Below are positions 1 through 64,000 of a stretch of DNA of 64,000 nt, piece after piece. The stretch comes from an uncultured Gammaproteobacteria bacterium (GTDB lineage: Bacteria; Patescibacteriota; Patescibacteriia; Patescibacteriales; UBA12465): contig CAYHCB010000003.1 in assembly GCA_964355275.1 (NCBI GenBank), positions 7,052 through 71,051 of the forward strand, given 5' to 3'. The position numbers and the translations under genes were made by a program. Every line of letters starts with the position of its first letter. Position 1 is the stretch's first letter. Under the pieces are notes generated by a model. The model searched no databases. It saw only the letters and a list, made by a program, of their open reading frames with translations, and was not told the origin of the DNA.

Positions 1-978
1 CGATACATATAAATTTTGATTACCCGATAAAAGATAAATATCGCCAGAAACTGGTTCATTAATATTTTTAATATTGACGGCGGTAACTGAAGTAAAATTA
101 TAAGACTGATAAGGAATATTAAAATAAAAGACATCGGGCGCATAACACTTATCCGACAAGTTACATTTTTCCGCTAAAACCTGACCACCATCTAAAATAC
201 GAGGCAATACCGGCTCATCTAATAAATAATTTTGATAATTATTAGTAACAAAATATAGATAGTCTCCAATTAAACGAGAATTACTATAATTCCCTTCTAA
301 ATTAAGATCTCTAACTTGTTTGGGATTTTTAGGGTCACTAATATCAAATATTTTTAAATAAGTATACTGACTCTGTCTTTTAAAACTTTGATAGGTTTTA
401 TTATTATAAATCTGATCATCATAACCAAAAATTATTAAACGATCACCACTAATATAAAATTCCTGGGGTCGAGACTTAAAGCTTATTTTAGTGATTGTTC
501 CTGCATCAACTGCCGGTTTAGCTTTAATAATATACAAATCATTATAATCTAAAAGATAAATATAATTACCATCAGTCTTCATAATATCAGCTTCATCAAC
601 TCCCGCTACCTGAACGTTTGTTAACGAGTAATCAGAACTCACAGAATTAGTGCCTTCGGCTTTAGAGCCTCCGAGACTATCTAAGGCCATCGTGGGTGCT
701 AAACCCCTTACTAAACCTGGTCGCCCCATCATATCTAAATTTTCAGAACTAACATTTTGCTTTAAAAAGGCTTGTAATTCTTCAATATTTTTAAATTTTT
801 TAATATCTCCTTTTAAAACTGAGTTTTCATCATAATTAAGATCTGTGGTTGTTGCCACAACCCCATTATCAACAGGTGGCGTTGGTGTTACTTTTTTATT
901 CCAAGGAAAAGAGCAGCCAGCTAAAGAAAAGGCTACAATCACCAACAATAATGTCATGCTATAATTTTTTTTAGACAT
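1..978 (-). CDS. Secreted lipoprotein, beta-propeller-domain-like family (N-terminal 326 codons; gene runs off the left window edge)
   Basis: Absent from the ORF track because no stop lies in the window. ATG at 978..976 opens a frame that stays open to base 1 (hand-translated). It begins MSKKNYSMTLLLVIVAFSLAGCSFPWNKK, a signal peptide plus LAGC lipobox. Later text (NVQVAGVDEADIMKTDGNYIYLL, GDRLIIFGYD, IFDISDPKNPKQV) resembles the secreted beta-propeller-domain family as I remember it. Confidence 0.6.
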   Translation of the reverse strand, partial: MSKKNYSMTLLLVIVAFSLAGCSFPWNKKVTPTPPVDNGVVATTTDLNYDENSVLKGDIKKFKNIEELQAFLKQNVSSENLDMMGRPGLVRGLAPTMALDSLGGSKAEGTNSVSSDYSLTNVQVAGVDEADIMKTDGNYIYLLDYNDLYIIKAKPAVDAGTITKISFKSRPQEFYISGDRLIIFGYDDQIYNNKTYQSFKRQSQYTYLKIFDISDPKNPKQVRDLNLEGNYSNSRLIGDYLYFVTNNYQNYLLDEPVLPRILDGGQVLAEKCNLSDKCYAPDVFYFNIPYQSYNFTSVTAVNIKNINEPVSGDIYLLSGNQNLYVS

Positions 979-1040
979 AAAAGTTAAAATATAAAAGGAT
1001 TTAATGTCTTTATTATAACATTAAAAGCTTAAGCTAACAA

Positions 1041-1634
1041 TTAATATATTTTTACAGATACTCCGGTTATTGCCCGGTCAAATAGATAAGAAGCATCTTT
1101 TACTCCTAAACGAATACAGCCATGAGAAACAGGTGTTCCTAAATGATTTTCACCTTCACGATAACCATTTGGCCAAATAGGTAATTCATGAATTCCAATA
1201 CCTCCCCCTAATCCCATCCAATAAGGCATCCATAATCCGTAAGTCCTAGACCAGGCCTTAGCTATTTTATTTGTTATTTTAAATTCACCCTTAGGGGTGG
1301 GCATACTTTTTTTTCCAGTAGAAACTTTAAACTCGCGCCATTTTAAATTAGAAATAAAATAAGATAAGCGCTGATTTTTTAAATTAATTTCTATTCTTTG
1401 TGGCAACTTGGCAGTTGAGCTAGATAAGGGGTTGTAAGCCCAATCAACCTCTTCTCCGTCTTTAAAACCATCACCGTCAGAGTCAGGATTTTGTGGATCA
1501 GTTTTAAATTTAAGTTCCCAATCATCTGACAAATAATCATTGTCAATATCAAGCGGAGCTTCAGCCTTAACAGGGGCGACCCCAAATAATATAGGTAAAA
1601 TAAGAAAAAATAAAATAAAATAAAAATTTTTCAT
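1041..1634 (-). CDS. L,D-transpeptidase (YkuD domain), secreted
   Basis: 197 aa with a hydrophobic N-terminus (MKNFYFILFFLILPILFGVAPVKA). Contains an Asp-rich DSDGDGFKDGEE Ca-binding-like motif. The C-terminal YkuD signature is GIHELP...HLGTPVSHGCIRL, with the catalytic Cys in HGCIR. Confidence 0.85.
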   Translation of the reverse strand: MKNFYFILFFLILPILFGVAPVKAEAPLDIDNDYLSDDWELKFKTDPQNPDSDGDGFKDGEEVDWAYNPLSSSTAKLPQRIEINLKNQRLSYFISNLKWREFKVSTGKKSMPTPKGEFKITNKIAKAWSRTYGLWMPYWMGLGGGIGIHELPIWPNGYREGENHLGTPVSHGCIRLGVKDASYLFDRAITGVSVKIY

Positions 1635-1637
1635 TGC

Positions 1638-3200
1638 TTATTTTTTAGTAAATTCGCAACCACAAAATTTCTGACGATAGAAGCCTAATTCTTTGGCCAA
1701 TTCCTGTGATTTTTTATAAATATCACCCGCTCTAAAATCTCTTTCTAAAAAAGAAGTATTATATTTTATAGCTAGTTCTCTAGCTATTTTAGTAAGCGAA
1801 GCGGCGTCTTTATAAGGAGAAACTAACAGACTGGTAGAAAAATAATCAAAGCCCTGCTCCTTGCTTATTTGTGCAGTTTTATCTAAACGGTCATGGTAAC
1901 AAATAAGACAACGGGCGCCACACTCAGCATCACTCTCGTGGCCCGACACCTTAGCTCCCCAGATATCATGATTATACGGTTCGATAATTAAAGAAATATT
2001 ATTTTTCTCGGCAACAACCCGAACCCAAGCTAAACGTTCTTCATATTCAGTTAAAGAACATAAATTAGAATTGTAAAAATATAAAGTTACTGCAAATTCT
2101 TTATTAAGTATCTCCTTAACAAGATAAGCGCTACAAGGAGCACAACACACATGAAGTAAAAGTTTTGGTTTCTTTTTTAATTTAGTTGGTAAATAAGAAA
2201 AAGAAATAACTAAAATAAGCATTACTAAAACTATTCCGCCTAAAGCTAAAAGCTTACCCTGACTTTGTAAAAATAAACCAGCCATTCCGAAAAAAGCTGA
2301 CAAGAAATAAAAAATAAAAACTGTCTGTCTCTGGTTTAAACCTAGAGCCATTAAGCGATGATGTAAGTGTTTTTTATCAGCTGATTTAAAAGGATTCTGT
2401 CTGGCTAGTAAACGACGAGTAATAGTCCAAGCAACATCTAAGATAGGAATACCCATTACCAGTAAAGCAATAGCTATTTTCCCCCCAGAAATTATAGCCA
2501 GCACCCCGAGAGCGAAACCTAAAAAAAGTGAGCCACCTTCTCCTAAAAAAATAGAAGCTGGATTAAAATTGTAAAATAAAAAACCTAAAATGGCTCCGGC
2601 TAAAACTAAAGAGGCAAAAGCAATATCTGGTTGATAATATTTAGTAGTCAGTGTAAAAAGAAAAATAACCAAAGCGCCAATAGTTGAGACTCCACCGACC
2701 AGTCCATCGACACCATCAAGTAATTTAGTGGTATACATCATCCCCATCAACCACAAGGCGATAAAAATTGGCGACAACCAAGTAATCATACTTAAACTAA
2801 CATAGCCACCAAAAGGATTAGATAATTTCAATATTTCAACGCCACCAAGTAAAACGGCAATAATAGCGAGCAGCGGAAAAATTATTTGTTTCTTCGGACT
2901 AAAATTATATTTATCATCTAAGGTGCCGCCGATAATTAAAATTAAAGAACCAATAAAAAATCCTAACCAATGAGACAAATTTAAATTACCAACCAAAAGC
3001 TGTTTGGAAAACAAAAAAATAACAAAAAAGAAAACTATAAAAATAACCGTTCCACCAAGCAGTGGAATCGGTTTAAGATGAATCTTTCTCAGGAAATCCG
3101 GTTTATCAGTAATTTGCCAGCGTGTCGCCAAACGACTCGCCACTGGTGTTAAAATTAAAGATAAAACTAAGGATAAAATAAAAGCCAAAACAAAAACCAT
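1638..3200 (-). CDS. Fusion: MraY/WecA-family polyprenyl-phosphate sugar-1-phosphate transferase (GT4) plus C-terminal QueH (DUF208) epoxyqueuosine reductase domain
   Basis: 520 aa. The first ~340 aa are polytopic and carry MraY/WecA motifs (KLLDGVDGLVGG, NFNPASIFLGEGGSLFLGF, HHRL). The last ~175 aa match QueH: LLLHVCCAPCSAYL, GARCLICYHDRLDKTA, FDYFSTSLLVSPYK, YRQKFCGCEF. The frame is continuous, with no ATG between the last TM helix and the QueH domain. Confidence 0.8.
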   Translation of the reverse strand: MVFVLAFILSLVLSLILTPVASRLATRWQITDKPDFLRKIHLKPIPLLGGTVIFIVFFFVIFLFSKQLLVGNLNLSHWLGFFIGSLILIIGGTLDDKYNFSPKKQIIFPLLAIIAVLLGGVEILKLSNPFGGYVSLSMITWLSPIFIALWLMGMMYTTKLLDGVDGLVGGVSTIGALVIFLFTLTTKYYQPDIAFASLVLAGAILGFLFYNFNPASIFLGEGGSLFLGFALGVLAIISGGKIAIALLVMGIPILDVAWTITRRLLARQNPFKSADKKHLHHRLMALGLNQRQTVFIFYFLSAFFGMAGLFLQSQGKLLALGGIVLVMLILVISFSYLPTKLKKKPKLLLHVCCAPCSAYLVKEILNKEFAVTLYFYNSNLCSLTEYEERLAWVRVVAEKNNISLIIEPYNHDIWGAKVSGHESDAECGARCLICYHDRLDKTAQISKEQGFDYFSTSLLVSPYKDAASLTKIARELAIKYNTSFLERDFRAGDIYKKSQELAKELGFYRQKFCGCEFTKK

Positions 3201-3222
3201 ATCTTTTTAAATTTATAACAAA

Positions 3223-5901
3223 TTACAACTCTCGTCCTTTCTCAACACCAATCTGACCTAAAAAATCAATTAAAACTGTATCACGACGTTTTAACTTGTT
3301 AGCTAAAACTAAATTAGCAATTTCATCTTCTACTCTCTCTTGAAGCAAACGTCTAAGTGGTCTAGCCCCAAATTTAGGATCATAACCAGCTTTAGCTAGA
3401 ATTTCTACGCCCTCTTTATCGGCTTTAAAATTTATTCCCTTATCAGCCAAATTTTTCTTAATCTTTTTAAGCATTAAAGTGGCAATCTTGAAAATATTTT
3501 CTTCAGTTAGTGGTTTAAAAACAACAATGCCATCAAAACGATTAATAAGTTCTGGCCGCATGTATTTATTTAATTGATTATCAACTAAGTCTTGCTTAAT
3601 TAAATTAATATCCACACCGAGTTTAATTTCCTCTTGAATAAATATTGAACCAATATTTGAAGTAGCGATAATAATTGACTCTGAGAAACTAATCGTTCTT
3701 CCCTGCCCATCGGTTAAACGTCCATCATCAAGCAATTGTAAAAATAAATTTAAAATATCTGGGTGAGCCTTTTCAATTTCATCAAATAGAATTAAAGAAA
3801 AAGGTTTTTTACGAACTGCTTCAGTTAAATATCCGAGCACCCCTCTTTGATCACCAATCATTTTACTAACACTATCAGCTTCCTGATATTCACTCATATC
3901 TAAACGAACCATATACTTTTCATCTCCAAAATAAACCTGGGAAACTGTTTTAGCTAATTCGGTTTTACCAACACCTGTTGGACCTAAGAATAAAAAACTA
4001 GCAATTGGTCTAACTGAATCCTTAAGTTCGGCTCTTGCTCGACGTAAAGAAGCCGAAACCGCTTTAACTGCCTCATCTTGCCCAACCATTCGTTCATGAA
4101 TATCTATTTCTAAATTAAGTAATTTTTTTCCTTCATCTTCAGAAACTTTACCAGCCGGAATACCGGTCAGCTCTTCAATTGCTAAAGCAACTTCTTCAGC
4201 GCCACAAATAATTTGTTCAGAATTATTTCTCGCCATTTTATTAGTAATGATAACAGCCTTTTGTAACAAATTAATTGTTTTAAGCGGCGCACTAATATCA
4301 TGTAGATATTTATTAGCCAGACTAACAGTCCTTTCTAAGGCGTTATAAGTTAAATAAATACCATAACGCGATTCAAGCGCGCTGGCCTTACTTTCTAAAA
4401 TTTGAATAGTTTGATTAAAATTAGGCTCAGATAATCCGATAGTAGTCATAGCCTCACCCAAAGAAGTGCCTTCTATAAACTTAGAGTAATTTTCCGTGGT
4501 AGCAGTGGCAATACAAAAAATGATTTGTCGATTAACCGCCTCAACTAATACTTCAGATAACTCAAAACTTTCTTCCCCACCGGAACTTATACCCATTAAA
4601 TTTTCAATATCGGGAATAAATAAAATAATATTGCCAGATTGATTAACTTCATTAAGACAAAGGAGCAAGCGTTCCTGAGCTTCACTAGGAGAAGCTCCGG
4701 AAATAAGACTGGCTAAATCAAGCTCTACTAATCGTTTATCTTGTAAAAATTTAGGAACATCTTCTCTAACCATTAATTGAGCTAAACCCTCCACTACAGT
4801 TCTTTTACCAACTCCGGTTTGTCCAATGAGTAAAATACCGGCTTGACCGCTAGAAAAAGCATCAAAAATTGCAGAAAATTCTTTAACCCGATCGATGCAT
4901 AATTCTAATCTACCAGCCCGAGCCGCTAAAGTTAAGTCACTAGAAAAATGATCAAGAGTAGGCGTAGCAATGGCCGTATAAGATCTATTCATCGCACCCC
5001 AAGGTTTTAAACCGGCGGCGTGGTGATAAGAGCGATAACTACTAGTTAATTTTTCATTAACTCTAAACCATTCAACCACATTTTTTATTTTATCGGCATC
5101 AACATCTAAATCATATAAAATTTCTGCTAAAATAGAATCATGAGCATAACAAGGCCAAGCTAAATCTAAAACGGTAGTAGCTGACTGGCGGCGAGTAAAA
5201 GCCTCGAGACCGGCTAATATAATAATCTCTTTTAACTCATTACTTAAAATCGGAGACTTAGCTGAACTTTCATCGTCAGCTAAATGTTTGTCTAATTTCT
5301 GAACAAGCACACTAGCATCAACGCCTAAACGGATAAACATGGCTTGAACTTTTTTAGTCTTGAGTAAAGAACGAAATAAATGGCGAGGCCCCACCTCTTT
5401 CTGTTTTAATTTAGCAGCTAGAATATAAGCCTCTTCTAAAGCAGTCTTAGCTTCATCATCTAAAGTCTTAACTAAATTCCAGGCAGTTTTTTTCTTAAAT
5501 TGCCCGCTACGGTCATCAATCTTTAATTGATGATAATTAATTTTCTGTTTGCTAGCCTTATCAACACTAGACCGATAATATAAAAATAAATCAAAAATAA
5601 GTGACAACAAAAAAAATAAAATAAGGGGATGCTGGTAGTATTCAGGTTGTAAAAATTGTAAAGGACTGGCTAAAAAAACACTTCCTTGCTCATAGCCATA
5701 CCAAATTAAAGCCAGCCAACCTAAAGCGACGATGCAAAAAGAAATTAAATTTATTAAACGACGAATCTTTGCTAGCCCACGATCTAAAACTATTAAAGAG
5801 CGTTTTATATGTAAATCACAAAAAGCAAAACAACCTAAAAACCAAACACCAAAAATATTAGTTTTTTTATTATATTCAAATTGAATTTCGTCTTCACTCA
5901 T
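3223..5901 (-). CDS. Membrane-anchored Clp/Hsp100-family AAA+ protein with degenerate NBD1 and intact NBD2
   Basis: 892 aa with about three N-terminal hydrophobic helices, then Clp_N-like repeats (GPRHLFRSLL, VLDLAWPCYAHDSILAEIL). NBD1 reads GQTGVGKRTVVEGLAQ and ILFIPDIENL, so Walker A T/S and the Walker B DE pair are lost. NBD2 is intact: [40 protein letters not shown]. No coiled-coil M-domain. Confidence 0.8.
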   Translation of the reverse strand: MSEDEIQFEYNKKTNIFGVWFLGCFAFCDLHIKRSLIVLDRGLAKIRRLINLISFCIVALGWLALIWYGYEQGSVFLASPLQFLQPEYYQHPLILFFLLSLIFDLFLYYRSSVDKASKQKINYHQLKIDDRSGQFKKKTAWNLVKTLDDEAKTALEEAYILAAKLKQKEVGPRHLFRSLLKTKKVQAMFIRLGVDASVLVQKLDKHLADDESSAKSPILSNELKEIIILAGLEAFTRRQSATTVLDLAWPCYAHDSILAEILYDLDVDADKIKNVVEWFRVNEKLTSSYRSYHHAAGLKPWGAMNRSYTAIATPTLDHFSSDLTLAARAGRLELCIDRVKEFSAIFDAFSSGQAGILLIGQTGVGKRTVVEGLAQLMVREDVPKFLQDKRLVELDLASLISGASPSEAQERLLLCLNEVNQSGNIILFIPDIENLMGISSGGEESFELSEVLVEAVNRQIIFCIATATTENYSKFIEGTSLGEAMTTIGLSEPNFNQTIQILESKASALESRYGIYLTYNALERTVSLANKYLHDISAPLKTINLLQKAVIITNKMARNNSEQIICGAEEVALAIEELTGIPAGKVSEDEGKKLLNLEIDIHERMVGQDEAVKAVSASLRRARAELKDSVRPIASFLFLGPTGVGKTELAKTVSQVYFGDEKYMVRLDMSEYQEADSVSKMIGDQRGVLGYLTEAVRKKPFSLILFDEIEKAHPDILNLFLQLLDDGRLTDGQGRTISFSESIIIATSNIGSIFIQEEIKLGVDINLIKQDLVDNQLNKYMRPELINRFDGIVVFKPLTEENIFKIATLMLKKIKKNLADKGINFKADKEGVEILAKAGYDPKFGARPLRRLLQERVEDEIANLVLANKLKRRDTVLIDFLGQIGVEKGREL

Positions 5902-5905
5902 AAAA

Positions 5906-6268
5906 TTAAAGAAGTTGTTTCCAAATAGCTAATAAAATAAGGAGTGGTAAAGCTAAATAAAAAATGAAAAAAATAATACCAAAAATAATTACAAATAACA
6001 TCGCTAAACCACGGTAAATAATTTGGACTAGACGAACAAGAAAAGAAATCAGCCGACCGGCGAAATCGTGCTGACCATACATGGGCACAAAAATATTTCT
6101 AAACCAAACCAAAAAACCTAAAGAAGCTTCTTGATTACGATAAAAATTTAATACCCCTTTAGTTGTTTTAATTAAACCAAGGCTATACCACCACAGTGGA
6201 AAATATAAAAAATCCCAGATGATACGTGCCAGGATTTGACCACTATAGGTGAGTGAATTATGTTTCAT
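5906..6268 (-). CDS. Small integral membrane protein, unknown function
   Basis: 120 aa with 3-4 hydrophobic segments. It ends 4 nt upstream of the membrane-anchored Clp gene, suggesting translational coupling. I recognise no motif. Confidence 0.5.
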   Translation of the reverse strand: MKHNSLTYSGQILARIIWDFLYFPLWWYSLGLIKTTKGVLNFYRNQEASLGFLVWFRNIFVPMYGQHDFAGRLISFLVRLVQIIYRGLAMLFVIIFGIIFFIFYLALPLLILLAIWKQLL

Positions 6269-6328
6269 ATTTTTGATTAATCTGATTTAATTATACCACA
6301 AAATAAGTTCAGACAAAAATAAAAAAAA

Positions 6329-6754
6329 TTAAAGCCAAGCAGAAATATCAGGATAAACTATTTTACCAGCGATATCATTTAAATCTAACCAAATAGCACG
6401 CCCCTCTTCATTAGAATTTAAAATAAAAAAATTGGCTATCTCATAGTTACTAGCGTCTACAAAATCAGCTTCATAAATAAAAACGACTTCATGCCCCGGT
6501 TTTCCGTTGTAGAAAAAAATATTTTCTAGAACCCTGAGTAAGCGACAATTTTTAAGTTCAACATTTAATTCTTCTTTAAATTCTCGATTTAAAGCTTGAA
6601 GCGATGACTCACCAAAGTCAACACCGCCACCGAGTAAACGATAAAAAGTTTCCCCTTTGATTTTGTCATAACCAGGAGAAACCAAAATTTGATTTTTACG
6701 ATTTTTGATAATAGCTAAAGCTAAGGGCCGAATAGCCTCACTGTTGTATGGCAT
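6329..6754 (-). CDS. NUDIX hydrolase
   Basis: Nudix box GGGVDFGESSLQALNREFKEELNV (GX5EX7REUXEEXGU). The track ORF extends to 6835, but I prefer the internal ATG at 6754 (MPYNSEAIRP). The extension is hydrophobic junk and overlaps the divergent clpB promoter. Confidence 0.8.
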   Translation of the reverse strand: MPYNSEAIRPLALAIIKNRKNQILVSPGYDKIKGETFYRLLGGGVDFGESSLQALNREFKEELNVELKNCRLLRVLENIFFYNGKPGHEVVFIYEADFVDASNYEIANFFILNSNEEGRAIWLDLNDIAGKIVYPDISAWL

Positions 6755-6834
6755 AAATTTAATATTATTTTTATTATAGCAGAAAAACAAAGAAATCAAC
6801 CAATATCTATTCATAAAATAGGGGTTTTTTAGCA

Positions 6835-6863
6835 TTGACAGAGGCTAAACCCTATAGTATTAT
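6835..6863 (+). promoter_or_regulatory. Sigma70-type promoter for clpB (TTGACA-N17-TATTAT)
   Basis: TTGACA at 6835..6840, a 17-nt spacer, then TATTAT at 6858..6863. It lies directly upstream of the CIRCE element. Confidence 0.5.
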
Positions 6864-6867
6864 TAGT

Positions 6868-6894
6868 TTAGCACTCATAATGCTTGACTGCTAA
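6868..6894 (+). promoter_or_regulatory. CIRCE operator (HrcA binding site) upstream of clpB
   Basis: TTAGCACTC-ataatgctt-GACTGCTAA differs from the consensus TTAGCACTC-N9-GAGTGCTAA at one position. It sits 22 nt upstream of the clpB ATG. hrcA is encoded in this window. Confidence 0.8.
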
Positions 6895-6916
6895 TTAAAA
6901 CTTTAAAAATACAAAT

Positions 6917-9550
6917 ATGTTTAATAAATTTACCGATAAATCACAAGAAGTAATTATCAATGCTCAGGTAATCGCTGCCCAAAATGGACAAGCTAATATT
7001 GAAGCAGTCCATATTTTATTGTCTTTGTTGCAACAAAACGAAGGTTTAGTAAAACCATTACTAGAGAAAATAAAAGTTGATCCAGATTTAATTGAAAATT
7101 ATGTTAGTTCTGAAATAAATAAACTTCCTAAGGTTAAAGTTAAGCAACAAAATGGCCCGATTCAAGCTGTTTCCGGTACTAGTGAAACTGCCCTTATTTT
7201 AGAGCGAGCACAAAAAGAAGCCGATGGCATGGGAGATGAATTTATTTCAACTGAACATATACTTTTAGCTTTAATCGGAATACCATCCCCTGCTCAAGCC
7301 CTGCTCCTTAATTTTAAAGCAGAATACCAAACTGTTAAAAATATCTTAAAAAATTTACGTGGTGATGCTCATGTCACTGATCCATATCCAGAAACTAAAT
7401 TTAAAGTTTTAGAAAAATACACTACTAATCTAACAGAATTAGCACGACAAGAAAAACTTGATCCAGTTGTCGGGCGTGATACTGAAATACGTCGCATAAT
7501 GCAGATTCTCTTACGTCGTACTAAAAATAATCCTGTTTTAATTGGAGAACCAGGTACCGGAAAAACCGCCATCGTAGAAGGTTTAGCCCAAAGAATTGTG
7601 TCTGGTGACGTTCCCGAAAATTTAAAAAATAAAGAAGTAGTTACCTTAGATTTAGGGGCACTAGTAGCTGGAGCTAAATTTCGTGGTGAATTTGAGGACC
7701 GTTTAAAAGCAGTGCTTCGAGAAGTAAAATCACAAAATGGTCGGATTATTTTATTTATTGATGAGCTCCACACTCTAGTAGGGGCTGGTGCTAGCGAAGG
7801 ATCAATGGATGCTTCCAATATGTTAAAACCGGCTTTAGCTCGTGGTGAGCTAAGAACAATTGGTGCCGCAACTACTAAAGAATATCAAAAATATATCGAA
7901 CGGGACGCTGCTCTTGAAAGACGTTTTCAACCAATTATTGTTAATGAGCCAAGTGTTGAGGATACAATTAGCATGCTTCGCGGACTTAAAGAAAAATATG
8001 AAGTGCATCATGGTGTCAGAATTACTGATGACGCTTTAATTGCGGCCGCTAAATTATCAGACAGATATATTAGCGATCGTTTTTTGCCAGATAAAGCTGT
8101 TGATTTAATTGATGAAGCAACTTCATCATTACGTATGGAAATTGATTCCATGCCTGAAGAGTTAGATCAACTTAAACGAAAAATTAAACAATTAGAAATT
8201 AATAAAGCCGCTGTTGTAGCGACTGATAAAAAATCTTCAAAATTAAGAGTTATAAATCAAGAGTTAGCTAAATTAAAAGAACACTCCTCTCAATTAGAGC
8301 TTCATTGGAATAATGAAAAGAATATAATTTCTGAAATAAGAAACTCAAAAAAAGAAATAGAGGAGTTAAAAACTAAAGGAGAAATTATCCAAAGACAAGG
8401 TTCTGATTTAACTGAAGTAGCCAAGATTAAATATGGCCTAATTCCTGACTTAGAAAATAATATTAAAAAACTACAAGATGAACTTATAAAAATTCAGAAA
8501 AAAGGACAAAGAATTTTAAAAGAAGAGGTTGGCGAAGAAGATGTGGCTCGCGTAGTTGCTCGCTGGACTGGTATTCCGGTACAAAAAATGTTAACTAGTG
8601 AAGCTAAAAAATTAGGTGAAGCCGAGGCGGTTTTAACTCGCGAAGTGATTGGCCAAGACGAAGCAATTAAAGCGATTTCCAATGCCTTACGTAGGTCGCG
8701 AGCTGGCATCAATGAAGAAAAAAGACCAATTGGTTCCTTTTTGTTTGTCGGGCCAACTGGAGTTGGTAAAACAGAACTCGCTAAAGCGATGGCTCATTTT
8801 ATTTTTGATGACGAAAGTTCTTTAATTAGAATTGATATGAGTGAGTTTATGGAAAAACATTCTGTTGCTAAATTAATCGGCTCTCCGCCAGGATATATTG
8901 GATATGAAGAGGGTGGGCAATTAACTGATAAAGTTCGTCGTCACCCATATTCTGTGGTGTTATTTGATGAAATTGAAAAAGCTCATCCAGACACTTTTAA
9001 TATGCTACTGCAGATTTTAGATGATGGTCGTTTAACCGACTCTAAAGGACGCACAATAAACTTTAAAAATACTATTATTATAATGACTTCTAATTTAGGG
9101 AATGAAATTATAAAACAGTATACAATTGGCTTTAATCCAGACGGACAAGATGACAAAAAAAATTGGCGTCAGGATGAAATGAAAGAAAAAATTGATAAAA
9201 TTCTACGCAGTCATTTTAAATTAGAATTCTTAAATCGGATTGATGAAATTGTTTTATTTAAGAGTTTATCTAAAGAAGCGCTGGAAAATATTGTTGACTT
9301 AGAGCTGATTAAGGTTGAACGTCGTCTACATAATAAAAATATTACTCTTAAAATAAGTGCTAAAGTTAAAAAAATGTTAGCTGAGAAAGGTTATGACCCA
9401 ACCTATGGTGCCAGACCACTAAAGAGAATTATTCAGACCATGTTGCTTGATGAACTAGCTTTAGGAATTATTGAGGGTAAGATTAAGGAGGGCGACAAAG
9501 TAAAAATTGAGATTGGAGAAACGACTGGCGTAGCTATTAGTGTTATATAA
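6917..9550 (+). CDS. clpB: ClpB-type Hsp100 disaggregase (full-length M-domain) carrying a ClpC/ClpA-like IGF loop in NBD2
   Basis: 877 aa with Clp_N repeats. NBD1: [23 protein letters not shown]. The coiled-coil of ~130 aa includes [15 protein letters not shown]2: [31 protein letters not shown]. See the finding on residues 725-771 ([10 protein letters not shown]). Confidence 0.95.
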
Positions 9551-9690
9551 TAACAGCCAAAATAAACTGGCCTTACTTTGTTTTATTAGATAAATAAGCA
9601 TAGTGAGACCTTTTTTATTACGAGTAGCCAAACAGCCCCTTTTATACTATAATAAAATAGTTATTTTATAATAAATAAATTATTTAATAT

Positions 9691-11172
9691 ATGTCAAATT
9701 ACCTTTTTTCTATCATTATGTTATTAGCGTTACTGTTGCCTTCTTTTTCAGTTTTCGCTCAAGAGTTAGACCCTAGTTTCAATCCTAATCATATTATTGA
9801 TGACGCTGAAATGTTTGATGTTAAAAGTCTTAGTTTATCAGACATTCAACAATTCTTAGCCCGTAAAAATAGTTATTTAACTAACTATACCACTATAAAC
9901 GCTTATGGGTCTCTTAAAAGTGCCGCCGAAATGATTTACGACGCTGCCAACAATAATTATGATTGTTCTAATATAGATTTAGGAGAAAATCCATCAGAGG
10001 CAATAAGAGCCGCTAAATGTAAAAAGATAACAACTGTTAATCCTAAATTTTTAATAGCTTTACTACAAAAAGAATCTAGTTTAATTGAAAATACCGCCCC
10101 CATTCAAGCTCGTTTAGACTGGGCGACTGGTTATGGTTGCCCCGATGGTAACGCCTGCAACCCCTATTACAAAGGATTAGGTAAACAAATAAACAGCGCC
10201 GCTTTGCAATTTTTAGCCTACATGAATGAACATGAGCGCTATCCTTATAAAATGGGGCAAACCTATGTCTTTACTAATCCTTATGGTACTATTTGCAAAG
10301 ATCCAATGACTGTTACACCAGAAAATAAAGCTACGGCCGCTTTATATAACTACACACCACATGTTTACAATGGTAACTATAACTTTTTCGTATTATATAA
10401 AAAATATTTTCCTGTTGGCACAAAAAGTTACCCAGACGGCACTTTACTGCAAGTTTCTGGTGAACCAGGGGTCTGGTTATTACAAAATGGGCAAAAACGT
10501 CCCTTTGGAAATTATAGTTCTCTGATATCTCGCTTTGACCCCAAAAAAATTGTCATAACCACCTCAGAAGCACTTAGCTCTTACCCTAAAGGCGATACCA
10601 TTAAATTTCCTAATTATTCTTTAATTCAAATTCCTTCTGGAGGAATTTATCTTTTAGTTGATAACGAAAAAAGAGCCATCACCTCAAAAGATATTTTTAA
10701 AAAAATCGGCTTTAACCTTGATGAAATTATTACTGCTAATGCCGAAGATTTAAATTCCTATACTGAGGGGAAAACAATTACCGCTACATCTACTTACCCA
10801 ACTGGTAAATTATTACAGGACCCTAAATCTGGTGGTATTTTTTACGTAGAAAGTGGTTATAAGTATCCAATTACTGATAAAATATTTTTAAGCACTAAAT
10901 TTAAAGGTAAAAAAATAGTCAAAGGAACTACTGTTGAATTAAATAAATATACAAAAGGCAGCCCCGTTCTATTTAGTGACGGTGAATTACTTAGTTCAGT
11001 TAGCTCACCAACTGTTTACTTAATTTCTCAAGGAAAAAAACGCCCTTTTGCTAACGGTTATATTTTTGAAAATTTAGGCTACAAATTCAGCAACGTCGTT
11101 AAAATTTCTCCACAATTACTAGCTCTTTATCCAATGGGTGACACAATAAACATCTTAACTCCTACTAATTAA
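9691..11172 (+). CDS. Secreted protein: lysozyme/transglycosylase-like N-terminal domain (tentative) plus four ~60-aa repeats
   Basis: 493 aa with signal peptide MSNYLFSIIMLLALLLPSFSVFAQ. The N-terminal domain has KFLIALLQKESSL, a Glu-Ser motif reminiscent of lytic transglycosylases, followed by DWATGYGC. Four C-terminal repeats follow [YF]PxGxLLQ...G(I/V)(Y/W)L(L/I)xxGxKRP(F/I). Confidence 0.6.
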   Translation: MSNYLFSIIMLLALLLPSFSVFAQELDPSFNPNHIIDDAEMFDVKSLSLSDIQQFLARKNSYLTNYTTINAYGSLKSAAEMIYDAANNNYDCSNIDLGENPSEAIRAAKCKKITTVNPKFLIALLQKESSLIENTAPIQARLDWATGYGCPDGNACNPYYKGLGKQINSAALQFLAYMNEHERYPYKMGQTYVFTNPYGTICKDPMTVTPENKATAALYNYTPHVYNGNYNFFVLYKKYFPVGTKSYPDGTLLQVSGEPGVWLLQNGQKRPFGNYSSLISRFDPKKIVITTSEALSSYPKGDTIKFPNYSLIQIPSGGIYLLVDNEKRAITSKDIFKKIGFNLDEIITANAEDLNSYTEGKTITATSTYPTGKLLQDPKSGGIFYVESGYKYPITDKIFLSTKFKGKKIVKGTTVELNKYTKGSPVLFSDGELLSSVSSPTVYLISQGKKRPFANGYIFENLGYKFSNVVKISPQLLALYPMGDTINILTPTN

Positions 11173-11176
11173 AAAT

Positions 11177-11968
11177 ATGCCCCTACTTAACGCTGCTATT
11201 GTTTCTCATTCACCAATTTTAATTCCTGAAATAGGCAAAATGAACCAACAAATTTTAAAAAAAACGGTTGATGCTTACAGCGAGATTGCCGACGAATTAC
11301 AAGGTAATGATATTGAAACAATTATAATAATTTCCCCACACGGACTAATTCAAAAAAAATATTTTACTATCAATATTGGTCCAGAATTAAAAATAGATTT
11401 AAGTAGTTTTGGTTTTCTAGGTACAACTAATAAATTTTTGAGTGACCTCGAACTTATCGATCATTTAAAAAATACTGATGGACCAGAGATACAATTAATT
11501 AGTGAATTAAAATTAGATTACGGAGCATCTGTTCCCCTTCATCTTTTAACTAAAACAAATAATGATATTAAAATAGTTTCTTTAAACTATGCCTCTGATC
11601 TTAGTTTAGAGGACCACTTTGTTTTAGGCGAAAGAATAAGCCAAACAATAGCTAAATCAGCAAGAAGAGTTGCTTTAATCGCTTCTGGTGATCTATCTCA
11701 CCGCTTGAAAAAAAAATCTCCCGAAGGTTACTCCCCAAGAGGTGCTAAATTTGATAATAAATTAATTGAATTTCTGAATAATCCAATTAATGTAAAAAAG
11801 AATATTTTAAATATAGATGATAAATTAATAAAAGACGCTAACCAATGTGGACTTAAATCTATTGCTATTTTATTGGGGGCACTTGAAAACAGAAAGTATG
11901 AGCCTAATATATTAGCTTACCAAACTGATTTTGGAATTGGTTACCTAACTATGGACTTTAAATTATAA
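11177..11968 (+). CDS. LigB/Memo-like class III extradiol-dioxygenase-fold protein
   Basis: 263 aa. Motifs AAIVSHSPILIP, IIIISPHG, LDYGASVPLH and IASGDLSHRL are typical of the LigB-subunit/Memo superfamily. The exact function cannot be inferred. Confidence 0.55.
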   Translation: MPLLNAAIVSHSPILIPEIGKMNQQILKKTVDAYSEIADELQGNDIETIIIISPHGLIQKKYFTINIGPELKIDLSSFGFLGTTNKFLSDLELIDHLKNTDGPEIQLISELKLDYGASVPLHLLTKTNNDIKIVSLNYASDLSLEDHFVLGERISQTIAKSARRVALIASGDLSHRLKKKSPEGYSPRGAKFDNKLIEFLNNPINVKKNILNIDDKLIKDANQCGLKSIAILLGALENRKYEPNILAYQTDFGIGYLTMDFKL

Positions 11969-11972
11969 AAAT

Positions 11973-12293
11973 ATGGTAAAAACAGATTTTTCTTCTTTTT
12001 CCGATATATTTAAAGATAGCCAAAAAAAACCAGTAATTAAAGCACCAGCTTATTCTTGGCAAGACTTGGCTTTACGAGTTATTTCGGAATTAAATATTCC
12101 CAATTTTAAACGCTCAGCAGTATTTAAAATATGCAAAGAAAAAACTGTTCCCGTGGTAGAAAGAGCGATAAACGATACTAAAGAATTATGTCAAAGCGGT
12201 GATAAATGGAAATATTTTTTCAAAATTATCGATGCTCCAGCTGACACTAATTATAAACCAAAAATATATGCCAAAAATACTAAATATAATTAA
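11973..12293 (+). CDS. Hypothetical protein
   Basis: 106-aa ORF, 4 nt after the previous gene and overlapping the def start by 26 nt, consistent with an operon. No recognisable motif. Confidence 0.4.
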   Translation: MVKTDFSSFSDIFKDSQKKPVIKAPAYSWQDLALRVISELNIPNFKRSAVFKICKEKTVPVVERAINDTKELCQSGDKWKYFFKIIDAPADTNYKPKIYAKNTKYN

Positions 12294-12759
12294 ATACCCT
12301 AGCCCTGCTCTACGAGAAAAATCGGTTGACATTCCCCTAACTGACATTCGAAAAAAAGAAATGAAAATCTTAATCGAAGATATGGAGCAAACGATGAAAA
12401 AACTTGATGGCGCTGGACTAGCTGCCCCACAAATTGGCATGAATATACGTTTGATAGTAATAAATGACGAGAAAAAAAATCAAACTATTTTCATGATTAA
12501 CCCAAAAATTACTAAAAAATCTTGGGGACAAGAAGTCGACGAAGAAGGTTGTTTATCAGTTTTAGATAACAAGGGGAAAATAATCTATGGACCAGTTTTA
12601 AGACATAAAAAAGTAACCTGTAGTTACTACGACCAACACGGAGAGAAGAAAAAAATTCAGGCAGAAAAAATACTCTCTAGAATAATTCAGCACGAAACCG
12701 ATCATCTAGATGGAATTTTATTTATTGACCGTCTATTTAAAAAAGAATCGGAAATTTAA
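12268..12759 (+). CDS. def: Peptide deformylase
   Basis: All three PDF motifs are present: GAGLAAPQIG, EGCLS and QHETDHLDG. I prefer the ATG at 12268 (MPKILNIIKYPSPALREKS), which gives a typical N-terminus. The track start at 12199 adds 23 non-homologous residues. Confidence 0.9.
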   Translation: MPKILNIIKYPSPALREKSVDIPLTDIRKKEMKILIEDMEQTMKKLDGAGLAAPQIGMNIRLIVINDEKKNQTIFMINPKITKKSWGQEVDEEGCLSVLDNKGKIIYGPVLRHKKVTCSYYDQHGEKKKIQAEKILSRIIQHETDHLDGILFIDRLFKKESEI

Positions 12760-13391
12760 TTCCGATTTTTTTTGAGTAAATATTTTTTTCTTTTTTTATG
12801 AAGAAAGAAAAGTAACCAAGTTAAACCAACAAACAATAAAATCCACTGTAACTCTTGATAATACTTAGTGAGTAATTCTTGGTTAGAGCCAAGAGTGTAG
12901 CCTAAGATTGCTAAAATAGTAACCCAAACAAAAGAGCCTAAGGCGGTTAAAGAAACAAAAGGTAAAAAAGGCATTTTAGTAAAACCGGCCGGGATAGAAA
13001 TAAGTTGACGAATAACTGGAACTAAACGACAAATAAAAGTCGCTGAATTAGCATTTTTCAAAAACATACCCTCAGCTTTTTCAAGATCAGTTTTATTTAA
13101 TCTTAACATTTTAGCAAAACGGGTCTCGATTAATTTATAAACTAAAGGACGCCCTAACCATAAAGCTAAATAATAATTAATTATTGCCCCCAAGACGCTA
13201 CCTAAAGTCCCAACAATAACAATTATTGTCAGATCCATCTTTCCCTGACTAGCCAACCAGGCGGCTGGTGGAATTGCTAATTCTGACGGAAACGGCAAAA
13301 AAGAGCTTTCAACAGTCATTAAAATAAAAACCCCCAAATAACCCATCCCCTCTGCAATTGATAGAACCCAATTGATAAATGTGATAAACAT
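12756..13391 (-). CDS. dedA: DedA/SNARE-associated family membrane protein
   Basis: 211 aa, polytopic. Contains the DedA-type N-terminal motif FILMTVESSFLPFPSELAIPPAAWLA and later RLVPVIRQLISIPAG. Confidence 0.8.
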   Translation of the reverse strand: MFITFINWVLSIAEGMGYLGVFILMTVESSFLPFPSELAIPPAAWLASQGKMDLTIIVIVGTLGSVLGAIINYYLALWLGRPLVYKLIETRFAKMLRLNKTDLEKAEGMFLKNANSATFICRLVPVIRQLISIPAGFTKMPFLPFVSLTALGSFVWVTILAILGYTLGSNQELLTKYYQELQWILLFVGLTWLLFFLHKKRKKYLLKKNRN

Positions 13392-13406
13392 GCTTATAAT
13401 AATAAC

Positions 13407-14348
13407 ATGACTGAAAAAATATACAAAGTAATATTTATGGGCACTCCTGACTTTGCGGTGCCAGGTCTTAAAGCCTTAAATAAAGATAAGCGTTTTCAAA
13501 TAATTTCTGTAATTACCCAAAAAGATAAACCTATTGGACGAAAACAAGAGTTAAGTTTCACAGCTATAAAAAAGGCGGCTCTTGAGTTAGGCTTACCAAT
13601 TTTACAACCAGAACGTTTAAAAAATATTACTGATAAATTAAAAATTTTAGAACCAGACTTTATAGTTGTAATTGCTTACGGCCAAATATTAAGTGAAGAA
13701 ATTTTAAATATTCCTAAAATTGCTTGTATAAACGTACACGCTTCCCTACTACCTAAATATCGTGGAGCCGCTTGCCTACAAGCGCCAATCTTAAATGGTG
13801 ATAAAGAAACCGGGGTGACTATAATGCTTATGGATAAAGGTTTAGACACTGGTGATATTTTAAAACAAGGGAAAATAATTTTGACCGGAACTGAGAATTT
13901 AGAAAATATCCATGATAATCTGTCGGAACTTGGTGCTAATATTTTAGGCGATACTTTAATAAACTTTATTGATGGTCAAATTAAACAACAAACCCAAAAT
14001 GAAGAACTAGCTTCTTATGTTAAAATAATTAATAAAAATGATGGGAAAATAAATTGGCACGACTTAGCTGAAATTACTGAACGTAAAATTCGTGCTTTTA
14101 ATCCTTGGCCAGGAGCATTTAGTTTTTTAGAAAAGAAAATGCTAAAAATTATAAAGGCTATAATTTTAGAAAATGAAGGAGAAAACTTAGAAATTGGCCA
14201 AATTTTTGAAACAAACAAACAATTAGCTGTAAAGTGTGGACAAAATTCCTTGCTTATATTAGAATTACAACTTGAAGGAAAAAAAGCAATGGATTCTCAA
14301 AGCTTTTTAATTGGACATGCAGGTATCATTGGTAAAAAATTGGAATAA
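13407..14348 (+). CDS. fmt: Methionyl-tRNA formyltransferase
   Basis: 313 aa. Motifs are IFMGTPDFAVP, NVHASLLPKYRGAACLQAPI and the C-terminal Fmt domain (RAFNPWPGAF). Confidence 0.95.
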   Translation: MTEKIYKVIFMGTPDFAVPGLKALNKDKRFQIISVITQKDKPIGRKQELSFTAIKKAALELGLPILQPERLKNITDKLKILEPDFIVVIAYGQILSEEILNIPKIACINVHASLLPKYRGAACLQAPILNGDKETGVTIMLMDKGLDTGDILKQGKIILTGTENLENIHDNLSELGANILGDTLINFIDGQIKQQTQNEELASYVKIINKNDGKINWHDLAEITERKIRAFNPWPGAFSFLEKKMLKIIKAIILENEGENLEIGQIFETNKQLAVKCGQNSLLILELQLEGKKAMDSQSFLIGHAGIIGKKLE

Positions 14349-14374
14349 TTTTAGTAAAAAATTGAAATCATTTT

Positions 14375-14446
14375 GGTCCCTTCGTCTAACGGTTAGGACT
14401 CCAGATTCTCATTCTGGCAACAGGGGTTCGATTCCCCTAGGGACTA
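14375..14446 (+). tRNA. tRNA-Glu (anticodon CUC)
   Basis: Hand-folded cloverleaf: acceptor GGTCCCT/AGGGACT (G1-U72 wobble), D-arm GTCT..GGAC, anticodon stem CCAGA/TCTGG with loop TT-CTC-AT, T-arm AGGGG-TTCGATT-CCCCT. No encoded CCA. Close to the canonical bacterial tRNA-Glu sequence. Confidence 0.9.
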
Positions 14447-14451
14447 CAAAT

Positions 14452-14482
14452 AAAAAAAAACAGGATTAAAAACCTGTTTTTT
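14452..14482. terminator. A-tract/hairpin/T-tract bidirectional terminator after tRNA-Glu; copy A of a 45-nt repeat
   Basis: A9-CAGG-attaaaaa-CCTG-T6. The A and T tracts can extend the stem. A 21-nt tail, ttttttattgttttttttatt, recurs at 16216. Confidence 0.45.
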
Positions 14483-14531
14483 ATTGTTTTTTTTATTCGG
14501 GAACAGCTTAAGATAAATAATCCTATAAACA

Positions 14532-14560
14532 TTGACTAATTTTAATTTTTGTGATATTAT
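14532..14560 (+). promoter_or_regulatory. Putative extended -10 promoter (TTGACT-N17-TATTAT, TGn upstream of -10)
   Basis: TTGACT at 14532..14537, TG at 14552..14553, TATTAT at 14555..14560. It lies 66 nt upstream of the 14627 ORF. Confidence 0.4.
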
Positions 14561-14626
14561 AATTAGTCCTTAATTAAGAAAAAATGAAGGATATTACTAC
14601 AAAATTTAACCTAAAGATCTTTAAAA

Positions 14627-15478
14627 ATGAAAAATCTCGTCTTTATCTTATGCATTCTGGCGCTTGTTGGTTATAATAACCAATCTTTTGCCCAATCTAA
14701 AGTAGAGTCTTCCTTGAGCGGCGGTATTGGCTACATAACCGACAATAGTGGTAATGGCAGCTATCAATACTTTAGCGGCGGAGTAAGTGTAAAAAAAGGA
14801 AATGCACTTTACGGCGGGTTTCTCGCCTTTACCAATGTAAACGTCTTATTCGGAGGCTATCATTTTACGGCCAAGGAATATACTATCGGACCAAGTTTAA
14901 TTGGCTGGGGTAAATTATCTAAAAACTACAACTACGCCTACTGGCTTCAACCTGGTTTTAAAGTATTTCGTGATTACGGTCATGACTCCAAAATGGAACA
15001 AGAAGCTTGGCAAAAAGATGCTGGAACTTATTCGATCGCCGGTGCAAATTTAACCGACAGTTTAAATCGATGGTTTCGAAGCTACAAAATTCAAATCCAA
15101 TTCCAAAAAAACTTTTGGTCCAGACGAACAGGACAATGGAACGAAGACGGAAATATTGGTGAGAATATAAACTATAAAGCCGTGAATAAAGCTTACTTCA
15201 AAATTCAATTTGAAGTGGCTGCCAAAAGATTTAATCTTGGCAATAAAGGGCGCTTGGAACCAAAGTTAGTGGCTGGCTATCTTTATGATGGAGGGTCAAA
15301 AAAATCGTACTACGAATTTGGCTCAGGAATTGCAATATCATTCATAAAAAACGATCGCTATTATGAACCATTTACTTTCCAATACCGAGCACGTTATGGC
15401 GTTGAATTTGAATCACGCTTAGATTTATTCGAGATTAGCTCGGATATAATCGCAATTTGGCGTCTAATTAAAAAATAG
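14627..15478 (+). CDS. Secreted Gly/Tyr/Phe-rich beta-strand protein (outer-membrane beta-barrel-like), unknown function
   Basis: 283 aa with signal peptide MKNLVFILCILALVGYNNQSFAQ. Alternating aromatic/small residues run throughout (GGIGYITD, YQYFSGGVSV, LYGGFLAFTN, YFKIQFEV, FTFQYRARYGVEFE). The coding sequence is noticeably more G+C-rich than its neighbours. Confidence 0.55.
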   Translation: MKNLVFILCILALVGYNNQSFAQSKVESSLSGGIGYITDNSGNGSYQYFSGGVSVKKGNALYGGFLAFTNVNVLFGGYHFTAKEYTIGPSLIGWGKLSKNYNYAYWLQPGFKVFRDYGHDSKMEQEAWQKDAGTYSIAGANLTDSLNRWFRSYKIQIQFQKNFWSRRTGQWNEDGNIGENINYKAVNKAYFKIQFEVAAKRFNLGNKGRLEPKLVAGYLYDGGSKKSYYEFGSGIAISFIKNDRYYEPFTFQYRARYGVEFESRLDLFEISSDIIAIWRLIKK

Positions 15479-15508
15479 AAAAGTCTAATCCCACCATTTT
15501 TAAACCGG

Positions 15509-15534
15509 CCCTGAAGTCATCTTCAGGGTTTTTT
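15509..15534 (+). terminator. Rho-independent terminator
   Basis: CCCTGAAG-tcat-CTTCAGGG, an 8-bp perfect stem, followed by TTTTTT. It lies 30 nt after the stop of the 14627 ORF. Confidence 0.7.
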
Positions 15535-15620
15535 ATTTCAAAAATTCCCCCCATTTTTCAACTTCTTTAATAATCTTCTTAAAATTTTGTGAAATTTCGG
15601 AAGACAGAAGCACTCCCCCA

Positions 15621-15650
15621 GAACTAGCGCTTGCTAGTTCTCTTTTGTTT
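15621..15650 (+). terminator. Second hairpin plus T-rich tail with no ORF upstream (possible sRNA 3' end)
   Basis: GAACTAGC-gctt-GCTAGTTC, an 8-bp perfect stem, followed by tcttttgttt. It lies about 87 nt after the previous terminator and 58 nt before the next ATG. Confidence 0.45.
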
Positions 15651-15707
15651 GTGTAAAATTATAAAAGTATTGATTTGATTATTTAATATAAAATAAATTT
15701 TAAATTT

Positions 15708-16169
15708 ATGATTAGAGAGAGACAATTTATTCCAACAGTAAAAAATAAAATCGAGGTAAACGAAAAGCAAGAAAAATTAGATAAACTATTTAAAGAGGCA
15801 AAAAATGAGTTTGAAAAATTAGAAATAAACTCTTTTCATTACGGCGAACTTTTTGATAAAATTTATGCTGATTATAGCGATGAAGAAGAAATTATAATGA
15901 GAGATGGATCTGGCCAACAATTACTTAATACTCTTGGGGCAAATGGTGAATATGGCAGCGCTAGAAAAAAAATGGATTTCGATAAACAAGATAAATTAAT
16001 CCAAATTGGCGGTATTTTAGGAATGATTAATCTTGATTTTAAAAATTTAGGTTATGGGGCAATTAGTAGCCTAAAACGCTATCCAGCGATACTTGAAACC
16101 GCTGAGTTGCTAAACAGTAATCTTAAAAAAATTGTAGACGAATTTTCTGACTTAGAAAAACAGAGTTAA
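15708..16169 (+). CDS. Hypothetical protein
   Basis: 153-aa ORF, acidic and helical-looking, followed by a terminator. No motif recognised. Confidence 0.45.
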   Translation: MIRERQFIPTVKNKIEVNEKQEKLDKLFKEAKNEFEKLEINSFHYGELFDKIYADYSDEEEIIMRDGSGQQLLNTLGANGEYGSARKKMDFDKQDKLIQIGGILGMINLDFKNLGYGAISSLKRYPAILETAELLNSNLKKIVDEFSDLEKQS

Positions 16170-16192
16170 CAATTTATAAATATAAGTATTAC

Positions 16193-16221
16193 AAAAAAAA
16201 TAGGCTAAAAACCTATTTTTT
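16193..16221. terminator. Bidirectional terminator between convergent ORFs; copy B of the 45-nt repeat
   Basis: A8-TAGG-ctaaaaa-CCTA-T6, followed by the same 21-nt tail as copy A. Relative to copy A the stem carries a compensatory C:G to T:A change. Confidence 0.45.
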
Positions 16222-16695
16222 ATTGTTTTTTTTATTAACTATTTTTAAACAAAGTCTAATAACAGCTCTATCTAAATATTTCTCTGACTCAGGCAACTCT
16301 TTATAAATTTCTCTCTGTAAAATAGAGGCAATTCGCTTATTTCTCATCAACCATTTTTTATGTAAAATGGCGCTAGCTTTTTCAATAAAATCCTTATTTA
16401 GCTGCTCATTATTATTTTTTGCTTTATATACTTCCGTTAGAGCAACGCCAGCTGATTTTTCATTTTCCAGGCGCCAATCTTGAGGCAAATCTTTATACTT
16501 AGTATTAGCGATATCTAAATAACTGGTTCGATGAAGCTTAATCCAAACTTTATCCTTAGTTTTTTCAATCATCGACGTACATTGACCATCACTTTTTTGA
16601 CGTAAAGATTGCCATTTTTTATGTAAAAGTGGGGCTAATAAAATAATTTGCTCTAATTTTTTATCTTTCTCTTTTTTAGTTATTAAATAAGCCAT
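16213..16695 (-). CDS. Hypothetical protein, possibly RyR-domain-like
   Basis: 160 aa. Two segments resemble the bacterial RyR-domain pattern (xxLHxxW...LPexeKxxDR): LAPLLHKKWQSL...YKDLPQDWRLENEKSAG and ASAILHKKWLMRN...YKELPESEKYLDRAVIRL. The assignment is from memory and tentative. Confidence 0.45.
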   Translation of the reverse strand: MAYLITKKEKDKKLEQIILLAPLLHKKWQSLRQKSDGQCTSMIEKTKDKVWIKLHRTSYLDIANTKYKDLPQDWRLENEKSAGVALTEVYKAKNNNEQLNKDFIEKASAILHKKWLMRNKRIASILQREIYKELPESEKYLDRAVIRLCLKIVNKKNNKK

Positions 16696-16821
16696 AAAAA
16701 AATATTTATATTTTTATAATAATGCCATTGTTTTAAAAAAATAGCACTGCTTCCTACTTTTACATTTTAGCCTATTTCTTAGCAATAAAAAACCTAGCAA
16801 AATATTGCACCACTTTTACTC

Positions 16822-16850
16822 TTGTCAAAGGAATATTTTTTTGTTAGTAT
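16822..16850 (+). promoter_or_regulatory. Putative promoter for the tRNA-Lys/tRNA-Thr pair (TTGTCA-N17-TAGTAT)
   Basis: TTGTCA at 16822..16827 and TAGTAT at 16845..16850. tRNA-Lys starts 19 nt downstream. Confidence 0.4.
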
Positions 16851-16869
16851 CAAATATAGTTTGTATGAT

Positions 16870-16942
16870 GCGCCTATAGCTCAGTTGGTAGAGCAGATCC
16901 CTTTTAAGGATAAGGTCGCTGGTTCGAGTCCAGCTGGGCGCA
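16870..16942 (+). tRNA. tRNA-Lys (anticodon UUU)
   Basis: Hand-folded: acceptor GCGCCTA/TGGGCGC, D-arm GCTC-AGTTGGTA-GAGC, anticodon loop CT-TTT-AA, T-arm GCTGG-TTCGAGT-CCAGC. No encoded CCA. Confidence 0.9.
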
Positions 16943-16978
16943 CAATAATCCGTGTTTTACGGATTTTATATTTATAAA

Positions 16979-17051
16979 GCCGACTTAGCTCAGCTGGTAG
17001 AGCAGCTGTCTTGTAAACAGCAGGTCGTCGGTCCGAACCCGACAGTCGGCT
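16979..17051 (+). tRNA. tRNA-Thr (anticodon UGU) with atypical T-loop (TCCGAAC)
   Basis: Hand-folded: acceptor GCCGACT/AGTCGGC, D-arm GCTC-AGCTGGTA-GAGC, anticodon stem GCTGT/ACAGC with loop CT-TGT-AA, T-arm GTCGG-TCCGAAC-CCGAC. Position 55 is C rather than the near-universal U. Confidence 0.85.
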
Positions 17052-17054
17052 CAC

Positions 17055-17096
17055 AAAAAAAGATTAATAGCCCATTGGCGCTAATTAATCTTTTTT
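17055..17096 (+). terminator. Rho-independent terminator after the tRNA pair
   Basis: AAGATTAAT...ATTAATCTT forms a 9-bp stem around a GC-containing loop, followed by TTTTT. Confidence 0.6.
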
Positions 17097-17198
17097 GTTA
17101 TTAGCTAAAACGGTGCATAAAACGTTAATAAAATCTTAATAACTCGGCTTGAATAATGTCTTCTCTTAGGCTAAGATATAGAAACAATAAATACTACT

Positions 17199-18599
17199 AT
17201 GGCTCAAACAGAAAAAAATCCTTTAGAAAAAATACCACCTCACAGCTTGGAAGCTGAGGAGTCTTTACTTGGTTCCCTACTTATTGATAAGGACGCTATT
17301 ATCCGTGTAGCTGACAGTATTTTACCGCAAGATTTTTATAAAGATGCCCATAAAATTGTTTTTGAAACTATTAAAGAACTTTACGGTAACCAGGAGCCGA
17401 TTGATATTATTACCCTATCTAACCGCTTGGAAGAAAAAAAGCAATTAACGACTATTGGTGGTCGCACTTTTTTAGCTCACTTATCCAATATCGTAGCTAC
17501 CTCAGCTAATATTGTGCACTACGCAAATATCATTCAACGTAAAGCTACTTTACGACGCTTGCAACAGGCTGCCTCAGAAATCATGACTATTAGTTATGAC
17601 GAAGAAAGAGAAATAGATGAAGTGCTTGATGAAACAGAAAAGAAAATTTTTGCAGTATCTAGAAAATATTTAAAAAATGCTTTTTTACCAATTGATAGTT
17701 TACTTAGTGAAGCTTTTGAACGTATCGATGATTTACATAAAAAAAGTGGCGGCGGATTACGTGGCCTATCTACTGGATTTAATGATTTAGATAACTTACT
17801 CGCGGGATTACAAAAATCTGATTTACTTATTCTAGCAGCGCGTCCATCGGTAGGAAAAACTTCACTGGCGCTAGATATTGCTCGCCAAGCGGCTATTAAA
17901 AATAAAGTTGGCGTAGGAATCTTCTCTTTAGAAATGAGTAAAGAACAATTAGTTGATCGCATGCTTTGTGCTCAAGCCCAGGTTAATCTTTGGAAAATGC
18001 GCACCGGCAACTTAAGCGACAAAGAAGATGATAACGATTTTACTAAAATAGCTGATGCTATGGGTAAATTAGCCGAAGCCCAAATATATATTGATGATTC
18101 CGGAACGCTTTCAATTATGGAAATTCGAGCTAAATGCCGTCGACTACAAATGGAAAAAGGTTTAGGTTTAATTGTTATTGACTATTTACAGTTAATGGAA
18201 GGTAAAGGAAAATATGGCGAAAATAGAGTACAAGAAATTGCCGAAATTAGTCGTGGTCTTAAATCTATAGCTCGCGAACTTAATATTCCAATTTTAGCTT
18301 TAGCTCAGTTGTCTCGTGCGGTTGAGGCCTTATCGCCAGCTATACCTAAATTATCTCACTTACGCGACTCTGGTTCGATTGAACAGGATGCCGATATTGT
18401 AATGTTTATTTATCGTAAAGCCGCTGATAGAAGTTTTAATCCGGCCGATTTGCCACTTGATGAAAGATACAAAGCCGAAATTCATATTGCTAAACACCGC
18501 AATGGACCAACTGGAAAAATAGATTTATTTTTTGATGAAAATACTGCCAGTTTCCGTAGTGTAGCCAAACAAAATAATACAAAGCCGGTAGAATTTTAA
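17199..18599 (+). CDS. dnaB: Replicative DNA helicase DnaB
   Basis: 466 aa. N-terminal PPHSLEAEESLLGSLL, Walker A ARPSVGKTSLALD, then IVIDYLQLM and SGSIEQDADIVMFIYR. No intein insertion. Confidence 0.95.
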   Translation: MAQTEKNPLEKIPPHSLEAEESLLGSLLIDKDAIIRVADSILPQDFYKDAHKIVFETIKELYGNQEPIDIITLSNRLEEKKQLTTIGGRTFLAHLSNIVATSANIVHYANIIQRKATLRRLQQAASEIMTISYDEEREIDEVLDETEKKIFAVSRKYLKNAFLPIDSLLSEAFERIDDLHKKSGGGLRGLSTGFNDLDNLLAGLQKSDLLILAARPSVGKTSLALDIARQAAIKNKVGVGIFSLEMSKEQLVDRMLCAQAQVNLWKMRTGNLSDKEDDNDFTKIADAMGKLAEAQIYIDDSGTLSIMEIRAKCRRLQMEKGLGLIVIDYLQLMEGKGKYGENRVQEIAEISRGLKSIARELNIPILALAQLSRAVEALSPAIPKLSHLRDSGSIEQDADIVMFIYRKAADRSFNPADLPLDERYKAEIHIAKHRNGPTGKIDLFFDENTASFRSVAKQNNTKPVEF

Positions 18600-18622
18600 T
18601 AAATTAATTAATTTTATATTCT

Positions 18623-18898
18623 ATGTTTAACAAATTAAAACAATTAAAAGATTTAAGAAGCCATGCTAAGACTATGCAAGATGCCTTGTCTGGAGAAAGG
18701 GTTACTGAAGAGCGTGGAGGCATAAAAATTGTGATGAATGGTAATATGGAAATTTTGTCAGTTAATATTGCTGATGGTTTATCTAAAGAAGCAACAGAAA
18801 CTAGTGTAAAAAATTGTGTAAACGATAGTATTAAAAAAGCCCAACGTTTAATGGCTAAAAAACTGCAAGATATGGGCGGTTTTCCTGGATTAAACTAG
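18623..18898 (+). CDS. ybaB: YbaB/EbfC-family nucleoid-associated protein
   Basis: 91 aa. Size, synteny immediately upstream of recR, and the pattern GGIKIVMNGNMEILSVNI...VNDSIKKAQ all fit. Confidence 0.8.
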   Translation: MFNKLKQLKDLRSHAKTMQDALSGERVTEERGGIKIVMNGNMEILSVNIADGLSKEATETSVKNCVNDSIKKAQRLMAKKLQDMGGFPGLN

Positions 18899-18913
18899 GA
18901 CTTAGATAAATAA

Positions 18914-19516
18914 ATGCGCTTCCCTCGCGCGATTGCTAATTTAATAGAAGCTTTTTCCGAGCTGCCTAGCGTTGGCCCAAAAACAGCCGAACGTTATGTT
19001 TTTTATTTATTAAAAAGCTCACCAGAAAAATTAGAAAACTTAGCTAAATCACTGAGTGAGCTAAAAAATAATATTACAGTTTGTTCCAGTTGTCTCTCAA
19101 TTTCGGAAACTAGCCCCTGCGCTATTTGCTCTAATTCCCAAAGGAAAACTGATACTTTATGTTTGGTAGAAAACACCCAGGACATGTTATCGTTAGAAGC
19201 CACAAGACAACACCTAGGGCAATATTTTATATTAGGTGGCTTAGTCAATACCATCGAAAATATTAAACCAGAAGATTTAAATGTTGAAAAATTACTTCGT
19301 AAGATTAAACAGGATAACTTAAAAGAGATTATTCTGGCTCTTAACTTTACCCTAGAGGGAGAAACAACGGCCTTATATTTAAATAAAATATTACAAAGTT
19401 ATAATATAAAAATTACCCGACTGGCCAAAGGATTGCCGGCTGGCTCTGATTTAGAATATGCCGATGAGACTACTCTAGCAACAGCTTTCAAATATAGAAA
19501 TGAAATAATAAAATAA
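18914..19516 (+). CDS. recR: Recombination protein RecR
   Basis: 200 aa. Helix-hairpin-helix LPSVGPKTAERY, C4 zinc finger CSSC...CAIC, and a Toprim domain (LCLVENTQDMLSLE). Confidence 0.95.
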   Translation: MRFPRAIANLIEAFSELPSVGPKTAERYVFYLLKSSPEKLENLAKSLSELKNNITVCSSCLSISETSPCAICSNSQRKTDTLCLVENTQDMLSLEATRQHLGQYFILGGLVNTIENIKPEDLNVEKLLRKIKQDNLKEIILALNFTLEGETTALYLNKILQSYNIKITRLAKGLPAGSDLEYADETTLATAFKYRNEIIK

Positions 19517-19532
19517 AAAAAGGAGGTTTATT

Positions 19533-19718
19533 GTGGTTTCTTCAGTGTTCGTTTATTTTATGTTTTTAGTAGTTGTATTTTTCATTGGATATTTATCCAA
19601 AAAATTTCCAAAAATTTACTGGCTGAAAAAATTAGCTAATTACTTAGATAAAAGGTTAGGTAAATTAAAAAAATTTTTGAAAAATATCTACAAAAAATCC
19701 GCTATCTGTAATAGGTAG
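19533..19718 (+). CDS. Small membrane protein (one TM helix plus basic tail), GTG start
   Basis: 61 codons. A perfect AGGAGG at 19521..19526 lies 6 nt before the GTG, whereas most other starts I inspected here lack an obvious SD. The N-terminus VSSVFVYFMFLVVVFFIGYL is hydrophobic. The stop lies inside a terminator hairpin. Confidence 0.45.
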   Translation: MVSSVFVYFMFLVVVFFIGYLSKKFPKIYWLKKLANYLDKRLGKLKKFLKNIYKKSAICNR

Positions 19719-19728
19719 CGGATTTTTA
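19692..19728. terminator. Bidirectional terminator between the recR/sORF unit (+) and rplU (-)
   Basis: A5-ATCCGCTA-(11-nt loop)-TAGCGGAT-T5, with an 8-bp perfect stem. Confidence 0.6.
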
Positions 19729-19750
19729 TAAACAGTTAGGGTGTTTTAAT

Positions 19751-20062
19751 TTAAGCAATAGCGGTGATTTTAACAGCAGTTTTAAGTTGACGATGACCAA
19801 CTGTTTTTTTATAACGAGTCTTACTCTTATATTTCACAACAGTGACCTTATCATCTTTAGCTGTTTTAATAATTTCTCCACTTACTTTTTCTCCCAAAAA
19901 TGGCACACCAATCTCTAGGTTGTTTGCCTCTTCATCGGAAATAAGTAATGTTTCAAATTTAACAGTCTGGCCAGCTTCAGCTTCTAGTTTTTCAACTTTA
20001 ATAGTTTGACCTTCTTTGACTCTGTATTGCTTGCCTCCGGTTTTAATAATGGCGATTTTCAT
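19751..20062 (-). CDS. rplU: 50S ribosomal protein L21
   Basis: 103 aa. MKIAIIKTGGKQYRVKEGQTIKVEKL...KYKSKTRYKKTVGHRQ is the canonical L21 sequence pattern. Confidence 0.95.
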   Translation of the reverse strand: MKIAIIKTGGKQYRVKEGQTIKVEKLEAEAGQTVKFETLLISDEEANNLEIGVPFLGEKVSGEIIKTAKDDKVTVVKYKSKTRYKKTVGHRQLKTAVKITAIA

Positions 20063-20214
20063 AGAATATTTACTAATTTAAGAATAAAAATAGCCAAGGT
20101 ACGCTGGGCGCTGTTACAGTTGGCTTAAGATATGTACTTATATTATCAAATATTTGAAAAATGTCAATAAATAGATTATAGTGAGTAGGAAGACTATAAT
20201 TAATAAAGATAATT

Positions 20215-21477
20215 ATGCCAAAATTTATAATTACCGGTGGAGCCAAACTATCTGGCCAAATTGCCGTAAGTGGAGCTAAAAACTCAGCTTTAAAAATAAT
20301 ACCAGCAGCCATACTATCTAAAGAACCAATAACTATTAAGAATTTACCAGCAATTGAAGATGTTGATCGCTCTTTTGAGTTACTTGAATCAATGGGGGCA
20401 AGTATTACTAAAACAAAAAATGGGGTTATTATATCCACAAAAAATATTAATACTACCGAACTAGAACAAAAAATGGCTGATAAGTTTCGCGGATCGATTA
20501 TGTTTGTTGGTCCAATGTTAGCTAGATATGGTCAAGTTAAATTCCCTCACCCGGGTGGTTGTGTAATTGGCGCCGGTGGAAGACCAATTGATTTATTTAT
20601 TGATGGCTATAAAGCTTTCGGTGCAGAGGTTGAAGAAAATCATGGTCATTTTTATTATATAAAAGCTAAAAAATTAAAACCAGCTAATTACTTTTTCCCA
20701 CTTGTTAGCGTCACGGCCACTGAAAGTATGTTAATGACAGCGGCTATAATCCCTGGCAAAACCACTCTTAAAAATTGTGCCATGGAACCAGAAATTGAAG
20801 CACTAGCTGAGTATTTAAATAAACAAGGAGCTAAAATAAAAGGAGCCGGTTCACCAATTATTACCATTGAAGGAACAAAAAATTTAAAAGCAGGAACGTT
20901 TACTGTTATTCCTGATCGGATTGAAACAGGCTCGTTCGCTATTTTAGCTGCCGCTTCTAAATCAGAAATTACAATTACTAACTGTAACCCGGAGCATGTT
21001 ATGACACTGCTAACTATTTTTAAAAAAATTGGTGTTAATTTTGAAATTGGTAAGACTTGGATAAAAATTAAAAAAAGTGGTAACCTAACGGCTCATGATA
21101 TTAAAACTCATGAATACCCTGGTTTCGCCACTGACTTACAATCCCCTTATATTGTTCTTATGACCCAAGCACATGGCACGTCCTTAATCCACGAAACAAT
21201 ATACGACAGACGACTTATCTGGACTGATATGCTCTATCAAATGGGTGCTAATGTAACTATGTGTGACCCCCATCGAGTTGTCGTTCAAGGACCGACTAAA
21301 TTATACGGAAAACGTTTAATTAGTCCTGATTTGCGAGCAGGAATAGCCCTCGTAATCGCTGGTTTAATTGCTAAAGGAACGACCGAAATTGATAATATTT
21401 ATCAAATTGATCGTGGCTATGAACAATTAGAAGTCAGGTTACAAAAAATAGGCGCCAATATAAAAAGAATCGACTAA
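20215..21477 (+). CDS. murA: UDP-N-acetylglucosamine 1-carboxyvinyltransferase
   Basis: 420 aa. Motifs are GGAKLSGQIAVSGAKNSALK, the active-site loop HPGGCVIGAGGRPID, and YPGFATDLQ. Confidence 0.95.
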   Translation: MPKFIITGGAKLSGQIAVSGAKNSALKIIPAAILSKEPITIKNLPAIEDVDRSFELLESMGASITKTKNGVIISTKNINTTELEQKMADKFRGSIMFVGPMLARYGQVKFPHPGGCVIGAGGRPIDLFIDGYKAFGAEVEENHGHFYYIKAKKLKPANYFFPLVSVTATESMLMTAAIIPGKTTLKNCAMEPEIEALAEYLNKQGAKIKGAGSPIITIEGTKNLKAGTFTVIPDRIETGSFAILAAASKSEITITNCNPEHVMTLLTIFKKIGVNFEIGKTWIKIKKSGNLTAHDIKTHEYPGFATDLQSPYIVLMTQAHGTSLIHETIYDRRLIWTDMLYQMGANVTMCDPHRVVVQGPTKLYGKRLISPDLRAGIALVIAGLIAKGTTEIDNIYQIDRGYEQLEVRLQKIGANIKRID

Positions 21478-21480
21478 AAT

Positions 21481-22812
21481 ATGACAAAAAAAATACGCGA
21501 CCTCCTCTTTGCAAATTTTGTTTTTTTATTTGTGGTTATAACTATTATTTTGTCTTTATATGCAACCGGTTATCGTTTCAATTTAACCTGGCCGCTGAGA
21601 TTTGATAGAGTATTAATCAAAACTGGCACGCTAGCTTTAGACACAAGCCCTAAAGGGGCAACTGTTTTAATTACTAGCGAAACTAAAATAAGTTCTGTTT
21701 TTCCAGCCATTAACTCTAAAAAAGACAAACTTACTCCAATTAAAATAAAAAACTTATTACCCGGAGAATACACGGTATCTTTTAATTTAGATGACTACTG
21801 GCCCTATGAAAAAAAATTACGAGTAAACCCAGAACAAACAACTTTTCTAGAGGATGTTATTTTATTTAAAAAAAGTTTACCTCTAAATATTTTTAATACT
21901 AAAGCACAAAAAACTAATTATGCCCCTAATGGTAGTTATGCCTGGTTAGAAAATGATGGAGAAATTATAAATATAAAAAGTGGACAAAGTATTGCAAAAG
22001 TTAACGCAAACAAAATAAATTGGGTAAATAGTGGCAAACAAATATTAGATGGGACAAGGCTAATAAATTTAGATAATAGCAGTATTCAAGATTATAAAAA
22101 TTTAATTGGCGAAGCAGAGGAAGCTAAGATGTCCGAAAGTAATGATTTCATTATTTATTTATATAAAAATAACTTAGCCGCCTTAGATTTAAGTTCCAAG
22201 GCAACCACCTTAATACCGGCCAGTGGAATAATTTTAAACTATGAAATTAGTGGCAATACTTTAGTTATTATTGTTTCAAATAATGAAAAGACAGAAATTA
22301 AAAGTTTTGATTTAATAAATAGAATTTTTTTAAGCTCCGAGGAACTATTAGCTGCAAAAGATTTTTCCTTAAATCAAGATAATCAAAAAAATATTATATT
22401 ATCAGATAATGAACACAGAATTATCTACATACTTTCAGTTGGTGAAAAAAATAAAATTGTTAAAAATATTATAAGAGGAGCTACCACTTTTAAATGGTTA
22501 GATGAAAATAGACTAGCTTATATTCTAGAATCAGAAATATATATTTATGATTTAAATCAAAATAAATCACACCTACTAACTAGATTTAGTGAACAAATCA
22601 ATTCCCTAGCTTGGAGCTCAAGTAATTATTTAATTTATGCTACTGAAAATACTATTGGCACGATTAATTTAACTGATAATGGGAATGACTTGATATCTTT
22701 GTGGAAAGGAGAGAATATTTCTTCATTATACTTCGATGATAAAAATGATATTCTCTACTTCTCTGGTTCAATTGGACAACAAGGCGGTTTATATAAAATG
22801 AATATACGTTAA
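21481..22812 (+). CDS. Membrane-anchored PEGA-domain / beta-propeller-like protein
   Basis: 443 aa with one N-terminal TM helix (FANFVFLFVVITIILSLYATG). A PEGA-like module follows (LDTSPKGATVLITSE...LLPGEYTVSF...YWPYEKKLRV). The C-terminal half is repetitive and beta-rich, TolB/WD40-like. Starts 3 nt after murA. Confidence 0.6.
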   Translation: MTKKIRDLLFANFVFLFVVITIILSLYATGYRFNLTWPLRFDRVLIKTGTLALDTSPKGATVLITSETKISSVFPAINSKKDKLTPIKIKNLLPGEYTVSFNLDDYWPYEKKLRVNPEQTTFLEDVILFKKSLPLNIFNTKAQKTNYAPNGSYAWLENDGEIINIKSGQSIAKVNANKINWVNSGKQILDGTRLINLDNSSIQDYKNLIGEAEEAKMSESNDFIIYLYKNNLAALDLSSKATTLIPASGIILNYEISGNTLVIIVSNNEKTEIKSFDLINRIFLSSEELLAAKDFSLNQDNQKNIILSDNEHRIIYILSVGEKNKIVKNIIRGATTFKWLDENRLAYILESEIYIYDLNQNKSHLLTRFSEQINSLAWSSSNYLIYATENTIGTINLTDNGNDLISLWKGENISSLYFDDKNDILYFSGSIGQQGGLYKMNIR

Positions 22813-22823
22813 TAATTACTCAA

Positions 22824-22858
22824 TAAAAAAAATAGACCTAATTTAGGTCTATTTTTTA
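22824..22858. terminator. Bidirectional terminator
   Basis: A8-ATAGACCTA-att-TAGGTCTAT-T5, a 9-bp perfect stem, between convergent genes. Confidence 0.65.
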
Positions 22859-22878
22859 TTTATCTTTATTTTTTAAAA

Positions 22879-23781
22879 TTAAATTTTTAAAGCGATCTCT
22901 TTTATTAATTCTTTTAAACTATCACCAACCTCTTGGTTTTTAAGGCCCAATTTAATAGTTGCTTTAATAAAACCAAATTTATCACCAGTATCTAACCACT
23001 CCCCTTTTAATTTAACACCGTACAAAGACTGACCCCTTTCAAGTAAAATATCAAAAGCATCAGCTAAACGAATTTCCCCACTTTTACCGCCTTTCATCTC
23101 AGCTAGAATTTTGAATATTTCTGGAGTAATAATATATAAACCAACCGCCACTAAATTAGATGGCGCTTTATCAATTGATGGTTTTTCCACAAACCTTTTA
23201 ATATCATAAATGCTATCGGCAATTTCTGGTCCATCAATCACACCAAATTTAGAAACATCTTCATGCTTAACTTCTGATAGCCCAACTACTGGCTGACCAT
23301 ATTTTTCATAAGCTTCAATTAATTGTTTAACAGGAGAAACTTCGGCGTCATATAAAGTATCGCCAAACATAATAAGAACTGGTTCATTGTCACCGACTAA
23401 ATGAGCAGCGCAATTTATAGCATGACCATCGCCTAAAGGAATTGGTTGGCGAACATAAGAAAACTTAGCTAAATGTTCAATCGCTTCTACTTTAGCAATT
23501 AAATCCAATTTATTTTTTTCAACTAAAGTTTTAGATAGTTCAAATGAATAATCAAAATGATCTTCAATAGCCCGCTTACCTCGGCCAGTAACAAAAACTA
23601 CTTCTTTAATTCCTGCCTCAGCGGCTTGCTCTACTAAATATTGAATCACCGGCTTATCAACTACTGGTAACATTTCTTTAGGTTGAGCTTTGGTAGCTGG
23701 CAAGAATCTAGTTCCAAAACCGGCTACCGGTAGAATTGCTTTTCTTATTTTTTGCATATTTTTTATTTTAAACTTTTCCAT
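22879..23781 (-). CDS. galU: UTP--glucose-1-phosphate uridylyltransferase
   Basis: 300 aa with KAILPVAGFGTRFLPATKAQPKEMLPVVDKP and the VEKP motif. The start may instead be the internal ATG at 23757 (MQKIRKAILP), which would remove the 19-nt overlap with the upstream gene. Confidence 0.9.
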   Translation of the reverse strand: MEKFKIKNMQKIRKAILPVAGFGTRFLPATKAQPKEMLPVVDKPVIQYLVEQAAEAGIKEVVFVTGRGKRAIEDHFDYSFELSKTLVEKNKLDLIAKVEAIEHLAKFSYVRQPIPLGDGHAINCAAHLVGDNEPVLIMFGDTLYDAEVSPVKQLIEAYEKYGQPVVGLSEVKHEDVSKFGVIDGPEIADSIYDIKRFVEKPSIDKAPSNLVAVGLYIITPEIFKILAEMKGGKSGEIRLADAFDILLERGQSLYGVKLKGEWLDTGDKFGFIKATIKLGLKNQEVGDSLKELIKEIALKI

Positions 23782-24554
23782 TTAAAAAAGTATTTAAACG
23801 CTGATTTTAAGTGTTCACGGGCTATTTTATCTTGTAATAAGGATTTATACCAAGGAGAGGCGGCACTTTGACGCATATGATCGTGAACTACTTTAACTAA
23901 TGGATAATAAATCACTGATTGATTACGATAACTGATTTGGCGACATAAATCTACATCCTCAAAATACATAAAATAGCGCTCATCAAATAATTGTTTATTT
24001 TGATTTAAATCAGAGCCCCTAACCATAAAACAAGCACCCATAAGCCAGTCCACCTCTTGAATTTTACTGTGGTCCTGTTGCTTCATTAAATAATGACTTA
24101 ATCTAGAAGGAAAAAAATATCCAATAGCTGTGCGGCGTAACAGTGGTATATAAAATTTAGGAAAACGGGCGCAAGAATACTGTAAAGAATTATCAGGATT
24201 TACTAATTTCGGCCCAATTAAACCAATAATTTTATTTTCTTTTAAATAATAAAAAAGTTGTTTGATGGTATCTTTTTCAAAAATAATATCGGGATTAGAA
24301 ATTAAAATAAACTCACCCTTTGAATTTTTAATACCCAAATTATTACCACCGCCCATCCCTAAATTATTTGGACTCAGTACTATTTTTAAATTAAGATAAA
24401 TATTTGTTAAATCAGATAAATCATCACCGGAGTTATTTTCTACTACAATAATTTCATAATTTAAACCAGCTAAATCAGCTCGGACGATTGAATCCAAACA
24501 ATTTATTAGCTTAACTTTACTTTTATAGTTAACGATTATAACAGAAACATCCAT
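23763..24554 (-). CDS. Glycosyltransferase family 2
   Basis: 263 aa with GT-A signature VSVIIVNYKS...VVENNSGD...GMGGGNNLGI...NPDIIF...FMYFEDVDLC. Confidence 0.85.
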   Translation of the reverse strand: MDVSVIIVNYKSKVKLINCLDSIVRADLAGLNYEIIVVENNSGDDLSDLTNIYLNLKIVLSPNNLGMGGGNNLGIKNSKGEFILISNPDIIFEKDTIKQLFYYLKENKIIGLIGPKLVNPDNSLQYSCARFPKFYIPLLRRTAIGYFFPSRLSHYLMKQQDHSKIQEVDWLMGACFMVRGSDLNQNKQLFDERYFMYFEDVDLCRQISYRNQSVIYYPLVKVVHDHMRQSAASPWYKSLLQDKIAREHLKSAFKYFFKWKSLK

Positions 24555-24555
24555 A

Positions 24556-25620
24556 TTAAATAATTTTTTTTATTAAACGCCAATATAAATTAAAGATTGG
24601 ATTAACTAAATACTCAAGAACTGGATTATTTATTTCCTGAAATTCTATTTTACCCACAAAACTTAAAAAGATACTTTTAAAAGATTTTTTGGCTAACCCT
24701 TTATAATGCTTACGGTTATTAAAAATAAGTTGCCAGGCAGTTGGTGTAAAAAAGTAGGCGGTAACTTTTAATTTTGTAGTAAACCAACCGTTTATAACAC
24801 TAAAGAAAGCCATGCCCAAACTCATTATTAATAAAGTTGGTAAAAGCAAAATAATAAGTAAAGCTGGGTAAAAAGAATAAAAACTTATTATTCTATTGCG
24901 CTCCATATAATAAAGCATGCCGATACTGCGCTCAAACTCATACTTATGCCACACTAAAGACTTGGGCGCCAAAACAATTAAATAATCAGCTAATTTAGTT
25001 TTAAGACTAATATCTAAATCGTCGTGATACATAAAATAATCTTCATTATAACCGCCAATTTCTTTAAAAATCTCCTGACGAATTATAAATGAACAACCAG
25101 AAGCATAGCCTATTTCTGGATAACTGGAATCAAAAACTATATCAGACTTTTTTATATTATATTTATTAGTAAAGCCAAAAAATAAAAAATGAATAAGATT
25201 TCCGGTGGTGTTTATTCGGGGATTTAAAATATCTTCACTGTTTTTTGAATAAAGTAAGATAAGAGACTGTGCGACACCTATTCTAGGATTATTATCTAAG
25301 GCGGCTACTAGCTCGGTTAACCAATCAATAGCAAATTCTGTGTCCATATTAGCGGCCACTAAATAATCACAACCATCGGCTAACGCCTGATTCATGCCTA
25401 AGTTATTAGCGGCACAATAATTACCATCATTACGTGATAAAATAACAGCCTCTGGATAAATATTTTTTAGGTAAGTTAAAGAATCTTGACTTGAAGCATT
25501 ATCAATAATATAAACCTTAAAGTTTAAGTAATTTTGGCAACGCAAAGAATCGCGACAAGCATTTAAATACTTATTCGCATATTCCTTATAATTTACTAAA
25601 ATAATACCAACTTTTTTCAT
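24556..25620 (-). CDS. Glycosyltransferase family 2 with C-terminal transmembrane region
   Basis: 354 aa with VGIILVNYKE...IIDNASSQDS...NLGMNQA...FMYHDDLDIS, followed by 2-3 hydrophobic helices. Confidence 0.85.
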   Translation of the reverse strand: MKKVGIILVNYKEYANKYLNACRDSLRCQNYLNFKVYIIDNASSQDSLTYLKNIYPEAVILSRNDGNYCAANNLGMNQALADGCDYLVAANMDTEFAIDWLTELVAALDNNPRIGVAQSLILLYSKNSEDILNPRINTTGNLIHFLFFGFTNKYNIKKSDIVFDSSYPEIGYASGCSFIIRQEIFKEIGGYNEDYFMYHDDLDISLKTKLADYLIVLAPKSLVWHKYEFERSIGMLYYMERNRIISFYSFYPALLIILLLPTLLIMSLGMAFFSVINGWFTTKLKVTAYFFTPTAWQLIFNNRKHYKGLAKKSFKSIFLSFVGKIEFQEINNPVLEYLVNPIFNLYWRLIKKII

Positions 25621-25621
25621 A

Positions 25622-26473
25622 CTATTTTTTTAACAATAAGCTGATGATAAAATTAACTACTAACCAAACATTTTTTAAAATTATATATTGCCAATTGGGT
25701 TGCCACTTCTTAAAATATTTAAGCATTGATTCTTCAAAATACTTTTGTTTAGTATTACGACTTACCTGAGAAAAACTAGCCCCCACATAATCTAAACAGG
25801 TGGCCATTGGACTATACCAAACTTCTCCACCGTTTTGATAAACCTGACGGCAAAAATCAACCTCCTCAAACCAAATAAAGTATCTTTCATCTAAAAGAGG
25901 CAAATCTTTACCGGAGATACTAGCCCAAACATTTTTATTTATTAAAAAGAAGGCACCTCGGATTGAATCAACCTTTAACTCTTTTTCGTAATTAAAATTA
26001 TTGCAAAGGTAAGTATTTAAAACACCGGGGAAAAGATGTGGTAATTTTAATGCCACCATCAATTGATCGAAAAGTGTCGGAAAGCGACGAATTTGTTTAA
26101 CAATTTCCAAATTTTCATTAACTAGCTTAAACCCACTAACTACTGCTTGCTGATTATTTTTAGCCCAAGTAATAGTTTTAAATAAAGTGTCAGGATTAAC
26201 CAACATATCAGGATTAAGTAAGAGAATATAATCCCCTTGAGAAATTTTTATCGCTTGATTATTAGCTTTAGCAAAACCAAAATTTTCTAAGTTATTTATT
26301 AATTTTACTGTTGGAAAATTATCTTTAATTAGTTCTACAGTGCCGTCAGCCGAATTATTATCAACTACTAAAATTTCGTAAGAAAAATCACCAACTGAGG
26401 CATTTAGGGCTTCCAAATTGGCGCGCAATTTATCTTTTACTTTCCAAGATACAATTACAACAGATAAATCCAT
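25622..26473 (-). CDS. Glycosyltransferase family 2
   Basis: 283 aa with LSVVIVSWKV...VVDNNSADGT...GFAKANNQAI...LLNPDMLV...FIWFEEVDFC. Confidence 0.85.
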   Translation of the reverse strand: MDLSVVIVSWKVKDKLRANLEALNASVGDFSYEILVVDNNSADGTVELIKDNFPTVKLINNLENFGFAKANNQAIKISQGDYILLLNPDMLVNPDTLFKTITWAKNNQQAVVSGFKLVNENLEIVKQIRRFPTLFDQLMVALKLPHLFPGVLNTYLCNNFNYEKELKVDSIRGAFFLINKNVWASISGKDLPLLDERYFIWFEEVDFCRQVYQNGGEVWYSPMATCLDYVGASFSQVSRNTKQKYFEESMLKYFKKWQPNWQYIILKNVWLVVNFIISLLLKK

Positions 26474-26474
26474 A

Positions 26475-26741
26475 TTATTTAATTATCTTTATTAATTTAT
26501 TTTTTTCACGCGAGCCAGAAATTATCACAAATCTATTTCTTAAGATTTTAAGTTCTTTGGCTAAAAATTTTATAAGCTCAGTGTTAGCCTTCCCTTTTTC
26601 AGGAACGCCAGAAACCGCTATTTTGTAAACATCGCCTAGCATCACTTCTATAAGCTCCGTTTTAGCACTACCTGGTAAAACCTTAACGGCCAAATAAGCC
26701 TCTCCTTTATCATCTAATTGGTCTTTTATTTTTTCCCACAT
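26475..26741 (-). CDS. DUF167 (YggU/UPF0235) family protein
   Basis: 88 aa. The pattern LAVKVLPGSAKTELIEV...VSGVPEKGKANTELIKFLAKEL is typical of DUF167. It lies 1 nt upstream of the GT2 genes. Confidence 0.7.
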   Translation of the reverse strand: MWEKIKDQLDDKGEAYLAVKVLPGSAKTELIEVMLGDVYKIAVSGVPEKGKANTELIKFLAKELKILRNRFVIISGSREKNKLIKIIK

Positions 26742-26915
26742 ATTACTTATAGTTTAGCCTCTTTTTGCCTGAAAATCAACTTAATAATTTACCGCTAAAC
26801 ATAACAAAATAGCGACTTTTAGTCAACGTTTTAAAATATCATGAAATGGCCTATACTTAAATTAAATAATTCTTTATTAAATAAAAAATTGGTAAAAAAA
26901 GCTAATTTTAATTTT

Positions 26916-27407
26916 ATGAGCGAAGAAAAAATCTCGCGTCCCTCCTGGGATGAATATTTTAGTCATATTGCTAATCTAGCCGGAGAAAGAGGAACTTGTG
27001 ACCGCGGTCACTGTGGTGCCATAATTACTAAAGATAAACGAATAGTAACCACCGGTTATGCTGGTTCCCCGGTTGGCACTGCGCACTGCGACGAAGTTGG
27101 TCATGAAATGCATACCGTCACCAATGAAGACGGTACTCAAAGTAAGCACTGCATTAGAACTACTCATGCCGAGCAAAATGCTATTTGCCAGGCAGCTCGC
27201 TTTGGAATTTCTTTAGACGGTGGTACTTTATACACCAAAATGGCCCCCTGCTACACTTGTGCTAAAATGATTATTAACTCTGGTATTAAACGAGTTGTTT
27301 GTATTCAAGATTATCATGCGTCATCTAGAAGTCAGGAAATATTTAAAGAAGCGGGTGTAGATTTTGTTCTGTTAAATGACAAAATGACAGAATATGAAAA
27401 TATGTAA
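26916..27407 (+). CDS. dCMP deaminase (cytidine/deoxycytidylate deaminase zinc-binding family)
   Basis: Zinc motifs HAEQNAI and PCYTCAKMI, plus N-terminal RPSWDEYF typical of ComEB-type dCMP deaminases. I prefer the start at 26916 (MSEEKISRPSWDEYF) over the track start at 26841. Confidence 0.9.
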   Translation: MSEEKISRPSWDEYFSHIANLAGERGTCDRGHCGAIITKDKRIVTTGYAGSPVGTAHCDEVGHEMHTVTNEDGTQSKHCIRTTHAEQNAICQAARFGISLDGGTLYTKMAPCYTCAKMIINSGIKRVVCIQDYHASSRSQEIFKEAGVDFVLLNDKMTEYENM

Positions 27408-27483
27408 AATTATTTGACTATTGCCATTTTTATGCTAATATAATGGCAGTTTCTTAACACTATTCACTTCTAAAAATAAACAT

Positions 27484-28278
27484 ATGAAGCAGTATCTAGA
27501 TTTGCTTACCGATGTGATGGAAAATGGAGCTAATAAAGGCGATCGTACAGGAACCGGGACCCGTAGTGTGTTTGGCCGTCAAGTTCGCTTTGATTTAAAT
27601 AAAGGTTTTCCTGCTCTCACCACTAAAAAATTACACCTAAAATCTGTCATCTATGAATTGCTTTGGTTTTTACGAGGTGATTCTAACATTAAATATTTAA
27701 ATGACAACGGAGTCTCTATCTGGAATGAGTGGGCTGACGTTAATGGCGAATTAGGCCCCGTTTACGGAGTTCAGTGGCGCTCTTGGCCAACACCAGACGG
27801 CAGACATATCGATCAAATAAGTGAGCTTATCGATATGATCAAAAAAAACCCTAACTCGCGACGCTTAATTGTTTCTGCTTGGAATGTGGCCGAAATAAAT
27901 AACATGAAATTACCACCTTGTCATTGTCTGTTTCAATTCTACGTCGCCGATGGCAAATTATCCTGCCAACTTTACCAAAGAAGTTGTGATTTGTTTCTGG
28001 GAGTCCCATTTAACATCGCTTCTTATGCTTTACTGACTATGATGATTGCCCAGGTTTGTAACCTGAAACTGGGTGAATTTGTTCATACTTTTGGTGATTT
28101 ACATATTTATAATAATCACTTTGAGCAAGTACAAAAACAATTATCCAGAGAGCCTAAAGAACTGCCCATAATGAAAATTAATCCAGAAGTTAAGGATATA
28201 TTTTCATTTAAGTATGAAGATTTTGAACTTAACGGTTATGATCCACATCCGGGTATTAAAGCTCCGATTGCTATTTAA
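27484..28278 (+). CDS. thyA: Thymidylate synthase (ThyA type)
   Basis: 264 aa. MKQYLDLL...[17 protein letters not shown], the catalytic Cys in [28 protein letters not shown], and C-terminal APIAI. Confidence 0.97.
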
Positions 28279-28322
28279 AACGAATAAGCCACTCGATAAA
28301 AAGAGGGGCTTTTCTTATAACT

Positions 28323-28829
28323 ATGATACCAGTTACTCTAATGATGGCAATTTCCGCTGACGGAAAAATTGCTAAAGATAAAAATCAACTAGCCAATTGG
28401 ACTAGCCCGGAAGATAAAAAAATATTTGTAGCCGAATCAAAAAAACACGGCGTGGTTATGATGGGCGAAAATACTTTTAACACTTTTCCTTCTCCATTAC
28501 CAAAAAGACTTAATGTAGTTTTTTCTGAAAATCCTAAACCAAACAAAGACAACGTTAAATATGTCAGTGGCGAACCACAAAAAGTTTTAGAAGAACTACA
28601 AAGTATGGGATACACTTCTGCTTTGCTTGGTGGGGGTTGTTATCTTAATTCCCTGTTTTTAAAAAATAAGTTAATATCAGAAATAATACTAACAGTAGAG
28701 CCAATTATTTTTGGCAACGGACTGCCTTTATTTGATATAGAAGCTGAAGCTTTTTTAGAACTAAAAACTTTAGAAAAATTGAATAACCATACTTTTGTTA
28801 TAAAATATCAGGTAAAATACTCTAAATAA
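28323..28829 (+). CDS. Dihydrofolate reductase-like protein (RibD C-terminal domain type)
   Basis: 168 aa. The pattern is MAISADGKIA...WTSPEDKKIF...VVMMGENTF...LLGGGCYLNSLF. Its position directly after thyA supports a DHFR role by inference. Confidence 0.7.
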   Translation: MIPVTLMMAISADGKIAKDKNQLANWTSPEDKKIFVAESKKHGVVMMGENTFNTFPSPLPKRLNVVFSENPKPNKDNVKYVSGEPQKVLEELQSMGYTSALLGGGCYLNSLFLKNKLISEIILTVEPIIFGNGLPLFDIEAEAFLELKTLEKLNNHTFVIKYQVKYSK

Positions 28830-28830
28830 C

Positions 28831-29391
28831 ATGAACAAAAAAATAATCATCAGTTTTACCGGCTTAATGGCCAGCGGTAAAGACGAGGCCAAAAAATATT
28901 TAGCTGAAAAATATAGTGCTAAAAGTTTTCGTTTTTCTACGATTATGCGCGATATTTTAAAAAGAATTAATATCGAAATTAGTCGCTATAATTTATCAGC
29001 TGTTTCTCTGTGTTTGCGTCAGACTTTTGGCGAAGACTTGTTTGCCAAGGTAATAGCTAATGACGTCAGTGAAGCTGAAAGTAATATTGTAGTTGTTGAT
29101 GGGGTTCGTCGTTTAGCGGATATACTTCATCTTTCTAAATTAGAAGATTTTTATTTGGTGGCAATTGAAGCTGAACCCAAAATACGATATGAAAGAATGA
29201 TTAAAAGAGGCGAAAACGTTGGTGAATCCGAAAAAACTTATGAGCAGTTTTTAGCTGATCATCAAACCGAAACAGAGTTAACAATTCCTGAGGTAATGTC
29301 TAAGGCTGATTTTAAAATCAATAATGATGGTGATTTTGCTAATTTGCATCAACAAATTGACAAAATAGTAAGTAAGATACAAAATAACTAA
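28831..29391 (+). CDS. P-loop nucleotide kinase, dNMP-kinase-like (tentative)
   Basis: 186 aa with P-loop FTGLMASGKDEA. The SGKD type resembles T4-type dNMP kinases as I remember them. Starts 1 nt after the DHFR-like gene. Confidence 0.5.
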   Translation: MNKKIIISFTGLMASGKDEAKKYLAEKYSAKSFRFSTIMRDILKRINIEISRYNLSAVSLCLRQTFGEDLFAKVIANDVSEAESNIVVVDGVRRLADILHLSKLEDFYLVAIEAEPKIRYERMIKRGENVGESEKTYEQFLADHQTETELTIPEVMSKADFKINNDGDFANLHQQIDKIVSKIQNN

Positions 29392-29459
29392 GAATCATTT
29401 AAAAGCTAAAAATTGAGCTACGGAATATTTTAATTTCGCGCTCTTTTTTGTAAAGTACA

Positions 29460-30770
29460 ATGTCCAACAACTTAGGAAAATTTATTGTAATCGACGGCAC
29501 TGACGGGTCTGGCAAGACTACGCAGTTTAATTTATTAGTTGATAGATTAAAAGCTGAGGGTTTTTTAGTTGAGGTAGCTGATTTTCCTCAGTACAATACT
29601 AAATCAGCTGGCATAGTAGAAGAATATTTATCAGGAAAATATGGCAGCGCTAATGAAGTAACGCCATACCAATCCTCGATTTTTTACGCCGTTGATAGAT
29701 ATGACGCTAGTTTTAAAATTAGACAATGGCTAAAAGAAGGAAAAATAGTTGTCGCTAACCGTTATGTGTCTGCTAACATGGGCCATCAAGGTGGAAAAAT
29801 TAGCAACCCTTTAGAACGAAAAGTTTTTTTCAATTGGCTATATGAGCTTGAATACAAACTTTTAAATATTCCCAAACCAGATTTATCACTAATTTTACAC
29901 GTTGAAGCGGAAATTGCTCAAAAATTAGCAACTAATCGTCATCGTGAGGATTGGACTGGCAAAACTAGAGATATTCATGAAGAAAATTTAGATCACCTAC
30001 AAAAAGCCGAGCAAATATATTTAGAAATAGCCAAAACATTTCCCGATTTTAAATTAATAAAATGTACTCGAGAAGGTGAAATTTTAGATCGTGAAGAGAT
30101 TCATCATTTAATCTGGATTTATGCTAATCAAGTAATCGGCGGCAAGGGCGGAAAAACGGCTAGCGGTTTTAGAGCAATTTCAGAAATAATTAGCAAAAAT
30201 ACACAAATTATAAATAATAAAGATTTGTTATTTAAAAAAGAAGAGGGGTCAACTTTCCAACCAGATGCCGCTATTTATGAGGCTATACCACAAAATGAGT
30301 CAGAAGAAGAAATAAAACTAGAAGAAGTAAATAATCAAACAGAAATAATAAAAATAAAAATAGAGAAAATAATTGAAACAGCAAAAATACCAACTAGAGC
30401 TCACCCCAGCGATGCCGGTTTAGATCTTTATGCTTTAGGTGATTACTCTATTGCTCCATATCAACAAGCCCTAATTTCTACTGGCATTAAAATGGCAATT
30501 ACTGCTGGTTATGTTGGTTTGATTTGGGATAAAAGCAGTTTAGCTAGCCAGGGATATAAAACTATGGGTGGCGTAATCGACTCTGGTTATCGTGGTGAAA
30601 TAAAAATAATATTAAAAAATTTAAGTGAGGATATGTATAATGTAGTTAGTGGTCAAAAAATTGCTCAAATACTTATTCAAAAAATAGAAACACCAGAAAT
30701 TGAAGAGGGTCCACTTGAAGACCAAACCAATAGACAGGCTGGCGGATTCGGCAGTAGTGGCGAATTTTAA
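29460..30770 (+). CDS. tmk/dut: Fusion protein: thymidylate kinase (N-terminal) plus dUTPase (C-terminal)
   Basis: 436 aa. The Tmk part has FIVIDGTDGSGKTTQ, AVDRYDAS and ANRYVSANMGHQ. An acidic linker of about 80 aa follows. The Dut part has AHPSDAGLDLYA, GVIDSGYRGEIKIILKN, QKIAQILIQK and GGFGSSG. Confidence 0.9.
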   Translation: MSNNLGKFIVIDGTDGSGKTTQFNLLVDRLKAEGFLVEVADFPQYNTKSAGIVEEYLSGKYGSANEVTPYQSSIFYAVDRYDASFKIRQWLKEGKIVVANRYVSANMGHQGGKISNPLERKVFFNWLYELEYKLLNIPKPDLSLILHVEAEIAQKLATNRHREDWTGKTRDIHEENLDHLQKAEQIYLEIAKTFPDFKLIKCTREGEILDREEIHHLIWIYANQVIGGKGGKTASGFRAISEIISKNTQIINNKDLLFKKEEGSTFQPDAAIYEAIPQNESEEEIKLEEVNNQTEIIKIKIEKIIETAKIPTRAHPSDAGLDLYALGDYSIAPYQQALISTGIKMAITAGYVGLIWDKSSLASQGYKTMGGVIDSGYRGEIKIILKNLSEDMYNVVSGQKIAQILIQKIETPEIEEGPLEDQTNRQAGGFGSSGEF

Positions 30771-30786
30771 ATTAAAAAAACAATAT

Positions 30787-30815
30787 AAAAGAAGTTAATT
30801 GCTTCTTTTTTGTTT
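30787..30815 (+). terminator. Rho-independent terminator after tmk-dut
   Basis: AAAAGAAG-ttaattg-CTTCTTTT followed by ttgtttt. Confidence 0.55.
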
Positions 30816-30884
30816 TACCGCGAAAACTGTTAAAAATTTAAAGCCTCTTCCCTACACCTCATTTTTCCTATAAAATTAAGGCAT

Positions 30885-32393
30885 ATGAAATATGATGTTA
30901 TAATTGGCCTGGAAATCCACGCCGAAATAAAAACTAAAAGTAAAATGTTCTGTTCCTGTGATAATAACAGTGACGACAAGGCAGCAAACACCACTGTCTG
31001 CCCGATTTGCTTAGGCCACCCAGGAACTTTACCAGTGCCTAACAAAAGAGCGATAGAACTGGTTATTTTAGCTGGATTAGCGACTCACTGTACTATTAAT
31101 AGAATTTCTAAATTTGACCGTAAAAACTACTTTTATCCAGATCTTCCTAAAGGTTATCAAATTTCCCAATATGATCTACCTTTGTGCTACAACGGATATT
31201 TAGAAATAGACGGCGAAGAGGTGTTGATTACCCGCATCCACTTAGAAGAAGACACCGGTAAGTCTATCCACCCTAAAGATGCTGATCATACTCTTTTAGA
31301 TTTTAACCGGGCCGGAACACCTTTACTCGAAATGGTTACCGAACCAGTTATTAAAAGTGCTGAAGAAGCTAAAAAATTCGGCCAGAAATTCCAGCAAATT
31401 TTGCGTTATTTAGATGTTTCTAATGCTGATATGGAAAAAGGAGAAATGCGGGTTGAAGCAAATATTAGTTTGCAGTTACAGGGGCAATGGGAATATAAAG
31501 ACAAAATGATTATTCCTTTAAATAATTATAAGTTAAATAATAAGGTAGAAGTAAAAAATATAAACTCTTTTAGATCATTAGAAAAAGCTATAAAATTTGA
31601 AATTGATAGACAAACACTCGCTCTAGATAATGGTGAAGAAATTATTGCCGAAACTAGAGGCTGGGATGATTCAAAAAATATCACAAAAGGCCAGCGCGTT
31701 AAAGAAACGGCAGCTGATTATCGTTATTTTCCAGAACCAGATATACCACCACTAAGTATTAGTGATGATATGATTGCTCAGATAGCTGAAGAAATTGGCG
31801 AAATGCCAGAAGAAAAAAGCGTCAGATTTGCTTTACAGTATGGTTTTAAGAAGGACTTAGCGGAGGTAATTACTTATGATAAAAATTTAGCTAATTGGAC
31901 AGAGCAAGTAATTTCTGAACTGGGCGCTTGGATTACTACTCAAGGAGATTCTTACGAACGCCAAGATAAAAAATTAGCGATAACGGCTGGAAATTTAATT
32001 GCTGGGGAATTACTTAAACATCTTAATGCTGATCATAAAAAAATTAATGATTTACATATCACCCCAGAAAATTTTGCTGAACTTGTTTGCTTAATTTATC
32101 AAGGAAAAATTAACTCTAGTGCCGGACAAACAATCCTACAAGTTATGTACGAAAAAGGAGGCGACCCGAGTGATATTTTAAGTGAATTAGGTTTAGAACA
32201 AATTGATGATGAGGGAGAATTAACCAAAGCAATTAAAAATATTATCAAAAATAACCCTCTGCAAGCAGCGGAATATAAAGCAGGAAAAACGCCACTTATC
32301 CAATTCTTCGTTGGCAAAGTAATGGCCGAGACTAAAGGAAAAGCGAACCCGGAAATAGTGAAAGATTTACTGGAAAAATTATTAATCAGTTAA
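30885..32393 (+). CDS. gatB: Asp/Glu-tRNA amidotransferase subunit B
   Basis: 502 aa. YDVIIGLEIHAEIKT, CPICLGHPGTLP, KNYFYPDLPKGYQISQ, IHLEEDTGK and the C-terminal YqeY-like tail. No gatA or gatC adjacent. Confidence 0.95.
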   Translation: MKYDVIIGLEIHAEIKTKSKMFCSCDNNSDDKAANTTVCPICLGHPGTLPVPNKRAIELVILAGLATHCTINRISKFDRKNYFYPDLPKGYQISQYDLPLCYNGYLEIDGEEVLITRIHLEEDTGKSIHPKDADHTLLDFNRAGTPLLEMVTEPVIKSAEEAKKFGQKFQQILRYLDVSNADMEKGEMRVEANISLQLQGQWEYKDKMIIPLNNYKLNNKVEVKNINSFRSLEKAIKFEIDRQTLALDNGEEIIAETRGWDDSKNITKGQRVKETAADYRYFPEPDIPPLSISDDMIAQIAEEIGEMPEEKSVRFALQYGFKKDLAEVITYDKNLANWTEQVISELGAWITTQGDSYERQDKKLAITAGNLIAGELLKHLNADHKKINDLHITPENFAELVCLIYQGKINSSAGQTILQVMYEKGGDPSDILSELGLEQIDDEGELTKAIKNIIKNNPLQAAEYKAGKTPLIQFFVGKVMAETKGKANPEIVKDLLEKLLIS

Positions 32394-32421
32394 AAAAAAT
32401 CGGCTCAAAAAGCCGATTTTT
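32394..32421. terminator. Bidirectional terminator between gatB and miaA
   Basis: A-tract, ATCGGCT-caaaa-AGCCGAT, then T-tract. Confidence 0.65.
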
Positions 32422-33343
32422 AATTTAACCACGCTTTAATTGTCTTATTTGCTTCTTTTAAATTTTTTATCCAATTAATTGTTCTGCCCTGCTTTTCCCA
32501 ACGCTTAAACCAAGTTTTTTGACGCTTGGCAAAACGATAGCTAGCCAGACCTAACTTTTCGATCATCTCATCATATTCCATTTTATCTTGTAAGTACCAA
32601 CTAATATAGCGATATTCTAAACCTAAAGAATTAAGTCTAGCTAAGCTAAGACCGTTATTAATTAATCCTTCTACTTCAGCAACCATGGCTTCTTTGTCTA
32701 ATCTATCTTTTATTCGTTTAATAATTCTTATTCTCATTTCCTCATCATCTTGTCTCAAGCCTAAAATTAAAAAATCATAGGGCGCCTTTTTTTTAGGTGC
32801 TTCTTTTATTTCACCCTGGCTAGCAATTTCTAAATAACGAACTAAACGACGAGGATTATTTTTATCACTATTATTTAATTTATGAGCAAAGTCTGGTTTT
32901 TCTTTTTCTAACAAACTATACAGTTCTAAAACAGACAGTTCTTCTAATTCCTTTCGTCTTTTTAAATCTGGTGTATAGGTAGATAACTTATAACCATCTA
33001 TTATAGCCTGTAAATAAAGGCCAGTACCACCAACAATGATTGGTAAATTACCGCGAGAGAGTATTTCGGTAATTGCTTTACTGGTTAATTTTTGATACTT
33101 AGCCAAATTAAATTCTTCATCAGGATTTACAACATCAATTAAATGATAAGGAATTTTTTTGCCATTTACTATATACTCTTTCAAATCTTTACCGGTGCCA
33201 ATATCTAAGCCACGATAAACTTGACGACTATCAGCCGAAATAATTTCACCATTTAACTCTAGAGCCAATTTTACTGCGAGCGCTGTCTTGCCAGAAGCTG
33301 TTGGACCTAAAATTACTAAAATTTTTGCCTTATTTTTTTTCAC
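32420..33343 (-). CDS. miaA: tRNA dimethylallyltransferase
   Basis: 307 aa. P-loop ILGPTASGKTALAV, then ISADSRQVYRGLDIGTGK, and IIVGGTGLYLQA. Confidence 0.95.
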   Translation of the reverse strand: MKKNKAKILVILGPTASGKTALAVKLALELNGEIISADSRQVYRGLDIGTGKDLKEYIVNGKKIPYHLIDVVNPDEEFNLAKYQKLTSKAITEILSRGNLPIIVGGTGLYLQAIIDGYKLSTYTPDLKRRKELEELSVLELYSLLEKEKPDFAHKLNNSDKNNPRRLVRYLEIASQGEIKEAPKKKAPYDFLILGLRQDDEEMRIRIIKRIKDRLDKEAMVAEVEGLINNGLSLARLNSLGLEYRYISWYLQDKMEYDEMIEKLGLASYRFAKRQKTWFKRWEKQGRTINWIKNLKEANKTIKAWLN

Positions 33344-33354
33344 TTTTAAAAAAA

Positions 33355-34671
33355 TTATATTACTACAACTAATTTACCTTCAAGGCCAAAAGTTAAAGCC
33401 TTTTCTATTTTTACTTTTACAAAATGGCCAATAACATCAGCTATTTTATTTTTATCTTTACTTATAAATAAAACTGTTTTGAAACTAGAGGTTTTTCCGT
33501 ACAATTTACCTCGAGCATTTATACCATCAACCAAAACTACAACTTCTTTGCCTAAATATTTTTTATTGGCCGCTAGACTGGTCTTGGCCAATATATCCGT
33601 AATTATTTTTTCACGACTTTTCTTTTCTTCGCGAGAAACATTATCCTTCATGTTCCATGATACCGTTTCTGGTCTGGGGCTATATTGTGCAGTATATGCC
33701 ATTTCAAATTTTAAGTCTTTAAATAACTTAGCTGAATTTAGGAATTGTTTTTTTGTCTCTCCTGGAAAACCAACGATCAGATCAGTGGTAATAGCGATAT
33801 CTGGTTTAGCGGCTCTTACTTTAGAAATTAAATCACGATAATGAGCAACGGTATATTTACGATTCATTGCTTCTAACATTTTATCATCACCGGATTGAAC
33901 CGCTAAATGTAAGTGATTAGCCATTTTATCGGAAGAACCAATTATTTTAATTAGCTCATCACTCATATCTTTGGGATGACTAGAAGAAAAACGTAACCAG
34001 AAATAAGCGGGATTAGCAATTAATTTACTAATTAATTTTGGAAAATTATAAGAACCGCTTGAGTAACTATTAACATTTTGAGCAATTAAAGTAATCTCCT
34101 TATACCCTTTAGCAATAAGAGTATTAACTTCATTAATTATTTCTTCAGCGTCGCGATAAACTTCTCTGCCTCTAGCATAAGGCACCACACAGTAGGAGCA
34201 AAAATTATTACAACCATTACCAATCGGCACATAGGCCGTATAATCACTTTGATATTTAGGTTCAATCGCTAAATATTTTTCACCGCTAAGTTCTCGCACC
34301 TCATCTAGACTTAAAACTTTTTCTGGTTTAGCAATTTTTAAGAGCTCAAAGATATTTGGCAGTTCATTAATTGGCATAAATAAATCAACTTTGCCAACTA
34401 AACGACGCATAACGTCTTTCCGTTTAGCCAAACAACCAGTAACTATAATTATTGCTTGATTATTTTTTTTTCTAATTTGATTAATTAAACCGTAAACCCG
34501 GTCTTCGGCTGATTGTCTAACACCACAAGTAGTTAAAATTATAATATCAGCAGACGTCCAGTCGGCTTTAGCGTGATAGTTGTGTTCTTCTAAAAAAGTA
34601 GCCACTCGTTCGCTGTCCGCTTTGTTCATTTGGCAACCAATGGTAATTAAGTGATAATATTTATTCGTCAT
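33355..34671 (-). CDS. miaB: tRNA-i6A37 methylthiotransferase (radical SAM, MiaB family)
   Basis: Has the UPF0004 domain (YHLITIGCQMN, TCGVRQSAE), the radical-SAM cluster GCNNFCSYCVVPYARG and a TRAM domain. I prefer the start at 34671 (MTNKYYHLITIGCQMN) to the track start at 34707. Confidence 0.93.
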   Translation of the reverse strand: MTNKYYHLITIGCQMNKADSERVATFLEEHNYHAKADWTSADIIILTTCGVRQSAEDRVYGLINQIRKKNNQAIIIVTGCLAKRKDVMRRLVGKVDLFMPINELPNIFELLKIAKPEKVLSLDEVRELSGEKYLAIEPKYQSDYTAYVPIGNGCNNFCSYCVVPYARGREVYRDAEEIINEVNTLIAKGYKEITLIAQNVNSYSSGSYNFPKLISKLIANPAYFWLRFSSSHPKDMSDELIKIIGSSDKMANHLHLAVQSGDDKMLEAMNRKYTVAHYRDLISKVRAAKPDIAITTDLIVGFPGETKKQFLNSAKLFKDLKFEMAYTAQYSPRPETVSWNMKDNVSREEKKSREKIITDILAKTSLAANKKYLGKEVVVLVDGINARGKLYGKTSSFKTVLFISKDKNKIADVIGHFVKVKIEKALTFGLEGKLVVVI

Positions 34672-36433
34672 CTTGTTTAATAGTTTTAGATATTTTATAC
34701 AAAGCAAATCGGCCGCCAGTTTTTTCTACTAAATCCATACGCATATTATATTTAGCTAAACGGCCGTTGTTTAAATAAACCACTGCCTCTGGAGTATACA
34801 TAAAATTAAAATAATAGACGGGATAATGCTTTAAAAGTTTATCAACGTAAGGATAATACTGATCTTCATTCATCTTACCCATTATCACCCGTCTTTCAGG
34901 AAATAAAACTTTATCATGATATTGAGTCATAATAATTGCCTCTGGTGGCGTAGCGGCAAGCACTATTTCGCCAATCCTTTTATCTTCTCGGGTATTATAA
35001 TACAAATTAATAAGCCCCTCTTCAGAACCAAACATTAAAAAATCAAGGGAGGTGATAGTAATTAAAAATACCACTATCACGGCACCACCAGAAACTAAAG
35101 CTTTATGAACGATACGTTTTCTAAAAACAAAAAATATTGCTTTAAGTCCTAATTCAATAGCTAGCGCGGCCAACGGAATGGCCATTAAATACATCGGCAA
35201 CCAATATCTAGTATAAGAATTGCCAATTGTATAGCTAGCCGCATTAGGATTATCAGTGAACCGCCAAGAACCATAATAAAGAACTAGAATAACCGATAAA
35301 GTTACCCAAATCAAAAAGTAAGTTAAATATTTTTTTCGTGGTTTAGAAAAATTTAAAACAGTCAGTCCAAGTAGGCCAAAACCAGACAAAACAGTCAGCC
35401 AAGGAAACATTTCAACAACATAGTGCTGGAACATTTCTCGGGACTGGCCGACATGGAAGCCGAAGAAAAAAACATTTTTAAAAATACGTGTAAATATTTC
35501 CTGATAAGCCGAAGTCTGAGCAGCAATAGTATTTTTAACTAAATCAGAACCCGCTAAAGATATATCAGCAAGCGATCTGTTCATCTCCCCGTAACCACCA
35601 TAAAAAGGAGATTCATATAAAATTTGGTTAAAATAAAGCGCCGGTAATAATCCAAGTCCAATGCCGCCCGCAAAAATAACCAGACGAGAAAAGCCTAAAC
35701 GACCACCATAAAATAAAATTAGTAATCCTAAAATTGGTCCTAACCATAATAATTCGGAAGCTCGAGTAATTATTGCAAGTCCAATAAAGAAACCGCTTAA
35801 AAACGTAAAAAGCCAGCCCCATAAAACATTTCTTGGAAGACGCCAATTAATTATTTTTGGTTTAATCAAATAAGAATAAGTTTTATCAAGTGCTAGTACT
35901 AAAAAATAAAAACCAATTATCAGTAAAACCAAAAATAAAACATTATGGAACATACTCCGCACCGAGTAATATAAATAAACTGGAAAAACAGCCAAAAGAG
36001 CGGCCGACATTAAAGCAATTTTAGAATTAAAAAGTCTTTTAATTAAAAGATAGAAAAAAATAATCCCTAAAGAACCAAAAAATGGCGTCAGATAAGGAAT
36101 AATAAGAGGAGAAATGAGCGATCCAAACTCTCCGTAAATTAAAATTATACCCAAAAAACTAACTGGTTTAATCCAGCCAAAGTCACTTTTTAAACTTCTC
36201 GGAGAAACTAAGTCATTAGCAATAATATTAGCGGGTTCAAATTTAGACAGGCCACCACCAGTGGCATAACTTTTGGCAAAATAGTAATTAGCCGTTTCAT
36301 CGGGTGAGTTCCACTTTACTAAGCCATCTTTTTGAGTTATAAAATTATAATAAGAAGCGCCCACAAAAAAAACTAAAGCAATAAAAATTGCCGCAATAAG
36401 ACCGGGGTTAAACTTAAAAAAATTCCTATTCAT
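34661..36433 (-). CDS. GT-C fold membrane glycosyltransferase (ArnT/PMT, GT39-like)
   Basis: About 590 aa with at least 10 TM segments. The first extracytoplasmic loop has WNSPDETANYYFA, a DE motif typical of PMT_2/ArnT-like GT-C enzymes. A C-terminal soluble domain follows. The start could be 36433 (MNRNFFKF) or 36469. Confidence 0.6.
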   Translation of the reverse strand: MNRNFFKFNPGLIAAIFIALVFFVGASYYNFITQKDGLVKWNSPDETANYYFAKSYATGGGLSKFEPANIIANDLVSPRSLKSDFGWIKPVSFLGIILIYGEFGSLISPLIIPYLTPFFGSLGIIFFYLLIKRLFNSKIALMSAALLAVFPVYLYYSVRSMFHNVLFLVLLIIGFYFLVLALDKTYSYLIKPKIINWRLPRNVLWGWLFTFLSGFFIGLAIITRASELLWLGPILGLLILFYGGRLGFSRLVIFAGGIGLGLLPALYFNQILYESPFYGGYGEMNRSLADISLAGSDLVKNTIAAQTSAYQEIFTRIFKNVFFFGFHVGQSREMFQHYVVEMFPWLTVLSGFGLLGLTVLNFSKPRKKYLTYFLIWVTLSVILVLYYGSWRFTDNPNAASYTIGNSYTRYWLPMYLMAIPLAALAIELGLKAIFFVFRKRIVHKALVSGGAVIVVFLITITSLDFLMFGSEEGLINLYYNTREDKRIGEIVLAATPPEAIIMTQYHDKVLFPERRVIMGKMNEDQYYPYVDKLLKHYPVYYFNFMYTPEAVVYLNNGRLAKYNMRMDLVEKTGGRFALYKISKTIKQDDE

Positions 36434-36523
36434 AATACTAATAGTATAAAAAAATACCAATTTTAGCAAGAATTTGCTATATTTAAAATATCACCCAAAA
36501 TCAAAGAAAAAAATGACTAGATT

Positions 36524-38443
36524 ATGAAAAAAATATTGCTAAAATTAGAGGAAAATATACTTATAGCCTTAAGTCTGATCATGATTTGGGGCGCCTTTAT
36601 TTATTACATATACAATTTATCTTGGTCGGGCATCATCTTAACTTTAATTTTAAGTAGTTTATCATTTTATTTAAGAGATAGATTTTTACAAAAAAAAATA
36701 GAAGAAACAGAGATAATAGATATAATCCCTCAAAAAAGCTGGCTTCATATTTGGTGGCCAATTTTTATTTATCTTTTTTTTATTTCTATTTCTTTTTTAA
36801 TATTAAGTAAAAATTCTAGCTCAGACGCTCTTTTGTCACCCTGGTCTGTAGTGCCTTATAGTTTTTTTTACTTTTATTTTACAGCCACAGCTTGGTTATT
36901 TTATGTTTTAAGTAGACAACTTAAACCAAATTACAAACTCTGGCTACTCAGATTACACTATTTTCTAGCTTTTTCTGTAGTTATTATAGTTTACAAAATT
37001 GGTTATGGTTTTGATCCTTTTATTCATCAAGCAACCATGGAACTAATTGATAAACAAAGTTATGTTCTCCCAAAACCTTTATATTATTTAGGAGAATATT
37101 CTTTAATAGTTATTTTTCATAAAATTAGTGGCATCTCAATCTACTTATTAAACAAAATAATTGTCCCTTTACTAGCGTCTCTCTTGTTACCGGGGGCAAT
37201 CTTCTCTTTCCTTAAAAATAATGGTTCACCTAAACGAGCGGCTATAACTACTTTAGTTTTGCTAGCCTTACCCATTAACCTTTTTATACTCAGTACGCCA
37301 CAAAATTTAACCTATCTTTGGCTCACCTTACTTATACTTTATTCCTTTACAAGCCACTTAACTTTCTTGCCAGCGATTTTAGCGGCGGCCGCTCTATCAC
37401 TACACCCCCTAGGTGGAATACCAGCTTTATTTTTTATAGCTTGGGTTAGTATCTTAAAAAGAAAAGCTAAATTAAAAATTATTTGGTGGCGGACGCTTAA
37501 TATTATTCTGTGGCTACTAATGGCCCTGTCCTTACCTCTTTCTTTTACATTAATTACTAAACAATCCTGGCATGATTTATCATTTTCCGCCCAAGAACTT
37601 TTAGCCATACTTAAAACTAGTGCTACAAATACTAATTTAGGTGATTTCGTTCTTAACTTTAATTATTTTCTGGCCAACAATTGGTTATTTATATTTATTT
37701 TAATTACGACTAGCGGCTTTATTATTTGGTTTAAAAAAAATCATGACGAAGCCTCTTTGCTTATAAAAATATTTAGTGCCCTTTTAATTGGTTTTGCGCT
37801 TAGCGCTTCACTTAAATTTACTTTTTTAATCGATTACGAGCGCAGTAATTATATTTCTCGTTTACCCGTGTTAATGGGTCTGTTTGTTTTACCGGCTTTA
37901 ATTTTAGCCGTAGATTATTTACTTTCTAAAATATGGCGAGCAACAAAAAATGAAATCATCAGTGCTTGGCTTATTATTACAATTTTAATAACGGCCTCTC
38001 TATATTTATCTTACCCTCGTCTTGATGCCTATATAAACTCCCGTGGTTATAGCGTATCAGCCGCCGATATTTTAGCAGTTCGCTCGATTGATAAACAAAC
38101 TAATAAACCTTACTTAGTGCTCGCTAATCAACAAACTAGTGTCGCCTCTTTAAAAGAATTAGGTTTTAACCATTATTTTGAAACAGCTTCTGGTCCAATA
38201 TTCTTTTACCCAATTCCTACTGGCGGTCAGCTTTATAGTTATTATTTAGAGATGGTAAACAAAAACCCCGATCGTAAAACTATGGTAGCGGCCATGGATT
38301 TAGTCGGAGTTAACGAATCTTATTTTGTGATAAGTAAATATTGGTGGCTTAGCAGCAGATTAATTGCCGAAGCAAAAATTAATGCCAACTCTTTTTGGGA
38401 AGTAAGTAATGGTGATATTTATATTTTTAAATTTAATCGCTAA
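36524..38443 (+). CDS. Polytopic membrane protein with C-terminal soluble domain (possible second GT-C-like enzyme)
   Basis: 639 aa with about 14 hydrophobic segments, then a tail of about 150 aa. Transcribed divergently from the GT39-like gene. No catalytic motif recognised. Confidence 0.5.
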   Translation: MKKILLKLEENILIALSLIMIWGAFIYYIYNLSWSGIILTLILSSLSFYLRDRFLQKKIEETEIIDIIPQKSWLHIWWPIFIYLFFISISFLILSKNSSSDALLSPWSVVPYSFFYFYFTATAWLFYVLSRQLKPNYKLWLLRLHYFLAFSVVIIVYKIGYGFDPFIHQATMELIDKQSYVLPKPLYYLGEYSLIVIFHKISGISIYLLNKIIVPLLASLLLPGAIFSFLKNNGSPKRAAITTLVLLALPINLFILSTPQNLTYLWLTLLILYSFTSHLTFLPAILAAAALSLHPLGGIPALFFIAWVSILKRKAKLKIIWWRTLNIILWLLMALSLPLSFTLITKQSWHDLSFSAQELLAILKTSATNTNLGDFVLNFNYFLANNWLFIFILITTSGFIIWFKKNHDEASLLIKIFSALLIGFALSASLKFTFLIDYERSNYISRLPVLMGLFVLPALILAVDYLLSKIWRATKNEIISAWLIITILITASLYLSYPRLDAYINSRGYSVSAADILAVRSIDKQTNKPYLVLANQQTSVASLKELGFNHYFETASGPIFFYPIPTGGQLYSYYLEMVNKNPDRKTMVAAMDLVGVNESYFVISKYWWLSSRLIAEAKINANSFWEVSNGDIYIFKFNR

Positions 38444-40776
38444 CGCCCCTCTTTATAAGAAAAAATTGGACCGACAGCAATATACTTTCCCTCACCAGAT
38501 TCATAAACTAGTGTTATTAATTTTATACTTAATTCTTCGCGTAAATTACCGTCTCCAGATTTTAAGTAAAGTTGATTAACGGGCGCCTGTTTAATCTCAT
38601 ACTGTTTCGCAAAAGAATTAATAAAACTTTGATTATCAGAATTAAACGCTTCTCCGTTTAATTCTTTTTTTATTAATTCTAAAAATTGTTGAAGCTTACT
38701 ATTTTCATCCTTAAGAGCGATCGCCACGGAGCTTACTTTTTTATTAATCCCCATAACATCAAGCATACCATACATCATTTCATTGTCAGCAATTAATTTT
38801 TGTACTAAAGCATAGTTTGGTTCGATATAAAAATTATCATTAAAAAAAACTTCATTAGAGAGACCCTTCTTAACAGGCGCACTGGCAGGAATTAATTGCT
38901 CGAGGGGTAATTGTAAATCCACCCAAGCAGAGCCAGCGGTATCGACTAAACGTTCACGCCAGAGCTCTGTTCTAAAATAAGCTTGTGATTGATCATTATT
39001 ACTATTAAAAATCATTTTAATAGTACCTAACATAGACCAAAAATTATTATTATGCCAAATAGAAGCATTTTTTAACTCATTTTTTAAAGCTAAAAAGTGC
39101 TCTGGGTAAGCAGTAAAACTCGTATTTTCCTGCCAATAACTACTGCTAGCTAGTTTATCTGTTACTAAGCCAACAATATCTAAACTAAAGCCACCACAAC
39201 GATTAGTGCTTTGTTTACAGATTGTATAATTATTAAAAGTTACTTTTTGGCCATTATATTTACCAATAGCAGCGCCTGATAAACGATTAAAAATATATTC
39301 ATTAGGAAAATAGTAATCGGATAAAAGTTTAAACCCTAAATCAGTTTTATCTTTATTTTTATCTAAACCACCTTGGAAAGAATTAAACTCTAAGGCGAGT
39401 AAGGCTGACCTTAATTTATCCATATTTTTACTAGAATCAGGATTACTTTCTACAAAAATAAGTTCGGGGTCATATTCGTTACCAAATAAAGCCTTCATTG
39501 TTTCATCGTAGTTGCGGTAATTTAAATCTTCACGCAAACCTTTAGAGTAAGAAACTAATTTATAAACCAAGGCCCAACGATTTTTTAAATCCTGATCGCT
39601 AGAAAAATCTTTAGTAATAAAACTAGAAGCAATTAAACTTAAACGGGCATCCTCTTTATCAAGTAGACAAGTAGGACAAACTTTATCTTTTATAACTAAA
39701 GGAAACACCGAATTAAGCCACTTGCTTGCTAAATAAAAATTATAAAGTTTTTCATTACTACGATATTCAGTTGGTACCACAAAATCTACATAATTTTGTT
39801 GATATAAAAGAACTGGAGACTTTTTAATTCCGCGAGCGGCTTTAATTAAATTAATTTCTTCTCCAGCATCACTTTGTAAATATGGTAAAAGTGTAAATGA
39901 AAGATTAGAAGCTTCACTAACGGAAAACTTCTTTACGTCTTTTCCGCTAACATCAATTTGCGTAATACTTGGTTCAAGTAATTTTAAAGCAACAGCAAAA
40001 TAGGCCATCGCCAACCTTTCGCCTTCTAAAATAGAATCATTAACCTTTCCAATTTTAGCTAAACGAGCCTCATAGCGACTCTTTGAAGATTCATACAAAG
40101 ATTTAGAAATACGCCACAAGTTATCGTAGAAAATATTTTCTTCGATATCTTTAAAAGCTTGTTTAATAACATTTTGATGATAGTGCATTAAAAAATCAGA
40201 AGTAATAAGCAGCGGCACCTCTTTATTTGATAACCAAGAGTAGGCACTATAAAAATCTTTTATATCTTTTTCCGAAGGATTATTCAAAATTGCAAAACCA
40301 TTAGTATTTAAACTACTGATACTGCTATCTAAACTCAATTTACGAGAGACATCGTAATAATTTAACACATCAATTTTTACATTAAGCGGTAAAGCATAAT
40401 CTTTAAAATTAAATTCTGGAATCGGTGCTGGCTCAGTAAAAAAATCATTAAAACTATATTTTTCTAATTCCGCAGCAGCCGTAGAGGTAGCCATATCATC
40501 AGTACTAGTACTTATATCTGTTGGCAAAACACCAACCGTAGTAGTAACAGTTTGTTCAGTTCCCGTTGCTGGTGCTGGAATTACAATTTTTTCGGGACGC
40601 TTTAAAAAGTTAAAAATTAACCAAGTTACTAACAGAATAATAAACAATAAAATAATACCAAAAACAACTAATACTTTTTTATTAGCTAAAAGTAATTTTA
40701 CCCCACCACTTTCAATAGGTTCTTCGTTTATGGGACTAGCTTCAGTTTGGTTAGTTGGCTCAATTTGATTAAACAT
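38440..40776 (-). CDS. Large N-terminally anchored extracytoplasmic protein (DUF3160-like, tentative)
   Basis: 778 aa with one TM helix (VVFGIILLFIILLVTWLIFNF), a Thr-rich linker and then a large alpha-rich domain. LLITSDFLMHYHQNVIKQAF resembles what I recall of DUF3160. Its stop overlaps the convergent gene by 4 nt. Confidence 0.5.
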   Translation of the reverse strand: MFNQIEPTNQTEASPINEEPIESGGVKLLLANKKVLVVFGIILLFIILLVTWLIFNFLKRPEKIVIPAPATGTEQTVTTTVGVLPTDISTSTDDMATSTAAAELEKYSFNDFFTEPAPIPEFNFKDYALPLNVKIDVLNYYDVSRKLSLDSSISSLNTNGFAILNNPSEKDIKDFYSAYSWLSNKEVPLLITSDFLMHYHQNVIKQAFKDIEENIFYDNLWRISKSLYESSKSRYEARLAKIGKVNDSILEGERLAMAYFAVALKLLEPSITQIDVSGKDVKKFSVSEASNLSFTLLPYLQSDAGEEINLIKAARGIKKSPVLLYQQNYVDFVVPTEYRSNEKLYNFYLASKWLNSVFPLVIKDKVCPTCLLDKEDARLSLIASSFITKDFSSDQDLKNRWALVYKLVSYSKGLREDLNYRNYDETMKALFGNEYDPELIFVESNPDSSKNMDKLRSALLALEFNSFQGGLDKNKDKTDLGFKLLSDYYFPNEYIFNRLSGAAIGKYNGQKVTFNNYTICKQSTNRCGGFSLDIVGLVTDKLASSSYWQENTSFTAYPEHFLALKNELKNASIWHNNNFWSMLGTIKMIFNSNNDQSQAYFRTELWRERLVDTAGSAWVDLQLPLEQLIPASAPVKKGLSNEVFFNDNFYIEPNYALVQKLIADNEMMYGMLDVMGINKKVSSVAIALKDENSKLQQFLELIKKELNGEAFNSDNQSFINSFAKQYEIKQAPVNQLYLKSGDGNLREELSIKLITLVYESGEGKYIAVGPIFSYKEGR

Positions 40777-40788
40777 AGACTGGTTAAA

Positions 40789-41658
40789 TTATTTACCAAT
40801 ATATTTATTTTTATTTTTTAAATGCTCATCATAAGTAACTGAATAAATTATTTCCTGGCTACCAGATGGAGTTAAAAAATAATTAAAGTTAGACGGCGTC
40901 GGGTAAATAGCAGCTTCAATAGCTAAAATTCCTGGATTAGCAATTGGTCCTGGTGGTAAACCGGGGTTAAGATAAGTATTGTAAGGAGAGTCAACTTTAG
41001 TATCAGCCTCACTATACTGAGCCTTATCAACCCCTAAAACATAAGCTAAGGTAGCGCATGACTGAAGAGCTTGACCGGATTTAATTCTATCCCAAAAAAT
41101 TCCCGAAATTATCTTAGCATCACGATTATCAGACTTAACATAAGATATCGGCGCTTCTTTTTCGATTATAGAAGCCATGGTAATTACCTCATCTATTGTT
41201 TTTCCTTGAGCAGCAATATCAGTTCTCATCTGAGGAGTAAATTTTTTATCAAAATTAGTTAGCATTTTATCAATTACTTCAGAAACAGTGCTAGAAGCAA
41301 AGACACGATAGGTATCAGGGTATAAATATCCCTCTAAATCAGTACTTTTGGGTTTATCTTGCAAAAAATAAAATTGCTCAGTATTATAATTTTTTTGGGC
41401 TAAAGAAAACTCAGCCTCGGTGGTTAAATTATTTTTTATAAGTAAATTTAAAATATCTCGATTACGCCACCCTTCAATAATACGCAAAGTTTTTTCTTCT
41501 TTTAAAACAAGGGGTGCCGCTTCTTTTTGCTTACCTAAAATACGATCGAATAAATTATTAACCCTATTATCCGTACTAAAAATAGACCTAATAGTAAAAA
41601 ATATAATTACTACAATTAATACTATAGCTAACAAGCAAAATTTTAAACTTTTTAACAT
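40789..41658 (-). CDS. mltG: Endolytic murein transglycosylase MltG (YceG-like)
   Basis: 289 aa. N-terminal TM helix, then LEGYLYPDTY, ASIIEKEA and the C-terminal SPYNTYLNPGLPPGPIANPG motif. Confidence 0.9.
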   Translation of the reverse strand: MLKSLKFCLLAIVLIVVIIFFTIRSIFSTDNRVNNLFDRILGKQKEAAPLVLKEEKTLRIIEGWRNRDILNLLIKNNLTTEAEFSLAQKNYNTEQFYFLQDKPKSTDLEGYLYPDTYRVFASSTVSEVIDKMLTNFDKKFTPQMRTDIAAQGKTIDEVITMASIIEKEAPISYVKSDNRDAKIISGIFWDRIKSGQALQSCATLAYVLGVDKAQYSEADTKVDSPYNTYLNPGLPPGPIANPGILAIEAAIYPTPSNFNYFLTPSGSQEIIYSVTYDEHLKNKNKYIGK

Positions 41659-41661
41659 AAA

Positions 41662-42132
41662 TTATTTCTTTGAAATTCGAGCATTCGCAACCGCGGCTTT
41701 TTTAATTAATTCCGAGCTAGCTCTAATTTTTTTCCCAAGTCCATCTACCATTTTAATCCCTAGTTTTTGACAAATTGGGTATTCTGGAACATCTCCAATA
41801 CTTTTTCTGTCACCACCATTAGCAAAAATATGAGGTTTTACCTTACTTAAAGATTTACAAACTGTCTTATCGCGATCAATTGAGATAAACACCTCGTCTA
41901 CATCACGCAAAGCAGAAGTAATCCTTATTCGATCAGCTAATGACATAAAAGGCACACTGCCCTTAAGTTTTACTTGATAATCATTATTTATAATGACAAC
42001 TAGTTTATCTCCTAAACTTTTGGCTTGCTCAATCATATCCAAATGACCAACATGAATTGGGTTAAAATAACCAGAAACAGCCACCACAATTATTTCTTTC
42101 TTTTTTATAGTAAGCGGTTTTTTAGTTTTCAT
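41662..42132 (-). CDS. Cytidylyltransferase-like nucleotidyltransferase (TagD / RfaE domain II family)
   Basis: 156 aa. HxGH motif SGYFNPIHVGHLDMIEQAK and a later FANGGDR. Substrate unknown. Confidence 0.7.
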   Translation of the reverse strand: MKTKKPLTIKKKEIIVVAVSGYFNPIHVGHLDMIEQAKSLGDKLVVIINNDYQVKLKGSVPFMSLADRIRITSALRDVDEVFISIDRDKTVCKSLSKVKPHIFANGGDRKSIGDVPEYPICQKLGIKMVDGLGKKIRASSELIKKAAVANARISKK

Positions 42133-42245
42133 AATAAAAAAATTAGAGATTAACTTATATTTATTATAACAAAAAATGACGCTAACTTGAAGCTTGTTTA
42201 TTTATTTCGTAAACTAAGTTAAAATAAGACAGTAATTATAATTAT

Positions 42246-43031
42246 ATGACAATTATCCAAAGTTTTATTATGGGCGTAATTGAAGGTCTGACAGAATTTT
42301 TACCGATTTCCTCAACCGCTCATTTGATATTTACCGCCGAAATTTTAAAAATTCCGAACTCGGAATTCTTAAAAAGCTTTGAAATATCCATTCAATTGGG
42401 GGCGATACTATCAGTTATAATTTTATACTGGCGCAGAGTTTGGAATAATTTAAATATTGTTGGTAAACTAGCTGCCGCCTTTATTCCTACTTCTATAATT
42501 GGTTTAATCTTTTATAAGTTGGTTAAAAATTATTTAATGGAGAATAACTTAATTATCGCTATTTCCCTAGTAATCGGTGGTATAATTATTATTATTTTTG
42601 AAAATTGGTATACCAAAAAAAACCTACCAGGGGATACTGGTAGCGATGATTTAAAAACAATTACTTATAAACAGGCGATAATTTTAGGCATCATCCAAGC
42701 GCTAGCAATCGTGCCGGGCGTATCTCGTGCTGGAGCCACAATAATTGGCGGCTTAGCTCAAGGTATAAGAAGAAAAACAATTGTAGAGTTCTCTTTCTTG
42801 CTAGCCATTCCTACAATGCTAGCGGCCACGGCTTTAGATATATACAAAAATCCTACTATATTTATTGGCGATCAATTAACTATTTGGTTGATTGGGTTTA
42901 TTACCTCTTTTATAACCGCAATTATTGGAGTTAAGTTCTTAATCAAATACGTACAAAAAAATAATTTTAAACTTTTTGGTTGGTATAGAATTATTTTAGG
43001 TTTAATCGTATTAACAATAATTTTACTATAA
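42246..43031 (+). CDS. uppP: Undecaprenyl-diphosphate phosphatase
   Basis: 261 aa, polytopic. Contains GVIEGLTEFLPISSTAHL and PGVSRAGATI, the BacA/UppP signatures. Confidence 0.95.
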   Translation: MTIIQSFIMGVIEGLTEFLPISSTAHLIFTAEILKIPNSEFLKSFEISIQLGAILSVIILYWRRVWNNLNIVGKLAAAFIPTSIIGLIFYKLVKNYLMENNLIIAISLVIGGIIIIIFENWYTKKNLPGDTGSDDLKTITYKQAIILGIIQALAIVPGVSRAGATIIGGLAQGIRRKTIVEFSFLLAIPTMLAATALDIYKNPTIFIGDQLTIWLIGFITSFITAIIGVKFLIKYVQKNNFKLFGWYRIILGLIVLTIILL

Positions 43032-43079
43032 AAAAATATTAGCCCACTTAAAAGCCGCCAATAAAACTGGGGCTTTTAT

Positions 43080-43931
43080 TTATATTCTAAAGAAATTTTT
43101 AGCAGTATTAGTGGTTATTTCGGCTACCCGCTCTAACTTTAAATTTTTAATTTTAGCGATTCGTTCAGCAACATATTGGACTAAAACTGGCTCATTACGA
43201 TGACCTCTATACGGTTCGGGGGTCATATAAGGTGAGTCCGTTTCGATCATGATTTTTTCAATTGGAACCTTCCTAATTAAATCATCCCAAGTTTGGCTAA
43301 AAGTAATTAAACCAGTAAAAGAAATAAGCAGGCCTAAAGAAAAATATTTCCAGGCTAAATCTTCGTCTCCAGAAAAACAATGAATAACCCCCCAAGGTTT
43401 ATCATTAGGAATCAAATTAGCATAAACTTTTTTGAAATCTTGGAGTACGGCTAAGAGATCGTCATGAGCTTGTCGACAATGAATTATCACCGGTAAATCA
43501 AGTTGTCTCGCTAAAAGTAGTTGTTGAACCATTACCTGTTGTTGTTTTTGTTTTATATCCCGAGCGTCTTTAGTTGGGTCAATATGATAATAATCGAGTC
43601 CAATCTCTCCAATTGCTACTACTTTTTCAAATTTAGCTAATTTTTCATAATTATCATAATAAAAATCTTCCGCCCTAGTTATAAAATTATAATTTCCATC
43701 ATCGTCATGATTTTCCGCGCGTAATTCCTCTAAATGAATCGGGTGCAAACCAACGGCAGCATAAACACCTTTCTGATATTTATTAGCATAATTTAAAGCT
43801 CTGGTAGAAGTTTTATACTCCGAGCCGACTAAAACCATCCAGGTATCATTATCTAGAGCGCGGCGAATAACCTCATCGGCATCATCTTTAAAGTCAGCAA
43901 AATTTATATGGGCATGAGTATCTATAAACAT
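43080..43931 (-). CDS. tatD: TatD-family metal-dependent hydrolase
   Basis: 283 aa. MFIDTHAHINF, AIGEIGLDYY, PVIIHCRQAHDD, GVIHCFSG, and ETDSPYMTP. Confidence 0.9.
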   Translation of the reverse strand: MFIDTHAHINFADFKDDADEVIRRALDNDTWMVLVGSEYKTSTRALNYANKYQKGVYAAVGLHPIHLEELRAENHDDDGNYNFITRAEDFYYDNYEKLAKFEKVVAIGEIGLDYYHIDPTKDARDIKQKQQQVMVQQLLLARQLDLPVIIHCRQAHDDLLAVLQDFKKVYANLIPNDKPWGVIHCFSGDEDLAWKYFSLGLLISFTGLITFSQTWDDLIRKVPIEKIMIETDSPYMTPEPYRGHRNEPVLVQYVAERIAKIKNLKLERVAEITTNTAKNFFRI

Positions 43932-43942
43932 AGATTAAACTT

Positions 43943-43969
43943 CAAAAAACACGCGCAGCGTGTTTTTTA
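43943..43969 (-). terminator. Hairpin plus U-tract immediately downstream of the Cys-rich sORF and 12 nt upstream of the tatD ATG
   Basis: The minus strand reads AAAAAACACGC-tgc-GCGTGTTTTTT, a GC-rich 6-bp stem extended by A:U pairs with a T6 tail. Confidence 0.6.
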
Positions 43970-43983
43970 ATTTTGACAAATTC

Positions 43984-44157
43984 TTAAGCTTGCGTTTCAT
44001 TTTCTTTCTTAACCTCTTGAGTGGTGGTAGTTGATTCCGGCTTGGCGGAAATTGTTTCATCGGTTTTTTTCTCCGAGCAGCAACAACCTTTTTCTTCACA
44101 ATTACACTTTTTACCAAATAAACCTTTTAACCAATTACACATTTTACAATTACACAT
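43984..44157 (-). CDS. Cys-rich small protein (57 aa), not in the ORF track; could alternatively be a non-coding leader or sRNA
   Basis: Hand translation from the ATG at 44157: MCNCKMCNWLKGLFGKKCNCEEKGCCCSEKKTDETISAKPESTTTTQEVKKENETQA, stop TAA at 43986..43984. Nine Cys fall in the first 27 residues. It is flanked by its own promoter (44190..44217) and hairpin/U-tract (43943..43969). Confidence 0.45.
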   Translation of the reverse strand: MCNCKMCNWLKGLFGKKCNCEEKGCCCSEKKTDETISAKPESTTTTQEVKKENETQA

Positions 44158-44189
44158 AAGTTACAATTTTTAATTATTACCTTTTTATT

Positions 44190-44217
44190 ATTGTATCATG
44201 CTAAGATATTATGTCAA
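44190..44217 (-). promoter_or_regulatory. Near-consensus extended -10 promoter (TTGACA-N16-TGaTACAAT)
   Basis: On the minus strand, TTGACA lies at 44217..44212 and TACAAT at 44195..44190, preceded by TGa. It is about 33 nt upstream of the sORF ATG and downstream of the terminator that closes the atp operon. Confidence 0.5.
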
Positions 44218-44269
44218 TTTATAAAAATCTAAAAAACCTTATTTTTTTAGCTTATAATAGCTAATATTA

Positions 44270-44298
44270 AAATAAAAGCTGCCACAACTGTGACAGCT
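44270..44298 (-). terminator. Rho-independent terminator closing the atp / beta-CA-like operon
   Basis: The minus strand reads AGCTGTCAC-agtt-GTGGCAGCT, a 9-bp stem with one G:U pair, followed by TTTTATTTT. It lies about 20 nt after the stop at 44318. Confidence 0.6.
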
Positions 44299-44317
44299 CT
44301 TTAGGAATTATTATGCC

Positions 44318-45412
44318 TTATTCATCTTCAGGAATGGGCATAATTTTACGAGTGTGTTCGTCAACTACCACCGATAGGTATCTAGCTTTAGCGACAAGTT
44401 CAGGGAAATTTTCGGCCAATATTTTTTTTACATAACGACGGAAAAAATTGGCTTTTTCTTTAGCTCTATTTTCATCGACACCCTCTTCTTTAAAAGGAGC
44501 AGACGATAGAACCAAGAAACCATCAGCACCAATTCTACCAGATTTCATGTTATCGGCAATAATAGAAATTGCTTTAATAATCGGTCCAGATAAATCAGGA
44601 CTGTAGGGGCCAATAATTAAAGCGGTGTTTGGTTCATGCAACCAATCAAATCCGCGACCAACACCTAAAATCCATTCACGGTGTTGCATGTCAATCGGCT
44701 TTCGTCCCGACTCCTTAACCTCTTTAATATGAGAAATATTACCCTGAATAAGAGGAAGTAAATCATTCATCACTTCTTCGTTCATGTCAGGATATAAATC
44801 ATGGATAATACCAAGTAAGTAATCATTTTTGTCAGACATTTTATCTGAACAATAAATAATTCCTGAACCAGTAGGGTCTTGGGGGTGGAATACAAGTGAA
44901 TCGGTATCAGTTTCTAATCCAACCACAATCGGAAAAACAACTTTGTTATTTTTACCAAACAAACGGTTAACCTGGTGGTAAAAATTTACTGTGTACTTAA
45001 AAGCGGCCTCATTATCATAATTAAAACCAGCACAACCACGATGATCATCGCCCTTAGAATAGTGGTAAGTAACTAAAATTAAAGAATTTCGCCCTTTGCT
45101 TACTCCATATTTTACCCAAGAAGTTAAGTCTTCACCTAACAACGGCCAGCCTAGATCAAAAGCGCCACCAATATTACGATAAGGTAAAATAATTCCTGGA
45201 GGGGTATTAGTTACTAAAGGAATATGAATTCTACCGTCCATACACTTGAAGGCACAAATTTCTGTCGGATGTTTAACACGATAAATTTGTCTGGCTAAAC
45301 GAGTGTTGATAAAATTAGTGGCATGTCTTTTATTGACTTCAAACAACCACTCGATTTTTTGTTCAATGCTTCTCTCTTTCATTTCTTCGTTTTTTGTTAA
45401 TGACCTGTTCAT
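44318..45412 (-). CDS. Beta-carbonic-anhydrase-like protein (CxDxR / HxxC zinc-site motifs) with a long C-terminal extension
   Basis: 364 aa. AFKCMDGRIHIP (C57-x-D59-x-R61), PYRNIGGAF and LILVTYHYSKGDDHRGCAGF (H124-x-x-C127) parallel the beta-CA motifs CSDSR, RNAGN and GHxxCG. The last ~190 aa have no recognised motif. It lies 28 nt downstream of atpC on the same strand. Confidence 0.55.
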   Translation of the reverse strand: MNRSLTKNEEMKERSIEQKIEWLFEVNKRHATNFINTRLARQIYRVKHPTEICAFKCMDGRIHIPLVTNTPPGIILPYRNIGGAFDLGWPLLGEDLTSWVKYGVSKGRNSLILVTYHYSKGDDHRGCAGFNYDNEAAFKYTVNFYHQVNRLFGKNNKVVFPIVVGLETDTDSLVFHPQDPTGSGIIYCSDKMSDKNDYLLGIIHDLYPDMNEEVMNDLLPLIQGNISHIKEVKESGRKPIDMQHREWILGVGRGFDWLHEPNTALIIGPYSPDLSGPIIKAISIIADNMKSGRIGADGFLVLSSAPFKEEGVDENRAKEKANFFRRYVKKILAENFPELVAKARYLSVVVDEHTRKIMPIPEDE

Positions 45413-45440
45413 AATAAAAATTATTTTTTATATAAATATT

Positions 45441-45881
45441 TTATTTTCCACTTCTTAATCTGCGCCCCTTATTTAAAGCCCTAATTCTGGATAATTCCTT
45501 CTCAAGTTGAGCCGCGATATTTACAAACTGAACATTATCAGCACTCTTAGTAGTTTTTCTTAATTTTTCAGCTCGTAATTTAGCTTCCTCTACCATCGCG
45601 TCATCAATTTCTTCGGCTCGCTGAGCGGTATCTGCTAAAATAACAATCTTACCACTTAAAACCTCTATAAAACCACCAGAAACAACAATAAATTCCAAAC
45701 TACCGTCGGTTTTTTTAACCTCAATAACTCCAGAATGCAAAATAGAAACTAAAGGAATATGATTAGGAAGAACCGTAATTTCTCCAGATTTAGTGGGAAC
45801 GGTTACTCTTAAAATATTCTCTTTTAAAATTATCTGCTCTGGTGTTACTATTTCAAATTTTATAGTCTTTTTTGAAGACAT
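45441..45881 (-). CDS. atpC: F1 ATP synthase epsilon subunit
   Basis: 146 aa. IKFEIVTPEQIILKE...GEITVLPNHIPLVSIL...GGFIEV, then a C-terminal helical hairpin. Confidence 0.9.
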   Translation of the reverse strand: MSSKKTIKFEIVTPEQIILKENILRVTVPTKSGEITVLPNHIPLVSILHSGVIEVKKTDGSLEFIVVSGGFIEVLSGKIVILADTAQRAEEIDDAMVEEAKLRAEKLRKTTKSADNVQFVNIAAQLEKELSRIRALNKGRRLRSGK

Positions 45882-45896
45882 AATTATTTTTTCTTA

Positions 45897-48282
<2,386 letters not shown>

Positions 48283-48298
48283 AGTTATTAATTAAAGG

Positions 48299-49822
48299 CT
48301 ACTTGGTTAAATAATCTAAAGTCACTTTATAATCAACAATTAATTGTTTTATTTTTTCTTCTAGTTCAGTGTCAATATCTTTTTTACTGATAATAGTTTT
48401 TAAAACATAATCATCTAAATCGGCAAATTTATATAAACCGATTTCAAAATCTCGAATATGCTCGACCGGAATTTCGTCCATAAAACCGTTAACTAAAGCG
48501 TAATAAACTAAAACCTGTTTAGCCACAGAAAGCGGTTGATATTGATCTTGCTTAAGTATTTCATATAATCTTTTACCTCTTTCTAATTTATTTTTTGTAT
48601 CATCATCTAAATCAGAGCCAAATTGAGCAAAAGCAGCAAGTTCTCGATATTGAGCGGCCTCAAGACGCATGCGACCAGCCACTTTTTTCATAGCTTTAAT
48701 CTGAGCGGATGATCCCACACGAGAAACTGACAAACCAGCATTAACCGCTGGACGATTACCTTTATAAAATAAGTCTGGTTCTAAGAAAATCTGTCCATCA
48801 GTGATAGAAATAACGTTAGTAGGAATATAGGCTGATAAATCACCGGCCTGAGTTTCAATAATTGGCAGAGCGGTAATAGAGCCACCTCCAAAATCAGGAT
48901 TTAATTTACAAGCACGCTCGAGTAATCTTGAATGTAAATAAAATACATCGCCGGGATAAGCTTCGCGTCCTGGTGGGCGACGTAATAATAAAGAAATTTC
49001 TCTATAAGCTACAGCATGTTTTGATAAATCATCATAAACAATTAAAACATCTTCGCCTTTATCTAAAAAATATTCGGCCATAGCACAACCAGCGTAAGGA
49101 GCAATATAAAGCAATGAGGCTGGATTAGAAGCACCAGCTAAAACAATAGTGGTGTAATCCATTGCCCCAGATTCAGTTAATTTGGCAACAATATTAGCTA
49201 TTTTAGATTCTTTTTGTCCGATGGCGACATAAATACATTTCATATTCTGTCCCTTCTGATTGATAATAGTGTCAATTGCTAAAGCAGTTTTACCTAACTG
49301 ACGATCACCAATAATAAGTTCGCGTTGACCACGACCAATTGGAATCATCGCATCAATAGCTTTAATACCAGTCTGCACCGGCTCTTTAACGGAAGCACGA
49401 GTAATAACCCCAGGAGCAATTTTTTCTACCGGATAAAAAAGAGAAGTTTCTAGTTTACCTTTACCGTCTATCGGTTCACCTAAAGGATTTAGAACTCTTC
49501 CAATAACTGCCTCACCAACAGGAACTTCTAAAATTCTTTTAGTGGCAGTAACCTCGTCACCTTCTTTAATGGCAGTAAAATCTCCTAAAATAATAGCTCC
49601 AACTAAATTCTCTTCTAAGTTTAAAGCAACACCAGAAACAAATCCGTGTTCAGTTTTAAATTTTAAAATTTCGCTCATCATCGCTTCTCTTAAACCAGAA
49701 ACCAAAGCAATGCCGTCAGAGACTTTAAGTACTCGGCCAACTGATTTTTCACTGACCTCAGCTTTAAAACCAGATATCTCCTCTTTCAGTTGATTAATGA
49801 TAAAATCCTTAGTTGTTGACAT
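48299..49822 (-). CDS. atpA: F1 ATP synthase alpha subunit
   Basis: 507 aa. Walker [10 protein letters not shown], then [42 protein letters not shown]. Confidence 0.97.
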
Positions 49823-49918
49823 ATTATTTAGTTAAAATTTATTTAATTTAAAAAAAATTAGCCCCTCTTTGAATTAATTTTTTATAATTAATAGGAGCAA
49901 AAATGTTCTGGCGGTTTT

Positions 49919-50653
49919 TTAAGATTCAAGTCCCACCCTTAATTCGTTTAAATTGCTTCTTAAACTGCCGTCTATAATTTTACTATTATACTTTAAAATA
50001 AAACCACCTAAAATATTTTTATCAATTGTTTCTTCTAAAATAATTTTTTTAATGCCTGATTGTTCTCTTAGGTAATCTACAACTAATTCTCGGGAATGAT
50101 CCTCTAGTTCCCTGGCAACAGTTATTTGAGCGACTAACTCACAATTTTCTTTATTCCAGATATCTGTAAAAGCGGCCGTAATTTCTGGAGCTAAATTTAA
50201 ATCATGTTTTCTATCTAAAAGAGCCACAAAACTAGGCAATAATCCTCTTATCTTTTCGCTTTGTTCAGTTCGCAGTTCTTCTAAATTACTTTTTAAACTA
50301 CCATCTATAATTTTACTATTATATTTTAAAATAAAACCTCCTAAAATATTTTTATCAATTGTTTCTTCTAAGGTAATTTTTTTAGCACCAGATTTTATTT
50401 TTAAATAATTAATAACTACATCTCTGGCCTCCTTATCTAATTCTCTAGCACTGATTAACTGAGCAATTACCTCGCCATTTTCTTTATTCCAAATTTCAGT
50501 AAAAGCAGAAACAATTTCTGGCTCTAAGTTTAAGTCTCTTTTTTTTCCTAAAATAGCTACAAAATCAGGTAATAATTCCATTATTTTAGTTTCAGACTCA
50601 TTTTTGACAGAATCATAAAGACTCTGAGCATATTGTTGGACAGATATCTTCAT
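49919..50653 (-). CDS. atpH: F1 ATP synthase delta (OSCP) subunit with internal tandem duplication
   Basis: 244 aa. It occupies the delta position between atpF and atpA. The delta C-terminal signature EETIDKNILGGFILKYNSKIIDGSL(K/R)SNL occurs twice, at residues 96-124 and 207-235. Confidence 0.85.
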   Translation of the reverse strand: MKISVQQYAQSLYDSVKNESETKIMELLPDFVAILGKKRDLNLEPEIVSAFTEIWNKENGEVIAQLISARELDKEARDVVINYLKIKSGAKKITLEETIDKNILGGFILKYNSKIIDGSLKSNLEELRTEQSEKIRGLLPSFVALLDRKHDLNLAPEITAAFTDIWNKENCELVAQITVARELEDHSRELVVDYLREQSGIKKIILEETIDKNILGGFILKYNSKIIDGSLRSNLNELRVGLES

Positions 50654-50655
50654 AG

Positions 50656-51150
50656 TTATTTAACCAGACGCTTAATTAGTTCGTGATCTTTATCGCTAGT
50701 CATTTTTTCATTTAATACTTTTTCTAAAGTTAAAATAACTAAATCAGCTACTTCAGTTTTTATTTCTTTTAAGGTCTCTGATTTCTCTAAAAGCATTTTT
50801 TCGCGTTCTGCTCCCATCACTTGTTCGATATCTTTTTTGGCTTTTTCGATAAGCTCGCCGCGCCTCTTTTCACCACGCTTATCCGCCTCCTCAACAATTA
50901 AATTAGCCTGTTTTTTGGCGGCCACAATAATACTTTCTTGTTCTGTCTCAGTCAAAGCTAGTCTTTTTTCAATTTCATCGGCATCTTTTAAGCTTTTATC
51001 AATTTTCTCTGAGCGATCACTCATAGTTTTTACCAAAGGCTTAAAAGCGAAATAATGTAAAACTAAAAAAACTAACCCAAAGTTAATTAATTGGGCGGTA
51101 AATAGTTTTAAATCGATGTGAAAAGCTGAAGTTAATGATTCCATATTCAA
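50656..51150 (-). CDS. atpF: Fo ATP synthase b subunit
   Basis: 164 aa. One N-terminal TM helix (LINFGLVFLVLHYFAF) followed by a long charged helix. Operon position fits. Confidence 0.85.
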   Translation of the reverse strand: MNMESLTSAFHIDLKLFTAQLINFGLVFLVLHYFAFKPLVKTMSDRSEKIDKSLKDADEIEKRLALTETEQESIIVAAKKQANLIVEEADKRGEKRRGELIEKAKKDIEQVMGAEREKMLLEKSETLKEIKTEVADLVILTLEKVLNEKMTSDKDHELIKRLVK

Positions 51151-51212
51151 TTAAATTTAAATAATTTAATAACCACTTTCTCGGAGTGTTTCCGAAAAAG
51201 TTCGTCAGTAAA

Positions 51213-51467
<255 letters not shown>

Positions 51468-51484
51468 TTATTTTTACATTTTAA

Positions 51485-52333
51485 TTAATGCTCCTCTGCG
51501 GTCGTGTTAATTGTAAGATATGTTAAAATTAACATCGCAAAAATGAGAGCCTGGATTAAACCCACTAGTACTTCTAAAAACAAAAAAGGAATTGGTAAAC
51601 CAAAGGCTAAAATTGCGGACATAGCCGCTAATAATACTTCACCAGCAAAAACATTACCAAATAAACGGAAAGATAAACTGGCTACTTTAGCTAGTTCACC
51701 AATTATTTCAATTAGGCCTACAAAAATTTTGATAGGACTAATAATTAAAATTGTGGGATCTTTGCGAACCTTTTTAGGTATTTCAAGTAGTGCCCTAAAG
51801 TTTATAAATTTATTAAAATATCTCCAAGCGCCAACTGATAATACTCCTAAAATATGGCTAATTACTACACCAATGGTCGCTAAAGCTAAGGTGGTATTTA
51901 AATCAGCCGTGCCGCCTCTTAAATAAGGAATAAAAAATCTTTCACCGCCATGTTCCACTACCGAACCAATAGAGCCGACACCAGGCAAAAGCCCCATCCA
52001 GTTATTTATCAAAACGAAGAAGAAAAAAGCAATAACTAATGGTGCAAATTTTACAGATTTTTTATGATCTCCGGTGACACTATCAAATAAATTTAAAAAG
52101 GCCTCAATAATCATTTCTAGAGCATTCTGTAAGCCAGTTGGCACTTTTTTAATTTTTCTACTAACTACTACACTAAAGGTAATAATAATAAGCAAGGCAA
52201 CAAAAGAAGTCACCAAGGAATTAGTGACTGGAAAATTACCTATATAACCAATTGGCTCTGCGTATAAGGTATTCTCATGAATTATTTTTTCCTGAGGAGC
52301 TGAGGTATTCGTTTGTTCTATCGCATTAGACAT
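51485..52333 (-). CDS. atpB: Fo ATP synthase a subunit
   Basis: 282 aa, polytopic. The essential Arg region is LSFRLFGNVFAGEVLL. Confidence 0.93.
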   Translation of the reverse strand: MSNAIEQTNTSAPQEKIIHENTLYAEPIGYIGNFPVTNSLVTSFVALLIIITFSVVVSRKIKKVPTGLQNALEMIIEAFLNLFDSVTGDHKKSVKFAPLVIAFFFFVLINNWMGLLPGVGSIGSVVEHGGERFFIPYLRGGTADLNTTLALATIGVVISHILGVLSVGAWRYFNKFINFRALLEIPKKVRKDPTILIISPIKIFVGLIEIIGELAKVASLSFRLFGNVFAGEVLLAAMSAILAFGLPIPFLFLEVLVGLIQALIFAMLILTYLTINTTAEEH

Positions 52334-52335
52334 AA

Positions 52336-52596
52336 TTATTTATTCTCTTGATTCTTACGATTTTTATTCTTGTGTTCTTCTTCTATTTTTTTAAACTCTT
52401 TAAGGGCGTCACTTACTAAACCAAACATTGAAACGATGAAACAGATACCAACCGAGACTAAAAATAGCCAGGGTTCGGTGTTAAATTTTTGATCTAGCCA
52501 GTCACCAACAAAAACACCAACAATAACTGGACCAACAATCCAAGCGGTAATACTAGACAATAATCTTAAAATTGACCCCTGACAATTATTTCTCAT
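52336..52596 (-). CDS. AtpZ/AtpI-like small membrane protein (first gene of the atp operon)
   Basis: 86 aa with two TM helices (ITAWIVGPVIVGVFVGDWLD, PWLFLVSVGICFIVSMFGLV). It ends 2 nt before atpB. Confidence 0.65.
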   Translation of the reverse strand: MRNNCQGSILRLLSSITAWIVGPVIVGVFVGDWLDQKFNTEPWLFLVSVGICFIVSMFGLVSDALKEFKKIEEEHKNKNRKNQENK

Positions 52597-52607
52597 AAAC
52601 CAACCTT

Positions 52608-52636
52608 TTTATATCGCAAAAAATCATTTATGTCAA
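52608..52636 (-). promoter_or_regulatory. Putative atp operon promoter (TTGACA-N17-TATAAA)
   Basis: On the minus strand, TTGACA lies at 52636..52631 and TATAAA at 52613..52608. It is 11 nt upstream of the ATG at 52596. Confidence 0.45.
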
Positions 52637-52752
52637 CTAGCAAGAAATTCTATTTATTCAAAAAAGTGAAAAAATAACTAGAAAAAATTAATTAATTAAC
52701 ATGTAGATACAATATAACGTGAAATTAGTATTTTTACAATTATTAATATTTT

Positions 52753-53838
52753 TTAAATATCTAAATCTTCTAGTAAACGTTTCTGGTTTTTATTTAAATC
52801 CTTAGGAATAAAGACATTTATTTTAACATAATGATCACCTTTTCCTCTATTTTGCAGCTTTGTGACTCCCTTTTCCTTTAATTTAAAAACTGTACCCGAT
52901 TGAGTTCCCTCAGGAATTTTTAAGGTCAGGGGTCCATGAATTGTGGAAATTTCTATTTTATCTCCCAAAATAGCTTGTTTTACATTAATTTTTTCCTCAG
53001 TTCTAATATCATAATTATCACGCACAAATTTCTGGTGCTTTTCAACTCTAATTCGTAAATATAAATCTCCCGCTGGGGCGCCTTTTTGTCCCGCTTCTCC
53101 CTGACCACTTAAACGAATTGATTCTCCGTCATTTACACCGGCGGGAATTTTAACTTTTAATTTTACCTCTTCTTTAACTATTCCCGTGCTACGACACTTA
53201 GAGCATTTAGTATTATAAGTTTTACCCTCTCCGCCACAAGCAGAGCAGTTCATTCTGGTTTGGATATTACCCAAAATAGTTCTTTGAACACCAATAACTT
53301 GACCGGTACCACCACAATTAGTGCAAGTATCAATCTTTGTTCCAGGCTCAGCTCCAACCCCATGGCAATGATTACAAGTTATATTTTTTGCAAAAGAAAG
53401 TTCTTTATCTAGACCAAAAGCAGCTTCTAAAAATTCTAAATTTACTATCATCTCTAAATCACTACCTTGTCGTCCTTTTTTAGAAGTAGTTCGGCCACCG
53501 CCAAAACCAAAAATATCACCAAAGCCACCAAATAAATCATCCATATCTACGCCGCCGCCACTAAAACCGGAGAAATCAAAGCCTCCCATGCCACCTTGGC
53601 CGCCATGACCAGCGCCACCTGCTTGGCCACTTTGAAAATTTGAACCAAACTGATCGTACTGCTTACGTTTTTTTTCATTACCTAAAACCTGATAAGCCTC
53701 ATTATACTCTTTAAATTTTTCCTCATTACCGCCTTTGTCAGGATGATGCTCGTGAGCTTTTTTTCGAAAAGCCACTTTTATTTCCTCGGCGCTAGCATTC
53801 TTAGATACGCCCAATGTACTATAGTAATCTTTTGACAT
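52753..53838 (-). CDS. dnaJ: Chaperone DnaJ (type I Hsp40)
   Basis: 361 aa. J-domain with HPDK, a G/F-rich region, four CxxCxGxG zinc-finger repeats and a C-terminal substrate-binding domain. Confidence 0.95.
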   Translation of the reverse strand: MSKDYYSTLGVSKNASAEEIKVAFRKKAHEHHPDKGGNEEKFKEYNEAYQVLGNEKKRKQYDQFGSNFQSGQAGGAGHGGQGGMGGFDFSGFSGGGVDMDDLFGGFGDIFGFGGGRTTSKKGRQGSDLEMIVNLEFLEAAFGLDKELSFAKNITCNHCHGVGAEPGTKIDTCTNCGGTGQVIGVQRTILGNIQTRMNCSACGGEGKTYNTKCSKCRSTGIVKEEVKLKVKIPAGVNDGESIRLSGQGEAGQKGAPAGDLYLRIRVEKHQKFVRDNYDIRTEEKINVKQAILGDKIEISTIHGPLTLKIPEGTQSGTVFKLKEKGVTKLQNRGKGDHYVKINVFIPKDLNKNQKRLLEDLDI

Positions 53839-53931
53839 AATTTAAATAAACTTATATTTAGAAACGGATAGATTAGTATTTTTAACTTAAGCGGTCACTC
53901 CTTAAAAAAGAAGTGACCTATAAGTTTTAAA

Positions 53932-55830
53932 TTATTTTTTTTCTTCAACCTCACCTTCAACTGTCTCTTCTTCTTTTTTATCTTCAGTCTGAGCTTCAGT
54001 AGCAGCTTCAGGTTGGGCTTCAGTGGCACCAGCCGCTTGATACATAGCAGCACCAATTTTTTGAGCCACGGTATTTACCTCCTCTAAGCTCTTTTTAACC
54101 GCTTCTAAGTCATTAGCCTCTTTAGATTTTTTAAGCTCAGCGACTTTAGTCTCAAGCTCAACCTTATCCTCGGCCTTCATTTTGTCACCAGATTCTTTTA
54201 ACATTTTTTCCGTGGTGAATATAACCGCATCAGCTTGGTTAATCATTTCAACATCTTCTTTTTTCTTTTTATCTTCCTCAGCATGAGCCTCGGCTTCTTT
54301 TTTCATTCGCTCAACCTCTTCTTTGGATAAACCAGAAGAAGCGGTTATCGTAATTTTTTGTTGTTTACTAGTGGCCTTATCAGTTGCGCTAACATTTAAA
54401 ATTCCATTAGCGTCAATATCAAACTTAACCTCAATCTGAGGAACGCCACGAGGCGCCGCTGGAATTCCATCTAATATAAAACGACCTAAAGTTTTATTAT
54501 CATGAGCCATTGGACGCTCACCTTGTACAATATGAATTTCTACACTGTTTTGACTATCAGCCGCCGTAGAAAATACTTGAGATTTAGAAGTTGGAATAGT
54601 GGTGTTTCGATCTATTAAAGCAGTTGCCACACCACCCATAGTTTCGATTCCTAAAGTAAGTGGCGTGACATCCAAAAGTAGGACATCTTTTACATCACCT
54701 TGCAAAACGCCGGCTTGAACAGCCGCACCAAGAGCAACTACTTCATCAGGATTAACACTTAAATTTGGTTCTTTACCAAAATATTCTTTAACTTTTTGTA
54801 GCACTAAAGGCATGCGAGTCATACCACCAACCATAATAATTTCGTTTATATCTGATAATTTAAAACCAGAATCAGTTAAAGCTTTTTTACATGGTTCAAT
54901 AGTTTTTTCTACTAAATCACCAACTAAAGTTTCGAGTTTAGCACGAGACATTTTCATTACTAAATGCTTTGGCCCATTAGCGTCAGTAGAAATAAATGGT
55001 TGGTTTATTTCTGTGTCCATAGCAGTTGATAATTCAATTTTAGCTTTTTCGGCAGACTCCTTAATTCTTTGTAAGGCTAAAGTATCATTTGATAAATCAA
55101 TGCCTTGATCTTTTTTAAATTCAGAAATTATCCAATCGATAATTCGTTTATCAAAATCTTCACCTCCCAAATGAGTATCTCCGTTAGTTGCTTTAACTTC
55201 AACGGTATCAGCAGAAATATCTAACACTGAAACATCAAAAGTGCCACCGCCTAAATCATACACCACAATTTTTTGTCCTTGTTTTTTATCAAAACCATAA
55301 GCTAAAGCTGCGGCTGTTGGTTCATTGATAATCCGTTTAACGTCTAAACCAGCAATAAGCCCAGCGTCTTTAGTTGCCTGACGTTGAGCGTCATCAAAAT
55401 AAGCAGGCACGGTAATGATAGCTTCTGTTATTACTTCTCCTGTTTTAGCTTCAGCGTCTGCCTTCATTTTAGCAAGGATCATAGCTGAGGCTTCTTGCGG
55501 AGTATATTCACCATCGCCCATCTTTACTTTTACGCCCTCACCAGCGGCAACTATTTTATAAGGCATCGTTCCTAAATCACGTTGGACTTCTTCATCTTTA
55601 AAATTGCGACCAATTAAACGTTTTACTGCATAAACGGTATTCTCAGGGTTTATAACCGCCTGTCTTTTTGCGGCCTGGCCAACTAAGCGTTCGTTATTTT
55701 TTGAAATAGCCATAACTGATGGCGTAGTACGATTACCTTCAATGTTTTCTAAAATTTTAGGAACACCACCCTCCATGATTGCCATGGCGCTATTTGTTGT
55801 TCCTAAATCAATTCCTAAAATTTTTCCCAT
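53932..55830 (-). CDS. dnaK: Chaperone DnaK (Hsp70)
   Basis: 632 aa. [27 protein letters not shown], and an acidic C-terminal tail. Confidence 0.97.
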
Positions 55831-55916
55831 ATAATTTTTATTATTTATTATTTACTTGTTATTACCCAGACATTCCGGTGCTTAAACTATTAAGCACCGA
55901 GTATATGGGTAAATAA

Positions 55917-56354
55917 TTATTTATTAGTTTCTATTTTTATAGTTTTTGGTTTAACATCCTTCTCTTTCGGTACAACTATTTTTAAAATACCGCCGACTGA
56001 GGTAGCTTTAGCGGCATCACCATTAACTCTAGTCGGTAATGGTATAGAACGATAGAAAGAACCGCGACGAATTTCTTTACGATAATAATTTTTTTCATCA
56101 ATTTCTCTTCTTTTCTCACTTTCCCCCTTCATACTTAAAATATTATTTTCGATAGAAATCTCCACTTGATCTGGACTAATTCCAGCTAACTGGGTCTCAA
56201 TAGTAATGTTATCCTTATCTTCGTAAACATCTACAGCTGGGGTAAAGCCAAATTGAGCTCCACTAACCGTAGGTAACATGTCAGAAAACATTTTGTTTAC
56301 ATCATCTTCGCCAAAATTATCAGCAAAGAAAGGGGTCCATTTAATAAGCGACAT
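55917..56354 (-). CDS. Hsp20/alpha-crystallin small heat-shock protein
   Basis: Alpha-crystallin domain (PAVDVYEDKDNITIETQLAGISPDQVEISIENNILSMKGE...FYRSIPLP...GILKIVVPK). I prefer the start at 56354 (MSLIKWTPFF). The track start at 56471 overlaps grpE and adds non-homologous residues. Confidence 0.9.
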   Translation of the reverse strand: MSLIKWTPFFADNFGEDDVNKMFSDMLPTVSGAQFGFTPAVDVYEDKDNITIETQLAGISPDQVEISIENNILSMKGESEKRREIDEKNYYRKEIRRGSFYRSIPLPTRVNGDAAKATSVGGILKIVVPKEKDVKPKTIKIETNK

Positions 56355-56424
56355 ATAATAAAATAATTTTCTTGCAAAATTTTTATTTAAATAAAAATAG
56401 ATGCAAAAAAAATAATTAACAGTC

Positions 56425-57213
56425 CTATTTATCTTCCACGACAACTTTAGCCGCTCTAAATAAACGACCATTCAATTTATAACCAGACATTATTTCACGA
56501 ACAACTAAATTACCGCTACCCTCTAAAGCCTCCATAGTATCATGATTAAATTTTTCTCCAACGGTCTCAATCTCTTCCACTCCACGAGTCTCAATCACAT
56601 CTTTGAATTGTTTTAAAACATATTTTACTCCCTGAACCCAAGCACTGCCCTCTTCTTCTGCGGGTAAATTTTGCAAAGACATTTTTAGGTGATCGTACAC
56701 TGGGATAATATCTTGTAGTAGATCACCAATGGCATATTTAACAAAATCTTTTTTTTCTTGAGCGGTGGTCTTAAGTAAATTTTGATAATCAGCTAAAGCT
56801 CTTTTATATTTATCTTCAAAAGCATTAGTTACAGCAACTTCTTCAATTTTTGAAATGGCTTTTTTAACAAAGGGGCACAAATCTGGCTGATTTTTAGCTT
56901 CTGATAATTTTACCCAAGAGAATTCTTCATATTTATTACCAAGCTTTATTTCTCCGGAAAAATTTCTTACTAAATATCTAATCATTAAAATATTATCAAC
57001 AAAACCGGTATCGAATAAACTGATATCGCCGCCCTTTATCCCTAATTCTTTTTCAGTTTTATTTTCTAAAACTTTTTTAGGATTTTCTCCTAATTTAATT
57101 AATCCCGAAAGTGCCAACCAGGTGTCACTTCCTTTTTCCTTTAGTAATAAAATTTCATTTTGTTCATTTAGGAAAAAGCCATTGATGGCAGAAATTATTG
57201 TTTTATCTTCCAT
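56425..57213 (-). CDS. grpE: GrpE nucleotide-exchange factor with N-terminal degenerate Nudix-like domain
   Basis: 262 aa. The C-terminal ~135 aa are GrpE (YKRALADYQNLLKTTAQEKKDF...DIIPVYDHL...FNHDTMEAL...GYKLNGRLFRAAKVVV). The N-terminal ~120 aa show a Nudix-fold pattern with a decayed box, SGLIKLGENPKKVLENKTEKELGI. Confidence 0.85.
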   Translation of the reverse strand: MEDKTIISAINGFFLNEQNEILLLKEKGSDTWLALSGLIKLGENPKKVLENKTEKELGIKGGDISLFDTGFVDNILMIRYLVRNFSGEIKLGNKYEEFSWVKLSEAKNQPDLCPFVKKAISKIEEVAVTNAFEDKYKRALADYQNLLKTTAQEKKDFVKYAIGDLLQDIIPVYDHLKMSLQNLPAEEEGSAWVQGVKYVLKQFKDVIETRGVEEIETVGEKFNHDTMEALEGSGNLVVREIMSGYKLNGRLFRAAKVVVEDK

Positions 57214-57215
57214 AT

Positions 57216-57920
57216 TTATTTAAATTTATTTTTTATATAGTTAACTAAAGCCAAGTTATGAGCATAGTCCATTCTAGTGGGACCTATTAAACCAAAAACG
57301 CCAGTTTTATTTTCTTTTGAATACTTAACTAAAACCGTACTTAAAAAATTACCGAAAGGATTTTTTGAACCAATCATTACTTGTTCGTCGTATTCTAAAT
57401 CTTCAAATAAATCATCAATAATATCTTCCATATGATCAATAACGACCGAAACATCGTAAACTATTTCTGACTGTTTAAATTCTGGTTGAGCAAATAAATT
57501 AGATAAACCGGTATAATACAAATCATTCTTATGAAAAGCCCAAAATACCGCACAATTAGCTAGCTCAGCAATCGCTTTCGCCGTCGCCTTAGCACCAGTC
57601 TCTTCATGAGAAAATAAATTATTAAGTAAATTTACTTCTGCTTCTTTAAGACTTCTTCTGTCTTTACTATTATTAATTTCTATCAGTTCCAGCTCGTAAG
57701 CTAGCTCTGTGGGAACCCTACCGGCTGAAGTGTGTGGCTGGACGATATAGCCCTCATCTTCTAACTCCACCATATCATTACGAATAGTAGCTGGTGATAC
57801 CCCCAATTTACATTTTTCCACCAACATCCCAGAAGACACTGGTTGAGCATTTTTTAAATACTCTTTAATAATGGTGCGTAAAATTATTTTTTTTCGTTCA
57901 CTTATCATATAATTACTCAT
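57216..57920 (-). CDS. hrcA: Heat-inducible transcription repressor HrcA (short form)
   Basis: N-terminal winged helix (SERKKIILRTIIKEYLKNAQPVSSGMLV...VSPATIRNDMVELEDEGYIVQPHTSAGRVPT) and C-terminal GLIGPTRMDYAHNL. At about 234 aa it is shorter than the ~340 aa typical of HrcA. The start is ambiguous (57929, 57920 or 57908); the promoter position favours 57920 or later. Confidence 0.88.
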   Translation of the reverse strand: MSNYMISERKKIILRTIIKEYLKNAQPVSSGMLVEKCKLGVSPATIRNDMVELEDEGYIVQPHTSAGRVPTELAYELELIEINNSKDRRSLKEAEVNLLNNLFSHEETGAKATAKAIAELANCAVFWAFHKNDLYYTGLSNLFAQPEFKQSEIVYDVSVVIDHMEDIIDDLFEDLEYDEQVMIGSKNPFGNFLSTVLVKYSKENKTGVFGLIGPTRMDYAHNLALVNYIKNKFK

Positions 57921-57928
57921 CTTTAGCA

Positions 57929-57957
57929 AGTATATAAAAAATTAGCACTCGTGTCAA
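57929..57957 (-). promoter_or_regulatory. hrcA operon promoter (TTGACA-N17-TATACT) interleaved with CIRCE
   Basis: On the minus strand, TTGACA (57957..57952) lies inside the CIRCE spacer and TATACT sits at 57934..57929. Confidence 0.5.
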
Positions 57958-57968
57958 TAGAGTGCTAA
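57942..57968 (-). promoter_or_regulatory. CIRCE operator, perfect consensus
   Basis: TTAGCACTC-gtgtcaata-GAGTGCTAA is an exact match to TTAGCACTC-N9-GAGTGCTAA. It lies directly upstream of hrcA. Confidence 0.92.
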
Positions 57969-57986
57969 TTAAGCTAATAACTAATT

Positions 57987-60164
57987 TTAATCTAAATAAA
58001 CTTCTGTAGAGGTTGAAGCGGGTGGTAAAGGAGAGGGTTTAGCTGATTCATCCCGACCGCCAAAGTACCACTGCATAATTTCACGAGCAATCGGTACTGC
58101 TACGGTACTACCTTCTTTGCCTTCTTCGATCATTATAGTAATTACTATTTGCGGATTATCATAAGGAGCAAAGCCAGTAAACCAAGCGTGAGGATCTTTT
58201 TTAGTTGACCACTGAGCGGTTCCCGTTTTACCAGCCATAGTTACAGGAAGTGTTTGGAGGCTGCGTGCCGAACCAGACAGCACTGTCTGACGCATACCCT
58301 CGCGAACAATCTTATTATTATCTTCACTAATAAAATTTTCCCTCACTACTTTTTCTCCTATTTCTCGAACCACGTTATTACTGGAATCCAGAATTCCATT
58401 AACTAGATGGGGCTCTAATAAACGACCACCATTAGCAACGGCAGCGGTAAAATTAGCAACTTGTATAGGGGTAACTAAAACATCGCCCTGTCCAATAGCA
58501 AAATGATAAGTATCACCGATATACCAACTTTCGCCCTTAGTAGTTTCTTTCCATTCAGCTGTCGGCACAAAACCAGTAGCCTCGCTAGGTAAATCAATAC
58601 CACTTTTAATCCCCAAACCAAAGAGTTTAGAATATTTAACTAAACGATCCAAACCTAAGCCAACAAAATCTTGATAACCGCCGCCGATATAATAAAAAAA
58701 AGTGTTAACCGAGTCAGACAAAGCTTTTCTCACATTTGTTGTGCCATGGCCTCCGGCTTTCCAATCAGGAAAAAACCATTGTCCTAAACGTAAGCCGCCA
58801 GTTGATAAAAAACTAGTAGTTTCGTTTATCACTTTTTCCTGTAAAGCTGCCGAGGCTACTACTAATTTAAAAGTTGAACCACTAGGAAATTCTCCAGAGA
58901 TAGCCCTATTAAATAAAGGTTGATTTTCATCTTTTAAATACTTAAGATAATCATCTTGACTTATGCCTTTAGCAAAATAATTATTATCATACGATGGTAT
59001 AGAAAGAAGAGTTAAAACTTCACCATTTTGTGGATTCATAATAACAACTGAAGCCCGACCTAAATTTAATTTTTTTAAATAAAAATCTACTACTGACTCT
59101 GTTTTGCGTTGCAATTCAGAATCTATAGCTAAACGCAGATTAGAACCATCTTGAGATTTAACTTCACTTACTATCTTTTTTTGACGACCCAAAGCGTCAA
59201 CTTCAATATTTCTGCGACCATTTTGTCCTTTAAGCTCCTTCTCCCAAAAATATTCCAAACCACTTTTCCCAATATAATCTATTAAAGAATAATCATTAAC
59301 CATTTTACTAAGTTCTAATTCACTAATTTTTCCGGTGTAACCAAGTAAGTGCGAAAGGCTTAAAGCCTTAGCGCCAGTTTTATCATCTATAACAGGAAAG
59401 ATGTATTCTCGACGAATTTTATTGGAAAGAAAAACACCTGGTAAACTATTTAACTCTAAAGATAAAATCATAGCCTGGTCATAGGCAATATTATCAACCA
59501 CAAATAATGGCTGATAAGCCTCCAATGAGCCAATACTAACCTTATCTAATAAATTTTTAATCTTGAAATATGAAGGAGTGTCAGAAATTAAAGATAAACT
59601 TCCTAAATTTTCTGTTACTGATGTAGTTGTTGTATTATTTACTTGTAAGGTTTGGTCATCTAAAATATTGGCGACTTTTCTAATTAAATTATCTTGATCT
59701 AATTCATTTTTTGGTAAATCAATCGGTCTAAGATATAAAACAAAATTAGCCGTATTACGAACTAAAGGCTTTAAATTGCGATCATAAATAATTCCTCGTC
59801 TGGGTTCTAACACTTCTATTCTTAAACGATTTCCTTCGGCTAAGGAATAATAGTAATCCCCTTTTATAAGCTGCAGCCACACTGCTCGAGAAATAAGGGT
59901 GACAAGAAGTAATACTAAAAAAACTTTAATGTAAAAAACTTTAATAAAGTTAAAAGTGTGGCCCACGACCTCCTTGCGAGTATTATCAGACAAAAAAACA
60001 TGCTCGGTCCAGTCAGAATAATAAGAAGAATCTTTTAACTGACCATAGCTAAATTTACCCTCACGAACAATAAAAGGGTCGGATTGTTCATTTTCCAGAC
60101 CAGACAAAAAACGACCAGATTTTTGGCCTCTTAATCTATTAATATTTTTAGGAATTATACTCAT
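57987..60164 (-). CDS. Class B penicillin-binding protein (PBP2/FtsI-type transpeptidase)
   Basis: 725 aa. N-terminal TM anchor, a PBP dimerisation domain, and transpeptidase motifs SGSTFK (SxxK), SDSVN (SxN) and AGKTGTA (KTG). Confidence 0.9.
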   Translation of the reverse strand: MSIIPKNINRLRGQKSGRFLSGLENEQSDPFIVREGKFSYGQLKDSSYYSDWTEHVFLSDNTRKEVVGHTFNFIKVFYIKVFLVLLLVTLISRAVWLQLIKGDYYYSLAEGNRLRIEVLEPRRGIIYDRNLKPLVRNTANFVLYLRPIDLPKNELDQDNLIRKVANILDDQTLQVNNTTTTSVTENLGSLSLISDTPSYFKIKNLLDKVSIGSLEAYQPLFVVDNIAYDQAMILSLELNSLPGVFLSNKIRREYIFPVIDDKTGAKALSLSHLLGYTGKISELELSKMVNDYSLIDYIGKSGLEYFWEKELKGQNGRRNIEVDALGRQKKIVSEVKSQDGSNLRLAIDSELQRKTESVVDFYLKKLNLGRASVVIMNPQNGEVLTLLSIPSYDNNYFAKGISQDDYLKYLKDENQPLFNRAISGEFPSGSTFKLVVASAALQEKVINETTSFLSTGGLRLGQWFFPDWKAGGHGTTNVRKALSDSVNTFFYYIGGGYQDFVGLGLDRLVKYSKLFGLGIKSGIDLPSEATGFVPTAEWKETTKGESWYIGDTYHFAIGQGDVLVTPIQVANFTAAVANGGRLLEPHLVNGILDSSNNVVREIGEKVVRENFISEDNNKIVREGMRQTVLSGSARSLQTLPVTMAGKTGTAQWSTKKDPHAWFTGFAPYDNPQIVITIMIEEGKEGSTVAVPIAREIMQWYFGGRDESAKPSPLPPASTSTEVYLD

Positions 60165-60327
60165 AATCAGATTACTATTATATATAATACCCTTTAAAAA
60201 TCATAAAATCAAACCTATTTTAGTAAAATGTAGAGAAAAAAATCATAAATACTTTATAATAACTTCAGCTCCCTTCTGTTATAATTTAAATTAATATAAT
60301 AATAAAAGATAGCCCACTAAAAAAATT

Positions 60328-60990
60328 ATGAGGTTACTTATAATTGAAGATGATTTAACGATTGCTGAGTTATTACTTAAATTCTTTAAAAGCAATCATT
60401 ATATAGTTGACTTGGCTAGTGATGGCGAGTTAGGTTTAAATTTAGCTAGTTTTACTAATTATGATTTAATCGTGATGGATTATCTCTTGCCTAAAATAAA
60501 TGGTCAAGAAATTATTAATGATTTAAGGGAAAATGGAAACACTACACCAATCTTAGTAATTTCTAATTGTTTAAATATAAAAAATAAAATAAACTTTTTA
60601 GAAAGTGGCGCTGATGATTATTTAACTAAACCATTTTCTTTTACTGAACTTAATGCTCGAGTGACCGCCATACTACGGCGCTACCGTAAATTAGACGATA
60701 AAACTCTATCATTTGCTGACTTAAAACTTAATTTATCAAGCCATGAAGCAACTAGGGCAGGAAAAAATATTTATCTAACAACAAAGGAGTTTTTTATCCT
60801 ACGTCTACTTATGGAGCGACCCGATATTATCTGCTCTAAACAAAGTATTACCGAAAAAGTCTGGGATGACGCTAGTTGCCACCTCTCTAATACGATTGAA
60901 GCCCATATTTTACATCTTAGGCATAAAATTGATTTTAAAAAACCATTTATCATTAAAACTGTTCCTGGTAGAGGTTATAAAATAAGTTAA
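60328..60990 (+). CDS. OmpR-family response regulator
   Basis: 220 aa. The receiver has IIEDD, the phospho-acceptor in LIVMDYLLP, and TKPF. The winged-helix output has LTTKEFFILRLL...VPGRGYKI. No histidine kinase adjacent. Confidence 0.9.
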   Translation: MRLLIIEDDLTIAELLLKFFKSNHYIVDLASDGELGLNLASFTNYDLIVMDYLLPKINGQEIINDLRENGNTTPILVISNCLNIKNKINFLESGADDYLTKPFSFTELNARVTAILRRYRKLDDKTLSFADLKLNLSSHEATRAGKNIYLTTKEFFILRLLMERPDIICSKQSITEKVWDDASCHLSNTIEAHILHLRHKIDFKKPFIIKTVPGRGYKIS

Positions 60991-60998
60991 AAAATAAT

Positions 60999-61943
60999 TT
61001 AGCGACAAACAAGTCCTTTCTTTAAAATTTTCAAATTACCCTCCATTAAACTTATAAAAGTAAGACCGCCCGCTATATCGTATTTTCCAACATTATGAGC
61101 AGCATTAAGAGGCATTAGCTGCGCCCCACTTGCTTGTCGTAAAATTTCTGACACATAAGGCATTAACATTTCCTCATAGTAAACATAGGGTTGCCCACTA
61201 CTTTTTAATTCTTTACCAAGAGCAACTATTTTTTCCGAATTTGGTTTTAAATCTGGCGTAAAACCGCCGGCCGCTTGATATTTTAAGTTATAACGATTAG
61301 CTAAATAAGCAAAAGTAAAATGACCACCCGAAATAAATTCACGAAACTGACAATCCTTTAAACCAGAGGCAAACTGTGAATCTAATTCTTCTAATTTTTT
61401 TTTATAAGTATCAGCATTATTTTTATAATAACTATAATTTTGTGGATCAACTTTTTGATAAACTGTTAAAACGGTATCTACCATTTGACTGGCTTTAGTA
61501 AAATCTAACCAAACATGTGGATCTAAATTGTCAGTATTTAAACCATCAGCAATTGGCGCCACTTGAGTTTTGGCAGACACCTCATTTTTTAAATCAGCTG
61601 CCCAGGGCTCCATGATCGCTGAAGTATAAAAAAATAAAGCTGATTTTTGGATACTGAGTAAATTATTAGGGTCTAAAGTAAAAGAATGCGCTTCAATACC
61701 TGGGGGCAGAATTAAAGAAGCGCTAACTTTATCGCCACCCACTATTTTAGCAAAGTCATAAACAGGAAAAAGACTAGCGGTAACAATTAAGCGTCCCGAT
61801 TCATCAAAAAAAGGCGATGAATCAACTATAGCCTCAGGCTTACGATCATTTAAAAACAAAAGAAAAAATATAGCAATTAAAATAATTACAATTAATCCAA
61901 AAAAAATGATAGTTTTGGTTTTTTTATTATTTTTTAAATTCAT
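60999..61943 (-). CDS. ZnuA/TroA-family metal (Zn/Mn) ABC-transporter substrate-binding protein
   Basis: 314 aa. N-terminal TM/signal anchor, then metal-ligand motifs GIEAHSF and DPHVWLD. No cognate permease or ATPase genes adjacent. Confidence 0.75.
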   Translation of the reverse strand: MNLKNNKKTKTIIFFGLIVIILIAIFFLLFLNDRKPEAIVDSSPFFDESGRLIVTASLFPVYDFAKIVGGDKVSASLILPPGIEAHSFTLDPNNLLSIQKSALFFYTSAIMEPWAADLKNEVSAKTQVAPIADGLNTDNLDPHVWLDFTKASQMVDTVLTVYQKVDPQNYSYYKNNADTYKKKLEELDSQFASGLKDCQFREFISGGHFTFAYLANRYNLKYQAAGGFTPDLKPNSEKIVALGKELKSSGQPYVYYEEMLMPYVSEILRQASGAQLMPLNAAHNVGKYDIAGGLTFISLMEGNLKILKKGLVCR

Positions 61944-61949
61944 ATATTT

Positions 61950-63029
61950 TTAATTAATAGTTATAACAATAATTTCTGCTTGATTAAAAGTGCGAACTGG
62001 TGGCCCCCATGATCCAAGCCCGGAACTCGTATAAATATTATAATTACCTTCAGTGTATAAGCCATATTGATATTTACCGTAAAGCACCCGCGTCATTAAA
62101 GAAACAGGAAACATTTGCCCCCGATGACTATGCCCAGATAATTGCAAGTTAACCTTTAATTCTTTGGCCAACAAAATATCATTAGGGGTGTGATTAAGAA
62201 GTAAACGTGGCAAAGTAGAATTTAAATCTAAATTCTTAATAGTTCTAGAATAATCATCACCTGAAAATTTACTAAAATCAAAACCAATTATTTCTAAACC
62301 ATCGAGATTTATTGCCTCATCCCTTAATATAGTAATATTTGCTTCTTTTAAAATTAATTCTACTTTATCTAAACCTAAATAAGTATCATGATTTCCCGGT
62401 ACAAAAATAACCCCATTTTCAGCCTTTAAGGTATCAAGTTCTTCGCCAACGCCCACTAAATTACTCATCGAACCATCAAATAAATCACCAGTGATAACAA
62501 TTAAATCAGGATTTAAATCGTTAATTTTTATAATCTGTTTTTTTAAGAATTCCCTGCCATAAATATTACCTAAGTGAAGATCGGAAATTTGAACAATTTT
62601 TTTACAACGCCAATTATCTGGCAAATTAGACATTGTTACAGAAATATTTTTTACATGAGACACGTTAGCTTGAACAATCCCAATAAAAAATAAAGCTAGG
62701 GCCGCCGCTACACCGATTCTGGCGAGTAAAACTAAGGAAATCTTAAATTTAGCCAGTTTAATAATTTGAAAAAAGATGGCCGCCGCTGTTAAATAAAAAA
62801 GTAAACCAAGACCTAGCGCTAATATATTATATATAATTCGTATAAATAAATTATCAAACAAACGAACTAAAAACATGGAAATTATAAACCCCAAACTAAA
62901 AATTATTAAAGTTACTAGTATGAACGAACGACCATTTTTTTTAGCATTAAATGAAATAGATAAGAGTAAAAACGCCGTATAAACGGCGATTATTAGTAAT
63001 GTTAAAAAAATAAAAATAAAACCTGACAT
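61950..63029 (-). CDS. Membrane-anchored calcineurin-like metallophosphoesterase
   Basis: 359 aa. About four N-terminal TM helices, then ISDLHLG, ITGDLFD, GNHD and SGHSHRG motifs. Confidence 0.8.
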   Translation of the reverse strand: MSGFIFIFLTLLIIAVYTAFLLLSISFNAKKNGRSFILVTLIIFSLGFIISMFLVRLFDNLFIRIIYNILALGLGLLFYLTAAAIFFQIIKLAKFKISLVLLARIGVAAALALFFIGIVQANVSHVKNISVTMSNLPDNWRCKKIVQISDLHLGNIYGREFLKKQIIKINDLNPDLIVITGDLFDGSMSNLVGVGEELDTLKAENGVIFVPGNHDTYLGLDKVELILKEANITILRDEAINLDGLEIIGFDFSKFSGDDYSRTIKNLDLNSTLPRLLLNHTPNDILLAKELKVNLQLSGHSHRGQMFPVSLMTRVLYGKYQYGLYTEGNYNIYTSSGLGSWGPPVRTFNQAEIIVITIN

Positions 63030-63186
63030 AATTTTTTTAATTTAAGATATTATTATTATAGCAAAATGATAATAATAATCATACTTTAGGTTGCGCTACA
63101 AAATGGATAAATTGCTTTATTTTTAGTCAATATTGAAGTATGCTTATTTTAATAAATATAATAACGACCAACTTTAGCGTAAAATT

Positions 63187-63852
63187 ATGAATATACTTAT
63201 AATTGAAGATGAGAAGGAAACTCTTTCTTTTTTAAAAGTAAATTTAAGCAATTGCGGTTTTATAGTTGATGGAGTTAGTACCGGACAAAAAGGATTAAAT
63301 TTAATCAATAAAAATTCCTATGACATAATTATCTTAGATTTAATTTTGCCCGATTTAAACGGTAAAAAAATTTGCGAAACCTTAAGACAAGAAAATAAAA
63401 CAATGCCTATTTTAGTTTTAAGCGCTAACGAAAAAACAGAAAGTAAAATAAGCCTACTTAACTCTGGTATCGATGATTATATGGAAAAACCTTTTTATTT
63501 GGATGAGCTGGTAGCCAGAATCAAAGCTTTATCACGCCGACCGCTAGAAATAAGTAATAATTTTTTAAAAATTAAAGATATTGAACTGGACAGACGGAGA
63601 CAAATAATAAAACGCGCTAAAAAAGAAGTATACCTGACAAAAAAAGAGTTTTTACTTTTAGAATATATGATGAGCCATTTAAATATTGTTATTTCGCGAG
63701 ACGAAATGATGGAACACGTTTGGGACATGAAAGCTAACCTTTTTTCTAAAACAATAGAAACTCATATTTTACATTTACGAAAAAAATTAGATTCAGGTCG
63801 CAGTAAGCCCCTAATAAAAACTATTTCCGGACGGGGTTATAAATTTGGTTAA
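63187..63852 (+). CDS. OmpR-family response regulator
   Basis: 221 aa. The receiver has IIEDE, IIILDLILPD and EKPF. The winged helix has LTKKEFLLLEYM...ISGRGYKF. It is transcribed divergently from the metallophosphoesterase operon. No kinase within the window. Confidence 0.9.
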   Translation: MNILIIEDEKETLSFLKVNLSNCGFIVDGVSTGQKGLNLINKNSYDIIILDLILPDLNGKKICETLRQENKTMPILVLSANEKTESKISLLNSGIDDYMEKPFYLDELVARIKALSRRPLEISNNFLKIKDIELDRRRQIIKRAKKEVYLTKKEFLLLEYMMSHLNIVISRDEMMEHVWDMKANLFSKTIETHILHLRKKLDSGRSKPLIKTISGRGYKFG

Positions 63853-64000
63853 AAAATCAATATTTTAATTAAATAATATAAAAAATAATATCAAACTTAA
63901 AACAAATTTGAAAAGTAAAAAAATTTTATTTAAACTAAAAATTAAAAAAAATAAAAAAGAATACAAAATAAACCAAGTAAGCGAAATTGATCAAATACAC

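Follow-up and report, generated by a model that had tools for sequence, protein, structure and literature searches.

A ClpB-type Hsp100 from a CPR bacterium carries a conserved ClpA/ClpC-type IGF loop, a putative ClpP-docking site

The clpB-type gene at 6917..9550 (plus strand) of the window analysed here, a single stretch of 64,000 nucleotides from a Candidatus Falkowbacteria-like bacterium of the ultrasmall Candidate Phyla Radiation (CPR), encodes an 877-aa Hsp100 which combines the full architecture of a ClpB with an IGF tripeptide at the P-loop position of NBD2. As judged from homology, this protein is plausibly a natural counterpart of BAP, the engineered E. coli ClpB bearing the ClpA P-loop (PDB 5ofo, 5og1 and 4d2q), and its loop would serve ClpP docking. 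ClpB/Hsp104 is the textbook Hsp100 that refolds and never degrades its substrates, and the sole ClpB–ClpP machine known to us is BAP, whose bearing on natural threading remains a matter of debate; the swap of the ClpA segment into ClpB, attributed to Weibezahn in 2004, is said to be sufficient for ClpP binding. ClpB is described as devoid of a ClpP-docking motif, and the absence of an IGL/F loop is used as a sequence marker separating it from ClpA/ClpC (PMC5540906, PMC10149685). BAP binds ClpP, and DnaK-dependent disaggregation thereby becomes degradation (PMC5540906). Our literature search yielded no report of a P-loop in any natural ClpB.

Direct reading of the translation confirmed the 38-aa segment that the sequence-only reading had described after the sensor-1 motif MTSNLG (residues 723-728), as well as the IGF codons (att ggc ttt; I737, G738 and F739) at 9125..9133 (plus strand). 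The segment (residues 729-766; 9101..9214, plus strand) forms a helix-loop-helix according to alignments and the AF2 model and ends at an F.PEF.NRID-type motif starting at residue 767, whereas canonical ClpBs have 27-28 aa and no xGF at this site. When aligned to solved PDB chains, Thermus ClpB shows a 10-residue gap across the stretch with the IGF; a 102-aa query stretch corresponds to 91 residues in the ClpBs of E. coli and Thermus and to 100 in Streptomyces ClpC1, whose LGF lands on the IGF almost gap-free, as does the VGF of ClpC. Used alone, the same 102-aa segment found a ClpC1 as its top PDB match. The tripeptide lies 8 residues after SN.G, which is the offset of the ClpA IGL, and the corresponding offset is 9 in ClpC and ClpC1. 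These alignments indicate that the segment is homologous to the P-loop segment of ClpA/ClpC and to the BAP swap site, where BAP likewise carries an [I]G[L/F] helix-loop-helix between MTSNLG and FRPEFINRIDE (PDB 5ofo alignment). The proposal of a ClpC/ClpA-type xGF loop within a ClpB was thereby upheld, and the B. subtilis ClpC loop string quoted in its support proved correct (100% match to residues 636-734 of PDB ClpC). The protein thus departs from the description of ClpB as having no [ILV]G[FL] loop in NBD2, and shares with ClpC an xGF loop within the NBD2 helix-loop-helix.

In addition, the earlier reading had taken the length of the segment as telling. The difference itself is real (38 against 27-28 aa); however, length alone is not diagnostic, because the E. 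coli ClpA/BAP segment has 27 aa and nevertheless carries IGL. The decisive feature is the tripeptide at the right offset and not the length of the segment. BAP shares the full ClpB architecture with the present protein and differs from it in being man-made with a 27-aa segment from ClpA, whereas the loop described here is natural, 38 aa long, ClpC-like in length, conserved in a CPR clade and only putatively ClpP-docking. ClpC and ClpC1 of B. subtilis, S. aureus, Mycobacterium and Streptomyces likewise combine Clp_N and a pair of AAA+ modules with an xGF loop in the corresponding position of NBD2, this loop having 35-36 aa compared to 38 aa here.

Among 120 homologues of at least 80% identity (Candidatus Falkowbacteria/Patescibacteria), the IGF is kept in 119, the remaining one having IGI. 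It is directly followed by a hypervariable tether (residues 741-753; 9137..9175, plus strand), and no other 13-residue window of the protein varies as much in this set (mean entropy of 2.35 bits compared to a protein mean of 0.43 bits). By a rough estimate, a lone [ILVM]G[FL] would arise by chance in 38 residues at a rate of 5-10%; we consider the IGF to be more than a chance match because it sits at the homologous offset, is accompanied by an insertion and is retained in 119 of 120 sequences beside the most variable window. LGF or IGF is also found in three ClpB-type cluster representatives of 44-54% identity (P0121, P0129 and P0132), at least two of which come from CPR, and 36 other ClpB-type representatives have neither the motif nor the insertion. 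The feature is therefore not unique to one gene and marks a CPR ClpB clade, the clade trait being 10-11 extra residues in the NBD2 helix-loop-helix that carry a ClpA/ClpC-type [IL]GF. A separate MGF insertion occurs in one ClpB of alphaproteobacterial context. P0237, considered as a distant xGF-ClpB, was rejected, since it is a true Firmicutes ClpC with an enlarged M-domain in a ctsR-mcsB operon. ClpI of Actinomycetota offers a partial parallel, as a double-ring Clp group with members both with and without LGF loops, but has a short ClpC-like M-domain and belongs to a separate actinobacterial lineage (PMC10149685); its authors describe ClpB as uniformly without LGF and ClpI as the sole mixed group known to them (PMC10149685).

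In the AF2 model (mean pLDDT of 85.6), the segment is predicted to form a helix (729-737), a loop (738-744, with pLDDT <50 at 739-743) and a second helix (745-766), so that the IGF would be placed at a flexible or disordered helix-loop-helix tip; by homology, it would be located on the bottom face of the ring. Foldseek comparison with the PDB did not discriminate, as ClpC–ClpP, BAP–ClpP and ClpB entries were matched about equally.

Apart from the loop, our analyses support the assignment of the protein to the ClpB type over its entire length. Its Pfam domains are Clp_N, AAA, AAA_lid_9, AAA_2 and ClpB_D2-small, and the Walker A/B motifs and pore-loop aromatics read off the translation are intact in both AAA+ modules (GEPGTGKT, GYIGYEEGG). 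Canonical ClpB/Hsp104 proteins (E. coli, T. thermophilus, M. tuberculosis) have the same domain order and provide the best overall sequence matches, the best PDB matches of the full-length protein being ClpB chains; they differ in the 27-28-aa segment without xGF and in being described as not binding ClpP. The NCBIfam score for ClpB (TIGR03346) is 1217.5 bits, which narrowly misses the equivalog cutoff of 1232.1, in agreement with the homologues being named 'AAA family ATPase' at NCBI. ClpA is devoid of an M-domain and has a ClpS-binding N-domain; the present protein has an M-domain and scores 769 bits against the ClpA model, which sets it apart from ClpA.

The M-domain (residues ~405-535; 8129..8521, plus strand) is of full length and contains two coiled-coil motifs, as seen in both alignment and the AF2 model, where it consists of three long helices (414-436, 441-494 and 498-529). 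Residues 400-540 make up 141 aa, compared to 133-146 in most ClpB-type and mostly 71-86 in ClpC-type representatives, and the domain can be aligned end to end with the ClpB M-domains of E. coli, M. tuberculosis and Thermus; the description of the protein as a genuine ClpB with a complete two-motif M-domain is therefore accurate, and the short single-motif M-domain of the ClpC type is not what is observed. Y503 of E. coli ClpB has a role in Hsp70-dependent control, and an equivalent Tyr, as in canonical ClpB/Hsp104, is present in motif 2 (8420..8455, plus strand), which falls on LQYGKIPELE of E. coli ClpB in the residue-level alignment.

Moreover, the gene is preceded by a CIRCE element, the HrcA operator, located 23 nt upstream of the start codon (6868..6894, plus strand; TTAGCACTC-N9-GACTGCTAA, 1 mismatch), and directly upstream of it by a sigma-70-like promoter, TTGACA-17-TATTAT (6835..6863, plus strand; 11/12 positions, as a consensus match only). 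A perfect CIRCE at 57942-57968 precedes the hrcA-grpE-hsp20-dnaK-dnaJ operon (52753..57968, minus strand), identified by Pfam HSP70 and by a gene table listing HrcA, GrpE, HSP20, HSP70 and DnaJ (L004). The window contains these two CIRCE matches only, where 0.02 would be expected, and the dnaK operon probably encodes the Hsp70 partner system within the same regulon as clpB, heat-shock regulation alongside dnaK being a further likeness to canonical ClpB/Hsp104. No ctsR, mcsA, mcsB or mecA-type genes were found near clpB. A membrane-anchored Clp-like ATPase is encoded adjacent to it.

Taken together, these observations suggest a model, to which we assign a probability of about 0.5, in which a DnaK-activated ClpB docks ClpP through its IGF loops. 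Like an ordinary ClpB, the hexamer would be switched on at aggregates by DnaK via the full M-domain; its six flexible IGF loops would insert into hydrophobic pockets on a ClpP heptamer whose gene lies in another part of the genome, and polypeptides extracted from aggregates would be degraded and not only released for refolding. Both modes may be possible, with ClpP occupancy setting the balance between refolding and degradation. We favour this BAP-like docking model because the insertion sits exactly in the segment swapped in BAP at the offset of the ClpA IGL, because ClpB identity extends over the whole chain of a protein in which the IGF is conserved and is predicted to lie on a disordered tip between two helices, and because CIRCE is found at both clpB and hrcA-dnaK. 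The distribution of clpP and clpX bears on the model in both directions.

Neither clpP nor clpX was found in the 64-kb window, using tblastn with E. coli sequences and Pfam annotation of nearly all ORFs, nor in a further ~6.5 kb of flanking sequence (~3 kb on the upstream and 3.4 kb on the downstream side), giving ~70 kb in total. Canonical ClpP with intact catalytic motifs occurs widely among related CPR lineages (Buchanan-, Uhr-, Magasanik-, Doudna- and Peregrinibacteria, and one MAG labelled Falkowbacteria), which supports docking, as does the finding that clpX was not found next to clpP in ~130 CPR loci. On one contig (L439), clpP lies 3.2 kb from clpB in the order clpP-tyrS-htrA-clpB, and this clpB is nearest to two xGF-bearing groups, as judged from a partial sequence that ends within NBD2 and does not cover the loop; we count this linkage in favour of the model as well. 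No clpP was found near the more distant xGF-ClpB genes on three further sets of contigs, L003 (P0121), L460-462 (P0274) and L002 (P0122). Our literature search found no report on the ClpP content of CPR.

The docking model is weakened by the failure to find clpP in the window and its flanks, by the lack of overlap between contigs with IGF-ClpB and contigs with ClpP, and by the single ClpP from a Falkowbacteria-labelled MAG, the sole such label among the ClpP matches listed, whereas the ClpB matches often bear Falkowbacteria names. Eight contigs of 0.5-1 Mb carrying IGF-ClpB were absent both from the ClpP matches listed (two sets of 120) and from the ~80/120 metagenome clpP loci compared, the metagenome clpP loci (at least 120) having been collected by a DNA pattern of N and plain bases; this non-overlap is weak evidence because the ClpP lists are samples. 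No gene shared by the window and the clpP loci exceeded 56% identity, and an attempt to link ClpP with IGF-ClpB through MFA5184222 and MFA5188301 failed, as these accessions are ~4,000 apart and so not from one genome.

The same three observations are what would be expected if the loop were a lineage-specific feature without a ClpP role, with the IGF being, in a ClpP-less lineage, either a relic or a site that contacts some other partner, an adjoining subunit or the membrane-anchored Clp-like ATPase encoded alongside, and the protein an ordinary DnaK-dependent disaggregase. The unrelated MGF insertion of alphaproteobacterial context, which indicates that such motifs may arise sporadically, is also consistent with this explanation. 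A relic, however, would not be expected to stay fixed in nearly all close homologues beside the 13 most variable residues, nor to last as [IL]GF in proteins of 44-54% identity; the offset and helix-loop-helix context match those of real P-loops, and sister CPR lineages commonly have ClpP, with L439 joining clpP to a clpB nearest the xGF groups. We therefore consider an absence of any ClpP role to be a serious but less probable alternative, with about one chance in four.

A different question is whether the protein is truly derived from ClpB. It was addressed by cross-validated HMM log-odds per domain, positive values being ClpB-like, which gave +17.4 for the N-domain, +12.5 for NBD1 and +6.4 for NBD2 minus the loop (class means of +10.3 for ClpB and -12.8 for ClpC); within NBD2, the small subdomain scored +5.2 and the large one a neutral -1.3. 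A ClpC-type N-domain/NBD signature is therefore not what we observe. In NJ trees of 116 representatives, NBD1 of the query grouped among ClpB-type sequences; the NBD2 tree was star-like and uninformative, which is why the HMM log-odds were used instead.

These data have to be weighed against the view that the protein functions as a protease subunit in the manner of ClpC, or represents an ancient intermediate Hsp100 lineage that never lost its P-loop, and only happens to possess a long M-domain. Such a protein would be regulated by adaptors and not by DnaK and would act as the main ATPase of regulated proteolysis in these genomes, with no disaggregase function. The length and flanks of the xGF loop, which are nearer to ClpC/ClpC1 than to ClpA, and the ClpC1 top match of the 102-aa segment speak for this view, together with the neutral large subdomain, the near-zero log-odds of the other CPR members P0129 and P0132 in several domains, the star-like NBD2 tree and the narrowly missed equivalog cutoff. 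On the other hand, N-domain, NBD1 and NBD2 small subdomain all score as ClpB-like and the full-length M-domain carries the Y503-equivalent motif 2, while the M-domain of ClpC is short and consists of one motif (71-86 residues over the span that holds 141 here), and ClpC further has an adaptor-binding N-domain and, in Firmicutes, a ctsR-mcsA-mcsB operon context. In our case, ctsR/mcsA/mcsB/mecA-type genes are missing from the vicinity and the CIRCE matches that of the dnaK operon; even P0237, despite its enlarged M-domain, sits in a ctsR-mcsB operon, unlike the present gene. A ClpC-like function, or an old intermediate lineage, is thus unlikely.

A recombinant chimera joining the N-terminal part, NBD1 and M-domain of a ClpB to the NBD2 of a ClpC would fit the mixed ClpB- and ClpC-type nearest neighbours of NBD2 by distance, but is very improbable, given that NBD2 minus the loop and its small subdomain both score towards ClpB and that only the ~11-residue insertion appears to be ClpC-like. 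Of the ClpB/ClpC hybrid replacing both proteins, as raised in the sequence-only reading, the ClpC NBD2 graft is accordingly not supported, because the HMM log-odds are ClpB-like without the loop, and the replacement of both is only suggested, by the lack of clpX next to clpP in CPR loci.

Under the docking model, a broader and more tentative extension, which we hold to be possible but doubtful, is that in a large CPR branch ClpB is the only ClpP-docking unfoldase, DnaK-gated, HrcA-regulated and hard-wired to ClpP, and does the jobs of ClpB, of ClpC/ClpA and perhaps of ClpX. For annotation, a natural P-loop ClpB would serve as a warning that the length of the M-domain does not strictly predict whether a P-loop is present. 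With many CPR ClpP sequences in hand, docking can be tested directly with cognate ClpP. If true, a natural and conserved P-loop ClpB would provide a physiological system for the debate on BAP threading and, as a natural BAP–ClpP machine within a minimal proteostasis network, would illustrate the merging of quality-control pathways in reduced genomes.

The clpB-type gene occupies 6917..9550 of the forward strand and encodes an 877-aa protein with the Pfam domains Clp_N, AAA, AAA_lid_9, AAA_2 and ClpB_D2-small. The top NCBIfam model was ClpB TIGR03346 (1217.5 bits, narrowly missing the cutoff of 1232.1; the ClpA model reached 769), and the best solved relatives in the PDB were the ClpBs of M. 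tuberculosis (929 bits), Thermus (915 bits) and E. coli (898 bits). B. subtilis ClpC (778 bits) matched in two pieces, because it is devoid of most of the M-domain, the coiled-coil within NBD1. Among the 150 top-ranking cluster representatives in a library of 1.8 billion proteins, the span corresponding to residues 400-540, which measures 141 aa in the query, was mostly 133-146 aa in ClpB-type and mostly 71-86 aa in ClpC-type proteins. Together with a full-length alignment to the M-domains of E. coli, M. tuberculosis and Thermus ClpB, in which motif 2 falls on E. coli LQYGKIPELE (containing Y503), this confirms the complete ClpB M-domain proposed in the sequence-only reading. The nearest homologues are metagenomic (80-93% identity), usually labelled 'AAA family ATPase', and carry, if any, the names Candidatus Falkowbacteria or 'Patescibacteria group'; the G+C content of the window is 33%.

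As to the surroundings, a 493-aa protein with a signal-peptide-like N-terminus and no Pfam match is encoded directly downstream of clpB (9691..11172, +). The window also holds two apparent fusions, glycosyltransferase-4 (MraY-like) with QueH (1638..3200, -) and thymidylate kinase with dUTPase (29460..30770, +), a 778-aa DUF3160 protein (38440..40776, -) and a 639-aa protein lacking a Pfam match (36524..38443, +).

Direct reading of the codons att-ggc-ttt at 9125..9133 (+) places I737-G738-F739 within a 38-aa NBD2 segment between the sensor-1 motif MTSNLG and F.PEF.NRID, as initially described. The claim that canonical ClpBs are shorter here and devoid of an xGF tripeptide (the ClpP-docking IGF, LGF or IGL) likewise held for Thermus ClpB (28 aa), whose alignment shows a 10-residue gap across the IGF-bearing stretch, and for 36 ClpB-type representatives with short loops and no GF. 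The best PDB match of the 102-aa segment was Streptomyces ClpC1 (8xon), nearly gapless and with LGF on IGF; the loop fragments of B. subtilis ClpC and E. coli ClpA were both found as 100% PDB matches. Since segment lengths overlap between docking and non-docking types (ClpC 35 aa, ClpC1 36 aa, ClpA and BAP 27 aa, Thermus ClpB 28 aa), length alone is not diagnostic; on these alignments, the distinguishing mark is the tripeptide in this helix-loop-helix, starting 8 residues after SN.G in the query and ClpA and 9 in ClpC and ClpC1. BAP, the engineered E. coli ClpB that binds ClpP (5ofo), is set apart from ClpB by precisely this stretch, reading MTSNLG-[ClpA VRETERKSIGLIHQDNSTDAMEEIKKI]-FRPEFINRIDE. 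The AlphaFold2 model (128-sequence alignment, mean pLDDT 85.6) predicts a helix-loop-helix with a flexible tip (helix 729-737, unstructured tip 738-744, helix 745-766; pLDDT below 50 at 739-743), and its Foldseek matches include ClpC-ClpP, BAP-ClpP and ClpB entries alike. By homology to ClpA, ClpC and BAP, the ring would carry the IGF on its bottom face.

Among the 120 closest homologues listed, I737 and G738 were invariant and F739 was kept in 119 (the remaining one reads IGI), whereas residues 741-753 formed the most variable 13-residue window of the protein (mean entropy 2.35 bits versus 0.43 overall). Such a pattern, with the tip constant and its tether free to vary, is as expected of a docking loop. 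The extended loop is shared by three further ClpB-type representatives at 44-54% identity: P0121 (LGF), located on a CPR-like contig, P0129 (IGF), whose cluster includes Candidatus Pacebacteria, and P0132 (IGF). One additional, clearly ClpB-type protein (P0122; L002:10001-12634, GCA_964386545.1) has a separate insertion of 12 residues, PMGFGAPGDKDK with MGF, at this position of NBD2, and because its gene neighbours (lysC, ptsP, prfA, prmC) are alphaproteobacterial-looking, ClpB seems to have acquired an xGF loop independently here, in a rare event.

No gene for ClpP, ClpX, ClpA, ClpS or Lon was found in the 64-kb window or in the added flanks (3 kb upstream, 3.4 kb downstream). On the opposite strand, ~1 kb away from clpB, the window has another gene of the Clp family (3223..5901, -). 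Its 892-aa product combines transmembrane-looking helices at the N-terminus with a region resembling Clp_N, a degenerate NBD1 (Walker A GQTGVGKRT) and an intact NBD2 without xGF loop; two CPR metagenome contigs (L358, L415) carry homologues (33-37% identity) at a distance of 5-8 kb from clpP.

A codon-level scan for SPGG...AASMG across one genome per GTDB species gave at least 120 matches, those listed including three CPR genomes (Uhrbacteria, Buchananbacteria and Peregrinibacteria). Protein searches seeded with a Buchananbacteria and then a Falkowbacteria-labelled ClpP each returned at least 120 matches at ~77% identity or more; the named ones listed were all Patescibacteria (Buchanan-, Uhr-, Magasanik- and Doudnabacteria, Parcubacteria and one Falkowbacteria MAG). 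These CPR ClpPs keep the catalytic motifs and read HQVMGG where E. coli ClpP has HQPLGG. The usual gene order is rpoC/rpoB - rbfA - DHH phosphoesterase - clpP, and in ~130 CPR loci (L314, L316, L334, L336, L338, L464, L466 and the 120 metagenome loci L340-L459) no clpX adjoined clpP; on an 886-kb chromosome, clpP is followed by trigger factor, not clpX. One metagenome contig (L439:1-5622) has the order clpP-tyrS-htrA-clpB, all in the same orientation, and 3.2 kb separate clpP from clpB; this clpB has a full M-domain, the fetched stretch ends before NBD2, and the gene is closest to the IGF group (53%) and P0121 (51%), followed by ordinary ClpBs (45-48%).

Contig matching, accession neighbourhoods and shared genes revealed, among the matches listed, no link between ClpP and IGF-ClpB (this protein and its close homologues) in one genome. 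This leaves some weight to the main rival explanation, a lineage devoid of ClpP in which the loop serves another purpose or none, which we consider somewhat unlikely; the way the loop is conserved speaks against its being a relic.

Two HMM classes, cross-validated four-fold, were built, one from 36 representatives whose M-domain is long and which have no GF motif, the other from 46 that have GF and a short M-domain. Log-odds for the query, with ClpB and ClpC class means in brackets, were +17.4 for the N-domain (+9.4, -41.0), +12.5 for NBD1 (+13.2, -19.5), +6.4 for NBD2 without the loop (+10.3, -12.8), +5.2 for the NBD2 small subdomain (+3.7, -6.2) and -1.3 for the NBD2 large subdomain (+6.6, -7.8). 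By these profiles, the protein is therefore ClpB-like along its whole chain. Separate trees of NBD1 and NBD2 had been suggested in the sequence-only reading; by neighbour joining, the NBD1 tree agreed, and the NBD2 tree lacked resolution. A clade of ClpC-like or ancestral intermediate unfoldases with a long M-domain is distinctly unlikely in our view. Taken to mean a grafted ClpC NBD2, the initially envisaged ClpB/ClpC hybrid finds no support in the log-odds and is very improbable.

Upstream of clpB, a CIRCE element (HrcA operator) with one mismatch (6868..6894, +) lies 23 nt ahead of the start codon, directly preceded by a promoter-like consensus match, TTGACA-17-TATTAT (+). The only other match in the window, where 0.02 would be expected by chance, is a perfect CIRCE (57942..57968) before hrcA-grpE-hsp20-dnaK-dnaJ (57929..52753, -). 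As both operons carry the HrcA operator, clpB very likely belongs to one HrcA heat-shock regulon with its presumed Hsp70 partner.

ClpB has been described in reviews and a 2023 survey as lacking the IGL/F motif (PMC5540906, PMC10149685), the latter finding ClpB groups uniformly without LGF and ClpI as the only Clp group known both with and without it (PMC10149685). In the literature searched, we found neither a natural ClpB with a P-loop described nor an account of which Clp proteins CPR bacteria have. Beside the observed architecture, homology, conservation and regulatory elements of IGF-ClpB, ClpP docking and degradation are what we infer from the BAP precedent (PMC5540906). We give a probability of roughly one half to a model in which IGF-ClpB corresponds in nature to BAP: a heat-induced ClpB, gated by DnaK, that would dock on ClpP through its IGF loops and so pass on to degradation at least some of the protein it pulls out of aggregates, a function that is directly testable.

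Follow-up and report, generated by a model that had tools for sequence, protein, structure and literature searches.

Here we report that the short open reading frame (sORF) lying immediately ahead of tatD on the minus strand of the window, that is, of the whole 64-kb stretch of DNA analysed, is almost certainly a real and conserved protein-coding gene. It encodes a Cys-rich microprotein, and the family to which this belongs is new and narrow, restricted to one lineage of Falkowbacteria-like Patescibacteria (Candidate Phyla Radiation). Comparison of orthologous loci demonstrated, at the level of sequence, the coding status of the sORF, the conservation of the family, the conserved promoter and hairpin, and the linkage to tatD. 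Taken as a whole, the locus is best explained, with somewhat better than even chances, as a two-gene unit in which the gene of a Cys-thiolate microprotein is separated from tatD by a leaky terminator.

The sORF of the microprotein MCNCKMCNWLKGLFGKKCNCEEKGCCCSEKKTDETISAKPESTTTTQEVKKENETQA (43984..44157, minus strand) has 57 codons and a stop. It begins with ATG, and translation from 44157 to 43984 yields, as had been predicted, 57 amino acids, MCNCKMCNWLKGLFGKKCNCEEKGCCCSEKK followed by a tail. The next gene, tatD (43080..43931, minus strand), encodes a 283-aa TatD-family metal-dependent nuclease/hydrolase (Pfam TatD_DNase, E = 4.3e-75). Directly upstream of the unit is a 364-aa ORF (44318..45412) that weakly matches carboxysome-shell/beta carbonic anhydrases, and beyond it lies atpC (45441..45881). 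The original prediction had placed the unit after the terminator of the atp operon; the terminator at 44301..44274 belongs instead to the 364-aa carbonic-anhydrase-like gene. A 60-aa ORF in another frame (43935..44117, TTG start) was present as described, and was rejected as a gene since its frame does not stay open in relatives. ORFs on the opposite strand at the sORF locus showed no consistent in-frame conservation among relatives. In every context examined, tatD was found immediately 3' of the sORF. The upstream neighbour of the unit was atpC, the carbonic-anhydrase-like gene, a 541-aa gene, a divergent Oxidored_q6 operon or dnaJ, and the gene downstream of sORF-tatD was bacA or atpI. The adjacency of microprotein and tatD thus survives change of both flanks, with atpC...bacA in one clade and dnaJ...atpI in another. 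Genes inserted upstream in two of the loci (L016 and L032) were examined as possible homologues of the 364-aa gene, which they are not clearly.

Codon-aware comparison of 12 distinct orthologous loci revealed purifying selection on the protein. Over codons 1-17 of the sORF, pS was 0.69 as against a pN of 0.03, and 12 of 18 variable sites were at third codon positions; when the frame was shifted, pS was about equal to pN and stops were present. The low pN was not limited to Cys codons, but spanned W, L, K, G, L, F and G as well. The ORF was intact in every locus, including loci found by DNA pattern irrespective of gene calls, and the changes in tail length were all in frame. A repeat had also been noticed at the DNA level, and it is indeed there: ATGTGTAATTG is present twice in the sORF of the window, at a distance of 15 nt, and TGTAATTGT makes a third instance. 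In relatives, the TGTAATTG repeat is lost through synonymous TGT/TGC and AAT/AAC swaps, the corresponding positions reading TGCAACTGCAAA, TGTAACTCTAAA etc. The repeat is tied to the T-ending codons of this genome and is not conserved.

The family has a core of M[CS]NW[LF]K.LFG.K, followed by C.C/CC blocks, often with His, and then by a variable acidic tail of Thr, Pro, Val and Ala. In the window's peptide the core is preceded by an N-terminal extension, MCNCK (C-x-C; 44143..44157, minus strand), which the alignment assigns to a subclade only; P0025, P0026, L035 and L038, among others, start at the equivalent of Met6 and lack it. Synonymous variation in codons 2-5 shows that the extension is translated where present. 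Residues 6-17 (44107..44142, minus strand) form the signature M-C-N-W-L-K-G-L-F-G-K-K, a predicted helix, in which W9 is invariant and K11, L13, F14 and K17 are at least 90% conserved in the 51 sequences. This non-Cys segment, NW[LF]K.LFG.K, is the best conserved part of the family. The Cys block CNCEEKGCCC (residues 18-27; 44077..44106, minus strand) contains the family-invariant Cys-Cys pair, C26/C27, and C20, which is at least 90% conserved in the same alignment; CHCEGGCC, CCEKKGCCEEKGCC and CCCHKGEDCCHKGEDCCHH are variants of the block seen in other members. Residues 32-57 (43987..44064, minus strand) make up a tail that varies between members, is predicted to be disordered and abounds in acidic residues as well as in Thr, Pro, Val and Ala. 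AlphaFold2, supplied with the 51-sequence alignment, predicted no compact fold (mean pLDDT 57), only a short helix at residues 4-14 (pLDDT ~73) and a disordered tail (pLDDT < 50 for residues 32-57).

Nine Cys had been counted in 27 residues; the actual number is 8 in the first 27, arranged in CNC, C-x-x-C and CCC motifs. This density remains extreme even so: the Cys content of the 54 long ORFs of the window is 0.69%, and none of them has more than 5 Cys within 27 residues, as against the 8 of the sORF. Among the 51 members, the number of Cys ranges from 2 in P0176 to 8 in the window's peptide, with a median of 6, and L038 likewise has only 2 Cys codons. Conservation of the Cys pattern therefore holds for the CC pair and not for the number of Cys. 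His was found next to Cys in 21 of the 51 members, including the CCHKGED repeats of L035, and is absent from the window's peptide. The median net charge of the family is -2, with an extreme of -10; the window's peptide has +1 overall and -3 in its tail.

The family comprises about 51 clusters of 44-70 aa, up from 20 initially. A profile search run exhaustively over 1.84 billion representatives retrieved only 8 clusters at 50% identity, and pattern scans yielded only 4 confirmed loci in genome contigs and 7 in metagenome contigs. When TatD was taken as the starting point instead, a diverged sORF member was present upstream in 2 of 2 more distant genomes looked up. Two of the loci from the pattern scans (L004 and L026) were rejected as unrelated proteins merely sharing NWLKGLFG, and a 391-aa protein (P0149) that co-clustered with P0006 was rejected as a clustering artefact. 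The only name shown for the relatives was "hypothetical protein" (Candidatus Falkowbacteria, Patescibacteria), and an exact copy of the window's peptide was absent from a collection of 15 billion proteins. The peptide had no family match in Pfam, NCBIfam, PDB, PHROG or PADLOC. A Pfam-A scan of all 51 members at E <= 1 returned no metallothionein family, and a PDB sequence profile search gave zero hits at E <= 10. Of the proposal of a metallothionein-like or redox-active microprotein, the coding part is upheld and the function is plausible, while no metallothionein model matched. Our search of the literature found no described Cys-rich small protein in Patescibacteria, nor one linked to tatD.

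A near-consensus promoter had been proposed on the minus strand at 44217..44190. The site was confirmed, and it is conserved in 18/18 distinct orthologous loci. The -35 hexamer TTGACA (44212..44217, minus strand) recurs as TTGAC[A/T] at the same place in all of them, and the extended -10 element TGaTACAAT (44190..44198, minus strand) keeps its 16-nt spacer and the TG at -15/-14. The consensus before the sORF reads TTGAC[A/T]-N16-TGnTAnnnT, with a spacer of variable sequence. In the window, TTGACA-N16-TGaTACAAT is the top promoter-like site between 41.5 and 48 kb (11/12 matches plus TG), and in the entire 64 kb it is the only site with at least 11/12 matches plus TG. The window has a GC content of 33%, and sites with at least 11/12 matches numbered 6 as compared to 5.2 ± 2.2 in shuffles, those with TG 1 as compared to 0.28 expected; taken alone, the promoter match is within chance for an AT-rich window. 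The sORF promoter is credible because its position and form are kept in all 18 distinct loci. Transcription would start near 44183, giving a putative A/U-rich 5' UTR of about 26 nt (44158..44183, minus strand) with no Shine-Dalgarno sequence near the ATG. The distance from the -10 element to the ATG is 32-38 nt in all loci, and the closer clade retains the leader sequence AAGGTAATAATTAAA. A Shine-Dalgarno sequence is missing from all 54 long ORFs of the window, and its absence from the sORF is therefore normal here.

The expected hairpin with a T-tract 12 nt before tatD was located at 43970..43942, the ATG being at 43931. This terminator-like element (43942..43970, minus strand) consists of an A-tract, the stem ACACGC/GCGTGT (43963..43949) with a 3-nt loop, and a T-run; as in an intrinsic terminator, the GC stem-loop is directly followed by the U-run. 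The fold has an energy of -11.6 kcal/mol (z = -3.2), and a hairpin was found in all 23 loci covering the region. Distant members use other stems (ACGCGA/TCGCGT, CGCG/CGCG), with 96% of cells paired and one compensatory A-U/G-C pair. The stop codon of the sORF precedes the GC stem by 15-21 nt. The 12-nt gap between the T-run and the tatD ATG in the window, GAAGTTTAATCT (43932..43943, minus strand), leaves no room for a separate promoter. A tatD promoter inside or after the sORF was rejected, as the tail is variable and the T-run is only 12-24 nt from the ATG in all 16 distinct loci. The same conservation supports the earlier claim that transcription can reach tatD only through the hairpin. The promoter, sORF, leaky terminator and tatD probably form a single unit.

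On this basis, we propose that the extended -10 promoter, of sigma-70 type, would drive a short leader devoid of a Shine-Dalgarno sequence and then the 57-codon microprotein gene. The product would combine the N-terminal C-x-C-x-x-C of the subclade, the helix NWLKGLFGKK, a C-x-C...CC(C) thiolate block and a disordered acidic tail. The GC hairpin and U-run, about 20 nt past the stop codon, would end most transcripts, and the mRNA of the microprotein would therefore be abundant. Some polymerases would read through into tatD, which has no promoter of its own, at a lower dose; terminator and partial read-through together would result in a high microprotein:TatD ratio. The peptide would most plausibly act through its Cys thiolates, joined by His in many relatives, and would either bind a transition metal (Zn, Ni, Fe or Cu) or be redox-active as a thiol peptide. 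Such a thiolate metal or redox function has a little less than an even chance of being correct. Peptide studies have found tight binding of Zn(II) and Ni(II) by CC motifs, that of the Hpn-derived EEGCCHGHHE among them (PMC10221980). TatD enzymes are metal-dependent nucleases (PMC4176340, PMC10085689), and since the pairing with tatD is invariant, the peptide plausibly serves or controls the enzyme; it is from this pairing that we infer a functional link. As the number of Cys varies and the helix is best conserved, the essential function may sit in the helix, which could for instance bind a membrane or a partner; of the Cys, the CC pair alone would then be needed.

A bolder form of this proposal, which we regard as unlikely at present, is that the microprotein is, in Falkowbacteria-like Patescibacteria, an obligate, stoichiometrically over-produced partner of TatD, a thiolate metallochaperone or a redox/metal-sensing switch that loads, tethers (through the NWLKGLFGKK helix) or gates the enzyme. 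The leaky terminator between the sORF and tatD would then hard-wire the ratio of peptide to enzyme. A rival explanation, equally doubtful, makes the microprotein a dedicated TatD partner (an inhibitor or 'immunity' factor, a membrane tether or a chaperone) acting mainly via the NW[LF]K.LFG.K helix and the acidic tail. The Cys would then be structural or sensing and not serve bulk metal storage, and the leaky terminator would ensure a surplus of partner over nuclease. The adjacency of sORF and tatD is the sole one to survive rearrangement of both flanks, the helix motif is better conserved than the Cys count, the order of promoter, sORF, terminator and tatD predicts an excess of peptide over enzyme, and most members have an acidic tail, all of which would suit such a partner. 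However, the linkage could reflect shared transcription only, and co-transcription alone can explain it. The window's peptide, moreover, is nearly neutral and would therefore be a poor DNA mimic, and we know of no TatD homologue of other bacteria that requires a partner.

The original prediction had also offered a Cys-codon-rich leader peptide or attenuator, in which the sORF would be a cis-acting leader or uORF, Cys-tRNA-sensitive translation would control read-through or the translation of tatD, and the peptide itself would be irrelevant. The sORF is rich in Cys codons and lies directly upstream of the terminator-like hairpin and of a tatD gene that lacks its own promoter, as such a leader should, but purifying selection acts on the non-Cys residues W9, L13, F14 and K17, which are as conserved as Cys, and P0176 and L038 have merely 2 Cys codons. 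The spacing from the Cys codons to the hairpin is not kept because the tail varies in length and sequence, and a terminating ribosome would not cover the GC stem because the stop codon is too far upstream of it. No antiterminator pairing was predicted, the hairpin dominating both the MFE and the centroid folds, and no Rfam leader matched above noise. With Rfam 15 at a permissive E-value, the highest-scoring match on the locus, Trp_leader on the opposite strand, reached 19.4 bits as compared to a gathering threshold of 41 (E = 0.53), and at the gathering threshold only three tRNAs were found in the whole window. Attenuation by Cys codons is therefore not supported and is very improbable. That the peptide is the precursor of a RiPP, a secreted peptide or a bacteriocin is highly improbable: it is small and rich in Cys and Thr, with a conserved N-terminal and a hypervariable C-terminal part, but the Cys fall within the conserved part and not within the variable 'core', the neighbours in all contexts are atp genes, dnaJ, tatD and bacA with no adjacent maturase, protease or exporter/transporter gene, and PADLOC, PHROG and Pfam gave zero hits. 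The remaining suggestion, a non-coding sRNA or an array of TGTAATTG repeats bound by a protein as DNA or RNA, has next to no chance of being right and was rejected, for although the repeat occurs three times in the window and the unit, as an sRNA gene would, carries a promoter and a terminator of its own, the repeat is erased in relatives, synonymous sites are close to saturated under a conserved protein, Rfam gave no match, and the fold energy of the transcript does not surpass that of shuffles (z = +1.19).

Genome annotation systematically overlooks small proteins, and the comparative evidence in the present case is unusually clean, with a codon-position signature, a conserved promoter and a terminator kept via compensatory change. 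The family is well supported and fit for a Pfam or NCBIfam model, even if it should prove to be just another Cys-rich microprotein. TatD is a universally conserved nuclease, the cellular role and regulation of which are poorly understood. Should the peptide bind metal or partner TatD, it would offer a way into the metal economy or nucleic-acid processing of uncultivable organisms. If it proved to be an obligate partner, it would be without described precedent as a dedicated accessory factor in the TatD family, and would count as an invention peculiar to this lineage of ultra-small symbionts, which depend on nucleic-acid salvage. The peptide is small enough for chemical synthesis, and the hypothesis is thus directly testable.

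Among known systems, the bacterial metallothioneins (SmtA/BmtA family, Pfam Metallothio_Pro; mycobacterial MymT) resemble the microprotein in their size of about 50-60 aa, in the very high Cys density and the C-x-C, C-x-x-C and C-C motifs seen in the window's peptide, in the occasional use of His, and in the lack of a stable metal-free fold by prediction. In contrast, no Pfam or PDB entry could be related to the microprotein by sequence, and its helix holds the invariant W9 and the highly conserved F14, invariant aromatics (W, F) being atypical of metallothioneins. Some members are down to 2 Cys, the acidic disordered tail is long, and the gene is fixed before tatD and not beside a metal-sensor or efflux gene. 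The Hpn and Hpn-like proteins of Helicobacter pylori and the Cys/His tails of SlyD and HypB, which serve in nickel storage and delivery, are comparable in being small and, if the microprotein is as abundant as we suppose, in abundance. We take EEKGCC of the window and the CCHKGED repeats of L035 to resemble the EEGCC of Hpn, a likeness judged by eye and with no statistical match. Unlike Hpn, the window's peptide has no His and fewer than half of the members have any. The two are not homologous, and none of the loci seen links the sORF to genes of urease or hydrogenase maturation. The trp and his leader attenuators also have a short ORF rich in the codons of one amino acid upstream of a terminator and a gene, but in the present unit the microprotein sequence is under strong selection, there is no antiterminator and the distance from codons to terminator is variable. 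The rpsU-dnaG-rpoD operon of E. coli contains an internal attenuating terminator. The present unit departs from that type in having an uncharacterised microprotein as its first gene and a hairpin unusually close (12 nt) to the next start codon, and resembles it in the succession of a strong promoter, a short and presumably highly expressed first gene, an intrinsic terminator, and a promoterless gene for an enzyme of presumably low abundance.

Twenty small relatives (48-70 aa) of the peptide encoded by the sORF, which lies on the minus strand (57 codons; ATG at 44157, TAA at 43986..43984), came out of a first search of 5.8 billion proteins. Their first 31 N-terminal residues are nearly invariant, and their tails vary. 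DNA was compared at the loci of these relatives and at loci from a pattern scan independent of gene calls, and the sORF frame was unbroken in every locus fetched, gene-called or pattern-found. Across codons 1-17 in 12 distinct loci, 12 of the 18 variable sites were third codon positions and pS was 0.69 as against a pN of 0.03, whereas the two shifted frames gave, over the same codons, pS of ~0.07-0.11, pN of ~0.13 and 14-20 stop codons. As judged from these comparisons, the sORF is a real protein-coding gene; broken frames and a missing synonymous excess were looked for as signs against the coding reading of the original prediction, and that reading stood. The Cys count within the first 27 residues is 8 and not the 9 given earlier. 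The DNA repeat of the window (ATGTGTAATTG, TGTAATTGT) showed no conservation in relatives, whose corresponding codons read TGCAACTGCAAA, TGTAACTCTAAA or TGCAACTGTAAA, and is therefore a by-product of the peptide motif M-C-N-C/W in the T-ending codons of this genome. The 60-aa ORF in an alternative frame (43935..44117) was rejected, its reading frame being closed in relatives.

In an exhaustive HMMER profile search, 1.84 billion representatives yielded only 8 clusters at 50% identity, and a profile from more distant members found 51 clusters at 90% identity, all of 44-70 aa. The only source name shown was "hypothetical protein", the sources being MAGs of Candidatus Falkowbacteria and of the Patescibacteria group, and no Pfam family matched when the members were scanned. 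A 391-aa 'predicted O-methyltransferase YrrM' (P0149), sharing the 90% cluster of a 50-aa member (P0006), is unrelated in sequence and was discarded as a clustering artefact. The consensus opens with an optional MCNCK extension and M[CS]NW[LF]K[GSK]LFG.K, continues through one to three Cys blocks (C.C....CC, CHCEGGCC, CCEKKGCCEEKGCC, CCCHKGEDCCHKGEDCCHH) to (E/D)KK, and ends in a variable tail in which Glu, Lys, Thr, Val, Ala and Pro abound. In the 51-cluster alignment W9 (window peptide numbering) and the CC pair are invariant, and K11, L13, F14, K17 and C20 reach 90% conservation or more. Members hold 2-8 Cys each, His occurs in 21 of the 51, and the Cys density of the window peptide is ~40-fold above that of the local proteome. 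AlphaFold2 predicted a helix only at residues 4-14 (pLDDT ~73) and a disordered tail. The tails carry short imperfect repeats (EETVAP / VAPVAP / EEKK), and whole-repeat insertions distinguish those of members such as P0012, P0015 and P0018, suggesting repeat expansion under constraint on composition and not on sequence. NWLKGLFG(G)K also occurs in proteins of no relation to the family, one from a Planctomycetota MAG and one from a soil contig (loci L004, 57..872, and L026, 1486..2142), in L004 at the extreme C-terminus (…MSFFDKLLNWLKGLFGGKK, then stop), which suggests that it is a generic short amphipathic module, not peculiar to this family.

The 283-aa TatD-family gene tatD (minus strand, ATG at 43931; Pfam TatD_DNase, E = 4.3e-75) lies directly 3' of the sORF in every locus. 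Upstream in the closer clade is atpC, a carbonic-anhydrase-like gene (in the window), a 541-aa gene or a divergent Oxidored_q6 operon, atpC adjoining the sORF in most relatives; the distant clade, found with TatD as query rather than the peptide, has the order dnaK-dnaJ-sORF-tatD-atpI-atpB. Since tatD is constant and the neighbours change, sORF-tatD is the sole adjacency surviving rearrangement of both flanks. The pair follows atpC, at the end of the atp operon, in the window and the L005-L032 clade, and stands between dnaJ and atpI/atpB, at the operon start, in L035, L037 and L038; pair and operon remain neighbours in both, in reversed order. Inside the atp operon of L005-L007 (1542..2090), a gene of 175-182 aa with an ORF6N domain (PF10543) separates atpG from atpD; it is missing from L009-L014. 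Where the atp terminator had been placed directly upstream, the window has a 364-aa ORF (minus strand, 44318..45412) ending upstream of the unit and followed by a 12-bp hairpin and T-run (minus strand, 44301..44274), with atpC (45441..45881) beyond. It matches CsoSCA_cat (PF20686, carboxysome-shell carbonic anhydrase catalytic domain) at 24.2 bits, barely over the cut-off, and, also weakly, beta-CA. Genes inserted upstream of the sORF in L016 and L032 showed no clear homology to it.

The putative promoter of the unit consists, on the minus strand, of TTGACA (44217..44212), a 16-nt spacer and TGaTACAAT ending at 44190, with a 32-nt A/T-rich stretch between the -10 element and the sORF ATG. With 11/12 matches and the TG, it is the top scorer in 41.5-48 kb. 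Sites with 11/12 matches number six in the 64-kb, 33% GC window as against 5.2 ± 2.2 in shuffles, and those with TG one as against 0.28 expected; since six is near the shuffle expectation and only TG sets this site apart, the match is not evidence on its own. The case for a promoter lies instead in conservation across loci: TTGAC[A/T], a 16-nt spacer of varying sequence, TGn and a -10-like hexamer (TAnAAT in most) were found in 18 of 18 distinct loci read. The near-consensus promoter motif of the original prediction is present and kept, but its score is near chance without TG. A perfect 12-bp palindrome, TGTCAATTGACA, lies just 5' of the sORF in many relatives (L002, L003, L009, L014, L016, L024, L027, L028, L031, L032), its right half being the -35 hexamer. 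It may serve a dimeric regulator as operator; the window reads ATAAATTGACAT in its place (44212..44223). Lacking a Shine-Dalgarno sequence close to its ATG, the sORF is normal for this genome: none of the 54 long ORFs of the window has one. A/T-rich sequence precedes every start codon of these ORFs, and TATAAT-like boxes 25-35 nt 5' of the ATG in several window genes suggest short leaders.

Downstream, a 20-nt spacer separates the sORF stop from the stem ACACGC-TGC-GCGTGT (minus strand, 43963..43949), which has an A-tract and a T-run on either side, and 12 nt separate the T-run from the tatD ATG. The hairpin is present in all loci, its T-run ending 12-24 nt from the tatD ATG in 16 of 16 distinct loci, which bears out its predicted place just before tatD; the sORF stop codon lies 15-21 nt ahead of the GC stem. 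Distant-clade stems are ACGCGA/TCGCGT, GCGCGA/TCGCGT or CGCG/CGCG. Overall 96% of cells are paired, slid registers pairing far worse, and three sequences carry a double substitution that replaces one A-U pair by G-C. Folding energies of the individual hairpins are -11 to -15 kcal/mol (z -2.9 to -5.7), and by sequence the hairpin fits the definition of an intrinsic terminator, being terminator-like in that sense. All 23 closer-clade loci (the window and 22 others) share the stem ACACGC/GCGTGT without change, in contrast to variable loops and to near-saturated synonymous sites in the adjacent gene. This constraint exceeds the usual need of a terminator, and the stem may also be recognised by sequence, e.g. 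as a processing or binding site.

The unit, as read from sequence, is thus a conserved coding microgene whose extended -10 promoter and terminator-like hairpin are conserved too, always followed by tatD, which has no room for its own promoter. Transcription would start near 44183, and most transcripts would stop at the U-run, giving abundant monocistronic microprotein mRNA; tatD mRNA would come solely from the fraction reading through. The terminator is expected to be moderately weak because its GC stem has only 6 bp, and such an internal attenuating terminator would fix a high peptide:enzyme ratio. Cys density, the invariant CC pair and frequent neighbouring His suggest thiolate chemistry (metal binding or redox). 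In peptide studies, the binding of Zn(II) and Ni(II) was tighter with CC motifs, among them the segment EEGCCHGHHE from Hpn of H. pylori, than with Cys-His or His-His motifs (PMC10221980), and TatD enzymes are metal-dependent nucleases implicated in oxidative DNA damage repair (PMC4176340, PMC10085689). Given the Cys/CC/His pattern, this chemistry and the metal dependence of TatD, a role in metal delivery, metal buffering or redox sensing coupled to TatD is a reasonable hypothesis.

The non-Cys helix is, however, best conserved and one member has only two Cys, so the essential activity may lie in binding a partner or the membrane, the CC pair possibly being the sole obligatory thiol site. With lower probability, the peptide may be a partner dedicated to TatD, as inhibitor, tether or chaperone, which is the most interesting of the surviving readings. 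Attenuation of tatD through the Cys codons, for which the original prediction had considered a leader peptide, is unlikely: selection on non-Cys residues is as strong as on Cys, the distance from Cys codons to hairpin shifts with the tail, the stop codon falls short of the GC stem, no antiterminator alternative was predicted in the fold and Rfam gave no leader. A RiPP precursor is likewise unlikely, as a maturase or exporter was never adjacent in the loci examined and the Cys sit in the conserved and not the variable part. The earlier suggestion of an sRNA or protein-binding repeat array is contradicted by saturated synonymous sites, loss of the repeats in relatives and a fold energy no better than that of shuffles (z = +1.19).

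The literature searches brought up no publication on such a protein, whether in Patescibacteria or beside tatD. The sequences define a microprotein family that is new, restricted to one lineage and distinctive in its gene arrangement. Such a family is no surprise in principle; it provides well-supported, directly testable small proteins of uncultured ultra-small bacteria, and possibly the first accessory factor for TatD. The metal- or redox-active reading has its nearest likeness in metallothionein or Hpn-type thiolate peptides, which the window peptide at least looks like; its EEKGCC and the CCHKGED repeats of the distant-clade locus L035 resemble, by eye, the CC segment of Hpn. By sequence, however, the peptide belongs to no described family: it had no sequence match in Pfam, NCBIfam or a PDB profile search, and the sORF peptides differ from metallothionein and Hpn-type peptides in their invariant aromatics, variable Cys count, long acidic tail and fixed place before tatD. 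For the arrangement, the textbook operon with an internal attenuating terminator is rpsU-dnaG-rpoD, and we propose that the sORF-hairpin-tatD unit would follow the same logic.
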